This document shows, piece after piece, positions 1 through 64,000 of a stretch of DNA of 64,000 bases. Positions within the stretch are counted from its first letter, which is position 1; each line of letters starts with the position of its first letter. The stretch is taken from positions 1 to 64,000 of the IMG/VR virus record IMGVR_UViG_3300037882_002640; one strand, written 5' to 3'. The notes beneath the pieces are model-generated. The model saw only the letters and a list, made by a program, of their open reading frames with translations, did not search any database and was not told the DNA's origin. Made by a program: the position numbers and the translations under genes. Origin of the DNA: a virus.

Positions 1-21
1 ACTCTTAAAACTCTTATACTA

Positions 22-3000
22 ATGATAAAGTATTTTAAAATATTTATTTTTTTACTGTTTCCTATATTAGCCCAGTCGCAAGCAACTGTTTTAAGTTCTT
101 TTGGCGGTTATGGTGATATAGGAACTGTTACTGGTACCGGGCCTGTATTTACGATTACTGTAACGGGTTTCGTAGGTTCTCCTAGATTCCAAGCAGATGG
201 CCCTTATGCAGCCTTTGACGTATCTATAGGGGATGTTTTGTGGGCAGATTGTGCAAGATTCGTAGTTATGGGTATTTCTGCTCCTACGTTGTCAAGTGTA
301 ATTTTGACTGTAGAAGTACCTGCAAATGATTGGGCTTTAGGGGTTGGTGTTCCTTTTAATGGAACAAGGTGTGCTCTTGTACACGAAGAAATAGGTTTAC
401 TACCTGCTCTTCCCTCTCCTGCTGATGGTAATGCTGGTTCTTTGTCTGGTATAGATGTGAACCTCTATGCTTGTATGCAAAACCACTACAATCAGTCTTT
501 GTTAACTTCGATAAATAGTCTTAACGAAATTGTTGATTACACAGGTATCAAAGACGTTATTCCTGCGGTTGCTGCAAGCACTACTACCGGACAAACTTGG
601 AGAAATTCTGTTGGTCAATTATATTATTCTGATGGTGTTTCTTGGATGTCTGATTCAGATGTAAGATACTCTACTACTTCTTTACAAGGAGTTACAGCAG
701 GACTTTACAAAATAGGGATTGATACTGTTGGTGTTGATACTATGTACATTAATAATAACGGTACATTCCGTCGTTTTGAAGCGGGGGGTAGTGTGAGCCA
801 ATCTTGTTTGGATACTATTACGATTACAGGCATAACCCCAACCCCCGTTCTAGGCACTGCAATGGTACGAAACGGAACGGTGTGGGATAACATCTCAGGG
901 TACGTTCAATCAACTGCACCTGATGGTATGATTAGTTCCATACTAAGTCCTACTCAAGCAATAGTGCAATATTGCGGCTCGTTCTCAACTACTTTAGCAA
1001 CTGGGGCTTATTACGCAGATTCCATCTCTCTTACAGGCTCCACACAAACTCCACCTACCTCTGGTTTCGTAAGGCCACTTGGCCACGTTGCTGGCGGGCA
1101 GTTTATTGTATCTTCCCTCGGAACAGTCTTCTCAGCAGGAGGTTCTTCTGGTGGTGGTTCTACTACGGTTTTGGATGGCACTACACTGGATTTCACCCTG
1201 ACCGGACAACAACTTACTGGTGAGGTAAAGGTGCAGACGCTTGATTCTACGCACATAAAAGTAGGAGGAATAGAGTTAGAAGGATTGAGTCAGGATGGTG
1301 CTGCGATAGGGCAAATTCTTCGGTGGAACGGTACTGCTTGGGTTCCCGATACTGACTTGGCAAGGGAACAAAAGTACCGACTTCAATCTACTGCGCCTGA
1401 CACTACCTACACTTGGATAGACCAAAGTACTGCCGTATCAAACGTTGCAGATGTAAAAGATTATGTATTAGGCGAATGGGAGACAATTGGTTACTTTGAT
1501 ATTACTTCAAAAGCGTATTCAAACACACCTCCATTATACGTTCTTTCTTCGGGACAAAGCAATGCAACAAGTCGAGACGGCGGTGGGAATATAAGTACAA
1601 ATCCACTAAGCACGGTTTTTAATTATTTTACAAATTCATGGGAAATAGCAAGTCCGGGCAATGCTGTCTTTAAACCCCAACCCAATTGCTTTCCTTGTAA
1701 CAACTACGTTACCAATTTTGCAAAAGCGGCGAATGTTGATGGCCGAATTGTTAAAATAGTATCGTATTCCTTTGGAAACCAAAGCATTGGTCAATGGGCT
1801 GACCCGCCTCCGTCCCCTATGGGGGATAGTCTTTTGCTGGTGCTTAATAATTCCGGGATACCACGAGTTGACGTATTCCTATGGTTCCAAGGTGAAAGCG
1901 ACCACTTAATACCTCCTGCTGCATACCCCCCTCTTTTTCAAAACGTATTGGATAGGTTGGCGACTACAGGTAAATTTAATAAGCGCAGAACACCTGTGCT
2001 GATTGCCGAAATTCCCGGTGTAAACAACGCTATGAACGAAGCGTTCAACTTTCTTGCGAACGATACAATGTCTAACATTAGGGTTGTTCAAACAAGAGAT
2101 TTACCGTTGATTGACACAGACCACCTATCAGGTACAGGGTTAGAAGAGTTAGGAAAACGATTCTATGATGTTTTTGACAATGGATTAAAAACGAATGAAG
2201 ATATTTGGTCTTATCAATCCGACTTCAAGGCATACAATACACTAAAACGAAATATTGGCATTGGGGGAGAGGCTATAACCGGAGTAAAATTAAACGTTAT
2301 AGGTAGGGAAATAACAGTAGGTACAGATTTAGTAACAGCAAACGCTGATGTCTCAACGCTTTTAGACGGAACCAAAAACGGTTATTTCACAATGCACCCG
2401 TATTTATCTACGGCACAGCGAGTAATGGCTATTGGAGGCTTTATTGGCAGCAATAATAGTGAAATTGCTTTTGGTGGAGGTTCATCTGGTCATCAACCTG
2501 CTCAAAACGTATCTTTTTGGACAGGAGCATTCGGGACTTCTGGGGGCACTCCAAAAATGAACGTTGACCCATCAGGTTACGTGTGGGTACGAGAAAGGTT
2601 AGGTATCAATACTTTTTCTGGAACAGAAAGACTCACAGTCGATGGCAACGTAGATATAAGAGGCACAGCATCTCCTTATTTGCTATTAAAAAATGCTTTT
2701 CTACAGGCAGACGTTGACCAGTTTGCAAACAACGCTGGTGGAGATTATTACACCCTTAGAACACCCGTAGGGAAGGGAATATCTCTTTTTGTGGCGGGTT
2801 CTCCTGCTGCGGGAGTGGTTGTTGCCCCTAACTCTAATGTGGGCATTAATAGAAATGTGCCACTTAACACACTTCACGTTGGGAATCCCGCTGTTATAGG
2901 AACATCGGGCGTTAGGCATTCAGTTGCCAATTGGTTTTCAACAGGAATAAATGCGGATGGCGATGGTGTAGAAAGAGACGCGGTATATTTTCAAAGTAAC

Positions 3001-3273
3001 CTTTCCGTTGCGGGTGACATAACGGGAACGCTTTCTAATGCTCAAATTGCGCAACAAGGCGCGACAACAGGTCAGGCCCTTACTTGGAACGGTACTGATT
3101 GGGTTCCTACTACATTAGAAACTGTTCCAGCAAGTATTCCAGCAAATACATTTACAGGTAGCACATCAAGTGCTGCTATTGCTAATGCTGTTCTGGCTGG
3201 TAAAGTCGCTGGCGATAAAATATGGTGGAACATGGGCGCGGGTAATGGCATATCACTCTTAATTGTAAATTAA
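22..3273 (+). CDS. Tail spike/fibre-like protein with SGNH (CE6/SASA-type) acetylesterase domain and N-terminal signal peptide
   Basis: 1083 aa; SGNH blocks SSGQSNA, FLWFQGESD, DTDHL; fibre-type motifs GQILRWNGTAWVP and GQALTWNGTDWVP; repeated NVGI/IGI beta segments; N-terminus MIKYFKIFIFLLFPILAQS-Q. Confidence 0.7.
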   Translation: MIKYFKIFIFLLFPILAQSQATVLSSFGGYGDIGTVTGTGPVFTITVTGFVGSPRFQADGPYAAFDVSIGDVLWADCARFVVMGISAPTLSSVILTVEVPANDWALGVGVPFNGTRCALVHEEIGLLPALPSPADGNAGSLSGIDVNLYACMQNHYNQSLLTSINSLNEIVDYTGIKDVIPAVAASTTTGQTWRNSVGQLYYSDGVSWMSDSDVRYSTTSLQGVTAGLYKIGIDTVGVDTMYINNNGTFRRFEAGGSVSQSCLDTITITGITPTPVLGTAMVRNGTVWDNISGYVQSTAPDGMISSILSPTQAIVQYCGSFSTTLATGAYYADSISLTGSTQTPPTSGFVRPLGHVAGGQFIVSSLGTVFSAGGSSGGGSTTVLDGTTLDFTLTGQQLTGEVKVQTLDSTHIKVGGIELEGLSQDGAAIGQILRWNGTAWVPDTDLAREQKYRLQSTAPDTTYTWIDQSTAVSNVADVKDYVLGEWETIGYFDITSKAYSNTPPLYVLSSGQSNATSRDGGGNISTNPLSTVFNYFTNSWEIASPGNAVFKPQPNCFPCNNYVTNFAKAANVDGRIVKIVSYSFGNQSIGQWADPPPSPMGDSLLLVLNNSGIPRVDVFLWFQGESDHLIPPAAYPPLFQNVLDRLATTGKFNKRRTPVLIAEIPGVNNAMNEAFNFLANDTMSNIRVVQTRDLPLIDTDHLSGTGLEELGKRFYDVFDNGLKTNEDIWSYQSDFKAYNTLKRNIGIGGEAITGVKLNVIGREITVGTDLVTANADVSTLLDGTKNGYFTMHPYLSTAQRVMAIGGFIGSNNSEIAFGGGSSGHQPAQNVSFWTGAFGTSGGTPKMNVDPSGYVWVRERLGINTFSGTERLTVDGNVDIRGTASPYLLLKNAFLQADVDQFANNAGGDYYTLRTPVGKGISLFVAGSPAAGVVVAPNSNVGINRNVPLNTLHVGNPAVIGTSGVRHSVANWFSTGINADGDGVERDAVYFQSNLSVAGDITGTLSNAQIAQQGATTGQALTWNGTDWVPTTLETVPASIPANTFTGSTSSAAIANAVLAGKVAGDKIWWNMGAGNGISLLIVN

Positions 3274-3279
3274 AAAAAC

Positions 3280-5847
3280 ATGAAACATAAAAAGTATATA
3301 ATTTTATTTATGCTACTTCCTTTTATTTCTTTTTCACAAGGGAAAGGAGCAATTACTACAAACACTGAACCTACTGCTAATCAGGTATTAATATACAATG
3401 GTACAGAGTGGGTTCCCAAATATACAGATACGTTAACTGTTGTTTCGGATGGGCAATCTAATTCAGTTGGGCAAGGCGTTCCGTCTGGCTCGTTTACATT
3501 TAAAGCAAACTTAAAAGTTTGGAACAATACTGCATGGGTAGCACCAGTGCTTGGGCAAGCACCATTTAACCCGAGCGGTGCTAATAATGCTGCCTTGCAA
3601 TTTTGCGAAAAACTTGCACGAGAAAACCCTACAACCTTAGTTCGTCTTATTCAGACGGGCAATAGTGGTCAGCCAATTTCATATTGGATTAATGCACCTC
3701 AAACGGGATACACCACTACAAATTCTGCTGTTCTTGCTGCTCTTGGAGCAACTGGCAAGGTAGATGTACTGGTATGGATTCAGGGGGAATCGGACTACCT
3801 CCGAACTCCAGCCCAATACACAACGGATTTTTACACCTTACGAAGTTTGTGGATTAGTGCTGGCTGGCTCACACCTGCCACTAAACACTTGCTTGGTGGC
3901 TTATATATAGGTTCAGGGAGTACTTTAGGCTTCCAAGACGCCACCCTACGCGCAATAGGATTAGATAGTATTGTACAAACAGGTTATGCAAATCCGTTTG
4001 GGTTAACAACTTATGATAATCTACATTGGGATTCGCCTTCTCTTACAAAGTACGGTCAGGAGGTTTTGTATAATGCCTACCGAGCAACCCCCCACCCATA
4101 TACAAGTGGTACTTCTGGGATAGAAGGTACGATTAGCAACAATGTACTCGCAAAAGGTACTACTACAAACGGAATACAAAATAGTCGCCTCACAGACGTA
4201 TCAACACTGTTGACAATATCAGACCCGTTGACAAATACACTCCATATTGTTTCTGATGCTGCACCAACACAAGGACAAGGTAATGCAAAAATAAAGTTTT
4301 CTCAGCGTTGGGCTTCATCAATTGCTGCGGGTGGGGATGACTTTGGTACTGGTGAAATGCGTATGGTAAAGTCCACTGTCGTAAACAATGGCGGTACAGA
4401 CTTTGAGTTTTGGACAAGTGGATTCGGCGCTGGAGGATTAGCCAAGCGCGGTGCATTTACTTATGATGGTGCTGTTGATGCTGTTGCTGGCTTTCGTCAA
4501 GGAGGAACAGCCGCAAATGGTACTGTGCTTATTGGTGATGGCTCCGTATTTAAAGGACTTACTCCAACTGTTACACAAATTAATGCGTGGGGAGGAGTGT
4601 CAAGAGATAACTTGGGCGTTGACAATGGTGTATTACTAAAAAGCCCAACCGTTGTCAACGGAGCAACAACAGATACAACTCTTACTATGATACCGGGGGT
4701 TTTACCTTTATTACGAATGAGGGGGGGTATCGGCACTGGGCAAGGCCCAGTAATACAGATGTTCAAAGGCGGAAACTTGGCAATGGCGTTTGGGGTGAAA
4801 AGTGCATTTGATAATAGTAATAGTAATAACGGGGTGATTAATATCACAAACGGAGATTTTGATTTTTTGGGGCCAGCAGGTGACATGGTTACAGTAACAG
4901 CCGACAAAAATTTAATAATTCATGGTCAGGCTGGTGCAGGTGTTCATCTTGCTACTTTAAATACCAATGGCAAACTTGAAAGAAGCACAATTGACCCTGC
5001 AAATCTTGCAGTAAATCTTGACCAAGCCTACAACAACTTTGGGGCAACTGCCTCTAAGGTCGTAGTAGATGCGGCAGAAGGTCAAACAGGAGGATTAACA
5101 TTTGACCATTTTGGAGCCAATAATTACACTATTAATCTTAAAGGAACTGGTGATTTCCAAATCCGTGACTCAATCAACGCAACTACTAACCTTGCTGTGC
5201 TTAGGGTCTTCGACAACGGCTATACCTCAATAGGTACCCAACCACCCACTACCGACCAGAGACTATTAGTTACAGAGAACGGCACAGGATTAAAAGCCCC
5301 TGTGAGAATAACTAACGCAACAGAACCAGTAGACGGCGATGGTGTGTTTTTTCCTATGGGTGTTGGGTCTCAAGATAAGTTTGAAATCTCTACCTACAAC
5401 CCAGTGGGTGCAGTTGAAGAGGAAACTACAATTAGTTCTTACACGGGAAGTACTAAAATTCCTTCCTTAATACTTACCCCTGCAATTGCAGAAACCAGAT
5501 TCGAGAATGCTGTGGCTTACGAAGTCTTTAACGCAACTGCAACTACTGTTCAGTTAGACGGCAGAACATCTTATGTAGATGTTCCTTCTACAGGAACCAC
5601 TACTACAATGACGCTTCCTGAAATCGTTGCTGGGTTACCCGGAACAAATCAAGTGAGAGTAGGGTATGTCCTTCACTTAAGCGTAGAGAGGGCTGTTGCT
5701 GTCACAATTTCAAGATTTGGCAGTGATGATTTGATTTATGTAGATGGTGTTGCAGGCTCATCTACTTCAATTTCAACTACTGGTGGAACTTTCTTCGCAA
5801 AAAAGATTGTAGCCATCAGTGCTAACAAATGGGCAATATATCAATAA
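3280..5847 (+). CDS. Second tail spike/fibre-like protein with SGNH acetylesterase domain and signal peptide
   Basis: 855 aa; SDGQSNS, LVWIQGESD, DNLHWD; QVLIYNGTEWVP motif; N-terminus MKHKKYIILFMLLPFISFS-Q. Confidence 0.7.
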   Translation: MKHKKYIILFMLLPFISFSQGKGAITTNTEPTANQVLIYNGTEWVPKYTDTLTVVSDGQSNSVGQGVPSGSFTFKANLKVWNNTAWVAPVLGQAPFNPSGANNAALQFCEKLARENPTTLVRLIQTGNSGQPISYWINAPQTGYTTTNSAVLAALGATGKVDVLVWIQGESDYLRTPAQYTTDFYTLRSLWISAGWLTPATKHLLGGLYIGSGSTLGFQDATLRAIGLDSIVQTGYANPFGLTTYDNLHWDSPSLTKYGQEVLYNAYRATPHPYTSGTSGIEGTISNNVLAKGTTTNGIQNSRLTDVSTLLTISDPLTNTLHIVSDAAPTQGQGNAKIKFSQRWASSIAAGGDDFGTGEMRMVKSTVVNNGGTDFEFWTSGFGAGGLAKRGAFTYDGAVDAVAGFRQGGTAANGTVLIGDGSVFKGLTPTVTQINAWGGVSRDNLGVDNGVLLKSPTVVNGATTDTTLTMIPGVLPLLRMRGGIGTGQGPVIQMFKGGNLAMAFGVKSAFDNSNSNNGVINITNGDFDFLGPAGDMVTVTADKNLIIHGQAGAGVHLATLNTNGKLERSTIDPANLAVNLDQAYNNFGATASKVVVDAAEGQTGGLTFDHFGANNYTINLKGTGDFQIRDSINATTNLAVLRVFDNGYTSIGTQPPTTDQRLLVTENGTGLKAPVRITNATEPVDGDGVFFPMGVGSQDKFEISTYNPVGAVEEETTISSYTGSTKIPSLILTPAIAETRFENAVAYEVFNATATTVQLDGRTSYVDVPSTGTTTTMTLPEIVAGLPGTNQVRVGYVLHLSVERAVAVTISRFGSDDLIYVDGVAGSSTSISTTGGTFFAKKIVAISANKWAIYQ

Positions 5848-7616
5848 TGAAACACTTAACTTTAATGTTTTTAGTTTTGGGGAGTAACTTGTATGGACAG
5901 GTTACTTTCCCCATTACGCCTGAAAATAGTATCTTACCTGTATCCTACCAACCCCCTCCTACAACATCTGCATCACAATGCGTAATGTGGGACGGAGATT
6001 CTTGGGAGTACACAGATTGGGATACTCACGGGCCTACCTTGTTCACCTCTTGGGGGTTGAATAACTTTGACGGTACTTGGGCTTCCTTGACTGGAAAACC
6101 AAGCACTTTCACCCCTTCTGTTCATAACCATACTATTGCAGAAATTACAGGACTCCAAAATGCTATTGATGCAAAGCAAGCCACTTTGGTAAGCGGAACA
6201 AATATTAAGACTGTAAACGGAATTACCTTACTTGGAGCAGGAGATATTACAGTTGGCGGAAGTGTTGCTTGGGGTTCTGTTACAGGAACTTTGAGCAGTC
6301 AGACTGATTTACAAAATGCGCTAAATGCTAAACAAGCAACCCTTGTTAGCGGTACAAACATCAGGACAATAGAAGGCCAAACTTTACTTGGTTCGACTAA
6401 TATTGATTTGGGTGCAAGTGATGTCGGTTTAGGTAATGTTACAAATGAAAGTAAAACAACGATGTTTGCCAGCCCAACTTTTACAGGTACGGTGTCTGGT
6501 GTCACTGCAGCCCATGTCGGTTTAGGGAATGTCAATAACACCTCTGACTTAAATAAACCAGTTAGTATAGCAACTCAAACTGCTTTAGATACTAAACACC
6601 CAGACATTACCTTTCAAGAAGAAGGTGTAGGATTGGGCAGTGCTGGCACGGCCACTACTGTAAACTTTACAGGGGCAGGTACAGCATCTTTTGCAGGAAA
6701 TACCCTTACTGTCAATATTCCGGCTGCTGGTTTAGGTGATGCTGTGATTGCAAACGGTCTTCAACAGTTTACAGGAACTACAAATGCAAATTTTGTAAAT
6801 CAAACCACCGTGCCTACAACCCCATCAAGTGGTAATGTTAGACTATACTCACAAGATGATATCGGAAAAATAAGATTCGTAGATGCAAATGGGCGAGTTA
6901 ATAGGTTAGAAGAGCACAGTGGGTTTTCCAACCAACGTCTCTGGTTGCCTAGTTCTGGTACTGGTGTTTCGGCAATAGGTTCAGCACCTACTAACTCTGG
7001 TACGGTATCTAATCCTACTTTGGCCACAACGTCTTTGAAAACCTCCTTAGACAGATTTACGGTAACTTCTGCCACAACAGCAGGGGCATTGGCTTATAAC
7101 AGGTCTGCTAAGTTGGAAGTTTTCAGAGGCAACGCAGCAGGCAGGGGAGGTTTCAATATGGTTGCCACTTTTAGCCTCTCCACTCTTCAGACAGGAAATA
7201 GATTTTTCGTAGGATTAAGCAGCACTGCTAACGTCAACCCCACAAATATAGACCCACTCACGAGTACAGCAGGAAGTAAGGTGGGGTTGGCCTTTAATCT
7301 CTCTACGGGAAATTTACAACTTGTTAATAACGTCAATCTAACCGCACCTACTGTACTAGATTTAGGGGCAAGTTTTCCGGTTAACAACACTAACGTTTAC
7401 AGACTTCAATTGTTCGCAGAGCCAAACGGTTCTTCGATTAATTACATAGTAGAAAACCTAACAACTCCCGCTACTGCGAGTGGTAGTTTGGCCACCAATA
7501 TTCCTGCAAATACAGATTTCCTTGGTAGGGTTATTTGGATGACAAACAACACAATTGCTGCATCTGTTGCCTATGACGTATCTAACTTCTTTTTAGAAAA
7601 TAAAATTTATCCGTAA
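5847..7616 (+). CDS. Tail fibre protein with phage tail repeats and signal peptide
   Basis: Start reassigned to ATG 5847 (TAATG overlap). Repeats HNHTIAEITGLQ, KQATLVSGTNI (x2), VGLGNVxN (x2), SDLNKPVSIATQTAL are typical of phage fibre shafts. Confidence 0.75.
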   Translation: MKHLTLMFLVLGSNLYGQVTFPITPENSILPVSYQPPPTTSASQCVMWDGDSWEYTDWDTHGPTLFTSWGLNNFDGTWASLTGKPSTFTPSVHNHTIAEITGLQNAIDAKQATLVSGTNIKTVNGITLLGAGDITVGGSVAWGSVTGTLSSQTDLQNALNAKQATLVSGTNIRTIEGQTLLGSTNIDLGASDVGLGNVTNESKTTMFASPTFTGTVSGVTAAHVGLGNVNNTSDLNKPVSIATQTALDTKHPDITFQEEGVGLGSAGTATTVNFTGAGTASFAGNTLTVNIPAAGLGDAVIANGLQQFTGTTNANFVNQTTVPTTPSSGNVRLYSQDDIGKIRFVDANGRVNRLEEHSGFSNQRLWLPSSGTGVSAIGSAPTNSGTVSNPTLATTSLKTSLDRFTVTSATTAGALAYNRSAKLEVFRGNAAGRGGFNMVATFSLSTLQTGNRFFVGLSSTANVNPTNIDPLTSTAGSKVGLAFNLSTGNLQLVNNVNLTAPTVLDLGASFPVNNTNVYRLQLFAEPNGSSINYIVENLTTPATASGSLATNIPANTDFLGRVIWMTNNTIAASVAYDVSNFFLENKIYP

Positions 7617-8887
7617 TGAATAAAATATTCTTTTTTACACTCTTACTGCTTTTTGCGGGAACTCTTAATGCTCAGGTAGTTTCTGTAGGTGGTGCAACTC
7701 CCAACGTAAGACCTGCTCTTACTATCCGGGCTACTCAATTTGCACAAGATACTTTTCTTGCTACTGAAAAAGCAGTGAGAACTTCGATAGATTTGTCTGC
7801 AACCCGTAACCTTAAGACTATTACTCAAGTTGCTCACGGCTTCACTGTAGGGCAGTGGTTGTATTTTGATGGTACGCAGTATGATTTAGCCTCTACATCT
7901 TCACTAACGACTTTGAATACTGTAGGAGTTGTTGAGCAAGTAATTGATGCTAATAACTTTGTGGTTGTTACAAGCGGTATCTCGACAATATTTACGGGAC
8001 TAACCCCAAACACTATTTACTATCTTGATGCAACAGCAGGGGCCATCACTTCTGCAAAACCTTCAAATAATATAAGAGTAGTTTTAACAAGCCTAAACAG
8101 TACAGACGGACTTGTTAACCAATACTCAACTGCGGATGATGCAACTACACAAGCCCTTACATCAGGTAGAGTAAATGCTTTATTAGATTTAGCATCTACT
8201 ACTCATATTAATACAGACCCCGGTACGAAAATCCCTTTTACGGGGACAGTTTATACAAATGGAATGACTACAAATGCTGGTAGTATCATTCCTAGCGTGA
8301 CGGGAAAGTACAGGGCAGATTGGCTTTGTATGGCAGCAAGTACTGAATTTTTAGCGGATGGTATATTCTTTGTTGTTCAAAATGGTGTAAGTGTAGGTCA
8401 AGTCTCATACAATATGAACGAAGCAAGTGCTGTAAATCAAAGTGCTGGTTTTATTGATGTTGACTTGGTGGCTAACCTACCTGTTAGTCTTCATTACAGA
8501 ACAAGGCATACAACCACTGATGGTATATCTTGGGATAGAGGTTCTTATTTTCAACTTACTCAACTTCCAACAACAGTAACTACGGTTTTGGATGGTACAA
8601 TACAGGCGTTAGACCAATCCTCAACAGGATACTTTGATATAGGTAATATGAGAATGCAATGGGGAACAGGAACTACAAATGGCATAAGTAATGTTACATT
8701 GCCAGCAGTCTTTGCTAATACCAATTACCGCGTAACAAGTTCTTTTGCTGGTAGTGGGTCGATTGTAGTAAATCCAACTGGTACAAAAACCACAGCAACA
8801 TTTCAAGTAAATTCATTTTTTGCACCTGATGGTGGGCCAAGTGGTTCTGTTAGTTTCAATTGGTTTGCTATTGGACAAAAACCTTAG
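7616..8887 (+). CDS. Tail fibre protein with gp53-like C-terminal tip domain and signal peptide
   Basis: C-terminal GYFDIGNMRMQWG...VTLPAVF...FNWFAIG matches the common gp53-like fibre tip; N-terminus MNKIFFFTLLLLFAGTLNA-Q. Confidence 0.7.
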   Translation: MNKIFFFTLLLLFAGTLNAQVVSVGGATPNVRPALTIRATQFAQDTFLATEKAVRTSIDLSATRNLKTITQVAHGFTVGQWLYFDGTQYDLASTSSLTTLNTVGVVEQVIDANNFVVVTSGISTIFTGLTPNTIYYLDATAGAITSAKPSNNIRVVLTSLNSTDGLVNQYSTADDATTQALTSGRVNALLDLASTTHINTDPGTKIPFTGTVYTNGMTTNAGSIIPSVTGKYRADWLCMAASTEFLADGIFFVVQNGVSVGQVSYNMNEASAVNQSAGFIDVDLVANLPVSLHYRTRHTTTDGISWDRGSYFQLTQLPTTVTTVLDGTIQALDQSSTGYFDIGNMRMQWGTGTTNGISNVTLPAVFANTNYRVTSSFAGSGSIVVNPTGTKTTATFQVNSFFAPDGGPSGSVSFNWFAIGQKP

Positions 8888-8891
8888 TAAA

Positions 8892-9092
8892 ATGAAAACA
8901 ATGATTTACAGTACAATTAGCCTCGCATTTATATCCACTATGGGTGGTTTGTGGAGTACTTTAATAAGTATTACTGGAGGTGTATTGTTTTTATTAGTAC
9001 AGCTTACCACCCTCAAAGAAAAAATAAATACTAACCATGAGGGCAGTTTGTCTAAATGGATTAAATCGGTATTTTTTAAATGGAAAAAATAA
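8892..9092 (+). CDS. Small membrane protein, holin-like
   Basis: Start reassigned to ATG 8892; 66 aa, long hydrophobic stretch and basic C-terminus; lies between fibres and the endolysin. Confidence 0.45.
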   Translation: MKTMIYSTISLAFISTMGGLWSTLISITGGVLFLLVQLTTLKEKINTNHEGSLSKWIKSVFFKWKK

Positions 9093-9367
9093 TAACTATA
9101 TTATCTGTATTTGCTATCGGGTACAACACAATGCAATTTTCAAAGGTATTGTTTAAAAGTAAAGTTAAATATGATTATCCTAACGTTTTTGTAACAACAA
9201 AAATAGTTCTAAGTTCTTTACTTGTGTGTTACTTGCAAGTACTATACTCCACACTCTTTGAAAACTATATTCCGACACCAGGGCAAACAAGCGCTAATTT
9301 CTTAGTTGCTTCATTGCTTACGTTAGGAAATTTTATACATAAAAACTACATATTAAATAGGGAATAA
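9080..9367 (+). CDS. Small multi-TM membrane protein (holin candidate)
   Basis: 95 aa with three hydrophobic segments. Confidence 0.45.
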   Translation: MEKIITILSVFAIGYNTMQFSKVLFKSKVKYDYPNVFVTTKIVLSSLLVCYLQVLYSTLFENYIPTPGQTSANFLVASLLTLGNFIHKNYILNRE

Positions 9368-9825
9368 TGAGATATTTAATTCTTTTATTGCTTGGGCTCG
9401 TAGCTACTATTTGCGGGGCTCAAGACACCATTACAGTAAGCGACATACCGTCTCTAAGTCTTAAAGAGACTTTAGGAATTGATAGTCATAGTTTACCTGC
9501 AGTGTTGGTTGCTAATATATTAATAATTATAGGGTTTTACTCTCCTATACTTTACAACTATGCTGTAGCTGGCAAAATAGAAAGTACTTTTCTGCAGAAG
9601 AAACAATTGATAGCTATGAATATACTCATGTCTATAGTAGCTACTACCCTAGTGCTAATTCCAAGTTTAGTTTCTTTGCTCAGTAGTGTCGGATTTACTT
9701 TTGATGTTGAGAACACCAAGCCAGCATTTGTTATACTAGGGGGTTCCTTATATTTGGCTAAGTTGAATCAAAAACTACTTAGCGATAAAACAATACAAGA
9801 TAATGACAACAGAATTAACCTGTAG
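9367..9825 (+). CDS. Membrane protein with signal peptide
   Basis: MRYLILLLLGLVATICGA-Q followed by 2-3 TM segments; TAATG coupling. Confidence 0.5.
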   Translation: MRYLILLLLGLVATICGAQDTITVSDIPSLSLKETLGIDSHSLPAVLVANILIIIGFYSPILYNYAVAGKIESTFLQKKQLIAMNILMSIVATTLVLIPSLVSLLSSVGFTFDVENTKPAFVILGGSLYLAKLNQKLLSDKTIQDNDNRINL

Positions 9826-10243
9826 TCAACTGACTATAACGTCCCCCAATCTTTTGGGGGACAATCAGTATACTAAAATAAATCTATATAAAGACTGCAG
9901 CACTACAGCAGTTACTTACACAGTTCTTCCACAACCAGTGGGCAGTATAGTTCTGAATACTGTAAACTTCTACCCTATAATGACATCTGGAATATATAAT
10001 GTAGAGTTAGTGGTTAAGAATTTAGCAGGCACAGTTATAAAAGAAAGTGACTGCAAGTTCTTAGACTGCACTTCTTTGGAGTGTGGGGTAGTTAAAGACT
10101 TAGATAACACTGATAAGCTAATTGCTTACTATGGTTTAAAAGCTAGTAACGAATGTGCTAACTGCAGTTGCGAAGATATGTGTAGAATTTATGCTAAACT
10201 AACTAACAATGAATGTACAGAATGCTGCGTGTGCACTAAGTAG
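9803..10243 (+). CDS. Cys-rich virion protein (possible crAss-type tail hub/fibre-attachment protein)
   Basis: 146 aa, SGIYNVEL beta motif, Cys-rich C-terminus; function inferred from position only. Confidence 0.4.
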   Translation: MTTELTCSQLTITSPNLLGDNQYTKINLYKDCSTTAVTYTVLPQPVGSIVLNTVNFYPIMTSGIYNVELVVKNLAGTVIKESDCKFLDCTSLECGVVKDLDNTDKLIAYYGLKASNECANCSCEDMCRIYAKLTNNECTECCVCTK

Positions 10244-11477
10244 ACTCTCTTTAAAGTATTTTAAAGATAAAACTTATATCATAGATGTCTGCTCAGATGA
10301 AGTCAAGAAAGCGTTAGGGTACTACCTAGCTAGCACTACTGAATGTGAATATGATTATTCTAAGGTAAAATGTTTTACTGAGGACTATAAACCATGCGTA
10401 AAAACGGAATCAATGACTTGCGAGGATCAGATTACTTTTGCATTAAGTAAAGTATCCACTCCCTGCAACTTTAGGGCAGATGTTGTTAATCCTTTAGATA
10501 ATTCTAAGTATGCTGAACTTACTTTAGTTAACAATCTAGTGTATCAAAATGCTACACTTAAGACTAACTTTATTAATAATTGTAAATTCAGCACTACATC
10601 CACTGTAAACAGTGGATGCTCATCCGTAACCTGTGTTCCCGAGTTTAATCCTTTCTTTGAAACCTCTGTAACCCTGCAGAATGTTTTAACAAACGCTAAT
10701 GGTTTCATAAAGGATATAAGACTGTTTAGAACCGAGAATAATGGTAGTAGCCCTTTAACTGCTATTAGTGTAGATATATCCCCAGCTAATTTTGCTAGTT
10801 GGAATTCCTGTGGTACATGTGTAAGCTTTTACACAGCTGCAGACTTACTATTTGGTAGTGTGAATTTTACAGCCGCTTTAACGGATATTTTGAATAATGT
10901 CGCAAAGACATTACTTGGAGGGAATTTCTCTGAGTTTACGGTTAAGAAATCCGGCAATGATGTTATCATATCTTCTAAGGTTAAACACAATCCTAATAGT
11001 TATTGGGTAGGTATAAACCCTGATTCCTGCTTTATCAGTTGGGTTAATAATGCTAGCGCTCAAACGAATATAGAGTTTGCTCCCCGCTCAACCCTTCTAA
11101 GAGTTGAGAATACTGCTTATGCTAGGATGTATAGTAGTTTATCTTATTATACTCCTTGCGGCAACTACAATTTCGCTGTAGATTTCCTCCCTTTATGGAG
11201 TGTGAATACATCAGCCACTAATATAAACTTCGCCAGTTTACTCTCTAGTAAATCAAATACTCCGTTCACCATCACATATCCGTTGTTACCTTGTTTAGCC
11301 ACTACGCTAAAAGCAACAGTAACTACTAATGGGGTGATAAATACTAGGGCGTGGAGAGATTCTAGTAATCTACTACTATCCTCAACTAACGAAGCTATTG
11401 TGTATTCCCCTGGAACATACACATTTACAGCCACAACTAATAATGGCTGCACACAATCAACAAGCGCAATAGTGTAA
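10209..11477 (+). CDS. Cys-rich putative structural protein with C-terminal Ig/PKD-like repeat
   Basis: 422 aa; ends GTYTFTATTNNGCTQS, resembling Bacteroidota Ig-like repeats. Confidence 0.45.
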   Translation: MNVQNAACALSRLSLKYFKDKTYIIDVCSDEVKKALGYYLASTTECEYDYSKVKCFTEDYKPCVKTESMTCEDQITFALSKVSTPCNFRADVVNPLDNSKYAELTLVNNLVYQNATLKTNFINNCKFSTTSTVNSGCSSVTCVPEFNPFFETSVTLQNVLTNANGFIKDIRLFRTENNGSSPLTAISVDISPANFASWNSCGTCVSFYTAADLLFGSVNFTAALTDILNNVAKTLLGGNFSEFTVKKSGNDVIISSKVKHNPNSYWVGINPDSCFISWVNNASAQTNIEFAPRSTLLRVENTAYARMYSSLSYYTPCGNYNFAVDFLPLWSVNTSATNINFASLLSSKSNTPFTITYPLLPCLATTLKATVTTNGVINTRAWRDSSNLLLSSTNEAIVYSPGTYTFTATTNNGCTQSTSAIV

Positions 11478-11917
11478 TGAAACTTAAACTAGTAAGAAAG
11501 ATATTTTTAGAAGACAGAGTTATCAGTAACCTATATATAGATGGAGTTCTATACTGCCAAGTATTAGAGGATACTGATAGAGGTCTAGACTCTAAAATGT
11601 CTTTAGATGAAATTAAGAAATTAAAGATATGGGGCAAGACTTGTATACCTTACGGTACATACGAAGTCATTATCTCATTCTCTAATAAATTCCAAAAGAT
11701 GCTTCCACTACTGGTTAACGTGCCAGGGTACTTAGGGATAAGAATACATTCAGGTGTGCTCCCTGAACACACAGAAGGCTGCTTACTTCCTGGTGTCTAT
11801 AACAACGGAGAATTCAAAAATTCCAGAATTATGACTACCAAGCTTATCTCCTTAGTAGAGAAAGCGAAAAAGCGAAGCAAAATCACCATTGAAATCACAA
11901 AAGAGGTAACCAGTTAA
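11477..11917 (+). CDS. DUF5675 family putative endolysin (L,D-peptidase-like)
   Basis: CIPYGTYEV...SNKF...LPLLVNVPG..GIRIHSG....TEGCLLPG signature of DUF5675. Confidence 0.85.
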   Translation: MKLKLVRKIFLEDRVISNLYIDGVLYCQVLEDTDRGLDSKMSLDEIKKLKIWGKTCIPYGTYEVIISFSNKFQKMLPLLVNVPGYLGIRIHSGVLPEHTEGCLLPGVYNNGEFKNSRIMTTKLISLVEKAKKRSKITIEITKEVTS

Positions 11918-11932
11918 TGGTTACCTTTTTTT
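11904..11932 (+). terminator. Rho-independent terminator after the lysis cassette
   Basis: Stem AGGTAACCA / loop GTTAA / TGGTTACCT followed by a T-run. Confidence 0.8.
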
Positions 11933-11968
11933 ATTTCTGTAAACTCAAATAACATAAGATATTTGTAT

Positions 11969-12643
11969 ATGAAAACAATAGAGCATGTTTACGCTATAAA
12001 AAATATTCTCTCTAAAGGAGAGGTTTCAGACGACTACTCCTACTCTAATAAATTAATACTTCACTTTTTAGAGGTATCCAGAGCTAGGCTAATCGAAGAA
12101 AAAGCAAATAAGTACCACCACATCTCAGAACAATCTTATTCATCACTTTGTATGGATTTAGAGAAAGGAACTTTTCACAACTGCTGTACTGGCCCTGATG
12201 ATAAGTGCTTATTGAAATCAGTAAAAGAAATACCAAAAACTATAAATACTAGGTTTGGAAACTTAACTAAGGTTACTGACCTAGCTGGTAATGTAATACC
12301 CATGGGGAGTATAACTACAGACTCTTTATCCCAATACTCCATAACAGCTAAGAATAGCACTGTATGGTTTATTCATGATAGTAAACTATACATCAAGAAT
12401 AATAACGATTTAGAGAAAGTGGTTGTAAATGGTCTTTTCCTTAATCCAGAAGATTCTCTGGAAGAATGTCCAGACTCGACAACTATTAACTGTCCTAGTT
12501 ACTTAGATACAGAGTTTCCAATAGATAGTGATTTAATTGACGCTATGTACCAACTCACCCTGCGCTACCTAACACTGCCAGTACAAAAAGATTTAATGAA
12601 TGACGCAAGAGAAAATATGGAAGGTGGTCAACCTCAAGGATAG
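11969..12643 (+). CDS. crAss-like tail ring protein
   Basis: SRARLI, LKSVKEIPKTI, WFIHDSKLYI, EFPIDSDLID pattern and synteny with IHF-like/Ttub/Tstab. Confidence 0.55.
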   Translation: MKTIEHVYAIKNILSKGEVSDDYSYSNKLILHFLEVSRARLIEEKANKYHHISEQSYSSLCMDLEKGTFHNCCTGPDDKCLLKSVKEIPKTINTRFGNLTKVTDLAGNVIPMGSITTDSLSQYSITAKNSTVWFIHDSKLYIKNNNDLEKVVVNGLFLNPEDSLEECPDSTTINCPSYLDTEFPIDSDLIDAMYQLTLRYLTLPVQKDLMNDARENMEGGQPQG

Positions 12644-13040
12644 TTATAAAGACTACAAGGAAGAAGTAGATTATAATACCTATAAGAAAGTTATATATGC
12701 TATGTATGATATCATGATGGACAATATGATGAACAAAGGAATAGTGTATAAATTACCACATAATATAGGTGTTATAGGATGTTTCCAAAGAACTACCTAT
12801 GGACGAGGAGTTATGGATTTTAAACTTCATAAAGAGACTGGAATAAAAAGATATATTAAGAATTATCATTCTGAAGAAAGAGTAATAGTATTTAATTTGG
12901 ATACTTCATACCACTCTGGTATAACTAACCAATTCCGTAAACTGTATAAGTTTACTGCCTCTCGCTCTAGAAAAAGACAACTCGCTAGCATTATTAAATC
13001 AAAAGTAGATATTTGCACCTACAACAATTTAGATGAGTAA
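12600..13040 (+). CDS. IHF/HU-like protein of the crAss structural block
   Basis: 146 aa, basic; YKLPHNIGVI, NYHS, YKFTASRSRKRQLA; directly upstream of the tail-tube gene. Confidence 0.55.
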   Translation: MTQEKIWKVVNLKDSYKDYKEEVDYNTYKKVIYAMYDIMMDNMMNKGIVYKLPHNIGVIGCFQRTTYGRGVMDFKLHKETGIKRYIKNYHSEERVIVFNLDTSYHSGITNQFRKLYKFTASRSRKRQLASIIKSKVDICTYNNLDE

Positions 13041-13731
13041 AACAAATTATATTTCAATAAAGTCAGTATTATTTGACTTAAGTACCTTATTAGAAGATAG
13101 GTACTATAACCAAGCTAAAATGCTTGAATGGGCAGTTAAAGGTTATCAGTCTTTGAAGTTAGAAGATAAGTTCATTAAGAAAGTATTTCACTCTAAAGTA
13201 GATAATCACAAAGTTCAGTTACCTATAGATTTGAAGTTCATACTAATGGTAGCTTTAAAAGATAAGGACAGGGTTAGAGCACTAGTTCCTGCTAGTACAC
13301 AACTAACTATGGAAAAGTGTTTACTTCCTAATACCTGCCATAATTGCAAAACTGACTACACTGTAGATCATAACTTAGTTCTAACCCTAAGTAGTAATGA
13401 AGGGGATGTCTATGTTGAATATTTAGCCTATCCTACAGAGGATGGAGAGTTCTTAATACCAGATCATGAAGATGTAAAGGAAGCTATCGTTAACTATATC
13501 TTATGGAAATACTGGCTATCTAAATCTTTAATGAAAGAACAAGGAGCAGACAATAAGACAGAGTATTTTAGAAACCTATATGTTATGTACTCCAACAAGG
13601 CTTTGTCCTTATCAATGCCTGATGTTGGGCAAATGGAGAACATTAAACGACAGTTTAATTCTTTAGTTCCTAAGGATGATTTCAGTAACCTGTTTGTAAC
13701 TTTAAATAACCAAGAAAATGGAAACAGCTAA
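13033..13731 (+). CDS. Tail tubular/ring protein (Ttub-like)
   Basis: YISIKSV, KVQLPIDL, GDVYVEYLAYPTEDGEFLIPD, EAIVNYI pattern; synteny. Confidence 0.65.
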   Translation: MSKTNYISIKSVLFDLSTLLEDRYYNQAKMLEWAVKGYQSLKLEDKFIKKVFHSKVDNHKVQLPIDLKFILMVALKDKDRVRALVPASTQLTMEKCLLPNTCHNCKTDYTVDHNLVLTLSSNEGDVYVEYLAYPTEDGEFLIPDHEDVKEAIVNYILWKYWLSKSLMKEQGADNKTEYFRNLYVMYSNKALSLSMPDVGQMENIKRQFNSLVPKDDFSNLFVTLNNQENGNS

Positions 13732-16700
13732 CTTACCTATAAAAGGTTTAAATACAGATGTCTTGGAAAAATTCCAAGAAGAAGGAACCTACAGGTTTGC
13801 TTTGAATGCGGTACTTGAAACAGAAGATGGGGATTTAAGGGGGATATCAAACGAGCATGGAACTACTCTTTGTAATACATCCTTTCCAGCAGGTAAGAAG
13901 GTGATTGGTCACGTATTAACTGATACTAGTGATATAGTATTATTTCTATTTGATCCAGCGACTGTACGACCAGCACATGAGATAGGAATACTCAATTCTG
14001 AATCCTGTGTTTACACAACCATTGCTAGGGGGGAGTGCTTAAACTTCAAAAGGGAAAATCAGATAAATGCTATATTCAGGATTAAAGACGGGTGCACTAG
14101 ATATGTTTACTTTACCGATAATTTAAATCCTTACAGAGTAGTTAATATCACTGATACTACTGATTGGGTTAATCAGACAACTAAGAATATTCTTAGCTGC
14201 GATAAAATTAAATTTACTCGTGATGCCCCACCCCCACAGATTACTGGCTATAACTTAAATGGTTACGATAGCGGTGTAGCTGACTTTGGTGGGGTACTGG
14301 AGTATGGAACTTATTCCTTCTCATTTAGATACCTAGATTATGATGGTAATCCAACTGATTGGATTCAACCCACTAGGTACTTCCCTGTAATGACTGGTCG
14401 CCGTAGCGATTTAGAGAATGACAGGACTGCCGCTTTCCACACAGGGGCTGTAAATGTGAGTACAGAAAATGGATATAGACCAGCATCTGGAAAGTCCATT
14501 GCTTTGAATATAAACAGATTAAGTACACAATTCTCCCACTATGAAATTGCAGTAATTAAAAGAGGAGCATCTTCTGGAGAGATTACTGCAGTTAACATCC
14601 TACCTAAGAAGCCTATCCTTAACCCAAGCAATCTATCTTTAGTATCAGATGTGTTTATCTACACTGGTGGAGAGTCTGTAGTATTATCTTCCTTAGAGGA
14701 GATTTTCTCAGAGACTGTTAAGTTGGATAGGGTGGTAGCACATACTCAAGCAGACAATAGATTATTAGTTGCTGGAGTAACTAATCCAGCAAGAGATTAT
14801 ACTGGATTCCAACGACATGCCTCCTCTATAGAAACAAGGTGGCTACACCAAGCACAGGATATCTTTATGGCTAATTCCAAGTCCGCTACTGGATACCAGC
14901 TTTTTAGTGGGTTAATGCATGATGAGGTATATGCTTTTGGAATTGTATACGTGTTTAAGGATGGCAGCACTTCCCCAGTATTCCATATCCCTGGCAGAAA
15001 GATTGACATTACTACCCCTTTACTAGCAGGCAATGTACACATAACCGATAATAACCCGTTAGACTCCTTCACCTTACCAAATACTGACCCTAACATATTT
15101 GATATTAATGTTGATAAGAGGTGGCAAGTGTATAACACTTACACCAAATTAAACAGTACTGCTACAGAAGGGTACATGGGGTACTACGAAAGTAGTGATA
15201 CCAATTACCCAACTAAAGTAATTCCTTGTGATACTAATCCCGATGGATACTGGGGTAGAGATTTTTCAGGTGATTTACTAACGGGTAAGATAAGGCATCA
15301 TAGAACCCCAACATACTCTCCAAAAACAAGTTTGGGTGGTAATTTTGTAGGAGAGCATGACATATGTGGTGTTAAATTTATAATGGATGAAGAGTATCCA
15401 CACTCAGATATTATTGGGCACTATTATGTTAATGGGGATAGAAGTTCAGGAGATAAAACTGTATTAGATGTAGGGGTGTTATCGAGGAGTTTGTTATCTC
15501 CAGATGAGGGATCCCCTACGCTCTTCCCTAATTCCACATTCTCAGACTTGGCAAGTATTATTAACGATAGCAGGTTTAATGGTGGAACTACTACAGAAAC
15601 TAAGGATCATTTTTTCCTATCTAATAAAACTCAGTATTTAGAGAAGATGGAAGAAGGTTCTTATTTAAGAGTATTAGATTTCATCATATCAAAAAATTTA
15701 ACTACTGTGGCCAATGCAAGCGCCCAGTTTTACCCTCCTAATAAAACTGTAGATTTAAATGTAGTTAGAGATTTTGAGCAGGACTGGTTTGCTCGTCCTT
15801 TAGCTAATTTCAACTATGATATTGAAGGCTCTGCTTACTTAGGAAGGAGTGTTAACTACTTAAATCGCACTAGTGTAGGTGGGGTGGGATTCTTTGAAGG
15901 TAATAGTGTAACAACTATAAACGAGGAGAATATGGTTAACCGCTCATCTTCTATAAATCTTGGGGTTGTCTCTTTAGATAGAGGGGTTGTAGGCCCAAAT
16001 ACTACTACGAACTGCTTAGCTAGAGTCGCTATAAAAAGCCATAGAAATGTATTCAATACTCTGGACAAGATTATATACAAAGCACTAGGAACTACCTATG
16101 CTATTAAAGCCCCAGGAGTTACTCTTAATACTTCAATCTATAGCGGGGATATAATAAACTCCCAACCTTACTTCTCAGAAAGTTTTATTGTTGAAAATAA
16201 TGCTAATACATTCTTCTCGGATTATAGTTTCCTAACTGTAATACTCGAATCAGACATCAATACTACAAGTAGATTAAACGATAGGGAGAACAACACATTT
16301 AAACACTTCACTGGTGGCTACACAATATTCGATGCTACTGCTGACTCGTTACTTTCCTATCTAAAAAGTAAGTTACAAACTAGTGGAGATGTCATTACAT
16401 ATGACTACGAAAGGCATTACTACTCTAAAGCATATGATTTTTTCCAGTCTGATAAACCTTACTTCCCATTAGATGAGGACTTTAATGTTTGTAATGAATG
16501 TTATGATGAGGAGTATCCTTACAGGATATACTACTCCCAGCAAGATACCTTAGAGAGTGGTAGGGATTACTATAGGACTATACTTCCCAATAACTATAAA
16601 GATTTAGATGGGTACATAGGGAAGATTACAGACTTATTCACATTCAAAAGTAAGTTGTTTGCTTTAACTACTAATTCATGTGTGATGCTTCCTTTCCGCC

Positions 16701-17878
16701 CACAAGTAGTTCAAACTAATGAGGGAACTGCGTATATAGGTGCTGGAGAATTCTTATCTCTACCATTAGTTCCCCTTAAGACTACTGACTACGCATTTGG
16801 TGGAACTTCCCATTTTAAGTCTAGAGTAATTACAGAGTATGGGGCAGTGTTTGTAGACGACATATCTGGAAGACCTTTTGTAGTGGATGAGAACTTAACT
16901 GACTTATCTTTATCTGGTATGCGGAACTTCTTCCAGCAGGAAGGAACTCTCTCACTAGTAAGTCAGATGAAGTCTAAGGGAATCAACTATAATATCTATT
17001 CTACCTCATCCCCTGTAGGTGTTGGTTATATAACTACCTATGAGCCTAGATTTAAAAGATTAATAATCACTAAGAAAGACTTCTCTATCCTCCCTTCCTT
17101 CTTATCCGCGTTTAGCTTCACAACTACACCAATTAATAATACCTTATCTTGGGATGGCGCAAGGTTTGTTTACAAGGATAACAATGGAGTGCTATCTTAC
17201 CCTGAATTAAGTAACCCCTTCTTCTTTGAGAATAAGTCCTTTACTCTGTCCTTCTCTTTCCTAACTAACTCATTTGTATCTTTCCATAGTTATCTTCCAG
17301 AGTACCTGTTTAATAACTATCGTAACTTCTTCAGTAACTCACTTTACAAGCACACAGGAGACTACCAGTATTACTATGATAGAAAGTATGATTTTGTTGT
17401 GGACTATATTGCTAATCTAAATACTAAGGAGATAAAAACATTCTCTCATGTAACTCTTCGTAACAGAACTTACTACAATGGGTTTACTAATAATACTTTT
17501 GATAGGATATTAGCTTACAATACTCATCAATCTAGTGGGGTTATATTTTTAGATAAGGATAAGAACTTTGATTTGTCCCATAATAATCTGTACTCCCCTG
17601 TAAAGTCAGTGGGCGATACTTATCGTATAAATGGACTAAGAGATAATACTATTAGTAATTCTTTACCAATATGGGACTACTCTTGGACTACTAAGTCTCA
17701 GCAATACTATATTGATAAGTTACCTAATATACTTAACATTAATACCAATCCTAACCTATTCGAGCAACAACGATTAAAGGATTACTACTTAGGATTGAGG
17801 CTATTCTACAAGCCTGTTTATAATGAAAAAATAACTGTGGACATCTTAGATACCACCTATTCAAATAGAAATAGATAA
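13718..17878 (+). CDS. Tail stabilisation/muzzle protein (Tstab-like)
   Basis: 1386 aa; KGLNTD, YRFALNA, YFTDNLNPYR, DEVYAFGIVY, FHIPGR, SFHSYLP motifs of crAss Tstab. Confidence 0.8.
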   Translation: METANLPIKGLNTDVLEKFQEEGTYRFALNAVLETEDGDLRGISNEHGTTLCNTSFPAGKKVIGHVLTDTSDIVLFLFDPATVRPAHEIGILNSESCVYTTIARGECLNFKRENQINAIFRIKDGCTRYVYFTDNLNPYRVVNITDTTDWVNQTTKNILSCDKIKFTRDAPPPQITGYNLNGYDSGVADFGGVLEYGTYSFSFRYLDYDGNPTDWIQPTRYFPVMTGRRSDLENDRTAAFHTGAVNVSTENGYRPASGKSIALNINRLSTQFSHYEIAVIKRGASSGEITAVNILPKKPILNPSNLSLVSDVFIYTGGESVVLSSLEEIFSETVKLDRVVAHTQADNRLLVAGVTNPARDYTGFQRHASSIETRWLHQAQDIFMANSKSATGYQLFSGLMHDEVYAFGIVYVFKDGSTSPVFHIPGRKIDITTPLLAGNVHITDNNPLDSFTLPNTDPNIFDINVDKRWQVYNTYTKLNSTATEGYMGYYESSDTNYPTKVIPCDTNPDGYWGRDFSGDLLTGKIRHHRTPTYSPKTSLGGNFVGEHDICGVKFIMDEEYPHSDIIGHYYVNGDRSSGDKTVLDVGVLSRSLLSPDEGSPTLFPNSTFSDLASIINDSRFNGGTTTETKDHFFLSNKTQYLEKMEEGSYLRVLDFIISKNLTTVANASAQFYPPNKTVDLNVVRDFEQDWFARPLANFNYDIEGSAYLGRSVNYLNRTSVGGVGFFEGNSVTTINEENMVNRSSSINLGVVSLDRGVVGPNTTTNCLARVAIKSHRNVFNTLDKIIYKALGTTYAIKAPGVTLNTSIYSGDIINSQPYFSESFIVENNANTFFSDYSFLTVILESDINTTSRLNDRENNTFKHFTGGYTIFDATADSLLSYLKSKLQTSGDVITYDYERHYYSKAYDFFQSDKPYFPLDEDFNVCNECYDEEYPYRIYYSQQDTLESGRDYYRTILPNNYKDLDGYIGKITDLFTFKSKLFALTTNSCVMLPFRPQVVQTNEGTAYIGAGEFLSLPLVPLKTTDYAFGGTSHFKSRVITEYGAVFVDDISGRPFVVDENLTDLSLSGMRNFFQQEGTLSLVSQMKSKGINYNIYSTSSPVGVGYITTYEPRFKRLIITKKDFSILPSFLSAFSFTTTPINNTLSWDGARFVYKDNNGVLSYPELSNPFFFENKSFTLSFSFLTNSFVSFHSYLPEYLFNNYRNFFSNSLYKHTGDYQYYYDRKYDFVVDYIANLNTKEIKTFSHVTLRNRTYYNGFTNNTFDRILAYNTHQSSGVIFLDKDKNFDLSHNNLYSPVKSVGDTYRINGLRDNTISNSLPIWDYSWTTKSQQYYIDKLPNILNINTNPNLFEQQRLKDYYLGLRLFYKPVYNEKITVDILDTTYSNRNR

Positions 17879-19749
17879 TGAATAAAAAATTAAAATATAA
17901 TACTGGAGGAATGACTCCAGGAACTCAAAGAGACTTATCCCAAGTTCTAGGGGTGGTGTCTAGTGTGGCTCCTATGTTTGGCCCAATTGGTATTGGCGTT
18001 GGAGTAGCTGCTGGGTTAGGTTCCAACTTCTTAGGTAAGAAATACGAAGAGAATGTTAGAGCTCCACACATGGCTAGCTTTCAAGGCTACAGAGATGGAG
18101 GTATGTTGCCACTTAGTAATAACGCACAAGAGGTAGTTACCAATCCTAACAAAGTAGATGCTTACTTTGACCCCACACGTGGAGTTCGTCTTGACGATGC
18201 TGAAGTAATTAAATCTGATTTTGTTTTCTCCAACCGTGTAGTTAATCCAATAACTAATCGTACCTTTGCTAAGGATGCGAAAAGAGTTGAAATGAAGACA
18301 GGAATGGCTGAGAAGAAGAATGAAATTTATGGGGATACTATTTCCAAGAATACTGTTAGTTTTAATAATCAAATTAGTGGGGGTTTAGCTTCTCTACAAG
18401 AGCAGGTAGCTACATCTATGGGGATGAGAGATTCTGCTCCTAGAGGTTATACTAAGGGTGGCCCAATAGACCCACCTTATATGCGTACAATGAGAACTGC
18501 TACTGATGGTATATACTACGACCCCTTTAGCGATACCTTTGTTAAACGCAGTAGCCAGACAGGGAAATACACTCCAGCATTGTTGTCTCCTTCTGATAAG
18601 GAGGCCATCCGACCTACTCCAGAAGCTGTGCAGGTTCATAGAACTACATATGCTAGAACCCCTGTACCGAACAATGTCCCGCAGTTTCCTATACCAGGGT
18701 TACCTATTAATTCTAATTTAAATAGACCACTGGTAGAAAGTAATATCCCGCAGTTCCCAATTTCTGGCTTACCCATTAACCAAAACTTGGATGCGCCCCC
18801 CTCACCAATTCCGAACTTACTAAACTTTGGTTTTGGGGATAATCCTGCAGTGCAAAGCCAAGTTGAGCAGCCCGCTATAAATACCCCACAGCCTGTACCT
18901 AACCCCACAGCAGTCACATCAAGACCTGTTACTAGTGCACGGCCCACCACAAGAACACAACCCCAAGGCACCCCACCCGCTCTTGCGCAAGATCCTGTAG
19001 GCCCCTTCAACATACCCGATCAAGAAGGTGGTAGAAGTTACGCGGCTTACCCTAGGAATATTGACCCACTACCTTTGCCACTTCCAGGACTAGGTGGAGT
19101 TCAAAGCCAAACTAATCCTGTTGTTGATGTCCGTAATAATCTAGCCAACTACAAAACCCCTACTACAGGAGCTGAGGGTGTAACCCCTAAGGCTGGTCTA
19201 GGAACTGGGTTCACTACTGGGGATTACATGCAGTTAGGTGCTGGATTATCCAGACTTGCTTTCTTCCAGTCTCCTGAAGTTGAACGTCAGTATAATGATA
19301 ACACTGACATCACTAAACAGAGTTATGATGTAAACCCAGTACTTGCTGCTAACAACACAAATTTCCAAAACTCGGTAAACAATACTGAAACTTATTCCCC
19401 TAATCTAAGGAGGGCAGTAATGAATCAATTGTATGCTAAGAAATTAGCACAGGATGGGCAGACTATTGGGCAGTATCAAACAATGAATAACCAAGCTGTG
19501 ACAGACTACGAGAACAGGTTGTCTAACCAAACTAGATATAATAACCAGCAAACTATTGGAACTAACGATATAAACGCTAGAAATCGTGCAGCTGCTCGTC
19601 AGTCACAGTTTGCAGCGTTTGACCAGTTAGGCACATTTGGGGTTATGTTAAATCAAAAGAAATCCAATGCTGCGTACATAGAGGCTTTGAAACTTAGGTA
19701 TCCTGATGTTTCTACAAACGTATTAAATTCACTGTTAAATGGTCAATAG
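17878..19749 (+). CDS. Virion cargo/ejection protein 1
   Basis: 623 aa; YxxGG repeats, Gly-rich TM-like segment, FVFSNR..TFA, Pro-rich linker, Asn/Gln-rich helical C-terminus. Confidence 0.6.
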   Translation: MNKKLKYNTGGMTPGTQRDLSQVLGVVSSVAPMFGPIGIGVGVAAGLGSNFLGKKYEENVRAPHMASFQGYRDGGMLPLSNNAQEVVTNPNKVDAYFDPTRGVRLDDAEVIKSDFVFSNRVVNPITNRTFAKDAKRVEMKTGMAEKKNEIYGDTISKNTVSFNNQISGGLASLQEQVATSMGMRDSAPRGYTKGGPIDPPYMRTMRTATDGIYYDPFSDTFVKRSSQTGKYTPALLSPSDKEAIRPTPEAVQVHRTTYARTPVPNNVPQFPIPGLPINSNLNRPLVESNIPQFPISGLPINQNLDAPPSPIPNLLNFGFGDNPAVQSQVEQPAINTPQPVPNPTAVTSRPVTSARPTTRTQPQGTPPALAQDPVGPFNIPDQEGGRSYAAYPRNIDPLPLPLPGLGGVQSQTNPVVDVRNNLANYKTPTTGAEGVTPKAGLGTGFTTGDYMQLGAGLSRLAFFQSPEVERQYNDNTDITKQSYDVNPVLAANNTNFQNSVNNTETYSPNLRRAVMNQLYAKKLAQDGQTIGQYQTMNNQAVTDYENRLSNQTRYNNQQTIGTNDINARNRAAARQSQFAAFDQLGTFGVMLNQKKSNAAYIEALKLRYPDVSTNVLNSLLNGQ

Positions 19750-21724
19750 ATATTTTAATCCCACAGTATTCAGGGGGGAGTTCTACTCCCCCCCTGTTGG
19801 TCTTTTGGAGGATGTGCTAAAGCAAGCCCAAGTAAAATATGACCAAAACTATGAGGCTAGCGAGAAATTGCGTGGTCTCCAAATACAAGCTTTAGAAGCA
19901 GACAAGCCTAGAGCAGATGCTTTAATAGCAGAAAGAAATAATAAGATAGATGACATCGTCACTAGGTATGGTGGGGATTATTCCCTAGCTACTAAGGATT
20001 TAAATTCCTTATTGTCTCAAATACGTACCGAACATCGCCCTGGTGGTGAAATTGCTACCATGGAAGAGAACTATGGAAGGTACAATGATTTCTTAGAGAG
20101 GGAACGTAAAAGGGTTGCAGAAGGTAAGATTGTCGCTGAGGATTTAAATGCTTACAATGATATGTTATTAAATTCTTACACAGGAGTTGGTACTCCTAGC
20201 AAGACTGGGTTATATAACAGACTGGACCCACAATCATTAGCTGAATATACAGATGGGTCTAAACTAGTTACTGAAGCTATAGGAAAGGTTAAACCTAGGA
20301 AACAAGCGATTACTAAGTCCAAATTGGATAAGAGTGGAAACTGGTTTAACGTAAGCGAAGAAGTTGAATGGGTTGATCCAGAGGAAATGAATAATGCTAT
20401 TACAAATGCATTAACATCTGACGATAAGTGGATGGCCTATAATATGCAGAAAGCGCAATTAAATGGAGTTTCCCCAGAAGAGTACTTAACCATGCAGGTT
20501 GACCAGTACCAAAAAACTTATACTCCAATCTACTCGGGAGAATTTTCCCGTGGGGAGAAGGAGGAGTATAAAGGATTTGATGAAGCAACTAAGTTTAGAT
20601 TGCAGAAAGCGCATGAGAAAGATATGCTCGCTCGTCGCGAAGCATCTGCTAAACGAATTGCTAAGTTTAAAAAGGACTTAGACAAAGAAGAGGAAGAAAA
20701 TCAATTTGGAGATAGACCATTTGAATTAGTTGGTAATAACATCAACAATACTTTCCAATTCAAGCCAGTAAAACCACAGCCTGGTGAAGTAGGTGGGGCA
20801 TTTGGAAATACCAGTTCGTTCTTAGGTAATGCTTTTAATTTTGGTGGTAGGGATGTTAATATCTACCCTAATGTAAATGGTATACTATCAGGGAGTGAAC
20901 CTCGTAAGGATGTCAACATGGCTCTGTTACAGCAGATTAAGAACTCTAAACCTTCTTGGGGTGCGGACGAAGAAATCTGGAAGGCCTATAATAGCGCACT
21001 ACAAATGCAGGAGAACTTTGCCTCACAAATCTACATGGACCCTTATGTACAAGTAGAACAGCAGAGAGAAGCTGCAGATCAGTTAATACCTAGGTTCATG
21101 AACTCTCCTGTTCATATGTGGGAAGTTGACGGTAACGGTCAAATGGTTGAAATAATTTCTCAAGCAGATAAAGCTGAGAAGTTAAAAGGGATGTATGATT
21201 TCGATAAAAGAACTGCTAAAGTTCCTGTTGTTGGGACTAGTCGCTCCTTCTCAGGGGATGCTCCTGCTGGACACGTTGTTAAGGATGGGGGCAAAACTTA
21301 TATCATAGCAGAGAATAATGCTGTAATGAATCGTTACAATATATCTAACAATAACTATAAGTCTGTAAAAGAAAGAGCCTTCGGTTTTGTAAAGAAAGGA
21401 TTGACTCAATCTGAAGAGCCCTTTGAGATGATTGGCCCAGATGGAAGAAACGTACCTACTATGGGTGTAACTGAAATTATCAATGGTGAACCAGTGCTCC
21501 GTTATTACCCAGCAATAGCAGATAGACTAAGTGGAAGACTAATTCCAGATAAAACTGACCCATGGACTAAAGTAGATTTAGATGGACGGGTAGTTCCTAT
21601 GAATGCTGCTGATATCGAAAAAGCTGTCTTAGGTAATCAGTTTAACTTTATGAGACAAAAGCAAAAACTTTCTCCTAAAAAAGAATATAATCAAGCTTTT
21701 GATAATTATGAAATAGAATACTAA
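19739..21724 (+). CDS. Virion cargo/ejection protein 2
   Basis: 661 aa, helical/coiled-coil; lies between cargo 1 and the vRNAP as in crAss-like phages. Confidence 0.55.
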   Translation: MVNRYFNPTVFRGEFYSPPVGLLEDVLKQAQVKYDQNYEASEKLRGLQIQALEADKPRADALIAERNNKIDDIVTRYGGDYSLATKDLNSLLSQIRTEHRPGGEIATMEENYGRYNDFLERERKRVAEGKIVAEDLNAYNDMLLNSYTGVGTPSKTGLYNRLDPQSLAEYTDGSKLVTEAIGKVKPRKQAITKSKLDKSGNWFNVSEEVEWVDPEEMNNAITNALTSDDKWMAYNMQKAQLNGVSPEEYLTMQVDQYQKTYTPIYSGEFSRGEKEEYKGFDEATKFRLQKAHEKDMLARREASAKRIAKFKKDLDKEEEENQFGDRPFELVGNNINNTFQFKPVKPQPGEVGGAFGNTSSFLGNAFNFGGRDVNIYPNVNGILSGSEPRKDVNMALLQQIKNSKPSWGADEEIWKAYNSALQMQENFASQIYMDPYVQVEQQREAADQLIPRFMNSPVHMWEVDGNGQMVEIISQADKAEKLKGMYDFDKRTAKVPVVGTSRSFSGDAPAGHVVKDGGKTYIIAENNAVMNRYNISNNNYKSVKERAFGFVKKGLTQSEEPFEMIGPDGRNVPTMGVTEIINGEPVLRYYPAIADRLSGRLIPDKTDPWTKVDLDGRVVPMNAADIEKAVLGNQFNFMRQKQKLSPKKEYNQAFDNYEIEY

Positions 21725-21725
21725 C

Positions 21726-24700
21726 ATGCCATTATATAACAACAAAATAAAAAGAGGCCCATTAGACCACACAGGTCAAGCAGACCCCAACCTCAATCAT
21801 TCCAACTCAGGAGCTAAAAGGATTGGATCTGGAGATGGGTTACTCTCTGGAGGTAGTTATGACTTCAATATTGATGCTACTGCTAGCCAGAACCAGCAAA
21901 GGTTTGGTAACCAAGGTTGGTACAATTGGGCTGGGTACAGTCTCGCTAAACTAGGAGGACGTACAGCCACAGGAGTTGCTGAAGGTATTGGCTCTATAAC
22001 TGCCTTAGGCTCTTCTCCAGGGTTCCTAATAAAGGATAAGGAGTTTATGGATAAGGTAGATAAGAGTCCTGTCGCTACCCTATTAGCCTCACCTTACTAT
22101 TATTTAAAAGGTAATAGTTTTCATAATGCTTTTGAGCAAAATCCTATTCTTGTAGGAACTAAAGCAATAAATACCTTTATTGACGATAACACTACTGTTT
22201 ACCAAGAAGATGGATTCAATGATTTAAATTTTGGGCAGCAGTTATCTAGATTTAGTCAGTTAACCTCTGGCAGTATTGAAAGTTTAGCGTTTTTAACTTC
22301 ATCTGCTTTTGGTGCTGGCTTGCTTGGCAAACTAAATGCTGGTAATAAATTAGTATCTTCATTTGCTAAGGCTAAGAACTTAGATGCAGTATTAGATGGG
22401 GCAAAAGCTGCTGATTACGCAGGTAAGGCAGCAAAAATAGACTTTGCTATATCGCACGGGGCTTTAACAACTTCAGAATCAGCCACAGAAGCAGCAGATG
22501 CTTTCTCAACTATTAAGCGTAAGTTAGAGGATGATCGCTCTAGAGGTAAAAACACAATGTCTGATGAAGAGATAGAAAACGAGGCCAATGGTAAAGCTAG
22601 AAACGTATTCTGGTTAAACATGGCCACTGCCTCTATTACCAATATTCCAACCACTAAACTGTTTAAAGGAGTATTCTCTAAAGCACTTAAGAGTGATATT
22701 GATTTAGGAATTAAACTGGGTGGTAAGGGATTTGAAGCTGAGAACTTAACTGGGCTCAATAGAATGCTTTACTCTAAAGAGTTTCTACCTAAGGTCAGCC
22801 GTGACTTGTTTACTAATATAGTTGCTGAAGGGCTTGAAGAGTCTCTTCAATATTCCATACAAGACATAAACGAGAAGAGTAAAGGAGAGCTATCTCTTAA
22901 GGATTCCTTTAAGAAGTTCTTTTCCGCTGAGAATGCGGTCGCCTCTACTGAAGGTATTTTTACTGATAAGGAACGAGGTAAGGCTGCAGGCCTTGGTGCC
23001 TTAATAGGTGCTGCCAGTGTTGGTGTTGCAGCTATGGCTGATAGAAATTTGTACGCTAATCATGTTACTGCTAGGGATGCCGCTATTGAGGGTTTGAATT
23101 CTCAGTACAAAGATTTTTTAACTTCCACCCCTTACCTAAGAACAGAGGGTAAGTCTTATGAGGTATCTAGAACTGAGAATCCAGATGGTTCCTTTAGTTA
23201 CAATATGACTTCAGGAACTGAGAGTAAATCATTAACTACAACTGAGTTTACTGAACTTACTGCTAAGCATGACCTATCTCCAGAAGGAGGTAAGTTTGTA
23301 GAAAAGGGTACTCACATATTGGATGCTAATGGCAATCCTACTTTAGATACTGAAAGATTAGCTGAGTCTATATCTACTCTCCAAACTCATAGAGCTTTGG
23401 ATGACTTGATTGAGAACGAGGAATTGTATGGTAAATCGGATAAAGTTAAACTAGACTTATTGCGGGCTGAAAAACTTCGTGTACTTGCTCAAACAGCTTT
23501 GGAAAGTGGAACTATGGATTTACTTATTGAAAGGTTTGAAGCGACCAAAGCAGATACTGAGAATCATGAGAAGTATGAGTTGAAGTCTGAAGAGTTAGAT
23601 GAAACTATCAACGAGCTAAAGAAACTTGCGAATCTCTACGAGAATGTGAATAAGGATTTACTAGCTACCTCTACTGAAGGAAATAGATTAAACTCTATTA
23701 GAAAGAAAAGGATGTTCACTCTAGGAGCTAGAGCTGCCACCTTGCAGTCCTTACTCGCTAAGAGTGAACAAGAGAACACAAGGCTTAAATCTGATATCAT
23801 GTTTAAGGCTGGAGAAGATTTCACAGGGAATAGTCAAAACAGGTCTGCTGTTATGGATGCTGTTGAATCTTCTATCGACTTGATGGCTAAGGAGAAATTC
23901 AAACTTAATGAGTTAGAAAACACTATCAGGGATTTGGCAACAGAGCAAGGCATACAGGACAGCAAAAAAATAACTGCCCTTTACGCTAAGATTGCTAGCA
24001 CCCAAGAGGAGATAGACAATCTAAAGAATCAAAGAGAAGAGTTAAAGACAATACAAGGAGCTAAAAACTTCCTAAGACCTGGAGATGTAGAAACGCTAGT
24101 CAACAACTCTTTAAAGAATATGGAGTTGAAGGAAGCTTTGAGACAAACCTCTGAAGTCTATGACAGTTACTTAACTACCAAAGATTTGGATAAAGTTAAA
24201 GGTATTGAGGATACTGCGTTCTTAACTAGAGATGAGTTTGCTGACCCTAACATTCCAATCAATGCTAACACTACTGCCAAAGCGTTGTCTGCATTTGTTG
24301 CCTATAAAGCAAAAAAGTTAAACAACACTAGTAAAAGGGAATATGCGTTTCGGCAGTTCATGAATGAGATTACTAGGAGAGTTGCCCAGAGTTATTCTGG
24401 GGCTAGTTTATTTAGCCTTAATGATTTAAACGCTTTGATAAAACAGTTAGAGTCAATGCCAGAAGGCATTGATATTCAAACTTATAACATTGCATTTGAT
24501 ATAGTACAGAGTATTCGTGCCACTGTACTTGATCCTAGTGAGCAAGTTAGACAATATTTCGAGGACGAGGCTAACGATACTGGTGAAGAGTATGATGAGG
24601 TAGTTGATGATTACATACGCATCTTAGATGACTTTCAAAGTAAGTTAAGTAACCTTAAAGTTATTAACGGGGATTTCATACAGAACATGGACGAATCAAC

Positions 24701-27700
24701 TGAAGAAGCCAAACGCTCTTTGTATAGGACTGGTCTAAGTGTGATGATGGACTTCAATACTGCTCCTGATGAGTACGAGGACTTAGCATCTGCTAAAACA
24801 GAGATTGTTAAGCTCACTAAACTTCTTGAGTTGTTTAAAGAACTTGAGTATGATACTAGGGAACTTGAAACTATCCTAAGTAATCTACAAGCGGCTCTTC
24901 CCCTAATCGAAAAAAATCTCCTTAATAAGGAGTTGAAGAACGCAAAGCAAAACAGATTAGTTGGGGAAGCAATCATCCCAATACTCAATAACCCTGAGTT
25001 CTTGGAGATGCTCACTGCTGCAGGTAATGTGGATGTGCCAGCACTGCTGGAACTAACCAAACAAGATCCTTATCTAGCGTACCTGACACTAGTACAGGCT
25101 CTGTGGGCTGGTAATACCAATGCTAGTTTAGAAGTTATAACTAGGTTGAAAGAGGAGTTAGACTCTAGAGTCTCCACCTTACTTCCCAACTCGCAGGATA
25201 AGAAGATCAGTGTTAACCCCATTAAGTTCTTGATATACTACATATCACAGAAGTATGGGCATAGTAGTTTGGGCGGAGCACAAAAGACTCCAGCTATACA
25301 AGCCTTTTTGGAAGACTATGACCTAGTCAAGTTCATGAACGGAATTGAGAACGAGGCTAACGAAGAAATAAAAGGTCTGCTTAGAGATGTACTAACTGGC
25401 ATAGCTCTTAATGATTTGACACACTCCTTAACTAGTGAAATTAATGCTACTGATATCTTAAGTAAGATTAAATCCTTGGTGGAGAGGTCAAAAGATGTTC
25501 CAGCCCCATCAGTTGCACAGGAAAGAGCCTTACTTCAATTAGGATTATTTCTTTCTTCCAAGAATGACTCCACACAACCACATAAGAATATAACAGCTTT
25601 AAAGGCTCCTCCAGGAGCAGGTAAGACCCTTCTTATTATACCATATATAAAACATATACTTGGTATAACTAACGACGAGTTACTCCCAGTAGCCACCCAA
25701 CAACGTGCATCAGATAATCTCGCTAAAGGCATCGGCCTTAATAAAGGTTATACATCTGAGCAGTTAGTTGATATGTTTGATAACAATGAGATACCTGATG
25801 ATGTTAAAGTTATCATACTGGATGAAGCAGCTTCTCAGACTAATGAATCAGCATACACAGTAGCTAAAGCATTTACTAAGTGGCAGAGGAGAAACGATAA
25901 TGATGCGAGGAATGTTAAGATTATTTATCTTTATGACCCTAACCAAGGACTAGAATCTGCTGATGGCTCATCCCCATTTGAAGCTTCCCCTTACAATACT
26001 CCAACTACTAATGTGCAAAGCATAGAGGAAGGCGGCAATACTCCATTTGGAGCGATGTATTACTCACATAATATATTTGATGTTTTACCTCTCCCCGTAT
26101 CCTATCGCTCAGATATTCCACAGATTCTTTCTCTGCAGAATAGATTCTTAGACAAGGTTAATGTTCCATCTGATATGGAAGCATCTACCTCTAAGGATGC
26201 ATCTGATATGAAGGATATCATGGGTACTTATGTAGAGACAGGTACTGCTAGGCTGTTGGCTATGTACGATAGTTCAGCAGTTAAAAATCCAGATAGGACT
26301 AGAATAATCATAGTGAGTAACGAGCAGGCTAAATCTAAATACCCTGGTAAGGAAGCGCTTACTGCTAAAGAAGCAGTAGGTTTAACCTTTGATGAGGTGT
26401 ATGTAGATATGCCTAGCAACACCACAGCATCTGTTCAGTCCTATAACCAACAGGTTTATACTGCAATATCTAGAGCAAGACTGTTTACTTATTTAGGCAA
26501 CTACTCAGGTACTAACTCGCTAGATACTAGTATGGCTGATAAGATTGAACTCAACCGTACTTTTAAATCCTCACGTCATGATGAATCAGTAGTTGAGAAA
26601 AATCATCAGATTGATGTAATTAATAGTATTGTTACTTTAACAGCAGCACAGGCTACACCTGTAGTCGCCCCTGTATCCACTCCAAGCCCCGTTAATGTAC
26701 TACAGACCATAACCGAACCTGAAATAGAGGTAGTTGAGGATATAGTACTCGATGCTTTCAATGAGACTCCTGCTGGCAACCACTTAAACGTTAACCAAAT
26801 TGACCCCCTACCTCAAAACGAGGGAAGAATTTATCCAAATAACTCTGTAGTTAAGCAGTTACTTGAATCAGGGCAATCAGACTTACGGTTAGTAAAAGAG
26901 TACGATAATGGTTTATTTAGATATAGGTTAATCCATATGTACAATAGTACTAGTGGATTTGATGTAGCCATCTTAGATGAGCTTGCCTTTATGGCTTTAA
27001 ACATTGGAGATTTAAATACTGTAGAACTTAGTGGGGGAGAAATAAAAAACCTGGATAAGCAGAGTGGCTCACTTAGTTTTCCTGCTTCTGTTGGGAGTGC
27101 TATAATGGCATCAACTAAATTAGAACTCGACCCGCAATCTCACACTGTTAGATATATTTATGGAAACACCCCAACTGAAGATTTCAGTAGCCCTGATTCT
27201 TATAGAGGTTTAGTCACTAGGTTCCTAGAGTCATACTCTAAGGAGTACCCTGTTAGTAACGTGGAAGAGATACTTGATAACTTAGATGCCCACACTAATG
27301 TAGTCGTATTCACCTCTGATTCGCAAGTGTTACTCGCAGGTTTCACTAGAGAGCAGGCTCTTAACATCCCATTAGGAAAGCCTTTACTTATTATTAGGGA
27401 TATCGCTAATGTTCAAGGAACTACGCTTACACAATTCATTGAACTACAGACTCCTGTAATTGATCCTACCTCTAAAGAATTTGAAAGAATTCACGGTAAA
27501 GAATTAACTAGATTTACTGAACAACTTAATAAGTTTGAGGATGTATTATCCAAAGCTAACCTAAGTCCAGAATTATTAAACTATACACTGCTAAGGGCAG
27601 GGCAAGCGTTAACAAATGGGGATAAAAGTTATTACCCTTTCCATGCTTTTGTGGTTGCTTTATCTGAATACCGTAAGACTGGAAGATTCTCTATGGCTCC

Positions 27701-30700
27701 CGATAATGTGACTAATGCATTTAACAGGATGAATCCTAACATTGCCTTACCAGTGACTAATGGGAGTTCCTTCCCCAAAGAGTTGGTTGACTTAGCAGTG
27801 GAGTTAGATACCCTACTTCATGGGGAACCTGTTGAAGGTAAAACTTTCAGAAGGAACTATGGGGGTAAAGCACAGTTTGCATTTGATAAGATTGCTAGTT
27901 CAAATATGATTGTTGAGTTGCCTAACATGACTGTTAAGGTGTTAAGGAGTACCCGTAGAAGATCTGGAACTAACGATACTTATGTAGGAGGGTTAACAAT
28001 GCTTGGCCCGATTACATTTGCTGTGCAAGAAGTAACTACACATGGGGCAACATACCAAATAGGCATGCCTTATAACCAGCTGTTCCCACCAGAAGTAATT
28101 AGCCAGATTTCAGAAAGACTCGCCCGTAATCCTAGACTTAGGTGGGGTGAAGCTCCAGCAATCAAAGCATTACTATCAGGAGATGATAGATTGCACACTG
28201 TACTGATGACATCTGAAGACTTATCTTCTATGTTACTTAATGGTGGATACTCTAAGTCTAATTCTGGTTTTGGTTTGAGAATGCCTCTTTACATAAAGGA
28301 CATGAATCAGTTCAACGCTAGAAATGATACAAGATTTGATTTGCACGGGTCATTACAAAGCACTTTCTTAGGCGTAATGCCTACCCGGATAGGTATAGTA
28401 AACCCAGAAACTGGGTTGAGTTCTTTCCAGGAAATTCCTATACCTGTAGAAGAGGTTGAGACAGAGCCAGTAGCTGAGATAAAGGAACAAATAAGGGAAA
28501 GTGTAGTTACTGGGGAAGAAGTAGTATTTACCCCTGCTCAAGAGGCGGAGTTTAAAGCGGAGACCGGTGTATCAATAGAAGAAGCTAGAGATAACTTTGA
28601 ATCACAAACAGTTGCAGAGTTCTTAAAGAAACCAAACTTTGGTAAACTTATGAGGACAGTACTTGGGATGACTACAAATTCTCTAACTGAAACCTTTGCC
28701 CAGTTATTCAATGCCGCTAACCAAGCTGTGGATAGAGAACTGCGGAAAGCACCTAGGGATTTTGTAGCTTCGTTTGTTGTTGCTAGACTGCTAAAGGAAA
28801 CATCTGCAGGCAGTTTCATGTCTAATGGTAGGGCCTTATCTAAAGTATTGCCTATCATTGAGTACTACTACTCCTCCACTAAGAGTGATGTTAAGACTAA
28901 CACTGACTTTGCTAATCGAATTTTAAAATTAGCCTCAATAGAGCAAATTAAGAGCGAGGCAAAAGACATTAATGAGAGTTTAGAAGAACTTGCTAATAAG
29001 TTTGGCGTTCCTTTTACATCTACTAATATTAATTCAGAAATGGATATACTTCCATTCGTACGCTCTGTAGTCTTAATGTCTTCTGAGTTTAGGAAGATGA
29101 GTATAACCCCAGAGGTTAATGCAGTAGCTGCTGTTGAAAGTGGGGCTATTGCCCTGTTAAGGGAGAACAGTTCTAAACCTACTGAGGAAGTGCTTACCCT
29201 GCTCAAAGCGCAATTCCCCGAAGATGAGTTAACTCTTCACGTAGAGAAGAGTTTAAATAGAGATGAAGATGTTGAGGTAATTGATATCTTGCACAGTATA
29301 GATGACGCTAGAGGCTTCTCTTTACCCTTAGAGTTTGAGGAGCTAAATCCTGTGAGTTACGAAGCGGCTTCCCGCCAGTACCGCCAGATATTCAATCCTT
29401 TCGGTTTCAATTTCATTAAAAGGATATTTTTCTCTAAGAAAGGGGAAAACTTCAGGATAGTATCTGCTAATAGTTTAATACGTCAGTTTGGTAAAGAATT
29501 ATGGGGTGTATACTCTAGAGGAGTAATACAGGTAGTAGGTCAAGATGGCAGAGTTGGTATGAGCGTAGTTCTCCACGAGGCTATACACAAAGTAATTGAC
29601 TTGTATCTCACCCCTAAAGAAAAGATTAGACTATTCAACCTCGCTAAGAAACGGTATGGGGACTTACCTGTGTTGGAGTTAGAGGAAAGGATAGCAAATG
29701 ACTTTATGGCATATCAAAGAAAGGAAAAGAAATTCTCTGAAAAGATTACCTCTATCTTCAGAAAGATTGCCAGGTTCTTTAACTTTACTTACAACAATCT
29801 TAACTCCTTGGAAGATTTCTTCGAGTCTACCTTAGATGGTAACTTCAAAGACAAAGTTGGATACTCCAAGACTACTAGGTTCATGGAGATTGAACGATTC
29901 TACAAAGACCTAGCTGAGTTTACTACAGCTAAGAATCTAGTGCTGGACTTATTTAAAGAGGTTAAGAATTCCGCTTCGGATAAAATATTATCTTTCGATG
30001 AGATTATTGGTGAGGTGTTTAACCAATTAATTAACGCCACCATTAGTCAGGAATTAACTTCTGCTGAGGCAGCAGCTATCAAAAATCTAGTTGCTAATCG
30101 TACTGCCCTAAACCAATTCACTGCCTACTTCTTTGGTAATACCCCTGCCATCAGCAGCATTAATAAAGCTACTGCAGAGGCGAGGAAAGATATCGAGGAT
30201 GCTATCGCTGAGTTAACTGACAAGATTAATAATATTGACAGGGAAGCAGACGAGGACGGACTAGAGGTTAATGAATCTGAGCGGCAGGAACTAATCCAGC
30301 TTAAAGAAGAACTTACAGGTTTATCCAAAGCTAGTATCTTAAATGAGACAGTAGACTCTGATGCAGTGGATCCTGAATCTAAATTAACTGGTGTCGTTAA
30401 ACAACGATTGGTAGCAGTGGAGTACAGAAAGAACCGGCAGGTAGTAAGGGCTGACTTTACTAAGCTATATGGCATCCTAATGAATCTTGTATCCTCTGTG
30501 GATAATTCATCGTTTGATAACTTGGTGGATTCTATTAAAGATAGAACACGAAGCCTTATCCCTAGAAGAACTGCTGCCTCTCATAGTGAATACGTCGCTA
30601 ACAACGAAAGGGAAGCAGCCGCTTTGTTTATCGAAGCGGAGTTAGATAGTTACGAGAAATTAAAAGCGTCTAGACCAAAAAATATCTCATTCTTAAAGGA

Positions 30701-33700
30701 CGCTAACTCTAAGTATGAATACATGTTGTTTCATCCAACTAAGGATGTAAGTAACCTGACTTATACTACAGCTAAAAAAGATCCTTCAATAACTATATCC
30801 TTCTACGACCCGTCACTTAGTTATGATGCTTGGGTTAGAGGTGTAGTGGGGGAAAACTACAGTGATGCTAAGACTGCTTTTGATTTCTATGAGCAATCTA
30901 ATTTTGTTAAATCACTAGTTGGCGCTGTGTCTTCTCTAAGAAGGAACAGACCCGCTGTTGGTGTGAGAACTTACGATGAAGGAGTCTACAAGACTAGTTA
31001 CATAGGTGTAAAAGAATCTGGAGCTCGTGCTGTACTTGAGAATGATATTATCAATGGTTTCATGAGGGCTAATGATAAGGCAGATAAGAAGATATTCAGT
31101 GACGAGATTCTAAAAGAACTCGCTAATTTCAAGTTCAGTGAAGACTACGATACTACCTACAACCTTGCTAAAAGACTGCTCTTAACGTTTGGTATCAAGA
31201 TTAAGAAGGGAGATGCGTCTTCACTGGAACTTCAGAACTTCATAAAAAGATCTAAGACCGTTTTACCTAAGATAAACGAGAAGACTGACACCCCTTACAA
31301 TGTTATTACCAACGAATCTAGTTTAATTAGTTTGATTATTGAAGCTGCATCCACAACGGCTAATCTAGTCCAGCCTACCTCATTTATGCGGGGAGATGGT
31401 AAGAAAGCCTTCTTGTGGGTTGATGCTTCGTATCAAACATCCATCCTCACATCTATTGTAAACTCGATAAACGGGTTGAAGGGTATGAGGACTAGGTACT
31501 TCAGTATCAACAAAGGAGAATTAAAGTCTACTTCCCCATTCCTTACGAACAATATATTCTTTAATGGCTTATCTAGGATATATTCATTTTTAGATCATGA
31601 TTCTATAAAATGGAAGGGTAGAGAAGAGAACGCTAAGATTCTACATCGTGAGGGTCCAACAGAAGCCTTGATACGGGCATTTGATTTAGGTTTTATAAAC
31701 AAGGCTGCTAATGGTGATACTTATATTCAATTCCTACCAATACCTTCTAATAGAAGAACTATTAATGGAGTTGAGGTAAGTAGGCTTTCACCTAAACAAT
31801 TAGATTCTGCCTTAATGGGTTTAATCAAATCCCAAAAGAATCGACCTGAACCTACAGGTAAACTTGCTAACAATGATAACTACCTTAAGAATTACAAGAA
31901 ATTTAATCTTCCTGGTCTAGATGGACTGGATGTCAACTCCCTTACTGAAGCAGAAGCTTTGAAGAAGTTGAAAGAAGCACTCGCAGAGATTAAGGAAGAT
32001 TACAAGTCTAAAATACTTGAGTACCTTGTTCGGGAATCTACTGGAACTGAGGTTAGTGAATCTAATTTGCAGGTAGATGTTGACTCTTTACTAAGGACTT
32101 ACACTAAGATTAGTAGCAAGAAAGCTAACTTATCTAGAGCTGGTGAGTACCGTAAGAAATTAGCTGCATATAAAGCAGAGATTGATAAACTTAGTTTAGC
32201 TGGTGATACCGATGCAGCTTTAAAGATTACTGAAGAGGCTAATGAGTTTGTTAAGAGTAGAACCGCATCTCTAAATGATATTCTGGACACTGTGGTTGAG
32301 AATTTTGTAGCAAATCATGTTGTAAACTCTTATAACCTTTCTCAGATGCTTTATGGGGATGGCACCTTCTACAAATCAAAAGAAGATTTAACTAAACGTA
32401 TTCAAGTATTTACTGCAACTGGTGATGTACCTATTGTAGACGAAGCGGATGGTTATCCACCAGTATCTAGGATTGGTGTAATTCAAGACATAGAATCTGC
32501 TTTGGAAGAGTTAGAAGATATGAGAGATGAGGCTGCTAGAGAAACAGTTAATGAAGCGGATGGGCAAGGATTCATGTTACCAGAGGCTTACGAACAGCTC
32601 GCAAAGGCTCGTGGTAGGCATACTGAAGATGACATTACTCTTAAGACAGTGTACTCATCAACTGATGAACTTGGCATACCAACCCTCCTCAAGTATTCCA
32701 TCATTGTTCTTACTGACGAGCTTATTGGGTACAACGCTGGTAAACCTATTAATGTTGCCTTACACAACTTAAGGGAAGCAATGCGCAACCCTGCAGACGG
32801 TAAGGGGAGGTTAGACCAAGCTATATTTTCATCTGGTGTTAAATCAGGTGGTCCAAGCAATAAGAACCAGGCTAGGGTTAACATGGAGGACATGAGTATA
32901 TCATTCCAAGATTCTTCAATTATCAGTATTGACAATCGTCACTTTAGGTTCCAGTTGAATCCTGCGAGTGAAGTTGAGAAGACTGTGGCTAACCCGTCAC
33001 AGATAACTGCCTTTATAGACAGCAATGGTATCAACCCAAACGAAGCTTATGAAGTACATAAGTTGAATGCAGGTATAATGGCTGTGGGTATGCGATTGAT
33101 TTCACATAAGTTGGGTATATCAAGGAAAGGAAGACTTACCAAATCTTCAGAGAATGTAATGCGTAAAAGAGCAATACAAGCAAATGAAGGTATGACGGGT
33201 AAGGAATCTTTAGTGAATGCGTTAGCCGCTAAACGTAATGGTAAGTACTCCGTATCTCTTAACCTACCTATGATTGGAGATGGTCTGGTATCATCCTTAG
33301 CCTCTATTGTTTCTTCTTCTACAGTTGGATTTCGATTTCCAGGCTCTAAGCTTGTTCTTCAATCAGAATTCGGTACATATACCAATACTAAGGAGAAACT
33401 CAAGTTCAAAGATAAAGATGGCTTTACAGAAGTAATGCTTCCAGAAGTCTTCAGGGAGTTCCTGTCAGAAGGTGATGTAGTTGCTAATGATGCAATGGTT
33501 GGATTCCGTATTCCATCCACAAACTACCACTCTGCTATTGCTCTAAGGGTAGTAGGATTCTATAAAGTTCCACCAGGTTCTGCAGGTAATATTGTGATTG
33601 CTCCTGCTGCACTTGTGTTCTATCATGGTTCAGACTTTGACGTTGACTCTCTATTTCTTATTAAAAAGGATAAACTTAAAGAGGATATATCATTAGACAC

Positions 33701-36700
33701 CATCATCTCCAAGTACACTAAAGACAAGACTTCCTTGAAGTTTAAGAAAGGGGATAGGATTGGCGCTGATAAGACTATAGATATGGTTGGAGGACTTAAG
33801 TTAACTGAGTACTTAGAAAGACTCGTTGGTATAATCGACAATGCTATACAAAGTATTAGATCCTCAGATTCATCAGCAGCTGCTGCAATGGAAGATGATT
33901 TAAGGACAGTAGCCAGTATGTATAACATAGCTGCTCAAAACAGTATTGTGCATATACTCTCGTCTAACATTAGGAATATAAAGAACCGTAAGGATTTGCT
34001 AACTCCTATCTCTTTCGCTCGTGTGTCTAAAATGAAAGCAGATATTCTTAAGAATTTTATATCTGATTTTGATAACATTAAGAAAGATATACTATCCTCT
34101 GGGTTGGCTACTAAAGAGGAATTGGAAGAGAAGAAGGAGTTGTTATTTACTGAAGGTATTGATGTTCTGGACAAGAAAGACTTAACACCTAAAGCGCAGG
34201 CATTAATAAACAAGTACTCACTAAAGAGTGAGGATACTGTTATTGAAATGATTGCTAAGTTAGAAGCAACAAAAGAAGGTTTAGATGGAAGTAGGTTAAG
34301 TGGGACAGAGGCTGGAAGGTTAGTTAACCCTAAAGGAACCATGCACTCTCCAACTACCCAACTTCAAATACACTCTAATACTTACTCTGGTGTATCTCTA
34401 ACGGGTGTAGCTGCCAATACAGGTAAGATTCTTTCTTATCTATTCTCTGCTGCCAGAATTCTTTCTATAAAGAAAGGAGATGTTATCCTAGAGTTTACTA
34501 GGGATGGTAAATACTCATCAGAGCAGATGAGGGAGATGCTAAACTCACAAGACCTACCATCAATTAATTCTGCCTTAGCGTCTGGCTGGGAAATTGTTAC
34601 AAGGGAAGAACCTAAGTTGAAGGAAGGCTCACGGATTAAGTTCCTAAACCATACCTTTGACAGTTTATCTAGGAATGAAAAGAACTTGGATGGTACACCT
34701 AAGATGGCTTACAAGTATGGGGATACTTTAATCAACATATTTGAAACTATTGATACGGTCATTAACTTAGCGATTGATAATGTTAAAGAGCAGAAATTAT
34801 TCGTGCTCGGTATCACCAACTTTAACTCTAATGCTTTCCTCGCTGGAATATCTTTAGGTATCCCTCTTAACACAGTTGTGATGATGTTTAAGACTCCATT
34901 CATGGCGAAAGCTTCTTTATCCCCTCTAAATACCTCTAAGATGTCTAAAGACATGTTGAAAGAACTTTCAAACCTGGATATAAATGAAGTAATAAACATG
35001 GTTGAAGAGTACTCACATTCACAGGTAGGGCAGTTTAAAACTGCTTTAGCTAATGGATTAGAAGCGGCTTTGAAGACTCTTAGTATAAATCCAGACTACT
35101 TAGAGCGCTCTTACTTGGGAGATTCTAATGTTGTAGGAGATTTCGTGTTAAATAGGTACGTAGGGAAGCTAAATGATTTAGGTACTGAGTTATATGATAA
35201 CTCTGAATTGTTCTCTATACTACGAGGCATGCCTTCAACTAAAGAGGATATAGATACTGCTGTAGATGCAGGTCTAAAGTACCAAACTATTCAATCACTA
35301 GAGGCCACTAATACAGACGACTCTATACGTGATCAGTTAAAGACACAAGTTATTAAGGAGAAGTTAGAAGCTATACGCTCATCTGATTTGTATAAAAATA
35401 GTTCACCTGTAAAACAATCTAGCCTAGAGGATTTATCTATAGTGGATAGTTTAATAGAAGCTGAGGTGGAGAGAAGGTACAATGCCACACTTGTAACTAA
35501 GATAGTTAGCAATAAAGTGGCTAAGAACTTCAGAACTAAACAAAACTCAGTATTTGAGGATCTCTCAGTATTTAATCTTCCCCATATGTTCCAAGCATGG
35601 AACATTGTTAAGAGATTGCAATATTTGATTGAGAACACATTTGCTTTGTACTCATCAGACTTGAAAGAATATGCAGATAAGATAGCAGATCATTTAGGTG
35701 TTACTTATGGGAAGGGCCCTCTACGCTACCTAGTAGCTAAAGAGTTCTTTAAGTTTATAACATCTGATATGAAAATTATTTTACCTTACGGGACAGTAGA
35801 CTTTAAAGTACCTAATAACATCACACAAGTTGTTATGAGTGAAAGAGGGGATACCACTCTATACGGCGCAGATGCTTGGGCTCATAACTTTACTAATAAG
35901 TTTGAGAACTTCAGAAAGCAGTATCCTGTTGAAAATGAGTTCCTAAAATCAGTTGAAGTAGTTTCAGACTTTAAAGGAAGAAAATCACTAAAGATTACTT
36001 CTGATAAGACCACTAATCCTGAAACTATTCTTAAGATTAAGGAAGGAGTTCTTTCGTTACTACAAGAGGAGGAGATAACAGAACTAGGGGTAATTATAAG
36101 GCCTAGAGAAATGGTACTTGATTTATTTAAGTATGCAGCTTTAAGTCAGGGTATGTTCTACTCTAGAACTGGCTTTGCTTTAGTATTCCCAGTAGTTTTC
36201 TCTGAGGCTTACTCCAACCACTTAGATGACGCTTTAGATCGTGTGTTCTCACGAGACGAGAGAGGAAACATAAGTCCTCTTTACACTTCAGCTAATACCA
36301 GCAGACTGTTTAATACCTTTATGTACCAGTTAGTTAGAAATAATCCTGACATACTTCCTTACAGGAAAGGGGCTATAAAAACAGCTGGCTACACCAATGC
36401 TAAAGGGGACTACAAGAGAATTTACACTGGAAACAAAGATGGAGTGTTTTTTGATTTGTCTTACCCTAATGCAGGTGATACCCCTCCTGTGTTTATAAGT
36501 GATTTTAATAAAGAAGTCTTTATGTTTGTCACTACTAAGAATGGTACGGACTATTATCGTAAGTTAACCTCAAAAAATAAACTCACCCTACACCAATTCC
36601 CCACTTATTATGCTAAGAATGAGGAGCTTGATTTAAGTGTGTTCTCTGATCCAAACCTTGATGGACCTATGTTCGATGCTAAACTTCTACAGGGCAGAAC

Positions 36701-37520
36701 AATTAACTACCCTGTGGATAGGAAAGTAGTTTCAGAAGGAGATGTTGTTTATATACACGATTACTCTAATCCTAACCCAACTGAGATATCTACTAGCGTT
36801 GTAACCAATGTTGAGAAGACAGCAGGAGGGTACTCTATAACTATAGGTGAGAAGAAAAGTATGAGTTTATTGAAGGGAACATCAAAAGAAGTGTTATCTT
36901 TGTTACCTGTTTTAGCTTCGTCTAAGTTTATTGATACTCCCCTTAACATGGGGGCTAAGACCATTGGAGATACAAACTCTGATATTAACTTAGATTTAGC
37001 GAAGGGATTTGAGCATGTACTACAGGCTATTAAAGACCTTCCTGACGGCATATACAAAGCCTACAGAACACTATTTAATGGTTACTACGCTAACAACCCA
37101 ACTGAGGCTATAACTCTCGCTAAGGCCCTTTCTGCGAAGACTAGGACTAGGTTTGATATCTTAGATATTAGAGAAACTGTAACCCCGGAAGATGTTGTAA
37201 GCGATGAAGTTAGTTTCACACCAGAGATGTACAATGAAGATGGAATCTATTACTCTATTAAAAAATCAGAGTCTAAAAAGACTTCCACGCACACTAGAGA
37301 ATACGCCTCTCTACAAGTAGGTAACATATACTTTGCTGGCATGTCAGATGGTAATCCTGTTTACTTCTTAGTAAGTTCCGAATCTACTAAGTCTAAGAAA
37401 GGGTTACTGTTAGATGGTGCAGTTGTACAGGCTCTTATTGATAATAACTATATAGTAGACTCACAATTCAATCCTGAAAACATAGAAAATGAACTGCAGA
37501 AATTAATTGAATCTTGCTAA
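21726..37520 (+). CDS. Giant virion RNA polymerase polyprotein (two-barrel RNAP + SF1 helicase-like + zincin domains)
   Basis: 5264 aa; catalytic GSDFDVDSLF (DFDVD 33633-33647), GFRIPST (~33501), DGQGF (~32559); APPGAGKT, ILDEAA, YDPNQ, GLTFDEVYVD, YTAISRA; HEAIH. Confidence 0.85.
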   Translation: MPLYNNKIKRGPLDHTGQADPNLNHSNSGAKRIGSGDGLLSGGSYDFNIDATASQNQQRFGNQGWYNWAGYSLAKLGGRTATGVAEGIGSITALGSSPGFLIKDKEFMDKVDKSPVATLLASPYYYLKGNSFHNAFEQNPILVGTKAINTFIDDNTTVYQEDGFNDLNFGQQLSRFSQLTSGSIESLAFLTSSAFGAGLLGKLNAGNKLVSSFAKAKNLDAVLDGAKAADYAGKAAKIDFAISHGALTTSESATEAADAFSTIKRKLEDDRSRGKNTMSDEEIENEANGKARNVFWLNMATASITNIPTTKLFKGVFSKALKSDIDLGIKLGGKGFEAENLTGLNRMLYSKEFLPKVSRDLFTNIVAEGLEESLQYSIQDINEKSKGELSLKDSFKKFFSAENAVASTEGIFTDKERGKAAGLGALIGAASVGVAAMADRNLYANHVTARDAAIEGLNSQYKDFLTSTPYLRTEGKSYEVSRTENPDGSFSYNMTSGTESKSLTTTEFTELTAKHDLSPEGGKFVEKGTHILDANGNPTLDTERLAESISTLQTHRALDDLIENEELYGKSDKVKLDLLRAEKLRVLAQTALESGTMDLLIERFEATKADTENHEKYELKSEELDETINELKKLANLYENVNKDLLATSTEGNRLNSIRKKRMFTLGARAATLQSLLAKSEQENTRLKSDIMFKAGEDFTGNSQNRSAVMDAVESSIDLMAKEKFKLNELENTIRDLATEQGIQDSKKITALYAKIASTQEEIDNLKNQREELKTIQGAKNFLRPGDVETLVNNSLKNMELKEALRQTSEVYDSYLTTKDLDKVKGIEDTAFLTRDEFADPNIPINANTTAKALSAFVAYKAKKLNNTSKREYAFRQFMNEITRRVAQSYSGASLFSLNDLNALIKQLESMPEGIDIQTYNIAFDIVQSIRATVLDPSEQVRQYFEDEANDTGEEYDEVVDDYIRILDDFQSKLSNLKVINGDFIQNMDESTEEAKRSLYRTGLSVMMDFNTAPDEYEDLASAKTEIVKLTKLLELFKELEYDTRELETILSNLQAALPLIEKNLLNKELKNAKQNRLVGEAIIPILNNPEFLEMLTAAGNVDVPALLELTKQDPYLAYLTLVQALWAGNTNASLEVITRLKEELDSRVSTLLPNSQDKKISVNPIKFLIYYISQKYGHSSLGGAQKTPAIQAFLEDYDLVKFMNGIENEANEEIKGLLRDVLTGIALNDLTHSLTSEINATDILSKIKSLVERSKDVPAPSVAQERALLQLGLFLSSKNDSTQPHKNITALKAPPGAGKTLLIIPYIKHILGITNDELLPVATQQRASDNLAKGIGLNKGYTSEQLVDMFDNNEIPDDVKVIILDEAASQTNESAYTVAKAFTKWQRRNDNDARNVKIIYLYDPNQGLESADGSSPFEASPYNTPTTNVQSIEEGGNTPFGAMYYSHNIFDVLPLPVSYRSDIPQILSLQNRFLDKVNVPSDMEASTSKDASDMKDIMGTYVETGTARLLAMYDSSAVKNPDRTRIIIVSNEQAKSKYPGKEALTAKEAVGLTFDEVYVDMPSNTTASVQSYNQQVYTAISRARLFTYLGNYSGTNSLDTSMADKIELNRTFKSSRHDESVVEKNHQIDVINSIVTLTAAQATPVVAPVSTPSPVNVLQTITEPEIEVVEDIVLDAFNETPAGNHLNVNQIDPLPQNEGRIYPNNSVVKQLLESGQSDLRLVKEYDNGLFRYRLIHMYNSTSGFDVAILDELAFMALNIGDLNTVELSGGEIKNLDKQSGSLSFPASVGSAIMASTKLELDPQSHTVRYIYGNTPTEDFSSPDSYRGLVTRFLESYSKEYPVSNVEEILDNLDAHTNVVVFTSDSQVLLAGFTREQALNIPLGKPLLIIRDIANVQGTTLTQFIELQTPVIDPTSKEFERIHGKELTRFTEQLNKFEDVLSKANLSPELLNYTLLRAGQALTNGDKSYYPFHAFVVALSEYRKTGRFSMAPDNVTNAFNRMNPNIALPVTNGSSFPKELVDLAVELDTLLHGEPVEGKTFRRNYGGKAQFAFDKIASSNMIVELPNMTVKVLRSTRRRSGTNDTYVGGLTMLGPITFAVQEVTTHGATYQIGMPYNQLFPPEVISQISERLARNPRLRWGEAPAIKALLSGDDRLHTVLMTSEDLSSMLLNGGYSKSNSGFGLRMPLYIKDMNQFNARNDTRFDLHGSLQSTFLGVMPTRIGIVNPETGLSSFQEIPIPVEEVETEPVAEIKEQIRESVVTGEEVVFTPAQEAEFKAETGVSIEEARDNFESQTVAEFLKKPNFGKLMRTVLGMTTNSLTETFAQLFNAANQAVDRELRKAPRDFVASFVVARLLKETSAGSFMSNGRALSKVLPIIEYYYSSTKSDVKTNTDFANRILKLASIEQIKSEAKDINESLEELANKFGVPFTSTNINSEMDILPFVRSVVLMSSEFRKMSITPEVNAVAAVESGAIALLRENSSKPTEEVLTLLKAQFPEDELTLHVEKSLNRDEDVEVIDILHSIDDARGFSLPLEFEELNPVSYEAASRQYRQIFNPFGFNFIKRIFFSKKGENFRIVSANSLIRQFGKELWGVYSRGVIQVVGQDGRVGMSVVLHEAIHKVIDLYLTPKEKIRLFNLAKKRYGDLPVLELEERIANDFMAYQRKEKKFSEKITSIFRKIARFFNFTYNNLNSLEDFFESTLDGNFKDKVGYSKTTRFMEIERFYKDLAEFTTAKNLVLDLFKEVKNSASDKILSFDEIIGEVFNQLINATISQELTSAEAAAIKNLVANRTALNQFTAYFFGNTPAISSINKATAEARKDIEDAIAELTDKINNIDREADEDGLEVNESERQELIQLKEELTGLSKASILNETVDSDAVDPESKLTGVVKQRLVAVEYRKNRQVVRADFTKLYGILMNLVSSVDNSSFDNLVDSIKDRTRSLIPRRTAASHSEYVANNEREAAALFIEAELDSYEKLKASRPKNISFLKDANSKYEYMLFHPTKDVSNLTYTTAKKDPSITISFYDPSLSYDAWVRGVVGENYSDAKTAFDFYEQSNFVKSLVGAVSSLRRNRPAVGVRTYDEGVYKTSYIGVKESGARAVLENDIINGFMRANDKADKKIFSDEILKELANFKFSEDYDTTYNLAKRLLLTFGIKIKKGDASSLELQNFIKRSKTVLPKINEKTDTPYNVITNESSLISLIIEAASTTANLVQPTSFMRGDGKKAFLWVDASYQTSILTSIVNSINGLKGMRTRYFSINKGELKSTSPFLTNNIFFNGLSRIYSFLDHDSIKWKGREENAKILHREGPTEALIRAFDLGFINKAANGDTYIQFLPIPSNRRTINGVEVSRLSPKQLDSALMGLIKSQKNRPEPTGKLANNDNYLKNYKKFNLPGLDGLDVNSLTEAEALKKLKEALAEIKEDYKSKILEYLVRESTGTEVSESNLQVDVDSLLRTYTKISSKKANLSRAGEYRKKLAAYKAEIDKLSLAGDTDAALKITEEANEFVKSRTASLNDILDTVVENFVANHVVNSYNLSQMLYGDGTFYKSKEDLTKRIQVFTATGDVPIVDEADGYPPVSRIGVIQDIESALEELEDMRDEAARETVNEADGQGFMLPEAYEQLAKARGRHTEDDITLKTVYSSTDELGIPTLLKYSIIVLTDELIGYNAGKPINVALHNLREAMRNPADGKGRLDQAIFSSGVKSGGPSNKNQARVNMEDMSISFQDSSIISIDNRHFRFQLNPASEVEKTVANPSQITAFIDSNGINPNEAYEVHKLNAGIMAVGMRLISHKLGISRKGRLTKSSENVMRKRAIQANEGMTGKESLVNALAAKRNGKYSVSLNLPMIGDGLVSSLASIVSSSTVGFRFPGSKLVLQSEFGTYTNTKEKLKFKDKDGFTEVMLPEVFREFLSEGDVVANDAMVGFRIPSTNYHSAIALRVVGFYKVPPGSAGNIVIAPAALVFYHGSDFDVDSLFLIKKDKLKEDISLDTIISKYTKDKTSLKFKKGDRIGADKTIDMVGGLKLTEYLERLVGIIDNAIQSIRSSDSSAAAAMEDDLRTVASMYNIAAQNSIVHILSSNIRNIKNRKDLLTPISFARVSKMKADILKNFISDFDNIKKDILSSGLATKEELEEKKELLFTEGIDVLDKKDLTPKAQALINKYSLKSEDTVIEMIAKLEATKEGLDGSRLSGTEAGRLVNPKGTMHSPTTQLQIHSNTYSGVSLTGVAANTGKILSYLFSAARILSIKKGDVILEFTRDGKYSSEQMREMLNSQDLPSINSALASGWEIVTREEPKLKEGSRIKFLNHTFDSLSRNEKNLDGTPKMAYKYGDTLINIFETIDTVINLAIDNVKEQKLFVLGITNFNSNAFLAGISLGIPLNTVVMMFKTPFMAKASLSPLNTSKMSKDMLKELSNLDINEVINMVEEYSHSQVGQFKTALANGLEAALKTLSINPDYLERSYLGDSNVVGDFVLNRYVGKLNDLGTELYDNSELFSILRGMPSTKEDIDTAVDAGLKYQTIQSLEATNTDDSIRDQLKTQVIKEKLEAIRSSDLYKNSSPVKQSSLEDLSIVDSLIEAEVERRYNATLVTKIVSNKVAKNFRTKQNSVFEDLSVFNLPHMFQAWNIVKRLQYLIENTFALYSSDLKEYADKIADHLGVTYGKGPLRYLVAKEFFKFITSDMKIILPYGTVDFKVPNNITQVVMSERGDTTLYGADAWAHNFTNKFENFRKQYPVENEFLKSVEVVSDFKGRKSLKITSDKTTNPETILKIKEGVLSLLQEEEITELGVIIRPREMVLDLFKYAALSQGMFYSRTGFALVFPVVFSEAYSNHLDDALDRVFSRDERGNISPLYTSANTSRLFNTFMYQLVRNNPDILPYRKGAIKTAGYTNAKGDYKRIYTGNKDGVFFDLSYPNAGDTPPVFISDFNKEVFMFVTTKNGTDYYRKLTSKNKLTLHQFPTYYAKNEELDLSVFSDPNLDGPMFDAKLLQGRTINYPVDRKVVSEGDVVYIHDYSNPNPTEISTSVVTNVEKTAGGYSITIGEKKSMSLLKGTSKEVLSLLPVLASSKFIDTPLNMGAKTIGDTNSDINLDLAKGFEHVLQAIKDLPDGIYKAYRTLFNGYYANNPTEAITLAKALSAKTRTRFDILDIRETVTPEDVVSDEVSFTPEMYNEDGIYYSIKKSESKKTSTHTREYASLQVGNIYFAGMSDGNPVYFLVSSESTKSKKGLLLDGAVVQALIDNNYIVDSQFNPENIENELQKLIESC

Positions 37521-40500
37521 TGATTTGTCCAATAAATAAAAAAGTGGAGGGGCTTAAGGCTCCTCCACCTATTAAATCCCCATTAAGAGATTTAATAAAA
37601 GAACAACTCCTAACCTACAAAAAATATTTTAGGGAAAACTACCCAGAGCTTAAAGATGGTAATCTCACGAAGTCAATCAATTACTTCTATAACCCAGTAA
37701 AAGATTTGAGGGGCAGGGTAGCTGGTAATAATATTATTACCAACAATACGGTAGTTAGTATATTCCCTAAGGGAACTCCTGATACCAAACCTAACTCCAA
37801 CTTAATTTTTGTTCTAGACATGATGAAGAGCAGGTTCAACTTCCCTTACATAATTGTCCATGAGCCTGAAAGTAATTTTAAAGGTAAGTACCTAAACATA
37901 GATGGGCAGAAGACTGTAGTAATAAACACAGCTCATGCAACTGATGATACTCCCTTCCATGAATACTTCCACCCATTTGTAAGGTTAATGAAGAATGAAA
38001 ATCCTGAGTTGTTTAGCTTGATTGCTAAGGAAGCGTCCTTCTTAAAAATGGAAGAAGAGGAAGCGGTAACTGAATACTTAGGTAAGGTCGCAGCATCCAC
38101 CTACCGTAACAGTTTATTCCATAAGTTCATAGACTTTGTATCAAGAGTACTCTCTGAATATTTTGGGGTACCCTTTAGGTATAACCCATCTGATACTGTT
38201 AAGGAGCTTGTAGATAGATTGCTTGTTACTGGTGCTGATGTTAGTTCAGAGAACACACTCTCTGAAGCCTTCCAGCTTTTAAACACTATTGACAATACTA
38301 CCGGTGTTTTATCCAAAGAGGATAGACGTACTGATATCTTAGGTAAACTAAAATCCTTAACCAAAGACTTCACTACAGATGATACTACAGATTACTATAC
38401 CTCACCCACTGGAACCTTTAGGCGCTTAACAAGTTTTGTATCTTCTAAAGAGAAAGGAGCATTTACAACTGTATTCGCTAACTTTAAGTCTTGGGATGCT
38501 AACCATAAAGCTGCTTTGAAGTATAAGGCAGAGAATCTAGATAAGTCCCAGAAGATAACAATCAATGGAACTGAACTTACATTTGATGAGCTTGTGCAAG
38601 CTTACGAATTAAATGAGAAGACCCCTATACTTATAGGTAAGCTCACACACGCCTATATAGAATACCTCTTAACTAAATCAAGAGAAGCTCTTGCTAAGAC
38701 AGAATCTTATGCTGCTGCCTTAGGTGTACCTTATATTGATTTAGATAAGCATCCTAATCTTCGTGAAATACATGATAACTTTGGAGAGATAGTTCGGCTA
38801 TCTGGTATTACAATAGGTGAAAAGCAAAGTAAGTTTGATGATAATATTGGTAGTGAAGTAACACTCAAGTCTGATATATTAAAGGATTCTGAAGGTTATA
38901 ATCTTGCCTCCACAGCTGACTTGATAACTGAGAAGTTTAATGGTGATATAGGTCTTGTTGACTTCAAATCAGGTAATATCACATCTAACTACTCCACATC
39001 GATTTTTATGCCTCATGGAGCTAAATTTGGTGTTAGGGACACTAAACTTAATCACGCTTTCATGGAGTTAGCTCTCCGTGCTATAATGATTAAGGAGGCT
39101 AATCCTGACGCCAAATTCTCCTACCTACGAATTGTAAAGACTAGTAAATATGGCCATCATGAGATGTACGAGGGGGAATTAGAATTATTCCTAAACGTGA
39201 TAGGCAACTACTACAAGACTACTAATCCTTCAGTGTACGCCCAGTTAGAGGAGAAGGGATTACTTGATGTTAATAACTATCAAGGAACTTCAATGTCTTC
39301 CTTAAAGTATTACTCTAAAATACAGGGTAAAAGCCGAGAAGAGTCAATAGCAATTATAAACTCTGAATTAGATAGATTACACTCTATACCATTTACTGGT
39401 AAGCAACCTGACTATATTCGTGAAGGTATAAAGGAACTAACTGAAGTCCGTTTGGAACTAGAGGGTATAAAGGATATCAAAGCTGATTTGACTACTGATA
39501 AAGGTTTCATGGCTAAAATCTCTACCTTATCCGATTTAGATAAGAAATCTATTAAGGGCTTGAATAAACTTTTAATAGAGGCAAGGGACAAAGAAACAAA
39601 AGAGGTTGGAACTATTTTTAACCAGTGGGATAAACTTCTGGAAGATGTGTATGCAGAAAGACCTAACTATGGTAGTAAGAAACAAATGATAGGTAAAACT
39701 GCTGCTACTCTCTCAATACTTTTTGGTGTAGCTACTTTAAATCCTTTTATTCTAGGCATGGGCATAGCTGGGGCGTACGCAGTACGCAGGAGCATTCAGA
39801 ATCCCAAAGATGCTTTTGGATTTATGTATGTTAAATCAACCGATCCTGATAGGCCTGGATATTTCCTAAATAACACAGACTCCCATAATGGAGTCAAGTT
39901 AACTAAAGCTGAGAGATCTCTAAGAGATTACTACAAAGCAAAACTTGCTTCTCTTTACCAAGATAGTATGTCTGTCGTAGTGGATATGAAGGGTAGCATG
40001 GAGATAACTAAGGCGATGGCTATGAGAATGCCACCTACCTTACCTGACAACTTTATTGTTCGCCCTCCTAAGACATTGGATGAGTATAAAGCAGAATCAG
40101 AACTTCTCTCTTCCTTCTTTGGTGTAAAAGACTATCTCAAACACACAATGGCTGCTAATGTAGTTTCCCTGCTAGAGCGTGATGCAGGTATCTCCCAAAA
40201 AGATTCCCTCTACTATCCTGTAAAGAACTTCTATACTAGTGGTAAGGTAGTGGAATCAGAGATGCACTCATTTGATGCTGATCTAGGCTTTAAGATGATG
40301 GTTGGTAACTTAGTTCATAAGAAACACTTTGACACCCTTTACCCTGTGGCTCAAGGAGTTATTAATATAGTAGAGGATGCAACTACTCCAGATGGACGAA
40401 AAGCATTACCTAATATACTGGAGGCTTTGGATAGGCATGTAACCATGCAAGTACACAGTAAAACCTCTGAGGTTCGCTTTAGAAGCACTCCCATAACCAT

Positions 40501-41878
40501 GAAGGTTGGTGATAAGCTATCCTCTATACTAGGCGTTCCTAAGGGAGAATATGAGGTTAACCAAGATAAGATTGCAAGAGCTTTAAAGACAGGTCTTGGC
40601 TTTACAACCATGGCGTTCAAAACTGTAACTGCAACTAAGAACTTTGCGATTATATCCTTTACTAATGGTACTAAAATCCTCTCTCAATTCCTCTCTAAGA
40701 GATTTGGGGTAGAATCTAATGATGATGACTTTACTAAAGGAACTGCCTTAGCCTTAAAGGAGATGACTAATTATTGGAAGGATTGGATGTTAGGTAAACA
40801 GAAACAGAATAAACTTTACCTCTTATCAGAACATTTAAATTGGATGCCAGATAACTTTGCTTATGGTAAGGCTAAGAATAACCTTCTTAGAGATATATCT
40901 AAACCAACTATTGGGGGTACTGCCTATATGTTCCATAATTTCACTGAAACATATGGCGCTTTAACCCATCTTGCTGCTGCTCTTAACTCCTCTTTTGTGC
41001 TGGTGAATGGGAAGAAAACTTCTCTTTATGATGCTTATGATGTAGTTAATGGAGAAGTGGTTTGGAAAGGGGGTACTAGAGGTGTGAATACTCTAGGGCA
41101 AGAACTAACTGAGTTAGATGCTAATGAGGTTAAGTCCTTTAAGAGGATATACGAAAGAACCCAAGGTTCCTACCGAGCTGAGGAAAGAACTGCAATGGAA
41201 TACCACATTTTAGGGCAGTTTGTGATGCAGTTTAAAAAGTACTTCTACACCTATGCTAAAAACCAGTTTCAATCTGAATTAGAAGATCCAACTATGGGCA
41301 GGTATGTAGCTAATAAGGATATTACCAGGCCTGATGGCCTAACTACTTTCGAGTGGGAGTCTGAGATAATGAAGGGAAGGTTAAACACTCTTGTTGGCTC
41401 TTTGATACTTGCAGGTAAGTCAGGTAAATTTATACGTGGCGGTAAGCAGGGAAAAGGCGATAAGAAAAGACTTGCTGAACTTCTCTCTACTGCTATATTC
41501 ATGACCTTACTCTACTGGCTGCTAGTAGGCTTTGATGACGATGAGGACGAATCTCCACGAGAAAGAATCTATCGCTCACTCATTTACGACATATCACAAG
41601 GTTTAAATGTTAGAGATTATTTGTCAACAGCTACTGAACCAGTAGTACTTTTTACCAGAGGTTCCCAACTTGTTAAAGCCACTCTTGATTTAATGACTGT
41701 GAGTGGGGAGACTTCAAAAGGTAAATCAGACAGAAGGAAAGCGCGTAGAACCATTGAGAAGACAGTACCATTCTTATCTAATAAAGATATGATGACTGAA
41801 CTTCTATCTAATGCTAAAATAAAAAGCACAGAAAGTTTCTGGGATAAACTATTCACAGATTCAAGTACTAAGCGGTAA
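37520..41878 (+). CDS. Large ejection protein with zincin motif and PD-(D/E)XK nuclease-like domain
   Basis: Start ATG 37520 (TAATG); DTPFHEYFHP; ASTADLI...GLVDFKSG; two hydrophobic segments. Confidence 0.65.
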   Translation: MICPINKKVEGLKAPPPIKSPLRDLIKEQLLTYKKYFRENYPELKDGNLTKSINYFYNPVKDLRGRVAGNNIITNNTVVSIFPKGTPDTKPNSNLIFVLDMMKSRFNFPYIIVHEPESNFKGKYLNIDGQKTVVINTAHATDDTPFHEYFHPFVRLMKNENPELFSLIAKEASFLKMEEEEAVTEYLGKVAASTYRNSLFHKFIDFVSRVLSEYFGVPFRYNPSDTVKELVDRLLVTGADVSSENTLSEAFQLLNTIDNTTGVLSKEDRRTDILGKLKSLTKDFTTDDTTDYYTSPTGTFRRLTSFVSSKEKGAFTTVFANFKSWDANHKAALKYKAENLDKSQKITINGTELTFDELVQAYELNEKTPILIGKLTHAYIEYLLTKSREALAKTESYAAALGVPYIDLDKHPNLREIHDNFGEIVRLSGITIGEKQSKFDDNIGSEVTLKSDILKDSEGYNLASTADLITEKFNGDIGLVDFKSGNITSNYSTSIFMPHGAKFGVRDTKLNHAFMELALRAIMIKEANPDAKFSYLRIVKTSKYGHHEMYEGELELFLNVIGNYYKTTNPSVYAQLEEKGLLDVNNYQGTSMSSLKYYSKIQGKSREESIAIINSELDRLHSIPFTGKQPDYIREGIKELTEVRLELEGIKDIKADLTTDKGFMAKISTLSDLDKKSIKGLNKLLIEARDKETKEVGTIFNQWDKLLEDVYAERPNYGSKKQMIGKTAATLSILFGVATLNPFILGMGIAGAYAVRRSIQNPKDAFGFMYVKSTDPDRPGYFLNNTDSHNGVKLTKAERSLRDYYKAKLASLYQDSMSVVVDMKGSMEITKAMAMRMPPTLPDNFIVRPPKTLDEYKAESELLSSFFGVKDYLKHTMAANVVSLLERDAGISQKDSLYYPVKNFYTSGKVVESEMHSFDADLGFKMMVGNLVHKKHFDTLYPVAQGVINIVEDATTPDGRKALPNILEALDRHVTMQVHSKTSEVRFRSTPITMKVGDKLSSILGVPKGEYEVNQDKIARALKTGLGFTTMAFKTVTATKNFAIISFTNGTKILSQFLSKRFGVESNDDDFTKGTALALKEMTNYWKDWMLGKQKQNKLYLLSEHLNWMPDNFAYGKAKNNLLRDISKPTIGGTAYMFHNFTETYGALTHLAAALNSSFVLVNGKKTSLYDAYDVVNGEVVWKGGTRGVNTLGQELTELDANEVKSFKRIYERTQGSYRAEERTAMEYHILGQFVMQFKKYFYTYAKNQFQSELEDPTMGRYVANKDITRPDGLTTFEWESEIMKGRLNTLVGSLILAGKSGKFIRGGKQGKGDKKRLAELLSTAIFMTLLYWLLVGFDDDEDESPRERIYRSLIYDISQGLNVRDYLSTATEPVVLFTRGSQLVKATLDLMTVSGETSKGKSDRRKARRTIEKTVPFLSNKDMMTELLSNAKIKSTESFWDKLFTDSSTKR

Positions 41879-41886
41879 TCCCCTAG

Positions 41887-41936
41887 TAAAAAATAAACCC
41901 CCATGACTAATCAAAGTCATGGGGGTTTTGTGTTTT
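41887..41936. terminator. Bidirectional intrinsic terminator between the convergent arms
   Basis: 14-bp perfect stem AAACCCCCATGACT (41895-41908) / AGTCATGGGGGTTT (41915-41928), with an A-run before and a T-rich run after. Confidence 0.9.
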
Positions 41937-42013
41937 GGGGGTGTAGTTAGTTGATTACACCTGATAAGCAGGCAACGCTGAAGAAGAATGCCCAGATTTG
42001 CTCAAATCCCGCA

Positions 42014-42265
42014 TTAACTATTCTCCACGCGATTTTGTGGACTCGGTCCATATATTCCGTTAGCTGTGGTTAGTAATAACAATACAAACGAGATGACTGT
42101 AAGGAATAGCAATACTCCTAAGTCTTCTTCGCAGTTGTATGTGGTACCGTAAAATGTAGAGGTTAGTCCACACTTACCTTTGGAACAGTCGTATAGATTG
42201 AGCGACAGGGATACACATAATATAATCAGTGCTCCTGCCACTACTAATGCGAGTGCCCTTCTCAT
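42014..42265 (-). CDS. Small two-TM membrane protein
   Basis: Start reassigned to ATG 42265 (ATGA overlap with the upstream gene); two hydrophobic helices around a Cys-containing loop. Confidence 0.55.
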   Translation of the reverse strand: MRRALALVVAGALIILCVSLSLNLYDCSKGKCGLTSTFYGTTYNCEEDLGVLLFLTVISFVLLLLTTANGIYGPSPQNRVENS

Positions 42266-42606
42266 AGTTTTCTTACTATTGTTTCGTATTCCTCTAGTTT
42301 TTTCAGTATCCACTCGTAAGTTCCAGCAAATACTTCAAACACAGGATAACCTTTTCTGTTAGTGTTAATTATCAGTATTGCTGGTAAGTTAGTGTAGGCG
42401 CTTGAAATGTTTAAACTTATGTTTATAGTGCGGGACTGTTCTGACTTATCATTGGTAATAGTTAACCTAGCAAGCTTTTTTTCTAAAGTCAGCCCCTTAA
42501 TTTTCATGTCTTTGGCTAACTTTTCATAATCAATTTGGCGTATCCCCCCTGAAAAAATGACAACCCCAATGCCCACTTTAATCCACTTGTTACTATTTCT
42601 TTTCAT
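42262..42606 (-). CDS. Hypothetical protein, paralogue of 42603-42953
   Basis: 114 aa; ends in TGA within an ATGA overlap. Confidence 0.65.
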   Translation of the reverse strand: MKRNSNKWIKVGIGVVIFSGGIRQIDYEKLAKDMKIKGLTLEKKLARLTITNDKSEQSRTINISLNISSAYTNLPAILIINTNRKGYPVFEVFAGTYEWILKKLEEYETIVRKL

Positions 42607-42953
42607 AATCTACGCAATTTTTGTTCAGTTAACTCCATGACATGTGCGACACTGCGCATAGTTCCATGCACTGCCTTGTATAATGATTGCCCTTTTCTAG
42701 TTACATCAATAACTGCAATATCGGGCAACATGAAAGACCAGCCATTACTTCTAATTTTCATTACGCGAGGTTCGGCACCTTCCACCATCTTTTTCAGTTT
42801 TAGAGTATCCCCAATCTTTTCAAGAAGGAGCCCTCTTTTTTTAAGATCTTCGCAAAGTACAGCAAATTCAGCTTCACTTTCTATGGCTCCCCCCACTATG
42901 AGCAACCAATTACCTATTTTGTACCATCTTTTGACTATAATTTTACCTTGCAT
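42603..42953 (-). CDS. Hypothetical protein, paralogue of 42262-42606
   Basis: 116 aa; ends in TGA within an ATGA overlap. Confidence 0.65.
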   Translation of the reverse strand: MQGKIIVKRWYKIGNWLLIVGGAIESEAEFAVLCEDLKKRGLLLEKIGDTLKLKKMVEGAEPRVMKIRSNGWSFMLPDIAVIDVTRKGQSLYKAVHGTMRSVAHVMELTEQKLRRL

Positions 42954-43326
42954 TATTAAGATGTTTTAAAATTAAGTTAACTAATTGTGTGTCTTTAGGC
43001 ATACCATCAGGACTGAGGTTAGACTTAGGTAATTTCTTTCTAAGCCTACTAAGTATGATGTAATCTCTAAATTTCTTATCCCCCAATATGACTGAGCCTA
43101 AGGCATCTAACTTCCCTTTCTCTTCCTCGTACACTACGATTTCCTCAGGAGATAATTCTATCTTACCAGCCTGATGTAGTATGAGGTACTTGGATGTTAC
43201 TACTGGAGATAGGTTTTGCTTCTCTAGTTCCTCTAAAAGTTTTCTATTGTTTGGATTAGACATTAGCCACACGTATGTGGCTAACAGTATAATGCACAAA
43301 CTAAGTAAGGCTACTAGGGTTTTCAT
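42943..43326 (-). CDS. Hypothetical protein with N-terminal membrane anchor
   Basis: 127 aa; MKTLVALLSLCIILLATYVW. Confidence 0.6.
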   Translation of the reverse strand: MKTLVALLSLCIILLATYVWLMSNPNNRKLLEELEKQNLSPVVTSKYLILHQAGKIELSPEEIVVYEEEKGKLDALGSVILGDKKFRDYIILSRLRKKLPKSNLSPDGMPKDTQLVNLILKHLNNAR

Positions 43327-43553
43327 TAGAAGGGTAAAGGATTATCTGCCTCTTCATAATACTGAACGCCCCCACGAGTACCGCTGGGCAAAGATATAAT
43401 GAAGTCTTGATTTTTTGGAATCTCCATATCAGCAGCAGGTACAAGCGTTATCCGCTCATCTATGCTTTCTGGGTAGAATTCTTGGACTAACGCCCCTACA
43501 AATTTTCCAGTAAGGTCAAACAAATGACCTTCTTCGTTTAAATACAAATTCAT
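43326..43553 (-). CDS. Hypothetical protein
   Basis: 75 aa, translationally coupled at both ends. Confidence 0.55.
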   Translation of the reverse strand: MNLYLNEEGHLFDLTGKFVGALVQEFYPESIDERITLVPAADMEIPKNQDFIISLPSGTRGGVQYYEEADNPLPF

Positions 43554-43750
43554 CTTTTTTTATCTTTGTTATGTATGGCGTGAAGGGCAGAATACCATAC
43601 AAGTAGAACAAAAGTAACTACTAAAGTAAGGATTAACACCCCTGAACTTTTTATTAGTTTTATCACCCTTATAAACTCTTTTGAAGTTACAAAAGTTATA
43701 ATCAAATTTACAGTGATAAATATTAATATTAGTAGGACTAGCAGAATCAT
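43550..43750 (-). CDS. Small two-TM membrane protein
   Basis: 66 aa, very hydrophobic; TGA stop in an ATGA overlap. Confidence 0.55.
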   Translation of the reverse strand: MILLVLLILIFITVNLIITFVTSKEFIRVIKLIKSSGVLILTLVVTFVLLVWYSALHAIHNKDKKR

Positions 43751-43752
43751 AA

Positions 43753-44070
43753 TTAATATATATTTGATACTTCTTCTAGTAAATGGTTAATTAAATGCCT
43801 TCTAAAGACAAAGATGTTTTTAGAATCTAGGATTTCAGTAATCTCCTCAACGTGTAGCGCTATCCTCAGAGATACTGTATCGGGGCTACCATTAACTTTT
43901 ATCGCCGTTACATCAGCCATAAACTTGTTATGTAGGGATATAATTTGAGCGTTATAAGTTAATGCTCCTATGGCGGATAATTGTTTTTTTGGGGGTTTGC
44001 CTCTGTAGAAGGTCAAATAGCTCCAAACTATTATTAGCGCGAATATGATACTAATTATTGTTGTAATCAT
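43753..44070 (-). CDS. Membrane-anchored hypothetical protein
   Basis: 105 aa, N-terminal TM; resembles 44105-44401. Confidence 0.55.
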   Translation of the reverse strand: MITTIISIIFALIIVWSYLTFYRGKPPKKQLSAIGALTYNAQIISLHNKFMADVTAIKVNGSPDTVSLRIALHVEEITEILDSKNIFVFRRHLINHLLEEVSNIY

Positions 44071-44104
44071 TTTATTTCACTGATTAAATCCATTACGTAA
44101 ATGG

Positions 44105-44401
44105 TTAGTTCTTTTTTTTTGATACCCAAGCGTTATTGATATATGTTTGTTCCCTAACATAATTAATATGGTAATCAGTAAGTGTAGGTATTTGATTACC
44201 ATCACCACTACGTTTGTATCTAGCCACACGGTTCATAAATATCCCATGTGCTTCTACTATAGAGGGGGTATACTTCAAAGCCTCTTCTGGGTCTAAAAAT
44301 TTGCGCGACATATTTATATCCAACGCCTTTACAAACTCATGTAGAAGGACTAATACTCCTAAGCCCATGAATGCAAGAAATACAATTTGTTTTGTGTCCA
44401 T
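44105..44401 (-). CDS. Membrane-anchored hypothetical protein
   Basis: 98 aa, N-terminal TM; resembles 43753-44070. Confidence 0.55.
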   Translation of the reverse strand: MDTKQIVFLAFMGLGVLVLLHEFVKALDINMSRKFLDPEEALKYTPSIVEAHGIFMNRVARYKRSGDGNQIPTLTDYHINYVREQTYINNAWVSKKKN

Positions 44402-44410
44402 AATTAAAAT

Positions 44411-44443
44411 AAAAAAGGGCCAGTACTTAAATGTACTGGCCCT
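44411..44443 (-). terminator. Intrinsic terminator ending the replication operon
   Basis: 11-bp stem AGGGCCAGTAC / GTACTGGCCCT, T-run on the - strand, 10 nt after the 44454 stop. Confidence 0.8.
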
Positions 44444-44453
44444 AGGTTAGTGA

Positions 44454-44903
44454 TTAGGTTCTTCTTTTTACAATGAGACGCATAGCTAAAAATATTATTC
44501 CAGCTATATCCGCATTCCCTTTCGGGAAGTCTTCCTTTACGAGTTTAGACATTTTCATTCTAATCTCTCCCTCAGTTAGGATGTTGATTGATCCAATCTT
44601 GTCCTTGTGCTTATTATATAACTCTTTGAGGAGTTTAAGGTGTGAGGTGTAGACTTCATCTGTTGTTTCAGTCTTGCCTTCAGGTTTAACTGAGGCATTT
44701 TTTCGTAATTCCGCAAGTTGCTCTGTAGTGATTGCTAATTTATCACAGCAGAACTTTTTAAGCCCTTTATCGTTCACTTCTTTTAGTAGTGCTAGTGCTC
44801 TAGTGGTTTGGGCATCCGTTGGAACTTCAACTTTTTTAGCCTCTGGTTTAGGCTCTGGTTTAGGTGCTGGTTTGCGTCCAAGCAGTGAATCCATTAAACT
44901 CAT
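44454..44903 (-). CDS. Hypothetical protein
   Basis: 149 aa, Lys/Pro-rich N-terminus. Confidence 0.55.
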   Translation of the reverse strand: MSLMDSLLGRKPAPKPEPKPEAKKVEVPTDAQTTRALALLKEVNDKGLKKFCCDKLAITTEQLAELRKNASVKPEGKTETTDEVYTSHLKLLKELYNKHKDKIGSINILTEGEIRMKMSKLVKEDFPKGNADIAGIIFLAMRLIVKRRT

Positions 44904-45357
44904 ATTTTTCTACTGTTAAATCAGGTATGCTCCAGACTTCTCCTGAAGGATTTAGTGTAATATCAACTCCCTTTAAAGCCCAGTACTCGACCATCGCAGG
45001 GTCTGCATCAAATATCAGCCTATTAGAGTATAGAGGATGGGTGGGGTTCCTAGGAAAGTGTTTGTCCACATAAGTCCTGTCGACTTGTGTGTATTTACCC
45101 TTAATAAAGGGTTCGACAACCTTCTTATAGTCACCCTCGCTTATAGTGAACGTATAAACGGCTTTTTCCCCGTCTCTCTGCATGTTGACGAATGTGGGGG
45201 CAGTAGAGAGTTTGTTATGTGTTTGTTCATCGAAAGTACTATATACTACCTGTAAGGTGTTACCCTCACCAATATAAGTATTTTCAAATGTTTCTGTGGT
45301 TAATCCACTAACTCCAATGAGTGGAGTCAGGAAAGCTGATGTTTTATTGTACGCCAT
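44860..45357 (-). CDS. Hypothetical protein adjacent to the exonuclease
   Basis: 165 aa; FIKGKYTQVD and EVWSIPD motifs; operon packing. Confidence 0.6.
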   Translation of the reverse strand: MAYNKTSAFLTPLIGVSGLTTETFENTYIGEGNTLQVVYSTFDEQTHNKLSTAPTFVNMQRDGEKAVYTFTISEGDYKKVVEPFIKGKYTQVDRTYVDKHFPRNPTHPLYSNRLIFDADPAMVEYWALKGVDITLNPSGEVWSIPDLTVEKYEFNGFTAWTQTST

Positions 45358-46357
45358 CGAACACGTCTAGTTTTATTACCCCTCCTGAATCGAAGAGATA
45401 CTTGGGCATATCCCAGTAGTCGTTACTGCTATGCCATAGGTAGTCGTCTAATAAGCCCTCTATACCTGGGTATGTCCTGGTGCCTATCTTTCCCCCCTTC
45501 AGACCAGCTAAACGATCGTTGGGGGAAGTGACGAATATTATTGCAGATCTTGTCGATTTCACATTTGTTTCTGCGACTATGAAAACAAAGTCGAGAAGTT
45601 TATATCCTTCCTCTAGTAAGTGCTTTATTGGGGACTGCCCACTGAGCAGCGCTTGCTCATAGAATGCACATTGTCTATAATATCCAAAGGAAAGGAAGGA
45701 ATCTGGAAAATCAAGCACAGATTTGCCTGTTGTCTTTAAATCAAAGGGCTGAATGGTTTTATCAATGTGATTAATTCTAATCCCATCTAATAAAGCTTTA
45801 CATTCAACACCTTTGAAGTCAAAATAAATATCCACCTGGTGCATTAATTCATCCCCATACTCTGACAGTTGAAAGTAACCAATTGTGGGGGGGTTTGATA
45901 GTAGTAGTTCTTTAGCTTTACTTACTGAAGCCATCATATCCTTGGTTAGGAGGATACGCTCATCCTTACTACGCACCTCGTTATAGTACGCTACAGCACT
46001 ATGATCATTTCAGAACATCCCAATAACCCTTGTTAAGGAAATTTTATATCCCGATTTATTGTAGGCTTCTTCATAGTCTTCTTTTTGAGACATCGGGGAT
46101 ATACCTTCGGGTAAGGCGTTAACAAAATTAGCCATGAAGCTAGTCGGCTTTTCTATATCCACTACCCTAAAATCTTCCTCTCAACGCTCTGGTGAGGTTA
46201 GAAGACAATCCACTGCTGCGCCTACACTAAAGAAGGATTTCTCCTCTTCCACTATTACCCCATCCATCTGAAGTTTCATGTAGCGGGGATTTTGTAGCGC
46301 TGAGAGCAGGGAGTTTGATACCCTCTTGGTTTGGAAGTATTGTTTTATCTTGTCCAC
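45344..46357 (-). CDS. PD-(D/E)XK exonuclease (DUF3799/RecE-like); needs two TGA=Trp readthroughs
   Basis: GTG start; YFQTKRVSNSLL, GAAVDCLLT, CKALLDGI, PFDLKTT, YYRQCAFY; in-frame TGA at 46181-46183 and 46010-46012. Confidence 0.8.
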
Positions 46358-46724
46358 CTAGTTCTTTTATGATTTCTATACATTCGTCTAATTGTTTATT
46401 GTTCCTAGGCATTAATAATGTATAAGGAGCACCTAAGGTGTGGAGCATATGTTTAAACAATTTCCACCTCAAATCGAAATCAGGGCGTCTATGCCCCTTT
46501 ACCTCCATTATCCAGTTACTACCCACAAAGTCTGGTTTATAGGTTATTGGCAAGACCAATTTCCTTTTCTTTACCAATTGCCTACCTCTTCCTTCGTAAA
46601 CATCTCCTTCAAAACTGAACTGAGGCGAAAGAATTATACTCACAGGTTCGTAAGTAAAACTTATATTCGCCTCAGTCAGTTTGTCTCATGCCCTATCTTC
46701 CAAGGGGGATCTCAATTTTTGCAT
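46227..46724 (-). CDS. Endonuclease/resolvase (T7 endonuclease I/DUF1064-like); TGA=Trp at codon 13
   Basis: MQKLRSPLEDRA*DKL...FTYEP...TYKPDF...MEVKG...LRWKLF; TAATG-coupled start; TGA 46686-46688. Confidence 0.75.
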
Positions 46725-47413
46725 TACTTTAATGACACTGGACCTCTTAGTGCCCCAGTATTTTCAATCTGCTCTACTGCTTCTTCTACCGCGTCCTCGA
46801 CAATTACTTCTGCTATAGCCCCCACTATTCTATCTTCCATGGCGTTTTTTACAATGTATGGAATCAACTCTTTAGGCACTTCGCCTATTTCCAGAGTATT
46901 GGCATCCACCACTGAGTACCCTCCATTCGGGGCTTTAGCAAGTACAACCACCGCTATTGCTAGGTCTAAAGCCCTGGCCACGCCCATAGCTGTTTTTGCA
47001 GCGTGCGGATTCACTTGTTCGTGATTCACTACCCCATGTTTAACGTAGTTCGTAGGGTCGCCCAAGTACACTTTTCCTTGGGAAGCTGCTGCAGGACATA
47101 CTGTGACAGAGGTTACGGTTTTAGGATTAACATTCGCCTGAATGATTGACCCTGGGGTTTCAGCGTGTTTACCAATGGAGGTTAACTTCTGTATGAAACC
47201 GCCTCCCATTTCGCCGATTTGACCACCTGCCATGATACGTGTACCATACCCACAATCAAGTGAATCTAATTCTCTCTCAGAGAAGGAGTTCCCGACAGGT
47301 AGATAACTTGGCACGTTGAAGCCAGTCTTCTTGGCCAACTCCATCAGCATCAATTTATCTTGTGTCAGTGCTTGGTCCTCTTCGAGGATGTTTAATAGAT
47401 TTTGCATATGCAT
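46724..47413 (-). CDS. Hypothetical protein, possibly a degenerate ATP-grasp fold
   Basis: DKLMLMELAKKTGFNVP, FIQK, ARALDLAIAVVVL, YSVVDAN resemble RimK-type motifs with catalytic residues altered. Confidence 0.4.
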   Translation of the reverse strand: MHMQNLLNILEEDQALTQDKLMLMELAKKTGFNVPSYLPVGNSFSERELDSLDCGYGTRIMAGGQIGEMGGGFIQKLTSIGKHAETPGSIIQANVNPKTVTSVTVCPAAASQGKVYLGDPTNYVKHGVVNHEQVNPHAAKTAMGVARALDLAIAVVVLAKAPNGGYSVVDANTLEIGEVPKELIPYIVKNAMEDRIVGAIAEVIVEDAVEEAVEQIENTGALRGPVSLK

Positions 47414-47421
47414 ATTAACAG

Positions 47422-47715
47422 TTAAAATTTTAAAATTTCAAAATAAATCGTGTCCGCTATGGATTCTCCTTGGTCGTACCTGTAGTACTGCATGGAGTCC
47501 TGCATAATTTCTTGCACTACTATACGCCTATCGAAACGAGTGACCCCGAATTCTACCAGCGTATCCCTCACCACCTCTTCTCCCCTGTCAGAATGCTCTG
47601 TGTAAACTATTGTTGTTTTTTGAGTGTACGTTGTGGGGTTAACAGCATGTACTAAAAGTGCAGTTAAAAAAGCAGTCACGATAATCACGATGATTGCGCT
47701 AATATGGGACTTCAT
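47422..47715 (-). CDS. Membrane-anchored hypothetical protein
   Basis: 97 aa, N-terminal TM. Confidence 0.55.
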   Translation of the reverse strand: MKSHISAIIVIIVTAFLTALLVHAVNPTTYTQKTTIVYTEHSDRGEEVVRDTLVEFGVTRFDRRIVVQEIMQDSMQYYRYDQGESIADTIYFEILKF

Positions 47716-48703
47716 AGTTTGAATTTGTTGTTTTTAGCACTTTGGACAAGCGCTTTTTTAAGTAGCGAAATGAAAAGTGGCTTTTCCGCAATTTCACTAA
47801 ATCTGATATGTCCTTCGCTGCATATAAGAACATTAGTTTTAAACGATATTCTCCGCTCAATCTGTGTCCATGCTTAAGACCGCTCTCATCGTTATCATAC
47901 AACACTACGATATGTTCAAACCTTTCTTTCAAATTGTTGAATAAATCCTCAAAAATCCCATCTCGATAGCCCATACCCTCTCCATTAAACGAAATCGCAG
48001 GAATCCCCATTTCATAGAGAACCATCACATCCTTCATAGACTTTGTAACTATTAGAAGTTTGCCCTTTTTAGGGAGTTGCTGTAAACCAGCTATGTCGTC
48101 TATAGACGAATTGCCTCTTCATTTCTTAGTCTTATCTGGACTCAATGGCCTATATAATTTGATTCTTCCTGATGGAAAGTAATAAGCAAAAATTGGATTG
48201 TCGGTAGTCGCTCGAAATTGTATTTTCTTATTTCTGTACACGCTCTGGACGCCATGTACATTAAACTTCTTTAGAGTCTCTGGCGTGATCCCAAACAGGG
48301 AAAAGTATGGGTGTAATTTTTCGGAAACTACTACATCAAGCTCCACATCCTCTTCCTCCAACTTGCTTACATTTACAGCCTTAATCAAGTTTCGATCTTC
48401 TCTTATTTTCTCCAACGCATGTGCATAAGTGAGGTTGTACTTGCACCGAACTATTGATGCCCACGAGTAGTGCACTCCAGTCGCAAAGTCATGAAAGAAC
48501 AAGGTATCATTTTTACTGTAGTAAAAACCGCAACTAGGATTATTATCTTTCCTTAGTGGATTGCGGAAAAGCACACCCAATTTTATCTCTAGACCTAAAT
48601 AGAAGCTAAGAATTTGCTCCTGAGTTAAGTCCAGGTAGGTTTTGGTTGTTATTATTCAGTCTTTAGCTCTGAATTGTAGTGATTGGTTCGTATGGTTCGA
48701 CAC
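47699..48703 (-). CDS. dnaG: DNA primase (TOPRIM); TGA=Trp readthrough
   Basis: NPLRKDNNPSC..FHDFATG; KTKK*RGN (TGA 48119-48121) joins in frame to GLQQLP..IVTKSMKDVM..LYDNDESG. Start uncertain: GTG 48703 needs a second TGA (48656-48658), otherwise a non-ATG start near 48655. Confidence 0.8.
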
Positions 48704-48938
48704 TTGATTTTGTTATTTCTACTGTATTTAATCTCTTTGTTTCCATAAGATAACACTCAATTTGCCATATTGGGCAGATGTACGGGGACACTACTCGTAT
48801 CCCCGTACCACCTACTTTTTTGTTTAGACTGTTAACTCCTGAATAGGAGAACCTTACGACTACAAATTCATTGATTTGCTCTTGAACTACTTGTATTATC
48901 TCCTCGCTGTTCTTCTTTAAGAAATCTGATACTTTCAT
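48663..48938 (-). CDS. Hypothetical protein
   Basis: 91 aa ORF in the operon. Confidence 0.45.
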   Translation of the reverse strand: MKVSDFLKKNSEEIIQVVQEQINEFVVVRFSYSGVNSLNKKVGGTGIRVVSPYICPIWQIECYLMETKRLNTVEITKSSVEPYEPITTIQS

Positions 48939-49093
48939 ATAGCGTGGCTATTGGTGGGTAGAATTTGCGGACATAAACATCCTTTCTATTCACCCTAGTG
49001 GAATGATGCATTTTTAATACTAGAAACAGGAAAATTCCAGCTTCTCGTGTACTCAGCCCCAGACTTCTCATAGTTTCATTCCACACCTCAAGG

Positions 49094-49681
49094 TTAGAAT
49101 GGGTGGTCAGGGGCTTCTTCTTTTTTACCGTCTGAGTTGCTACTTGCAATGTCTTTGAGTTCTTTTTGTGAAAAATTTAAAGTTGAGGGGACCCCTTCTG
49201 TGTACAATTCCATATACCCATTGTATGCTGGTATGTTAGCATACACAGTGGTTCCACCCTCTTTCTTTTTGGTTACTTTAGGTACAACCTTTAGATTTAC
49301 CTTTGTCCCTTTAAAGCCGTTGGTTATAGTGATTGCTTTTTCTGCAAATTCCGTGTACGTTTTCGCGGTTAATTTGTCTATGCTCGCTTCGTCCCCTACT
49401 ACACTTAGTACGTAGGTCAGTGCGACCACATTTCTGTGTTGTTCCCGTTCAAGCGCTTCGGCGGGAGTTTCCATCACTTTATCAGCCTTCTCGAAAGGCA
49501 TTGCGCCAGTTGGTTTGAACAACCGTTTACGCGCAAACCGTTTTTCTGTATCTATAAATGTGATATCTATGGAGTCTCCATCCTTTACCAGTCCGCTAAA
49601 GGTTACACCTTCGTGTATCCCTACTGGTATACTACCTACCGACGCTAGGTCGCTCTCGAAAATTAATTTTGCTTGAAACAT
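49094..49681 (-). CDS. Putative single-stranded DNA-binding protein
   Basis: 195 aa; IPVGIHEGV start, charged tail ending PF; follows the AAA recombinase-like gene. Confidence 0.55.
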   Translation of the reverse strand: MFQAKLIFESDLASVGSIPVGIHEGVTFSGLVKDGDSIDITFIDTEKRFARKRLFKPTGAMPFEKADKVMETPAEALEREQHRNVVALTYVLSVVGDEASIDKLTAKTYTEFAEKAITITNGFKGTKVNLKVVPKVTKKKEGGTTVYANIPAYNGYMELYTEGVPSTLNFSQKELKDIASSNSDGKKEEAPDHPF

Positions 49682-49685
49682 TGTT

Positions 49686-50345
49686 TTATCCTTCTTTTTC
49701 TATAATTGTGTCCACAACGAACTTCAAGTCGTTGGGAATTCTTGGTGGGAATACTCCCATCACAGACCTAGCCTCATTTATTCCGTTAGAATTGGTCTGT
49801 AATTCATAAAGTGGCTCTCCAGCGTCAAAAGTTAGATCTGTATAGAGATTGTATGTGAGAAATGAATTCAGGTTAATCTTAGTGAGCTTCTTGCCATTAG
49901 TTTTTATCCTTAAGCATTGCGCACCATTCATCTCGTAAGCCTCTACATGAGACATTACGATTACTGTAAAATCTTCCCGACTCAAGTCTCTAATTGCTTT
50001 AAACAGATCATAGACCTCGCTTGCTAAGTCAGCCCATTGGTCTCTTGATGGGTTCTTGAGTATCTCCATCTCTGCATTTGTCATTAAAGTAGAGATGGTG
50101 TCAATAACTACTACCTTAACTTCTGGCACCTTATCATGGATACTCTTTACAAAAGTCTCAGCTTGCTTTGCAGTGCTGACCTTAAAGTAATTTTTATTTG
50201 CAGTATTGTAATCTTTCTTTCACCCCACCCAAGCCATTCCTTTGCCATCGCCATCTAGGAATACTGTGCTTTTAGGATCTAACGTCATTACTCCTGTGGT
50301 CTTCCCTGTTGATGGGAATCCCGAAATCATTATTAATCTACTCAT
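49686..50345 (-). CDS. AAA_24/Sak4-like ATPase; TGA=Trp readthrough
   Basis: MSRLIMISGFPSTGKTT...WVG*KKDY...VVVIDT...VMSHVE; the Walker A motif lies upstream of TGA 50220-50222. Confidence 0.85.
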
Positions 50346-51336
50346 TTGGGTTTCTCTCGCTTATTTGGTTCTTATTGAATTGCTCTATACATGCTATCAC
50401 TACTGGAGTTCCAAACCGCTCCTTAATAACATGCAGATATATCATGGATTTATTTAGAGTGGGGTGTATTACTGGAAGTCCATGTGGAAACCCATCTCTT
50501 GGGGGCCCATAGTATGCACCCATTCCTGAAACCACCACAGGCCTATGAAGTATCACAACATAATCAGAGCATTGATACGCTGAAGATGATGCGAATAAGT
50601 CATTCTGGGTGGGGTAGTGTAATTTAGGGTTTGATACCCTCTCGTTACTTTGTATATCACGATTAAGTTGAGACAAAAGTACGAACATTATTTTGATATT
50701 TTCGTGTGAAAAATGTTTTTTTAATTCCACGAGTGATAAATAAAGTTCGTCCACCCTTTGCTTTTCAGCCTCTCCTTTATTGTTTTTAGTTAGGAGGGTG
50801 TGATCAATAGTCACTACTAATCCTTTGTTTTCACTTTGGAGATTTCTAACCTCAGCAAAATTAAGTATTGTCTGAGTAATATCTCTCGCTGTACCAACCT
50901 TATCTACATAGAATATAGGCAGCAAAGCAATATTCTCAACTTCATTCTCAATTTTGTTGTATAAATCCTGTGATATTGGAGTTTCAGAGGAATATATTTC
51001 CTTTAGGCCTACACCTAAACTGCTAGATAAATCTCTAGCAATTTGGTCTTCCATGCGCATCTCGAACTCAAACGAAAGTATTTCAAAATTCTGGTCTTTG
51101 TTCAACGCAATGAAATCTCTTCGCAACTCTGATAAGAATGTGGACTTACCACTTCCTGGCAAGCCCGCAACTGTTGTTATCCTTCACCAATCAAGGCCAT
51201 TCAAGAAAGTCTTGTTAAACTTACTTTTAGAGGTCTTAAGTGACTTTATCTCCCCTGTTCGTAGAGAATGGATAAATTTCTTGGAAGAGGTAGCTGCATG
51301 AGATATGTGTCTTACATTAAGCGAGATCTGTTCCAT
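50338..51336 (-). CDS. dnaB: DnaB-like replicative helicase; TGA readthrough
   Basis: SLKT..KFN..LNGLDW*RITTVAGLPGSGKS, FEFEM, IDH, LSQLNR; TGA 51184-51186. Confidence 0.85.
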
Positions 51337-51856
51337 AGGTTACCGTTCTTGCTGGGGCTGCCACTTCGTAATCTAGAAACGTTTTAGACTTCAGAAAACT
51401 ACTAGGCCCCTTCATATATGTAACTTTGTTTTCAGTATAGGAAGTTTTCTTTAGATATTCATAGTAGGCTTTAAGCCCTTCTATTATCACATCGAGGTCA
51501 TACCTTAACCTCGCTTTAGTAAACTCTAGTTTAGATTCATCTCGATTTGTCCGTATGACTCTAGTTGACTCAAATCTGCCAAAACTATTGTCAAGAGGGT
51601 ATGCCTTTCAGAACTTCTCGAACTCATCCTCATCAGATTCTACCCCACCTTCTAATTCTGTTACTAAAACATAGAAAGTGTTGGTGAGGTTACCAGCCCT
51701 ATCTAAAAACCCTAAAGTTTTCATTTTATTCATACTCTCTGTTGTTGGGTAGTTACCCCAATCCTCGTCTAAATACAGAGAGTAAAGATACGCAAATTCT
51801 TCTAAATCAAGAAGTAATTTCGTAACCGTTTTGTATAATTTATTAGTAAAATACAT
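51317..51856 (-). CDS. Replication initiator/replisome organiser-like protein; TGA=Trp
   Basis: FEKF*KAYP is the FxxFWxxYP motif; the frame stays open about 96 codons to TAA 51317, overlapping the DnaB start; TGA 51608-51610. Confidence 0.75.
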
Positions 51857-52109
51857 ATTCTTTTATGCCTTCTCGACCATTCGTTATATGGTCGAGTTCC
51901 GCTCTTTTTAGATCATCTATTGCTTTACCCCACGTTTCCCACAAATCTTTAGTCTGTTGGGAACCGTTGCTGGAGACCAGTACTTTCCGTTTACCTCCCT
52001 TCAAATAGTAATATATCTGAACATTCCATAAACCCTCATTTCTGTAGACATGTATTTTGTAATCCTTGTAGTTGAACTTTATGTTATCTTTGATATTTTT
52101 TTTTGCCAT
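51843..52109 (-). CDS. Hypothetical protein
   Basis: 88 aa, operon packing. Confidence 0.5.
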   Translation of the reverse strand: MAKKNIKDNIKFNYKDYKIHVYRNEGLWNVQIYYYLKGGKRKVLVSSNGSQQTKDLWETWGKAIDDLKRAELDHITNGREGIKEYVFY

Positions 52110-52111
52110 AC

Positions 52112-52339
52112 CTAGTAACGAAATAATATTTTTTCCAGGGATTCACATTCATCCTGTATATTGTAGTACAGAGAGAAATTTATGTCATACTCCCTAATAG
52201 ATTTAGCTTCATCCTTTTTTCCTGGGTAGGAGCCTACAAAAAAGTAACATATCACAGTGTTTGTATTGTTACTTGGCCTGTACTGGCTAGTTACCTGCAC
52301 GCAAAACCTACCAATATGGATAACTTTTATCTCCTCCAT
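52112..52339 (-). CDS. Hypothetical protein
   Basis: 75 aa, TAATG coupling. Confidence 0.5.
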   Translation of the reverse strand: MEEIKVIHIGRFCVQVTSQYRPSNNTNTVICYFFVGSYPGKKDEAKSIREYDINFSLYYNIQDECESLEKILFRY

Positions 52340-53388
52340 TAGAAAGGGTAATCCAAATCAAAATCAATTTTTCTTTGTAAATTGAAATCAGGTTTAATAG
52401 TTTCAAGTTTTAGCACTTTGGTTACATTATGGTTATGAAATACCATCTTGTAGATGTAGTCTCTTTTGTTGTTAAAGACATAAACCACTTTGTCTGCGCT
52501 TCTTTTTACTATGATGGGGGCCTTACCTTCGTGATTGCAGATCTTGCAAAGGTATGACTGGCCTTTTAAGTCCCAGTCTAGTTGTTCCCTGCTAAGCATC
52601 AAGTCAATTTCTTGTACTATATCACATTCACAGGTGAAGTGATTATACCTTTGAGTAACTCCTATACCTATAGTGTATGGGCTCATTCTTGAGTCGTGTG
52701 CTCTTTGGATCGCTGTACATTCACCACAAAGATATGTATAATCTGCGATGACTGCAAATTTTCTCCAACTTTTTTCAGAGTTATCAATGAGATAATCTTC
52801 GTTGCAGTGTGCGCACACTCTGCTGTAACTCCTAAAGGAAAAGAGGTTCTCTCTTTTCCTACCGCTTGTATTTTTGATAAATGTTTCACAACTATCACAA
52901 ACTTTAACTCTGCCTCCTGTAGTTTCGTTGTTCAAGTTAGAGTATTCCCTAGATACTGGTATATTTACTATTATCGAAAACATAGGCATGGCAGTTTCAC
53001 AGAGGATACAGTACTCACTAAGGTCCATACCATCATAATATTTAGCATGTGAGTAGTAGTTACCTAATCGTGGAAGACCATAATTATGTATCATAGTATA
53101 CCTGTCCAAGATTTTATGATTCTTTCTTTCCATGACTTTCTTTTTTTCTGTTTTGATGCTATTTTGACATTCTTCGCAGGCAAATATGTGAAGGTTAAGT
53201 TCATTATACTCACTTGTAGACATAGAGTGTGTTGTCCTCACTTCATTTACGTGGAAGTAACACTCTCCCATTCTCGCCCCTGCCGTGACATTAGGCAACC
53301 ATGTGTCATCAACAAACCTAAAGTCATGTTCAATGTACCGTCTTAGCCTCCAAGGGTATCTGGGGAGGTCGGAATTGATTTCAACCAT
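52339..53388 (-). CDS. Multi zinc-finger (CxxC) protein
   Basis: 349 aa; CEEC, CILC, CDSC, CAHC, CGEC, CEC, CKIC. Confidence 0.6.
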   Translation of the reverse strand: MVEINSDLPRYPWRLRRYIEHDFRFVDDTWLPNVTAGARMGECYFHVNEVRTTHSMSTSEYNELNLHIFACEECQNSIKTEKKKVMERKNHKILDRYTMIHNYGLPRLGNYYSHAKYYDGMDLSEYCILCETAMPMFSIIVNIPVSREYSNLNNETTGGRVKVCDSCETFIKNTSGRKRENLFSFRSYSRVCAHCNEDYLIDNSEKSWRKFAVIADYTYLCGECTAIQRAHDSRMSPYTIGIGVTQRYNHFTCECDIVQEIDLMLSREQLDWDLKGQSYLCKICNHEGKAPIIVKRSADKVVYVFNNKRDYIYKMVFHNHNVTKVLKLETIKPDFNLQRKIDFDLDYPF

Positions 53389-54500
53389 ATAGGTTTAATT
53401 TTTAAAGTTTTAGTTTTTACCCATTTTTCTTCCCTTGTTCCTTCAGTGTAAAGATTAAAGAATAAGGCTTTCTTATCCTTACCTAACCTCACTGTACGCC
53501 CAAGAGCTTGGGTAAATACCAGTAACGATGAGTCTCCTGACACTGAAATGCCAGCATCTAGACTAGGAATGTCTAACCCTTCATTTAGAGCATCAACACC
53601 TATTAACCTACTTACTTTACCAGTTTCCATCCTTTCAAGGACCTCTGCTTTTGCTTTCTTGCTCATCTTAGAATGGTAAACTGCTGAATTAGGTAGTAGT
53701 TTTCCGCAAATTTCAGCTTCTTTAATACTTTTGAAGAAGATTATCCATCTTCTCCCTGGGTATTGATTAACCAACTTTATAACGGCGTCCATCTTGTTAC
53801 CGTTACTTCATACCGCTTGCTTCCGCATAGTCATTGCCCCCCAAAATTCCTTACTAGCACTACTAACCTCCTTATCAGGATGATTTCTATAGTGTTTAGC
53901 GTTCTCGAAGGGGGATGAATATTCCAGGTTTTTTTCTTTGGCTAATCTCGCTAAATTCTTAGACGCTTGAATTAATTTAGCGTTGAACACTGAGTACCTC
54001 TTCCCATTCGACTTATCGTTGGGTAAGGCTATGTTGTATACCGTGAAATCACTTATTGCCCCATCTTCTAGGGCTTCATCAACTGTTTTCTCCTTTGCTA
54101 TTGGCGCAATGCTCACCATAAAATCCAGGTACTCTAGATTAGATGGGGCTGTTGCTGTTAACAGTAAGGTGTAGTTTCTGCTTATGTTGGAGTATAAACT
54201 CCTGTAGGCTGGGGAAAGGCTTCGGTGCGCCTCATCAACTATGAGTAGATTAACGCTTTTCTTCTGCTTGTACGCTGAATTAATTGTTGTAACCTCAGCC
54301 TTTCCCCCCACCACTTTTTTTCATGCCTCAACTAAATTTACTCTAGATGAGACGATCAGTACTTCTCCTCCAATAAGCTCTACTGCCATTTGACCGACCC
54401 TGGTCTTACCATATCCTGTCGGGAGAAGCACTGTGACGTGTTTATGTTCTACTAATTTATTTACCGAATCCAATTGCTCGGCATCTCTGATGGTTTTCAT
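53343..54500 (-). CDS. SF2 DExH helicase; two TGA=Trp readthroughs
   Basis: LPTGYGKT, NLVEA*KK (motif Ia Trp), VDEAH, LTAT, LNEGLDIP, QALGRTVR; TGA 54321-54323 and 53808-53810. Confidence 0.9.
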
Positions 54501-55357
54501 TAGTTATGGGCATTACATATTTTATATTTAGCCGATATTTGGGTATTACACCCAGACACCTGGCATTCGTGTGTAGTTAACTTACAGCCTCTGCATATTT
54601 CGCCTCCTGAAGATACCCGACTTGTTGCGCACCTAGCACAATAATGTATTTTTCTGCTGTCGCAATTGTCACATAAACCTTCACGAGTCAAGTCATATCC
54701 TCCAGGTAGCCTAACATATGCGCCACATCTCAAGCAGTTATCTGCTGAATCCTTTTCACATGTATTGCAGAGAGTCTTGGTGTAGTCATTACTCTCGAAT
54801 CTGCACTTACAATTAGAGCAAACATTTGAATGCTCTAGACAGAACTTAGATCCATTTATGGTGTGTTCACTGCATATTAAGCAGTAATTTGGGAAAATAC
54901 TCCCACAATGATCGCATTCTCTGTCTTTACCTAAGTATACGTCACACTTTGGGCATTTCCTGTTACAAGACTTGCATGTAGTATCGGCCAATAAATCATC
55001 CCCACAACCGGGGCATATACCAAAGGTACAACCTCTGCATATATTATCCGAATTTATTTTCTTAAACAAATTACACTTAAAACATTTACCTAGTTTAGGG
55101 CCGTTATCAACGCTTACACAATCATGGACAGTCGTAGAAGGGTATACTTCCGCACAAGTTTTGCACGTTACATGATGCTCTTTTAAGCAGTCAATACACA
55201 TTGCTTTTGCAACTGCTCTGTCTTCTGCAGGGCTTACCCATACACCCACTGTTAAATTGGCCGTCTTACCACACTCTTGGCAAGGACTGTGTATACACAT
55301 GTCGCATAGTTCTTTAGTGGAACTAATAAGTGTATCACATTTAAAGCATGTGTTCAT
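54500..55357 (-). CDS. Very Cys-rich tandem zinc-ribbon protein
   Basis: 285 aa made almost entirely of CxxC...CxxC/CxxH units. Confidence 0.65.
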   Translation of the reverse strand: MNTCFKCDTLISSTKELCDMCIHSPCQECGKTANLTVGVWVSPAEDRAVAKAMCIDCLKEHHVTCKTCAEVYPSTTVHDCVSVDNGPKLGKCFKCNLFKKINSDNICRGCTFGICPGCGDDLLADTTCKSCNRKCPKCDVYLGKDRECDHCGSIFPNYCLICSEHTINGSKFCLEHSNVCSNCKCRFESNDYTKTLCNTCEKDSADNCLRCGAYVRLPGGYDLTREGLCDNCDSRKIHYCARCATSRVSSGGEICRGCKLTTHECQVSGCNTQISAKYKICNAHN

Positions 55358-55446
55358 ACAAACACACTGCGCACCTAAGGTGCACTTCTTTACCTTCCTG
55401 CCAAAGTGTGGCGACGACCTATTTATACATGTGAATGTACGGGTAA

Positions 55447-56457
55447 CTAGTTTGGGAGTACTATACCTAGGCCACCATCAAGGATGGAATCCTCAAAGAG
55501 AGCTCTAACAGCGTCGACTTCGGGTTTTTTACCCTCGTTAATCCTGTTGCTGATTTCAGCAAATGTTAGCATTAGTTTGATTGCAGATTCTTTTTCTGCT
55601 TCATCATCAGATGACGAGTATCTATCCTTTGCTTCCACCACCTCTGCGTATATCTTGTCTGTTTTGGTCTTATCAGTTATACCGATATACTTAAGCAAAT
55701 TAAGCACAACAGATTTATCCTTGTCTGGATTCTTGGGCTTATCATCTCCGCTACTAGCAGGGGTTGTACTTTGCTGCCCTTTATCATCCTTCATGTAGTT
55801 CTCGCTATTAGTTCCTAGTGAGTAGAATATCTCCACCACTAAGATTAAATAGTGTACTACTATAGTGGCGATCATTAAGATTATTGGAGCAGCTAGTATT
55901 GCCCAAGGAGAGGTGTAGACCCTTAATCCCATTTGCAAGCACTCTTGCACATACTCCTGTTTATTAGTGAACGGGGATATCCATGAGTAAAACAATCCTA
56001 GGTGTGGAATTTCTCCCAAACCCGCAGCCATTATGGTCAAGTTGAAGTAGGGCGGTAGAAACAGCCCCAAAAAAGAAACCCCCATGATAATGACGTTTAT
56101 CAACATTGTCCCGAATTTCGACTTAATAAAACTGTCATAGATTGCTGCCATGGTGGAGGCAATAATCATACCAGATACAAACTGGTAAAATCCTAGGATT
56201 ATATGAGTCATAATCCTAGCTATAGGATTAATTTCCACCTTAGCCCCCGCTAAATGGGTAGTGGCCGCAACAAGACATTCCCCCACTGTGGCTATCAGTA
56301 GGATGACTAGCAACCACCCCGAAAAATCATTTCGGAATTGGTTCAGAATTAAATCTGTCAGTTTTTCATCCGGGTTTGAGTTTTTTAGGCGGATGAGTAC
56401 TATGGCCACGCCAATAATCCCGCAGACAGCGAGAATTGAAATTAATAGATCCGACAT
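55447..56457 (-). CDS. Multi-pass membrane protein
   Basis: 336 aa, about 5-6 hydrophobic segments plus a soluble C-terminal domain. Confidence 0.65.
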   Translation of the reverse strand: MSDLLISILAVCGIIGVAIVLIRLKNSNPDEKLTDLILNQFRNDFSGWLLVILLIATVGECLVAATTHLAGAKVEINPIARIMTHIILGFYQFVSGMIIASTMAAIYDSFIKSKFGTMLINVIIMGVSFLGLFLPPYFNLTIMAAGLGEIPHLGLFYSWISPFTNKQEYVQECLQMGLRVYTSPWAILAAPIILMIATIVVHYLILVVEIFYSLGTNSENYMKDDKGQQSTTPASSGDDKPKNPDKDKSVVLNLLKYIGITDKTKTDKIYAEVVEAKDRYSSSDDEAEKESAIKLMLTFAEISNRINEGKKPEVDAVRALFEDSILDGGLGIVLPN

Positions 56458-58305
56458 TTATTTTGTCCATATTGTAGAGTGAGAAGTGTCACTCTTTGGT
56501 GAGCAATTTTTTAGTAAGAGTTTCCCAGCCTGCATCATGGCGGAGCTAACTACTTGCTTTACTTTTTCCACATCTTCATCCCTGCACCTAATAACCCATT
56601 CATCATGGATTAAGATACATATCTCGAAATTGTGGATACTGCTTAATTTTCTTAAGAGATTACCAGCTAGTTTAATCATATCCGCTCCAGTTGACTGAAT
56701 TGGGTAATTAAATGCTTTTCTCCTTACTTGGGATTCAAACTTATTAATCCATTCCTTCATCGCTTGGTTCTCGTAGCCCCTTGCAATTAAGTCCGAATAA
56801 ATTTTCTTAGCTTTTAGGTACTCGTCATGCCCTTCAAATAGTATTCTCCTTTTAGAGTAATTGTTGGTTATTACGTAACCATCTATTAGGGCCTGTGCGG
56901 CCTTCTTTTCCAATCCCTCTATCAGAGTAGGGTACAACGCTTTAACGTCCTCTACGGCCTTTCTAGCCACCTTCATAGGCAATCCGAATTGACTTGCAAT
57001 CTTTCCTGGACCACCACCATACAGAATTGTAAATACGATGGTTTTCGCAATCTGCCTATGTAGTGATGGAATCATATTCTCACCCCAGACTACACTTGCA
57101 GTTTTCAAATGCAAATCAACTCCTTCCTTAAACCAGTCAAGAATTTTAGTCTCCCCATATAAATCCGCAGCTATTAACACCTCTTGTGAGGAGTAGTCAG
57201 CAGTTACAAAGGAATAACCTTCTCCTGCTTCAAAACAGTTGCGGTACTCATTCATCCTAGGAATTTGCTGCATATTAGGATTAGACGATGAAGTTCGTCC
57301 CGTGTCCACCATTTGCATGTAACTACTATGGATTTTGCCAGTAAGTGGGCTAATCTTTGATAGAAATTTCTCACCATATGATGTCTTAAGTTTCATTAAC
57401 TTCTTATACTCCAAATACAAATGTACAAGTTCATTATCAATCTTAGACAGGACAGTGGAGTTTACCCCCTCTTTTATTTCACCTGTTTTCTTATCTATAA
57501 ACGAAACTGATACACCAGTATTTTTCATCAAATCTAGAACTTGCTTTGGCGAGTTCCAGTTGATATCCCCATACACCGAAAGTTTTTCCAGAGACTTTTC
57601 AATTTCATTTTCCTGGTGCTTAATTAAAGCATTTCATTTATCGCGGTTAACATCCACACCATTAAGTTCCATGTCCGCTAAAACCAAAATAAATTCCTTT
57701 TCGACTAGGTTGTAGACATCCAGTAACCCGTCTTTTTCCATTTTAGCATGTAGGACTTCATATAGTGTGTACGTGTATTCTGTGTCTTTTGCAGCATATG
57801 CTGCTTGCTGTGGGGTTAGCTTCCCACCAAATGTTCGTCGGATGTCCTTAGTTACAGTGTAATCAAATAAGTCAGTCTGTAGCGTATACGCATACTTGTC
57901 AACATATTCCCTAGCCATACTTTCTAATGAAAAAGTACCTTTAGGGTTTGTTAAACCTAACTTAATTAACTGCCCCATAACCATGGTATCATCTACATCA
58001 TTATGTACGTATCCTGTGTGTCTTTTTATCACAGAATAATCGAATTTGCCATTATGGCAAATCCACCCTATCTTTTTTAACTTCCCTAGGAGCATCTTAG
58101 AAAATCCTTCCTGAACATCCACTAGTATAGTATAATCTTTACCTGTTATCTGTACAGTAAGAATCTCTTTGGCCTCATCCCAAGTAGTTTCCGTGTCCAG
58201 GGCTACCTTATCTTTTATTTTACTACAAGCCTCAACTAAACTAATATTAATAAAGCCGTCAATCTTATAGTCCCCTACGAAATACCTAGTAAATTTCTTT
58301 GCCAT
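56458..58305 (-). CDS. polA: Family A DNA polymerase with 3'-5' exonuclease; TGA=Trp readthrough
   Basis: ExoI ALDTET, ExoII HNGKFD, ExoIII YAAKD; MELNGVDVNRDK*NAL (TGA 57634-57636); motif A ADYSSQE, motif B RQIAKTIVFTILYG, motif C IHDE. Confidence 0.92.
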
Positions 58306-58591
58306 CGATTTCTAAAAATCTGTCTATTTTGTAAGATGAGCTCGTAAACTCATCCATATTCCTTACCACTCCCTTACTAGATACCACCCTACGTATCTTC
58401 CTAATGCAGGTGAAATTATTTAACTTCACCTTTCACTTATCGTGTTGATAGGTAACTTGGTATTTGTCAGGCACCTCATCTAGGATGAAGGGAAGGCCCT
58501 TACCCATGTATTCCACAAGTTCAGCCTCCCCTTCGTAACCTAAATTTTGATAAGGGTCAAGGTACACTGGTACCATCTGCCCTACCTTCAT
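58286..58591 (-). CDS. Hypothetical protein absent from the ORF track; TGA=Trp
   Basis: 101-aa frame MKVGQMVPVYLDPY...HDK*KVKL that fills the gap exactly; TGA 58433-58435. Confidence 0.6.
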
Positions 58592-58593
58592 AC

Positions 58594-59184
58594 TTACATT
58601 TCTATATGTATGTGACTTCCTGTAGCGCTGGGGTTGTAAAATATATAAGGCTTACATTCCTCGCGTGTAGCGTAAGTTTCCACCTCTTTACATCCTGGCT
58701 TGCCTTCGATGTACATAGTTAGCCCATGTTCTTGTAGCCATTTCTTACCAGATTCTGATACTAAATAATCTACAAGGTCTTGAGACAAATCTAAGTCGCA
58801 GGCTTTGCCATGTTCATGTTCTGACTTTGTCCCCCAATTCCTACGAAGTGAGGTTATCATTGCCTTGGGACCACTGTACTCCCCCAGTGCTGTTTTTAAG
58901 GCACTACAAATATCCGTGTTTACACCTCTATACAGTACAAACCCTAGAAAGTTAGCTTTGCAGCTACCGAATTTTTTACTTTTCGGATTCTTTCATGGGT
59001 GTATTTTCAGTAGTGTATCTAGTTGTAGTTTAATGGAGTCTGTTACTCCACCATACTCTAAAACCTCCATTTTAAGGTGTTCAAGAGCATCACGTTGGTC
59101 GTCGATAATCCTATTTTGTTTTATTTGAAAACTAATAAGTGCTGCGACCATTATACCCTGTAGTGCCAATCGTATGTCATTCAT
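58594..59184 (-). CDS. Membrane-anchored M15-type zinc peptidase; TGA=Trp
   Basis: ORFs 58993-59184 and 58594-58860 are one frame across TGA 58993-58995; ITSLRR, SEHEHGKACD, HIHI motifs. Confidence 0.7.
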
Positions 59185-59229
59185 ATGTTTGCTGTCTTGT
59201 ATTTACTAGTGCTCTAGTTCCAAGCACTT

Positions 59230-59517
59230 CTAGTTAGCGGGGTATAAAAGCTTGTAAGCTTTGTTTACTACAAAGAACTCCGCCACTTGGGCACCTGTAT
59301 TTGGATGGTTACGAGGAACAAACTTTTCGACTATTACGCCGTCTGATTTATTTCCGTTCCTATCGTAATACAAGTTAACGCCCCTTTTATCAGTAGTTCA
59401 TGTCAGTCCCACCTCGCTGTATGACACATTTAGCGCCATTCCAGTCCTGGCGGACCTCAAAACTACCAATCCACTGTTACTTAAGTAAGTAACAGCTCGC
59501 TCATCAATATTGTTCAT
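59230..59517 (-). CDS. Hypothetical protein absent from the ORF track; TGA=Trp
   Basis: 95-aa frame MNNIDERAV...GLT*TTDKRG that fills the gap; TGA 59398-59400. Confidence 0.55.
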
Positions 59518-59518
59518 T

Positions 59519-60079
59519 TTAACTTAGAATTGAAACAGGCCTTGGTCCATCCAAGTCCTCTCTTGGCAGTAGTAATTTCTGGAACTCTAAGTCCCATGAA
59601 ATATACTCCCCACCTATCAACATGGCGTTGTTAGCCACGAAGCATCTCTTTTTATCATCGAATTGGATAGGATCGCGATAATCGCTTATCTTCACTATCC
59701 CCCCTTCGATAATTAGTTTTACTGTCAACTCGTTCGCAACCTGCCACATGCAGGCCATCATAATAAAGGAGTTCCCTTCACATATTATCCTTACACTACG
59801 GTCATATAAATATCTGTAATGCTTGTCACGTACAAACCCTTCTATGTGGTTTGGCCAATTACCAATTGGGGGTTTCCCATGTGGGTAATTGAAGAAGTGT
59901 GGGATATTGGTAGAGAACCCCTCAAAGTGGGGAATGTACAGGTAGTCCATTTTACTGGTACTGTCCCCAGGTAAAATTAACTTAACACTGTATCCCAACT
60001 CTAGGAGTTTGGATATATCGGGCAACTTTAATGGGTCCACCAAGACCCCTATTGTTACCTGTGAATTATTTTTGATCAT
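59519..60079 (-). CDS. Hypothetical protein, possibly a degenerate class I glutamine amidotransferase/peptidase C26 fold
   Basis: IGVLV...GYSVKLI...MDYLYIP...RIICEGNSFIM echoes the GICRG nucleophile elbow. Confidence 0.35.
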   Translation of the reverse strand: MIKNNSQVTIGVLVDPLKLPDISKLLELGYSVKLILPGDSTSKMDYLYIPHFEGFSTNIPHFFNYPHGKPPIGNWPNHIEGFVRDKHYRYLYDRSVRIICEGNSFIMMACMWQVANELTVKLIIEGGIVKISDYRDPIQFDDKKRCFVANNAMLIGGEYISWDLEFQKLLLPREDLDGPRPVSILS

Positions 60080-60239
60080 TAGCCAGTTTCTTTAGGCGAG
60101 TCAATAACTCATACAAAAGTATGGATTTATTTTGACTGCACAAATTTATTTCCTTAAAGAAATTTTTTTTTGTGTGTTGAGGAGCAAATACTCTATGCAT
60201 GCCCTCTTCTTCTGCTATAAATATACCTAGGCGGTTCAT
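60066..60239 (-). CDS. Small hypothetical protein
   Basis: Start taken at ATG 60239 to avoid a long overlap; uncertain. Confidence 0.35.
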   Translation of the reverse strand: MNRLGIFIAEEEGMHRVFAPQHTKKNFFKEINLCSQNKSILLYELLTRLKKLANDQK

Positions 60240-60246
60240 TGCCAAT

Positions 60247-60564
60247 TCAAGCTCCCCGTAGGTACGCTGCCTGCACTTGAATCTCTTGCCTAAGCTCTTC
60301 GATTTTGCGGGTGTATACAGTGATTTGTTTTTTGGCCCTGCCATACTTGATTTTTCTTTTATTATTGTACACTGCAATATCTTGGTACTTACGAACAACC
60401 CTACGTGCTTCTACAATGATTCCATGGAACCTGTTGTGTGCTGTGTTTACTTTTTCGTAGAGAAAAACTTCTTCCTTTTCATCAGGGGTGGGGAAATCGG
60501 GGAGTGGGTCAATACCGAGGTCTTCAAACCCCTCCCCTTTCAACCATCTTCTTTTTGCGTCCAT
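60247..60564 (-). CDS. Hypothetical coiled-coil protein
   Basis: Start ATG 60564; ends at TGA 60247 (would extend to TAG 60193 if read through). Confidence 0.5.
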   Translation of the reverse strand: MDAKRRWLKGEGFEDLGIDPLPDFPTPDEKEEVFLYEKVNTAHNRFHGIIVEARRVVRKYQDIAVYNNKRKIKYGRAKKQITVYTRKIEELRQEIQVQAAYLRGA

Positions 60565-60574
60565 GGTTAGTGAA

Positions 60575-61117
60575 TTAATAGTTAATGATTTGCCCCACTT
60601 TTGGGATTTTTGGAATGGCTTCACTAGGAATCCCTAATGCCTGTAAGACTTTTCGGGTTTCTCCAGGCCTTACTACATGCGTCTTAGTAACCTTCCTTGA
60701 ATTGGATGGTAAAACGGCTGTGTACGCTATGTTACCTAGGTAAATTACTTGATTTGTTGTGTCAACCCGAACCGAATATATTTCCACCACTTTTCGTGGG
60801 AAATGATTTATTCGATATCCAACAGCCCCATCCCCTAGTGAAAATATATCCCCTTGTGATATATGAACCGTATCTAAATCGACAACAATATTCTCTGGGG
60901 TAATAAGGAACTTCTTAGGTTCCTCCACTATGGATTGATTTTCTAATATGAACTTGGTGAAGACTTCCACCTCACACTCTTCGCAGAACCCTGTAAGTTC
61001 TGGATTAGTTTGAGGAGTTGTAAACTCCTGTGGCAGGGCTTCGTTGCCACCGCATCTGGTGAGCAGTATAAGTAGTAATACCAGAATTGTTCTGGCGTAA
61101 TAAACAATTGGTTGCAT
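60575..61117 (-). CDS. Putative lipoprotein with C-terminal LysM-like domain
   Basis: ILVLLLILLTR-CGG lipobox-like; C-terminal HVVRPGET...PKVGQII. Confidence 0.55.
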   Translation of the reverse strand: MQPIVYYARTILVLLLILLTRCGGNEALPQEFTTPQTNPELTGFCEECEVEVFTKFILENQSIVEEPKKFLITPENIVVDLDTVHISQGDIFSLGDGAVGYRINHFPRKVVEIYSVRVDTTNQVIYLGNIAYTAVLPSNSRKVTKTHVVRPGETRKVLQALGIPSEAIPKIPKVGQIINY

Positions 61118-61563
61118 AAATTTTTAGGTGATGCCAAGAGAGCGGCGATTTGTATATGGTCGCTCCCTTGAAGGTTATCGAAATTTATTTTTAGTAGGTC
61201 TGAGGATGCAAAGTTAGGGTTTTCTTCCATGGCTCGCTTTATTGCTACTGGAAAATAATTATTCAGTTTTTCCCTGCAAAGCAACTCGTTTGCCAATTCC
61301 TGTTCCATCCTAGGCATCCGTGTACACCATAATGGGCAATATTTATCCCGTAACAGGGAAGTGTATGCTACTTCTCTACTAAAAATAGTAGTGCAGCGGA
61401 TTTCCCACATCTTTTTACCCTTATTGAGGACCATAATCGATGGGCCATAGGAACTCCCGTCTTCATACTTAAATTCAGGGGTAGCGTGCACAAAGTATCG
61501 GCTAGACCCTGTGTTAGATTGTAGTTCTACTTTATATGTAGGACCTGTATCGGTATTCTCCAT
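60943..61563 (-). CDS. Hypothetical protein
   Basis: 206 aa; the last 175 nt overlap the next gene. Confidence 0.5.
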   Translation of the reverse strand: MENTDTGPTYKVELQSNTGSSRYFVHATPEFKYEDGSSYGPSIMVLNKGKKMWEIRCTTIFSREVAYTSLLRDKYCPLWCTRMPRMEQELANELLCREKLNNYFPVAIKRAMEENPNFASSDLLKINFDNLQGSDHIQIAALLASPKNLCNQLFITPEQFWYYYLYCSPDAVATKPCHRSLQLLKLIQNLQGSAKSVRWKSSPSSY

Positions 61564-62138
61564 AGCGTTCCGTTTACTTCACACATGATTACTCGGTTTA
61601 TGTGGGAAGGTAAGCCAATTAGGGGCTCTTGGGCATTTCTGCTTATATGCTCATGTAGCCACATTTTCTTACCCCTTCTTGTCAGCTGATAACGTACAAT
61701 GATTTCAAACATAGACACCGCGTATTGCGGAGCCAGAAAATCCATCATTCTACCTACATCAGCCTCGAAGTACTTGATTTCGTCGTCTACCTCTATTTGT
61801 TCTTTATCTCCCACCATTTGGTGATGGTATCTGTTATTCCACTTATATATGATTAAATCACACTTTGACTCCTCATCTCTGAAGACGTTAGGGCCAAATA
61901 GTGGTTTTAACATGTAATCTTCTGCATAGTCTTTATGGTACAACGCGTAGTACATTGGATGTAGATGGTTCCAATATATGCAGAATGGGAAGATAAAACA
62001 GGGAAGTGTAAACTTAATACCATTAACAGCAACCTCAAGTATTTGAGTCTTTTCGTTTTTTGATATTATTTCTACACTTCCCTTGAATGTGGCTTCTCTA
62101 GGCAGTTGGACCGCTGCCTTTTGCTTGTGCCTGGTCAT
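61527..62138 (-). CDS. Hypothetical protein
   Basis: 203 aa ORF in the operon. Confidence 0.55.
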   Translation of the reverse strand: MTRHKQKAAVQLPREATFKGSVEIISKNEKTQILEVAVNGIKFTLPCFIFPFCIYWNHLHPMYYALYHKDYAEDYMLKPLFGPNVFRDEESKCDLIIYKWNNRYHHQMVGDKEQIEVDDEIKYFEADVGRMMDFLAPQYAVSMFEIIVRYQLTRRGKKMWLHEHISRNAQEPLIGLPSHINRVIMCEVNGTLWRIPIQVLHIK

Positions 62139-63405
62139 AGATTTCTGACAATGAGAAGGACGATACTCCTTCTGGTAAAGTTGTTACTTTACCTCCAGAT
62201 ATGAGGTTAACCACTTGCTTCGCGGCTTCCACCTTAAATTTGGTTATCTCGACTACTAGGCTTCTTCCAGGGCGATAGAAGGCTGGGCATGCCTTCTTTG
62301 CCACAGCTACATCTGTATTTGTCACAAATACATAGGATATAGAAGGAGAGGCTAATCCGTCAAGAAATTTGCACATATCCCTAATTACAGCAGACTCCAT
62401 GTTGAAGTCATCCATAATGAGTATAACTTTCTTCCCCAATCCTGCTACAAAAGCCACAAATTCGGTGTAATTTTCCGATACAGCGGTGAGTATCAACTCA
62501 CTTGCGAACACAGCTACAGTTTGATCTAGAGATCTTGCAATTGTTTTAGCAATTGTAGTTTTTCCAGTGCCAGGATGCCCAAAAAGAGTTAGGGATCGTC
62601 CCCCTCCTTGGTTCAGGTATTTAATGGCCTGATCCGTAAACACTTGGGGGTCCATCTCTGTACCTCCCATTAGAATGGGGGCATAGTACTCCATTCGTGT
62701 CTCTGTATTAATTACAGATAGTGGGTTGAGCTTGAAGCCCCCCGTATAACTTAGCGCATATAAAGGAGCAGAAGTGCCATACTGACGTTGTACTTTGAAT
62801 TTATCGAATTCCTTGAAATGAACACGCATTACGTCGATACACTCGTCGTTGCAATTCACCAGACTAAAGGCCACTTGAACTTTACAAACGGATGGGACGG
62901 AAACTCCGTCTTTAACGAATATATTTGGAGCACTTTGGTCTTCGGTAACCTCTAAGATTACTTGCTGCCCGTTCACCTCCCAAGAATAATAAGAAACTGC
63001 CCCCCTATCCGTTTCGCTACGGTGGTGCATTGTTTTTGGCTGAGCATTGACCCATGCCATCACATCAGATGTTGAGAGGAAATCATCCCCTATCTGCTTA
63101 AAAAATACAGACGTGTTGGGGAATAGTACCCCAGCATACCCCTTAAGGCCGTTGGCAACTACTGAGACCATTAGTTCGTTTGTTAACGACCTCTGGGCCA
63201 AGGCTTTTAAGCCATTGGTTACTGTGCGTAGGGCACTTGTAGCCACAGCTACTTCTTCAACAGCAGCGGTTACCTCTGCAACCGCCTCTACCTTTGCTTG
63301 GCTGGCCGCTTTATGGTTAAGGTTCATGTTGACAACCACAACCACCAAAACGATGAGAAGGGATGCCATCAGCCATAGCGCACCAGTGATGGATAGTAAT
63401 ATCAT
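62098..63405 (-). CDS. Membrane-anchored AAA+ ATPase
   Basis: N-terminal TM; GHPGTGKT, ILIMDD, FVTN, RPGR arginine finger. Confidence 0.8.
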   Translation of the reverse strand: MILLSITGALWLMASLLIVLVVVVVNMNLNHKAASQAKVEAVAEVTAAVEEVAVATSALRTVTNGLKALAQRSLTNELMVSVVANGLKGYAGVLFPNTSVFFKQIGDDFLSTSDVMAWVNAQPKTMHHRSETDRGAVSYYSWEVNGQQVILEVTEDQSAPNIFVKDGVSVPSVCKVQVAFSLVNCNDECIDVMRVHFKEFDKFKVQRQYGTSAPLYALSYTGGFKLNPLSVINTETRMEYYAPILMGGTEMDPQVFTDQAIKYLNQGGGRSLTLFGHPGTGKTTIAKTIARSLDQTVAVFASELILTAVSENYTEFVAFVAGLGKKVILIMDDFNMESAVIRDMCKFLDGLASPSISYVFVTNTDVAVAKKACPAFYRPGRSLVVEITKFKVEAAKQVVNLISGGKVTTLPEGVSSFSLSEIYDQAQAKGSGPTA

Positions 63406-63407
63406 AA

Positions 63408-63737
63408 TTAAAATTTTATTGTCTCAGCAATCTTACTGAGCTTTTGAATGTTTTGTTGAAAAGTCTCGTCGTGCTCTTCTATCGGGTGCATAACACCTTC
63501 TATAACGAACACTTTGAAATCGAAATATACTGTTCCTCCTGCCAAGTATCTAAAGCGGACTATTGTCCTGTCCATCAAGTCTATGTCGACTTCGTACTCT
63601 AGTAGGGTTACCCCTACGAAAATGGTGGTGGCAGGTACCGCTATATAGTTTGCAAGCCTCACAGTATAGAGACTGCTCTGCGTGGTGAACTTACAGGCAG
63701 CACAGGCTTTGGGGCTTTCTCGTAGCCCACCTTCCAC
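63408..63737 (-). CDS. Hypothetical protein (start uncertain)
   Basis: Stop is 2 nt before the AAA start; the true start is probably downstream of 63737. Confidence 0.4.
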   Translation of the reverse strand: MEGGLRESPKACAACKFTTQSSLYTVRLANYIAVPATTIFVGVTLLEYEVDIDLMDRTIVRFRYLAGGTVYFDFKVFVIEGVMHPIEEHDETFQQNIQKLSKIAETIKF

Positions 63738-64000
63738 AGGTAGTCTTCTACTACGTATTGCAAAAGGACTCTTTGAGGGATGTCTTTAGGCGCTGGTTTG
63801 GCCTGGGTTCCACCCATCATCAGGCTGGTAAATTGGCTGTATACGTCTTTAGGTTGTACTGCCATACTCTCGTTGTAGTACCGTAATACTACAACTTCTC
63901 CAGCAAACACTGCGCTGCCGATTTCCCTGCCCGCCTTTACTATTACAAGACTAGTCAGGCCGCTGTCTATTACAGTAGATCCCCTTGTTGTCAGTATGTT
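63659..64000 (-). CDS. Hypothetical protein, 5'-truncated by the window edge
   Basis: Frame open from 64000 to TGA 63659. Confidence 0.45.
   Translation of the reverse strand, partial: NILTTRGSTVIDSGLTSLVIVKAGREIGSAVFAGEVVVLRYYNESMAVQPKDVYSQFTSLMMGGTQAKPAPKDIPQRVLLQYVVEDYLWKVGYEKAPKPVLPVSSPRRAVSIL

Follow-up and report, generated by a model that had tools for sequence, protein, structure and literature searches.

Predicted Sec-exported tail-fibre-like proteins in an uncultured short-tailed phage of Bacteroidota

According to the textbook view, tailed phages are assembled wholly in the cytoplasm. Phage proteins known to use the Sec pathway, such as SAR endolysins, spanins and superinfection-exclusion lipoproteins (e.g. 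T5 Llp), are late or early products routed to the envelope by host export signals, but these are small lysis and exclusion proteins rather than large receptor-binding fibre or tailspike modules. In Bacteroidota, proteins exported via Sec and processed by signal peptidase I carry a tripartite leader with small residues at positions -3 and -1 and a Gln at +1, the 'Q-rule' (Bochtler et al. 2018, PMC5837995; PMC10653852). The substrates described in the literature are cellular, either envelope or secreted proteins, whereas here we describe Q-rule leaders on tail-fibre-like proteins of a lytic tailed phage. Five Q-rule genes of unknown function have been reported in Porphyromonas gingivalis prophages and were read as an adaptation to host secretion (Matrishin et al. 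2023, PMC10367356). Those phages are temperate, the discussion centres on modifiers of the host surface, and the genes are not fibre or tailspike genes in a structural operon as in the present case. We found no paper describing leader-bearing exported tail fibres of this kind.

The window analysed here comprises 64,000 nucleotides (positions 1 to 64,000 of IMG/VR record IMGVR_UViG_3300037882_002640) of the 94.8-kb genome of an uncultured short-tailed phage of Bacteroidota. The four fibre genes belong to the late structural arm, where they are translationally coupled, with the head genes on one side and the conserved tail genes on the other (Table 1). Three genes for small membrane proteins and one for a DUF5675 protein, a candidate C82-like cell-wall peptidase, belong to the same transcription unit as the fibre cassette; DUF5675 has been proposed as a C82-like lysin domain (bioRxiv 10.64898/2026.04.11.717860). 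For the two Cys-rich proteins encoded in between, no family match was found among Pfam, PHROG and NCBIfam profiles.

Table 1. Features of the fibre cassette and the adjoining genes (window coordinates; the arrow marks the predicted cleavage site).
Feature	Coordinates	Strand	Remarks
Leaderless fibre gene, last 6 codons and stop (20-22)	1..22	+	Frame 2, ends in LLKLLY-stop; cut by contig end
Fibre 1, 1083 aa	22..3273	+	Leader 22-78, AQS↓Q
SASA esterase domain of fibre 1, residues 509-716	1546..2169	+	E 1.6e-10; GQSN and DxxH
Fibre 2, 855 aa	3280..5847	+	Leader 3280-3336, SFS↓Q
SASA esterase domain of fibre 2, residues 58-260	3451..4059	+	E 2.1e-8; GQSN and DxxH
Fibre 3, 589 aa	5847..7616	+	Leader 5847-5897, LYG↓Q
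Fibre 4, 423 aa	7616..8887	+	Leader 7616-7672, LNA↓Q
Tip domain of fibre 4 (Gp53-like_C), residues 347-420	8654..8875	+	E 7.6e-6
66-aa membrane protein	8892..9092	+	Hydrophobic segments, basic C-terminal tail; putatively holin-like
95-aa membrane protein	9080..9367	+	No known family
152-aa protein	9367..9825	+	Leader, CGA↓Q, and further membrane segments; not fibre-like
Two leaderless Cys-rich proteins, 146 aa (13 Cys) and 422 aa (16 Cys)	9803..11477	+	
DUF5675 protein	11477..11917	+	Pfam PF18925, E 1.7e-24; candidate lysin
Intrinsic-terminator-like hairpin	11899..11931	+	14 pairs, then T run; closes the transcription unit

An earlier note on this DNA had described the protein bodies as carrying fibre repeats, a gp53-like tip and esterase domains, and the Pfam and PHROG matches bear this out. 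Fibre 1 (AlphaFold2 model, pLDDT 80.6) combines a conserved N-terminal beta-barrel domain at approximately residues 25-160 with a fibre-like C-terminal part. Fibre 2 has an N-proximal motif of the type xVLxYNGTxWVP and likewise ends in a fibre-like part. The esterase domains of fibres 1 and 2 score 41.4 and 34.5 bits against PF03629, for which the gathering cut-off is 24.8, and both retain GQSN and Asp-x-x-His, which we take to be the catalytic Ser motif and the second catalytic motif of SASA/SGNH esterases. In fibre 3, generic tail-fibre repeats matching tail-fibre PHROGs (residues 75-330) are followed by a C-terminal domain that corresponds to phrog_13925 (E 2.5e-51) and shows 33-39% identity to proteins from phages of Rhodobacter, Curvibacter and Microcystis. 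We propose that the cassette represents a variable host-recognition and receptor-modifying set, made up of two fibres with putative O-acetyl esterases, a fibre with repeats and a fibre with a gp53-like tip.

Leaders were called by a rule-based scan, a heuristic of our own, together with conservation among relatives. A leader was taken to consist of a positively charged n-region and a hydrophobic core (about 7-15 residues), with residues at -3 and -1 that are small and uncharged; Gln at +1 was scored in addition. The five N-termini that the earlier note had given were all found as quoted there. Four belong to consecutive fibre-like genes; the fifth, that of the 152-aa protein, does form a leader followed by Gln, but this protein is not fibre-like. 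All five N-termini in the block (5/5) have a basic n-region, small residues at -3 and -1 and the Gln. The hydrophobic cores span 8-14 residues and the best 19-residue Kyte-Doolittle windows reach 1.2-2.0, values that fit cleavable leaders and are too short for stable membrane anchors. Across the genome, a leader with Gln at +1 occurs in only 8 ORFs, 5 of them in the fibre block. Leaders are found in 4 of the 21 ORFs of at least 300 aa, and these are exactly the four adjacent fibre genes; a run of four among 21 ordered ORFs arises by chance in 18 of 5985 arrangements.

As for where such leaders might direct the proteins, no lipobox of the kind recognised by signal peptidase II was found in the four fibres, none of which has a Cys at the predicted cleavage site or close to it. 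Searches for a type A or type B C-terminal sorting domain of the type IX secretion system (T9SS) with NCBIfam and Pfam models, at E-values up to 0.1 and 0.01, gave no match in the four fibres, and none of 23 long relatives has such a domain; a very divergent one might still be present. The general O-glycosylation sequon of Bacteroidota, D-(S/T)-(A/I/L/V/M/T), was counted against 1000 shuffles and is significantly enriched in none of the four (observed/expected 8/4.5, 4/3.5, 0/2.2 and 0/2.3 for fibres 1 to 4). Since three of the four fibres contain a single cysteine, a need for disulfide bonds cannot explain export in general.

The earlier note had also suggested surveying homologues for the signal peptide, and this survey shows clear conservation. 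Among the matches listed in a phmmer search with fibre 1 (n = 344), all 48 relatives that carry its N-terminal domain have both leader and Gln (48/48), and in these the +1 Gln shows at least 90% conservation, on a par with the core residues of the domain. Overall, a leader is present in 111 of 149 fibre 1 relatives, and 106 of these 111 have Gln at +1; they include P0024, in which the esterase stands behind a different N-terminal module. The fibre 2 relative P0022 is 93% identical over the first 42 residues and 44% identical in the C-terminal part, with the middle swapped. Thus, the leader persists through domain shuffling in relatives of both fibres, and fibre anchor or docking modules typically show just such a conserved N-terminal module joined to bodies that vary. 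Leader and Gln are likewise found in P0205, the closest long relative of fibre 3 (82% coverage), and in P0001, which is 85% identical to fibre 4 over 35% of the query; the more distant fibre 4 relatives P0002, P0009 and P0010 start without a leader. Of the 109 relatives that share generic fibre repeats with fibre 3, only 20 carry a leader, indicating that fibre sequence does not bring a leader with it as a matter of course.

These data bear on whether the N-termini are working export signals at all. They could instead be uncleaved assembly or tethering helices, or the true starts could lie downstream of the hydrophobic segments, with the proteins folding in the cytoplasm by the textbook route of tailed phages. 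The second possibility, named in the earlier note as one that would undo its claim, is contradicted by the gene layout: fibres 3 and 4 start at TAATG stop/start overlaps, fibre 2 starts 6 nt past the fibre 1 stop and the fibre 1 ATG overlaps the stop codon of the truncated upstream gene, so all four starts are well supported. Starts further downstream would open untranslated stretches between genes that are otherwise closely packed. Stable helical anchors are at odds with the short hydrophobic cores, and the leader region is conserved as protein, as its near-identity in P0022 illustrates. Gln is retained at +1 in nearly all leader-bearing relatives of fibre 1, a pattern to be expected only where cleavage by signal peptidase I makes this residue the periplasmic N-terminus (Q-rule, PMC5837995). 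We therefore consider non-functional leaders very improbable. Since the leaders are conserved, real export is likely, and the presence of a host secretion signal on all four fibre-like proteins means that they very probably mature in the periplasm and not in the cytoplasm. Judged from sequence, we hold export of the four fibres via the host Sec machinery to be highly likely.

The genomic setting is conserved as well. In related contigs (L045, L046/L047 and L052) the gene order is head genes, a leaderless fibre and then one or more leader-bearing fibres, which in L052 are followed by membrane proteins; the cassette position is common to four related phages. The C-terminus encoded by the truncated gene at the start of our window matches those of two leaderless fibre genes, one of 591 aa in L046 (LLKLLW-stop) and one of 476 aa in L045 (NLKLIW-stop), which precede homologues of fibre 1. 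This arrangement is difficult to reconcile with a cellular origin, in which the genes would be captured Bacteroidota surface-fibre genes (morons) with no role in the particle or in lysis and with leaders left over from the cell. It is true that many relatives with Trp-Asn-Gly-Thr-x-Trp-type and generic fibre repeats resemble cellular leader-bearing proteins, one of them being a Pedobacter 'beta strand repeat-containing protein', and that the G+C content of the cassette exceeds that of the next 6 kb (0.42-0.43 versus 0.34-0.36). However, no cellular copy of the fibre 1 N-terminal domain turned up in two pattern scans covering 185,579 species genomes, and the domain was found in phage-type contigs only. 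The shared position in four related phages, the translational coupling to structural genes and the retention of four independent, dissimilar leaders also speak against captured morons, which we regard as the least probable explanation of all.

We arrive at a reading in which a Sec-exported host-recognition and receptor-modifying cassette docks on particles when the envelope opens, and we assign it a probability of about 0.5. The four fibre products would be made late and routed through the host Sec translocon, signal peptidase I would cleave each ahead of the Gln, and the host cyclase would turn this Gln into pyroglutamate, as on the exported proteins of Bacteroidota themselves. The mature fibres would then fold in the periplasm. 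With three holin-like membrane proteins and the candidate lysin in the same transcription unit, export of the fibres and breaching of the envelope would be co-expressed. Once the inner membrane opens, cytoplasmic particles, probably already equipped with the leaderless fibre encoded upstream, would reach the periplasmic fibres, which may dock via their conserved N-terminal modules.

While export itself appears well founded, there is, arguing by analogy, an even chance that the exported fibres then join the virion, as the earlier note had proposed to happen at or after lysis. The leaderless fibre just upstream could be the only virion fibre and the real receptor-binding protein, in which case the exported proteins would never become virion parts and would act as free receptor-modifying esterases and adhesins, in the periplasm and, after lysis, on cell surfaces; action on the envelope was also raised in the earlier note. 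Possible roles include removal of O-acetyl groups from surface polysaccharide as it is being made, a block to superinfection and preventing progeny from adhering to debris. The leaders and their conservation fit free action equally well, particle assembly would need no crossing of compartments, a leaderless fibre gene stands ahead of the cassette in our phage as in L045, L046 and L052, two of the four proteins have esterase domains with intact catalytic motifs, and the cassette adjoins lysis-type genes. Nevertheless, the bodies are built of typical virion modules (tail-fibre PHROGs and the gp53-like tip), the pairing of constant N-terminal modules with exchanged bodies is a hallmark of docking modules, and analogous proteins of two cultured Cellulophaga phages are annotated as found in virions (see below). 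Moreover, with neither a T9SS sorting domain nor a lipobox, the surface of intact cells would be out of reach. On balance, free action strikes us as unlikely, though it deserves serious consideration.

Should the receptor-binding proteins of many Bacteroidota phages mature in the periplasm, their assembly would include a late step that spans two compartments and depends on lysis. Anyone expressing such fibres and depolymerases in another host, or engineering them, would then have to keep or replace the leader, and pipelines for host-range prediction or annotation that count a signal peptide against a role in the virion would err for Bacteroidota.

How does this cassette compare with known systems? 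Enterobacterial esterase tailspikes, G7C gp63.1 among them, are not known to carry leaders and are assembled in the cytoplasm. Tail-fibre and tailspike genes of Salmonella Typhi phages and of a Mesorhizobium phage are about 31% identical to the fibre 2 esterase, and the enterobacterial tailspikes share with fibre 2 a SASA/SGNH-type domain inside the fibre; such domains presumably strip the receptor of O-acetyl groups. Among cultured phages, the closest relatives by genome are Fpv1 and FpV4 of Flavobacterium psychrophilum (Fipvunavirus), which are syntenic: our phage shares with Fpv1 the order of head genes, variable block, phrog_9863 protein and 1386-aa, 623-aa, 661-aa, giant and 1454-aa proteins, with the 1386-aa protein about 28% identical to its Fpv1 counterpart. 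In Fpv1 the genes of the corresponding block all lack leaders, as do the fibres of phi17:2, another of the nearest cultured relatives, which agrees with the earlier note's premise that tail fibres normally fold in the cytoplasm and shows that the export route is not required by this virion design.

The arrangement seen here recurs in two phages of Cellulophaga baltica, which infect the same host phylum and belong to other phage families. In both phi18:3 (gp085-087; NC_021794, Pachyviridae) and phi10:1 (gp091-094 plus gp095; NC_021802, Assiduviridae), consecutive late genes for proteins of fibre, tail and pectate-lyase type each begin with a Sec-type leader and Gln, and small membrane proteins and an endolysin follow downstream; in phi10:1 the leader-bearing genes occupy the usual siphovirus slot of distal tail and receptor-binding proteins. 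No homology to our four fibres was detected by BLASTP, the leaders go unmentioned in the records and we found no paper that discusses them. The products gp085-087 and gp091-094 are annotated as structural by 'experimental MS/MS proteomics analysis', which makes joining of the virion plausible for our fibres by analogy, although co-purifying protein could also account for detection in virion preparations. We tentatively suggest that tailed phages of Bacteroidota possess an extracytoplasmic branch of assembly, in which Sec-exported, pyroglutamate-capped receptor-binding fibres or tailspikes fold in the periplasm and dock on particles built in the cytoplasm only when co-expressed holin and lysin open the envelope and in which the leaderless fibre of the present phage would serve as the dock for four exported ones. 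The cultured Cellulophaga phage-host pairs have the same architecture and hence offer a direct test system for periplasmic fibre maturation.

The earlier note had reported signal peptides followed by Gln on four consecutive tail-fibre-like genes, and this observation proved to be real and far beyond chance. The N-termini of all four products (fibres 1–4, see table) combine between one and three basic residues, a hydrophobic segment of 8–14 uncharged residues that is too short for a stable membrane anchor, small residues at −3 and −1, and then Gln—i.e. a predicted Sec/signal peptidase I leader obeying the Q-rule (Gln at +1). The starts are not in doubt, since the stop codon of the upstream gene, of which the contig keeps the last six codons, overlaps the fibre 1 ATG, TAATG stop/start overlaps mark the starts of fibres 3 and 4, and 6 nt separate the preceding stop from the start of fibre 2. 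Leaders are present in 4 of the 21 genome ORFs of at least 300 aa, exactly these four neighbours, and the combination of leader and Gln at +1 is found in only eight ORFs in the whole genome. The note's fifth case, in the 9367 gene, also has a real leader (CGA↓Q), on a 152-aa protein with further membrane segments that is not a fibre. Because three further small ORFs (96–109 aa) beyond the window have leader and Gln, the phage encodes at least eight Q-rule proteins. The four fibre leaders differ from one another in sequence, which argues that they are maintained independently. No lipobox and no T9SS sorting domain was found in any of fibres 1–4, so on their own they would reach the periplasm and not the cell surface; identification of the fibres as T9SS cargo or as lipoproteins was rejected on the same grounds.

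Coordinates of the fibre cassette, its neighbours and other features (arrow, predicted cleavage site)
Feature	Coordinates	Strand	Details
Fibre 1	22-3273		1083 aa; AQS↓Q
Fibre 2	3280-5847		855 aa; SFS↓Q
Fibre 3	5847-7616		589 aa; LYG↓Q
Fibre 4	7616-8887		423 aa; LNA↓Q
Small membrane protein	8892-9092	+	downstream of the four fibres
Small membrane protein	9080-9367	+	downstream of the four fibres
Small membrane protein	9367-9825	+	downstream of the four fibres
Two leaderless cysteine-rich proteins	9803-11477	+	overlapping ORFs; 13 Cys in 146 aa, 16 Cys in 422 aa
DUF5675 protein	11477-11931	+	after the cysteine-rich proteins; span includes hairpin
Terminator-like hairpin	11899-11931		strong, 14 pairs; closes the unit directly 3′ of the DUF5675 gene
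Giant late-arm protein	21726-37520	+	single ORF
Small leader + Gln ORF	G000:C1:73196-73516	-	full record, beyond the window
Small leader + Gln ORF	G000:C1:74388-74678	-	full record, beyond the window
Small leader + Gln ORF	G000:C1:83191-83520	+	full record, beyond the window
N-G-T-x-W motif	1315-1350		inside fibre 1
N-G-T-x-W motif	3076-3111		inside fibre 1
N-G-T-x-W motif	3385-3420		right after the fibre 2 leader
Looser motif forms	near 630, 5980, 7850		in fibres 1, 3 and 4

A survey of homologues for conservation of the signal peptide, as the note had proposed, showed that the leader is conserved in relatives sharing the fibre 1 N-terminal domain. A full phmmer search returned 344 relatives of fibre 1; among the best 150, 48 share this domain, with alignments beginning at the relatives' own residues 2–8, and all 48 of those listed start with a leader and then Gln. 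These 48 proteins range from 145 to 2846 aa and have dissimilar C-terminal parts, and an alignment of 43 sequences shows at least 90% conservation at the Gln column, as it does at core residues of the domain. Of the 149 fibre 1 relatives listed, 111 begin with a leader and 106 show Gln at +1; one of them, P0024, has a leader and an esterase preceded by a short N-terminal module of another type. For fibre 2, P0022 is the only good relative: it is 93% identical over the first 42 residues, leader included, and 44% identical in the C-terminal third, the middle being unrelated. Apart from the inclusion of the leader in the conserved anchor end, such a mosaic is what fibre genes usually show. Leaders occur in only 20 of the 109 relatives that share generic fibre repeats with fibre 3, several fibre 4 relatives begin without one, and the fibres of Flavobacterium phage Fpv1 and Cellulophaga phage phi17:2 lack it, which argues that the leader is a specific trait under selection, not a by-product of fibre composition. 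Since selection for Gln at +1 is sensible only if signal peptidase I exposes this residue in the periplasm, as the Q-rule holds (PMC5837995, PMC10653852), export of fibres 1–4 is very likely, and that the leaders are non-functional is highly improbable. No cellular copy of the fibre 1 N-terminal domain turned up in two pattern scans covering 185,579 species genomes; we give slightly less credence still to the fibre genes being captured cellular surface-fibre genes.

The 94,810-bp linear IMG/VR record, estimated to be 95% complete and with the window as its first 64 kb, starts 21 nt upstream of the fibre 1 ATG and cuts a capsid-protein-like gene at its 3′ end. Gene order and weak protein similarity make the phage kin to the ~90-kb podophages of Flavobacterium psychrophilum (Fpv1 and FpV4; Fipvunavirus), with a 1386-aa structural protein ~28% identical to its Fpv1/FpV4 counterpart; Cellulophaga phages show a more distant resemblance. 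The phage and Fipvunavirus have a common order of head genes, a variable block that here holds the fibre cassette, a phrog_9863 virion protein, and then 1386-aa, 623-aa, 661-aa, giant and 1454-aa proteins. In this phage the giant protein has 5264 aa; its syntenic counterpart in Fpv1 is gp33, a 4401-aa 'virion structural protein'. Among cultured phages, megablast with window positions 1-12000 found no close relative and tblastn with the fibre 1 N-terminal domain found no match; single-protein searches of IMG/VR with fibre 1 and with the phrog_9863 protein yielded no relatives, a pattern from alignment A5 had a match neither in IMG/VR nor in genomes, and viral clusters in the ESM Atlas were only weak (≤0.83).

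Several comparison loci place a leaderless fibre ahead of the exported ones. In the IMG/VR contig L045, a leaderless fibre of 476 aa comes after homologues of Fpv1 head-proximal genes and before a leader-bearing fibre 1 homologue; in the metagenome contigs L046 and L047, a leaderless fibre is followed by one that bears a leader and is at least 1394 aa long; and in the 63-kb relative L052, the head genes precede a leaderless fibre (761 aa), after which come two fibres with leader and Gln and then small membrane proteins. The clade thus conserves an arrangement in which one leaderless fibre comes first and the number of exported fibres after it varies. A C-terminal domain of ~125 residues is common to the leaderless fibres and ends in residues that match the six codons at the window start. 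In an unrelated 44-kb IMG/VR phage (L043, 9830-16510), leader-bearing tailspike-like genes lie directly 3′ of head-tail connector genes. They encode a fibre/tailspike of 778 aa and a beta-helix-like protein of 600 aa, each with a leader, and are followed by a small protein with leader and Gln; in the 778-aa protein the leader stands in front of an N-terminal fibre motif whose normal place is the extreme N-terminus.

Downstream, the exported fibres are co-transcribed with likely lysis functions, since the small membrane proteins and the DUF5675 protein precede a shared terminator-like hairpin. DUF5675 has been structurally grouped with C82 peptidases as a candidate lysin domain (2026 preprint, bioRxiv 10.64898/2026.04.11.717860), and the protein encoded here may be the endolysin of this phage. 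A His ... Thr-Glu-Gly-Cys motif in its sequence recalls YkuD/C82 peptidases. The cysteine-rich proteins gave no family match; cysteine-rich proteins occupy similar positions in Fpv1 (gp20) and phi17:2 (gp047/048), and homology to these was rejected, BLASTP detecting none. The earlier note had proposed that exported fibre-like proteins either join virions at or after lysis or act on the surface of the infected cell. This interpretation is supported in part: the conservation of leader and Gln makes export very likely, and for the fate after export there are two main readings, virion docking and free action. In our preferred reading, with a probability of roughly 0.5, the exported fibres would fold in the periplasm, the co-expressed holin-like and lysin-like proteins would open the envelope, and the fibres would then dock, via their conserved N-terminal modules, onto particles already bearing the leaderless fibre.

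The main rival holds that the proteins act free, as periplasmic or post-lysis esterases or adhesins, with the leaderless fibre as the sole virion fibre; we consider this possible but rather unlikely. SASA-type esterase domains score above the Pfam gathering threshold in fibres 1 and 2, with GQSN and DxxH motifs visible in both sequences, and the fibre 2 esterase is ~31% identical to tail-fibre/tailspike genes of Salmonella Typhi phages and a Mesorhizobium phage. Generic tail-fibre repeats are present in fibre 3, whose C-terminal domain recurs in Rhodobacter, Curvibacter and Microcystis phage proteins, and the C-terminus of fibre 4 is a Gp53-like tip. As for docking in the preferred reading, complex prediction with three copies each of a leaderless fibre C-terminal domain and a leader-bearing fibre N-terminal domain gave a score of 0.00, which speaks neither for nor against it. 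The fibre 1 N-terminal domain is modelled as a common beta-barrel, for which Foldseek against the PDB found nothing at E up to 0.001; the nearest solved structures are phage baseplate/tail-tip proteins at Z ≤7.4, within the noise band, and the fold is given no functional weight. Disulfide formation as a general reason for export was rejected because fibres 2–4 have a single cysteine each, and the Bacteroidota O-glycosylation sequon is not enriched in the fibres.

A short motif of the (V/I)L-x-(W/Y)-N-G-T-x-W-V-P type recurs in the cassette and is missing from ~10,000 residues that make up other late proteins of the phage; in several relatives, and in gp085 of Cellulophaga phage phi18:3, a similar motif comes after the leader. 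It could serve in docking or be a repeat unit. The G+C content of the cassette (1-8000) is 42–43% versus 34–36% in the next 6 kb (8000-14000), which could reflect either a Gly/Ala/Thr-rich fibre composition or a different origin.

Cultured Cellulophaga phages offer the closest parallel. In the phi18:3 record, gp085, gp086 and gp087 begin with a leader and then Gln, are annotated as structural/tail proteins 'based on experimental MS/MS proteomics analysis', and are followed by membrane proteins and an endolysin. The same leader, Gln and MS/MS-based annotation are found in gp091–gp094 of the siphovirus phi10:1, among them a pectate lyase and a 'tail fiber protein'; these genes sit where distal-tail/receptor-binding genes normally lie, and membrane proteins and an endolysin again come next. 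Since BLASTP found no similarity between these proteins and fibres 1–4, the parallel is one of architecture, not homology. The N-termini of phi18:3 gp086 and gp087 and of phi10:1 gp093 and gp094, leaders included, are nearly identical between podovirus and siphovirus, and this likeness suggests that leader-bearing receptor-binding cassettes have been exchanged as wholes between morphotypes. No paper describing leaders on tail fibres was found in the literature searched, where they appear to be undescribed; phage DGR target proteins are stated to lack signal peptides (PMC6199706), and Q-rule proteins of unknown function are encoded by P. gingivalis prophages (Matrishin et al., PMC10367356). Features of the present case are the lack of a glycosylation-sequon signal, two esterase fibres, a conserved leaderless partner fibre and a large N-terminal domain family that always bears a leader.

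Follow-up and report, generated by a model that had tools for sequence, protein, structure and literature searches.

Recoding of TGA to tryptophan (Trp) is known among crAss-like phages (Yutin et al. 2021, PMC7886860; zeta-group phage Lera, PMC12386605), and structural and lysis genes are recoded in all of the clades studied by Borges et al. (bioRxiv 10.1101/2021.08.26.457843). The leading idea on phage recoding is that late and lysis genes are held back until the phage alters the code of the cell. Phage-encoded suppressor tRNA(UCA) is frequent, though not universal, in published surveys, occurring in 15–35% of code-4 phages.

The window analyzed here comprises positions 1–64,000 (64,000 nucleotides) of the IMG/VR record IMGVR_UViG_3300037882_002640, and a total of 94.8 kb of genome sequence, from which an estimated 4–5 kb of the late arm is missing, was examined. 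Judging from its sequence, the window derives from a crAss-like phage of freshwater. Its TerL matches Cellulophaga phage phi14:2 (33%), Flavobacterium psychrophilum phages, Bacteroides crAss phages, and phrog_6681, and the portal matches phrog_6547. In crAss-like phages the late arm encodes a giant virion-associated RNA polymerase and the replication arm a polymerase of family A or B; the late arm of the window has a 5264-aa ORF as a candidate for the former, and its family A DNA polymerase (PolA) is 26–27% identical to those of IAS virus and crAss001. By TerL, every one of the closest cultured relatives has a host in the Bacteroidota, and the host here is predicted to be a member of the same group, which uses the standard code (10.1101/2022.06.29.495998); a host on the standard code is also suggested by the TGA stops, by late genes that avoid the codon, and by the context bias described below.

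Three usages of TGA in one genome

Thirteen in-frame TGA codons occur in 11 genes, all on the minus strand (Table 1), and every coordinate listed in the preliminary description was matched. That description had also stated that each of the 13 frames runs through to a TAA or TAG, which was borne out, and had quoted peptides across five of the sites, all of which were correct (FEKF[W]KAYP, VG[W]KKDY, NLVEA[W]KK, NRDK[W]N, and KK[W]RGN). When genes were re-called with translation table 4, the pieces obtained with table 11 became single ORFs, each closing at TAA or TAG and directly adjoining or overlapping the gene that follows. The frames of the block are never interrupted by TAA or TAG, and the in-frame coding score is maintained on either side of each TGA. 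Two more in-frame TGAs in the longest table-4 ORFs, at 48656 (codon 16) and 52143 (codon 2), are probably upstream of the true starts. Gene calling under the standard code breaks half of the operon, and predictors that operate on whole genomes may miss such a case, as coding density rises only from 0.90 to 0.93.

Table 1. Coordinates of the features in the window, with the codons or residues of relatives (G and L numbers) at the TGA sites
Feature	Coordinates	Strand	In-frame TGA	Relatives at the site	Description
Late (virion) arm in window	22..41878	+			17 ORFs, including a 5264-aa ORF (21726..37520), all stopping at TAA/TAG
Bidirectional terminator-like hairpin	41895..41928	.			Between convergent arms; 14-pair stem, T runs on both strands
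Separate downstream unit	42014..43611	-			Genes stop at TGA in ATGA stop/start overlaps (42262, 42603, 43550)
Intrinsic-terminator-like hairpin	44416..44443	-			11-pair stem, 7 G-C pairs, then T run; right after the stop of gene 44454..44903; closes block
Replication block	44454..59517	-	13 codons		22 tightly packed genes; 39 TGG, 13 TGA
Exonuclease VIII-like	45344..46357	-	46181, 46010	TGA at both (G001, G002)	phrog_412 match over residues 5–265, spanning both TGAs
DUF1064 / Holliday-junction-resolvase-like endonuclease	46227..46724	-	46686	TGA (G001, G002)	Weak matches to PF06356, phrog_190; ATG in TAATG junction with upstream gene
DNA primase	47699..48580	-	48119	TGG	phrog_12622, E 2e-27
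AAA_24 ATPase	49686..50345	-	50220	TGA (G001/G002, L007, L005)	PF13479, E 1.5e-11
DnaB-like helicase	50338..51336	-	51184	GGT or TTT	PF03796 (DnaB_C), E 2.9e-19
Replication-initiation-like protein	51317..51856	-	51608	TGG	phrog_270
SF2 helicase	53343..54500	-	54321, 53808	TGG at 54321; TAC or TAT at 53808	Helicase_C, ResIII, DEAD
Family A DNA polymerase (PolA)	56458..58305	-	57634 (residue 224)		PF00476 (DNA_pol_A), PF01612 (DNA_pol_A_exo1)
Hypothetical	58286..58591	-	58433		Coding score holds on both sides of TGA
Hypothetical	58594..59184	-	58993	Tyr or Ile
Hypothetical	59230..59517	-	59398	TGA (L005) or TGG (L004, L006)
Gap, candidate promoter region	60080..60246	-			167 nt, upstream of the unit's first gene (ATG at 60079)
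Gene just upstream of block	60247..60624	-			Stops at TGA; 17-codon tail with negative coding score

The replication block looks like one unit with a gap at one end and a terminator at the other; the gap contains two TAnnTTTG boxes, at 60148 and 60121, which match the consensus only weakly. TGA accounts for a quarter of the Trp codons in the block (13/52), in keeping with an earlier claim of sparse TGA mixed with TGG, which for PolA had given a count, now confirmed, of eight TGG and one TGA. About half of the operon's genes carry TGA and the other half carry none, and the 22 genes stop at TAA (15) or TAG (7) and never at TGA.

Within the 94.8 kb examined (an estimated 4–5 kb of the late arm being missing), TGA functions as a sense codon only in the replication block. 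The late arm, counted over 22..41878 in the window and 80881–93735 beyond it (with the same 4–5 kb missing), has 121 TGG, no sense TGA, and no TGA stop (Fisher 5e-8 compared to the block), while out-of-frame TGA is equal between the arms (2.9% versus 2.8%). The contrast of 13/52 in the block with 0/121 in the late arm supports a polarity, asserted in the preliminary description, opposite to the published late-gene bias. That bias underlies the lysis-timer model (Borges et al.), and a departure from it says nothing against the phage being recoded. Elsewhere on the minus strand at least 11 genes stop at TGA, nine of them inside ATGA overlaps, so that the genome has three usages of the codon: sense, avoided, and stop. 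Past the TGA stops of the separate downstream unit, the tails extend for 3–28 codons with a poor coding score, and the next ATG overlaps the TGA.

A lysozyme-domain gene is among those that stop at TGA and has no internal TGA. As a gene that is presumably late, it is a misfit for a simple rule by which late genes avoid the codon.

Trp reading, codon context, and candidate readers of UGA

Trp is the best reading of the in-frame TGA based on alignment, as the preliminary description had claimed. The PolA column at residue 224 contains W in 23 of the 25 homologues spanning it and F in the other two, and at nine of the 12 alignable sites the relatives possess TGG or TGA, with Tyr at two sites and Gly or Phe at one. 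For the thirteenth site (58433), a search for a homologue of 58286..58591 that would identify the residue returned none. The exception, 51184 in the DnaB-like helicase, is the sole site that fits neither a Trp nor an aromatic pattern and is Gly in four relatives. Profile matches extend across the TGAs in PolA, DnaB_C, AAA_24, the helicase domains, and those to phrog_412, phrog_12622 (primase), and phrog_270 (initiator). The protein at 58594..59184, which had been called an M15 peptidase, has no match in Pfam or PHROGs. The same sequence is present in contigs from three independent studies, and contigs from independent freshwater studies have zero differences across 46181, 53808, and 51184. A riverine strain ~5% diverged has dense differences over 45812–46415, with none listed at 46010 or 46181. 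Sequencing error was rejected as a source of the codons, as the contigs of independent studies carry the same TGAs at 46181, 53808, and 51184. PolA, the primase, the DnaB-like helicase, and eight further genes are not whole without decoding of UGA, and replication therefore depends on it, as the preliminary description had proposed.

The sense TGA is followed (+4) by A at 11 of the 13 sites and by T or C at none (binomial p 3e-4), an excess of A that also holds relative to TGG (Fisher 0.0016) and recurs in the relatives L005 (7/9) and G002 (14/26). Reading of UGA by tRNA-Trp is favored most when the next base is A, and suppression is lowest with U at +4 (PMC5289835). All 13 sense TGAs lie within the first 60% of their genes, whereas 19 of the 39 TGG codons are located further downstream (Mann-Whitney p 0.0075), for which the rank test is the fair figure as the 60% cut-off was picked post hoc; L005 has a similar 5'-ward placement (p 0.0076). 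Together, the context and position biases point to incomplete suppression in competition with release factor 2 (RF2), and a codon that is leaky and costly but tolerated in genes of low demand would account for them no less well than a purpose-built gate.

No canonical tRNA(UCA) and no gene for TrpRS or a release factor, including RF1, was found in the 94.8 kb (with an estimated 4–5 kb of the late arm missing). The best candidate for the UGA reader is a putative tRNA-like gene outside the window, at genome positions 75082–75160, which scores 52 bits against the Rfam tRNA model and has UCA in the normal anticodon register, within a 13-nt loop with six surplus bases. Its body (T arm, acceptor, and A73) is of the bacterial tRNA-Arg or tRNA-Lys type and not that of tRNA-Trp. 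The tRNA-like genes are located upstream of the block on the same strand.

A syntenic sister lineage (IMGVR_UViG_3300037189_022865, G002, and IMGVR_UViG_3300042691_037989, G001; TerL 54% and PolA 36% identical) has four replication-gene TGA sites in common with the window. Across the relatives, at 40–50% protein identity, the sites with TGA in the window and in relatives alike are 46010, 46181, 46686, 50220, and partly 59398. The TGAs of relatives mostly fall on TGG columns of the window, and at conserved Trp columns neither the interchange of TGA and TGG between the lineages nor the number of columns with TGA in both (4 observed) exceeds chance (Fisher 0.16). Both lineages are richer in TGA in the replication arm than in the late arm, and in G001/G002 the codon makes up 36% versus 11% of Trp codons (p 0.001). 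The late genes of G001/G002 contain TGA, including four in TerL, whereas the late arm of the window has none. Further, the sister lineage possesses a tmRNA beside a canonical long-arm tRNA(UCA) whose extra arm has a CCA-containing loop, a cassette located upstream of GroEL in G002; both are absent from the window phage. In a TerL tree of uncultured relatives only, with no reference families, late-gene TGA and the cassette occur in the G001/G002 lineage alone.

Explanations for the partition

It is probable, though far from certain, that UGA is read as Trp incompletely against RF2 and that the leaky codon is kept only where a low yield is tolerable or useful. In infected cells of a standard-code member of the Bacteroidota, UGA would be partially read as Trp with RF2 competing, and the leaky TGA could persist in the replication block (~15 kb) as the codon for 13 of the 52 tryptophans, ahead of A and in 5'-proximal positions within genes. 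The virion arm, for which high output would be needed, would shun TGA as sense and as stop, and the remaining minus-strand genes would keep it as an ordinary stop. It is the incomplete suppression and the argument from expression level that we infer here. Two TGAs in one gene, as in the exonuclease and the SF2 helicase, would impose a heavy yield cost if reading is weak, a point that counts against a leaky codon. The Gly or Phe of relatives at 51184 also counts against this account.

An adaptive translational switch, as advanced in the preliminary description, was not demonstrated, and a purpose-built gate, in which early TGAs lock the replication operon and a phage suppressor or a permissive host state unlocks it to time or condition replication, is a possibility that leans toward the unlikely. 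The identity of the 11 genes affected (including PolA, the primase, and the DnaB-like helicase), the position of all 13 codons in the first 60%, the four or five sites shared with relatives, the tRNA-like genes upstream on the block's strand, and the bounding of the block as one unit by gap and terminator would all suit such a gate. Against both switch and gate are the chance level of TGA sharing at conserved Trp columns, the half of the operon genes free of TGA, and the absence of a canonical suppressor, TrpRS, or release factor from the 94.8 kb; additionally, the lineage with a normal tRNA(UCA) has TGA in its late genes too, which looks like drift set by efficiency and not a replication-specific device. 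It is unlikely that no phage factor is involved, with the host tRNA-Trp(CCA) misreading UGA-A at a yield of a few percent and the TGAs being relics from before a suppressor cassette was lost. The window phage has the strongest +4 A bias, with a weaker one in the lineage with the canonical suppressor, the context is the classic one for misreading by tRNA-Trp (PMC5289835), the late genes are free of TGA, and the window phage is without the cassette of G002, but the TerL tree suggests that the cassette was gained in the G002 lineage and not lost here. The UCA in register in the tRNA-like gene would then be a coincidence of ~4 in 64. At typical E. coli readthrough rates, the genes with two TGAs would give well under 1% yield.

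That same tRNA-like gene lends itself to a more elaborate and decidedly doubtful reading, in which the recoding of this clade arose in the replication operon and not in late genes, and a conditional suppressor tRNA, its UCA masked by pairing in cis with the UGG-containing six-base insert, gates DNA replication. The anticodon would be exposed only upon processing or a change of state, and such a suppressor, conceivable but similarly doubtful, would be without precedent: a switchable genetic code gating the phage's own DNA replication. It is very improbable that TGA encodes another residue (Gly as in code 25, Arg, Cys, or selenocysteine) or reflects pseudogene decay or assembly errors. The Gly at 51184 and the resemblance of the UCA tRNA-like gene body to tRNA-Arg and tRNA-Lys could be cited for another residue, but relatives have Trp codons at nine of 12 sites and Arg, Lys, or Cys at none; decay or error is at odds with frames broken by TGA alone and never by TAA or TAG, with contigs shared by three independent studies, and with a coding signal that runs on past each TGA. 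A host natively on code 4 (TGA as Trp, no RF2) that the phage simply follows is scarcely credible. Most table-4 phages in isolate databases infect Mycoplasma or Spiroplasma (PMC11210395), but all 121 Trp codons of the late arm are TGG, TGA stops occur in ATGA overlaps elsewhere, the context and position biases would be unexpected without RF2, and the TerL relatives infect Bacteroidota, where the code is standard (10.1101/2022.06.29.495998).

Comparison with described code-changing phages

The phages of Yutin et al. and Lera resemble the window phage in having a crAss-like genome of ~95–100 kb organized in two opposed arms, in-frame TGA where conserved genes have Trp, and recoding that is limited to part of the genome; their suppressor tRNA, too, often proves difficult to locate. 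They are gut phages that recode late genes (TerL, structural, and lysis), while the window phage is from freshwater and recodes the replication operon only, with 0 TGA in the late arm. The Agate and Jade gut phages (Borges et al., bioRxiv 10.1101/2021.08.26.457843) are alike in an inferred standard-code host, in the loss of the TGA stop from recoded genes, and in carrying the recoded codon in a fraction of genes. In Agate, TGA builds up in structural and lysis genes and replication genes are standard, which is reversed here; compared to Agate and Jade, the lysozyme-domain gene of the window phage is not recoded and stops at TGA, and no TrpRS or RF1 was found in the 94.8 kb. In the dual-coded phages identified with Mgcod (Pfennig et al., bioRxiv 10.1101/2022.06.29.495998), the code switch likewise tracks the switch of coding strand and one block is identical under both codes, but there early and replication genes make up the dual-coded block and late genes the single-code block, roles that are exchanged in the window phage, which also has a third set of genes with TGA stops. 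The leaky UGA-A of E. coli (Engelberg-Kulka 1981, as described in PMC5289835) is similarly read as Trp against RF2; in that description it concerns single sites and a minor extended product, compared to 13 sites in essential enzymes here.

The layout of the window phage is the reverse of that of published code-changing phages. An opposite layout, less sharp in relatives, implies either another purpose, such as the dosing or gating of replication, or a simpler rule of demand, by which a leaky codon drifts into low-demand genes and is purged where demand is high. G001/G002, with a canonical suppressor and late TGA, and the window lineage, without either, constitute a natural experiment on this rule.

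In-frame TGA codons and the residue they encode

All 13 of the in-frame TGA codons previously placed in 11 genes of the replication block were located at their coordinates. When the genes were re-called with translation table 4 versus table 11, the former merged the pieces called under table 11 into ORFs terminating in TAA or TAG, each packed against the next gene, as had been claimed, and profile matches extend through the TGA positions. Profile matches also support the gene names of the preliminary description, with the exception of the 'M15 peptidase', for which there was no match. The codons are not sequencing errors, as independent assemblies spanning 46181, 53808, and 51184 agree with zero differences, and in a strain diverged by ~5%, none of the 40 listed differences (of 202) falls at 46010 or 46181, though many lie nearby. 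An assembly chimera is rejected based on synteny with relatives that spans both arms, and pseudogenes are likewise rejected as a reading of the TGA-interrupted frames. In a riverine strain (run X1), a single additional A follows window position 47413, in a short intergenic spacer.

The TGA sites were compared by codon alignment with four syntenic metagenome loci (L004-L007) and two syntenic virus records of a sister lineage, IMGVR_UViG_3300042691_037989 (G001) and IMGVR_UViG_3300037189_022865 (G002). Most aligned sites carry TGA or TGG in the relatives (see table), the in-frame TGAs of the relatives are mostly opposite a TGG of the window, and residue 224 of PolA is tryptophan in 23 of 25 homologues, supporting the proposed reading of TGA as tryptophan. 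Arginine, lysine, and cysteine are absent from every aligned site and, therefore, tryptophan is the fitting reading; a reassignment to arginine is rejected, as is a host-native code 4 as the explanation.

Partition of TGA across the genome

The window covers 64 kb at the start of a single virus contig of 94,810 bp. This contig breaks off within a plus-strand gene and is thus incomplete, with ~4-5 kb of late genes estimated to be missing based on synteny with relatives. TerL is closest to those of Cellulophaga phage phi14:2 (33%), phages of Flavobacterium psychrophilum, and crAss phages of Bacteroides, and PolA shares 26-27% identity with the PolA of crAss001 and IAS virus; the phage is therefore a divergent crAss-like phage, for which we infer a host among the Bacteroidota. 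The closest PolA homologues are P0001 (54%) and P0003 (56%), and no close relative was recovered from a single-protein scan of viral contigs or from a scan of genome contigs with P0001. The phage is present in contigs of riverine and freshwater metagenomes from at least three studies, with no RNA datasets among the listed sequencing runs that hold it. The GroEL-like chaperonin (phrog_5725, E 6e-131) is directly upstream of TerL and contains zero Trp codons.

Features of the phage genome and of its relative G001 (L001 and L002, rest of the phage genome; L165-L167, pieces of G001; unprefixed positions, window or genome)
Feature	Position	Strand	Remarks
Late arm	genome 80881-94810 and 1-41878	plus	GroEL-like chaperonin, TerL, portal, virion proteins, 5264-aa ORF
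Minus-strand arm	80675 down to 42014	minus	small genes, tRNA-like genes, lysozyme-domain gene, AAA ATPases, replication genes
Replication block	44454-59517	minus	22 genes
Strong terminator-like hairpin	44443-44416	minus	closes replication block
167-nt gap	60080-60246	minus	precedes first gene of replication unit
TGA sites, TGA in relatives	46010, 46181, 46686, 50220
TGA sites, TGG in relatives	48119, 51608, 54321, 57634
TGA site, TGA or TGG in relatives	59398
TGA sites, Tyr in relatives	53808, 58993
TGA site, Gly or Phe in relatives	51184
TGA site, no homologue	58433
Phage-lysozyme-domain gene	L001 6332-7177 (genome 70332-71177)	minus	among small genes, far from virion arm
Long-arm (class II) tRNA	L001 9763-9846 (genome 73763-73846)	minus	anticodon UUU, U37; unusual for tRNA-Lys
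UCA tRNA-like gene	L001 11082-11160 (genome 75082-75160)	minus	tRNA score 52 bits
Isolated T arm and acceptor 3' strand	L001 ~12925-12955 (genome ~76925-76955)	minus	very like those of UCA tRNA-like gene
Weak tRNA-like match	L001 14424-14502 (genome 78424-78502)	minus	34.5 bits, no D arm, anticodon UCU, long extra arm
GroEL-like chaperonin	L002 2669-4237 (genome 86669-88237)	plus
G001 tmRNA	L167 2352-2600
G001 tRNA(UCA)	L167 3423-3516
G001 type-P3 twister ribozyme	L166 15798-15861		49.8 bits
G001 pistol ribozyme	L166 18022-18080		weak match
G001 group I intron piece	L165 11386-11571		partial, inside split AAA_24 gene region

There were three distinct uses of TGA across the genome. In the replication block, TGA accounts for 13 of the 52 Trp codons and for none of the stops, while the late arm (35 genes) lacks TGA both amongst its 121 Trp codons and amongst its stops (Fisher, 5e-8). 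Out-of-frame TGA occurs at the same frequency in the two gene sets and, as such, mutation bias does not explain the partition. On the minus strand outside of the block, at least 11 genes terminate at TGA; the tails beyond these stops are short and score poorly as coding sequence, and nine of these terminal TGAs are within ATGA stop/start overlaps. The phage-lysozyme-domain gene is one of these genes, its TGA stop being inside an ATGA overlap. The gap preceding the replication unit contains two TAnnTTTG boxes (the Bacteroidota -7 promoter box) ≤30 nt apart and might hold a candidate promoter; these boxes have no clear enrichment in non-coding DNA, and a sigma-70 promoter scan returned 55 sites against 53.8 expected.

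Relatives and candidate readers of UGA

G001 and G002 (TerL 54% and PolA 36% identity to the window phage) possess a cassette immediately upstream of GroEL that pairs a tmRNA (63 bits) with a long-arm tRNA; the latter has UCA in an anticodon loop of normal form, and its extra arm terminates in a CCA-containing loop. Their late genes contain TGA, including four in TerL, and the TGA share of aligned Trp codons is 36% in the replication arm versus 11% in the late genes (p 0.001). In the TerL tree, the window phage is sister to the group formed by L168 (a further relative) and the G002 lineage, with clade support of 100/100, and TerL TGAs and the cassette occur only in the G002 lineage; L168 has zero internal TGA in its large late genes and zero tRNAs in the 16.8 kb examined. 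Based on this distribution, TGA in replication genes is shared and TGA in late genes looks derived. Three more distant relatives (G003-G005) appear to use the standard code, as reading TGA as sense adds no coding density and tRNA(UCA) is absent.

The suggested scan for a tRNA(UCA), TrpRS, or release factor yielded nothing canonical: no canonical tRNA(UCA) was found by ARAGORN or Rfam, the window had zero Rfam matches with the threshold set at E ≤ 0.5, and in Pfam scans a further 20 proteins of the minus arm yielded AAA ATPases and a lysozyme domain, with TrpRS, release factors, and tRNA-modifying enzymes absent. The UCA tRNA-like gene is a candidate UGA reader. It presents C-U-UCA in the normal anticodon register but within a loop of 13 bases, where the CUUCA pairs with a downstream UGGAG to form a long hairpin; the D arm and anticodon stem resemble the neighbouring tRNA-Met, while the T arm, acceptor 3' half, and A73 resemble bacterial tRNA-Arg and tRNA-Lys. 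A pattern scan of viral contigs for this odd anticodon arm had zero matches. Alternatively, UGA followed by A may be read by the host tRNA-Trp, or the reader may be encoded in the missing DNA.

Elsewhere in the arm, the weak tRNA-like match contains a UUGGAG able to pair with its own UUCUAA loop, comparable to the UCA tRNA-like gene. An Rfam search of L001 with a threshold of E up to 1 listed zero hammerhead ribozymes, including at L001 15300-15810 (genome 79.3-79.8 kb). The isolated T arm may derive from a tRNA copy that has decayed, or be a remnant resembling an attachment site; a split tRNA is rejected, with no 5' half found near 76.93 kb.

Proposed incomplete reading of TGA and comparison with recoded phages

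The base 3' of the sense TGAs is A in 11 of 13 instances and G in the other two (binomial p 3e-4; Fisher versus TGG, 0.0016), a bias also present in relatives (7/9 in L005, 14/26 in G002). UGA is most readily read by tRNA-Trp when the next base is A, and U in the +4 position gives the least suppression (PMC5289835). All 13 sense TGAs are within the first 60% of their gene, while half of the TGGs are beyond that point (Mann-Whitney p 0.0075), and L005 has a like position bias. Both biases would be unexpected if TGA were fully reassigned and fit competition with termination, under which early aborts would be cheap and almost complete but truncated proteins would be avoided.

Two readings are live, the preliminary proposal that UGA suppression acts as a switch on replication and a leaky codon that low-demand genes tolerate, of which the leaky codon is favoured. 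The choice of TGA or TGG at conserved Trp columns is uncorrelated between lineages (Fisher 0.16), which argues for near-synonymous drift as opposed to fixed regulatory sites.

The TGA observation is confirmed, its reading as tryptophan is supported, and the reversed polarity noted in the preliminary description, with recoding in replication instead of late genes, is real and in a weaker form common to the relatives. No report was found in the literature of a phage with a recoded replication operon but late genes without the recoded codon. In the phages of Yutin 2021 (PMC7886860), Borges (10.1101/2021.08.26.457843), Mgcod (10.1101/2022.06.29.495998), and the zeta-phage paper (PMC12386605), recoded codons are found in the late genes and the replication genes are standard, dual-coded, or variably recoded, whereas here the replication operon is recoded and the late genes are free of TGA.
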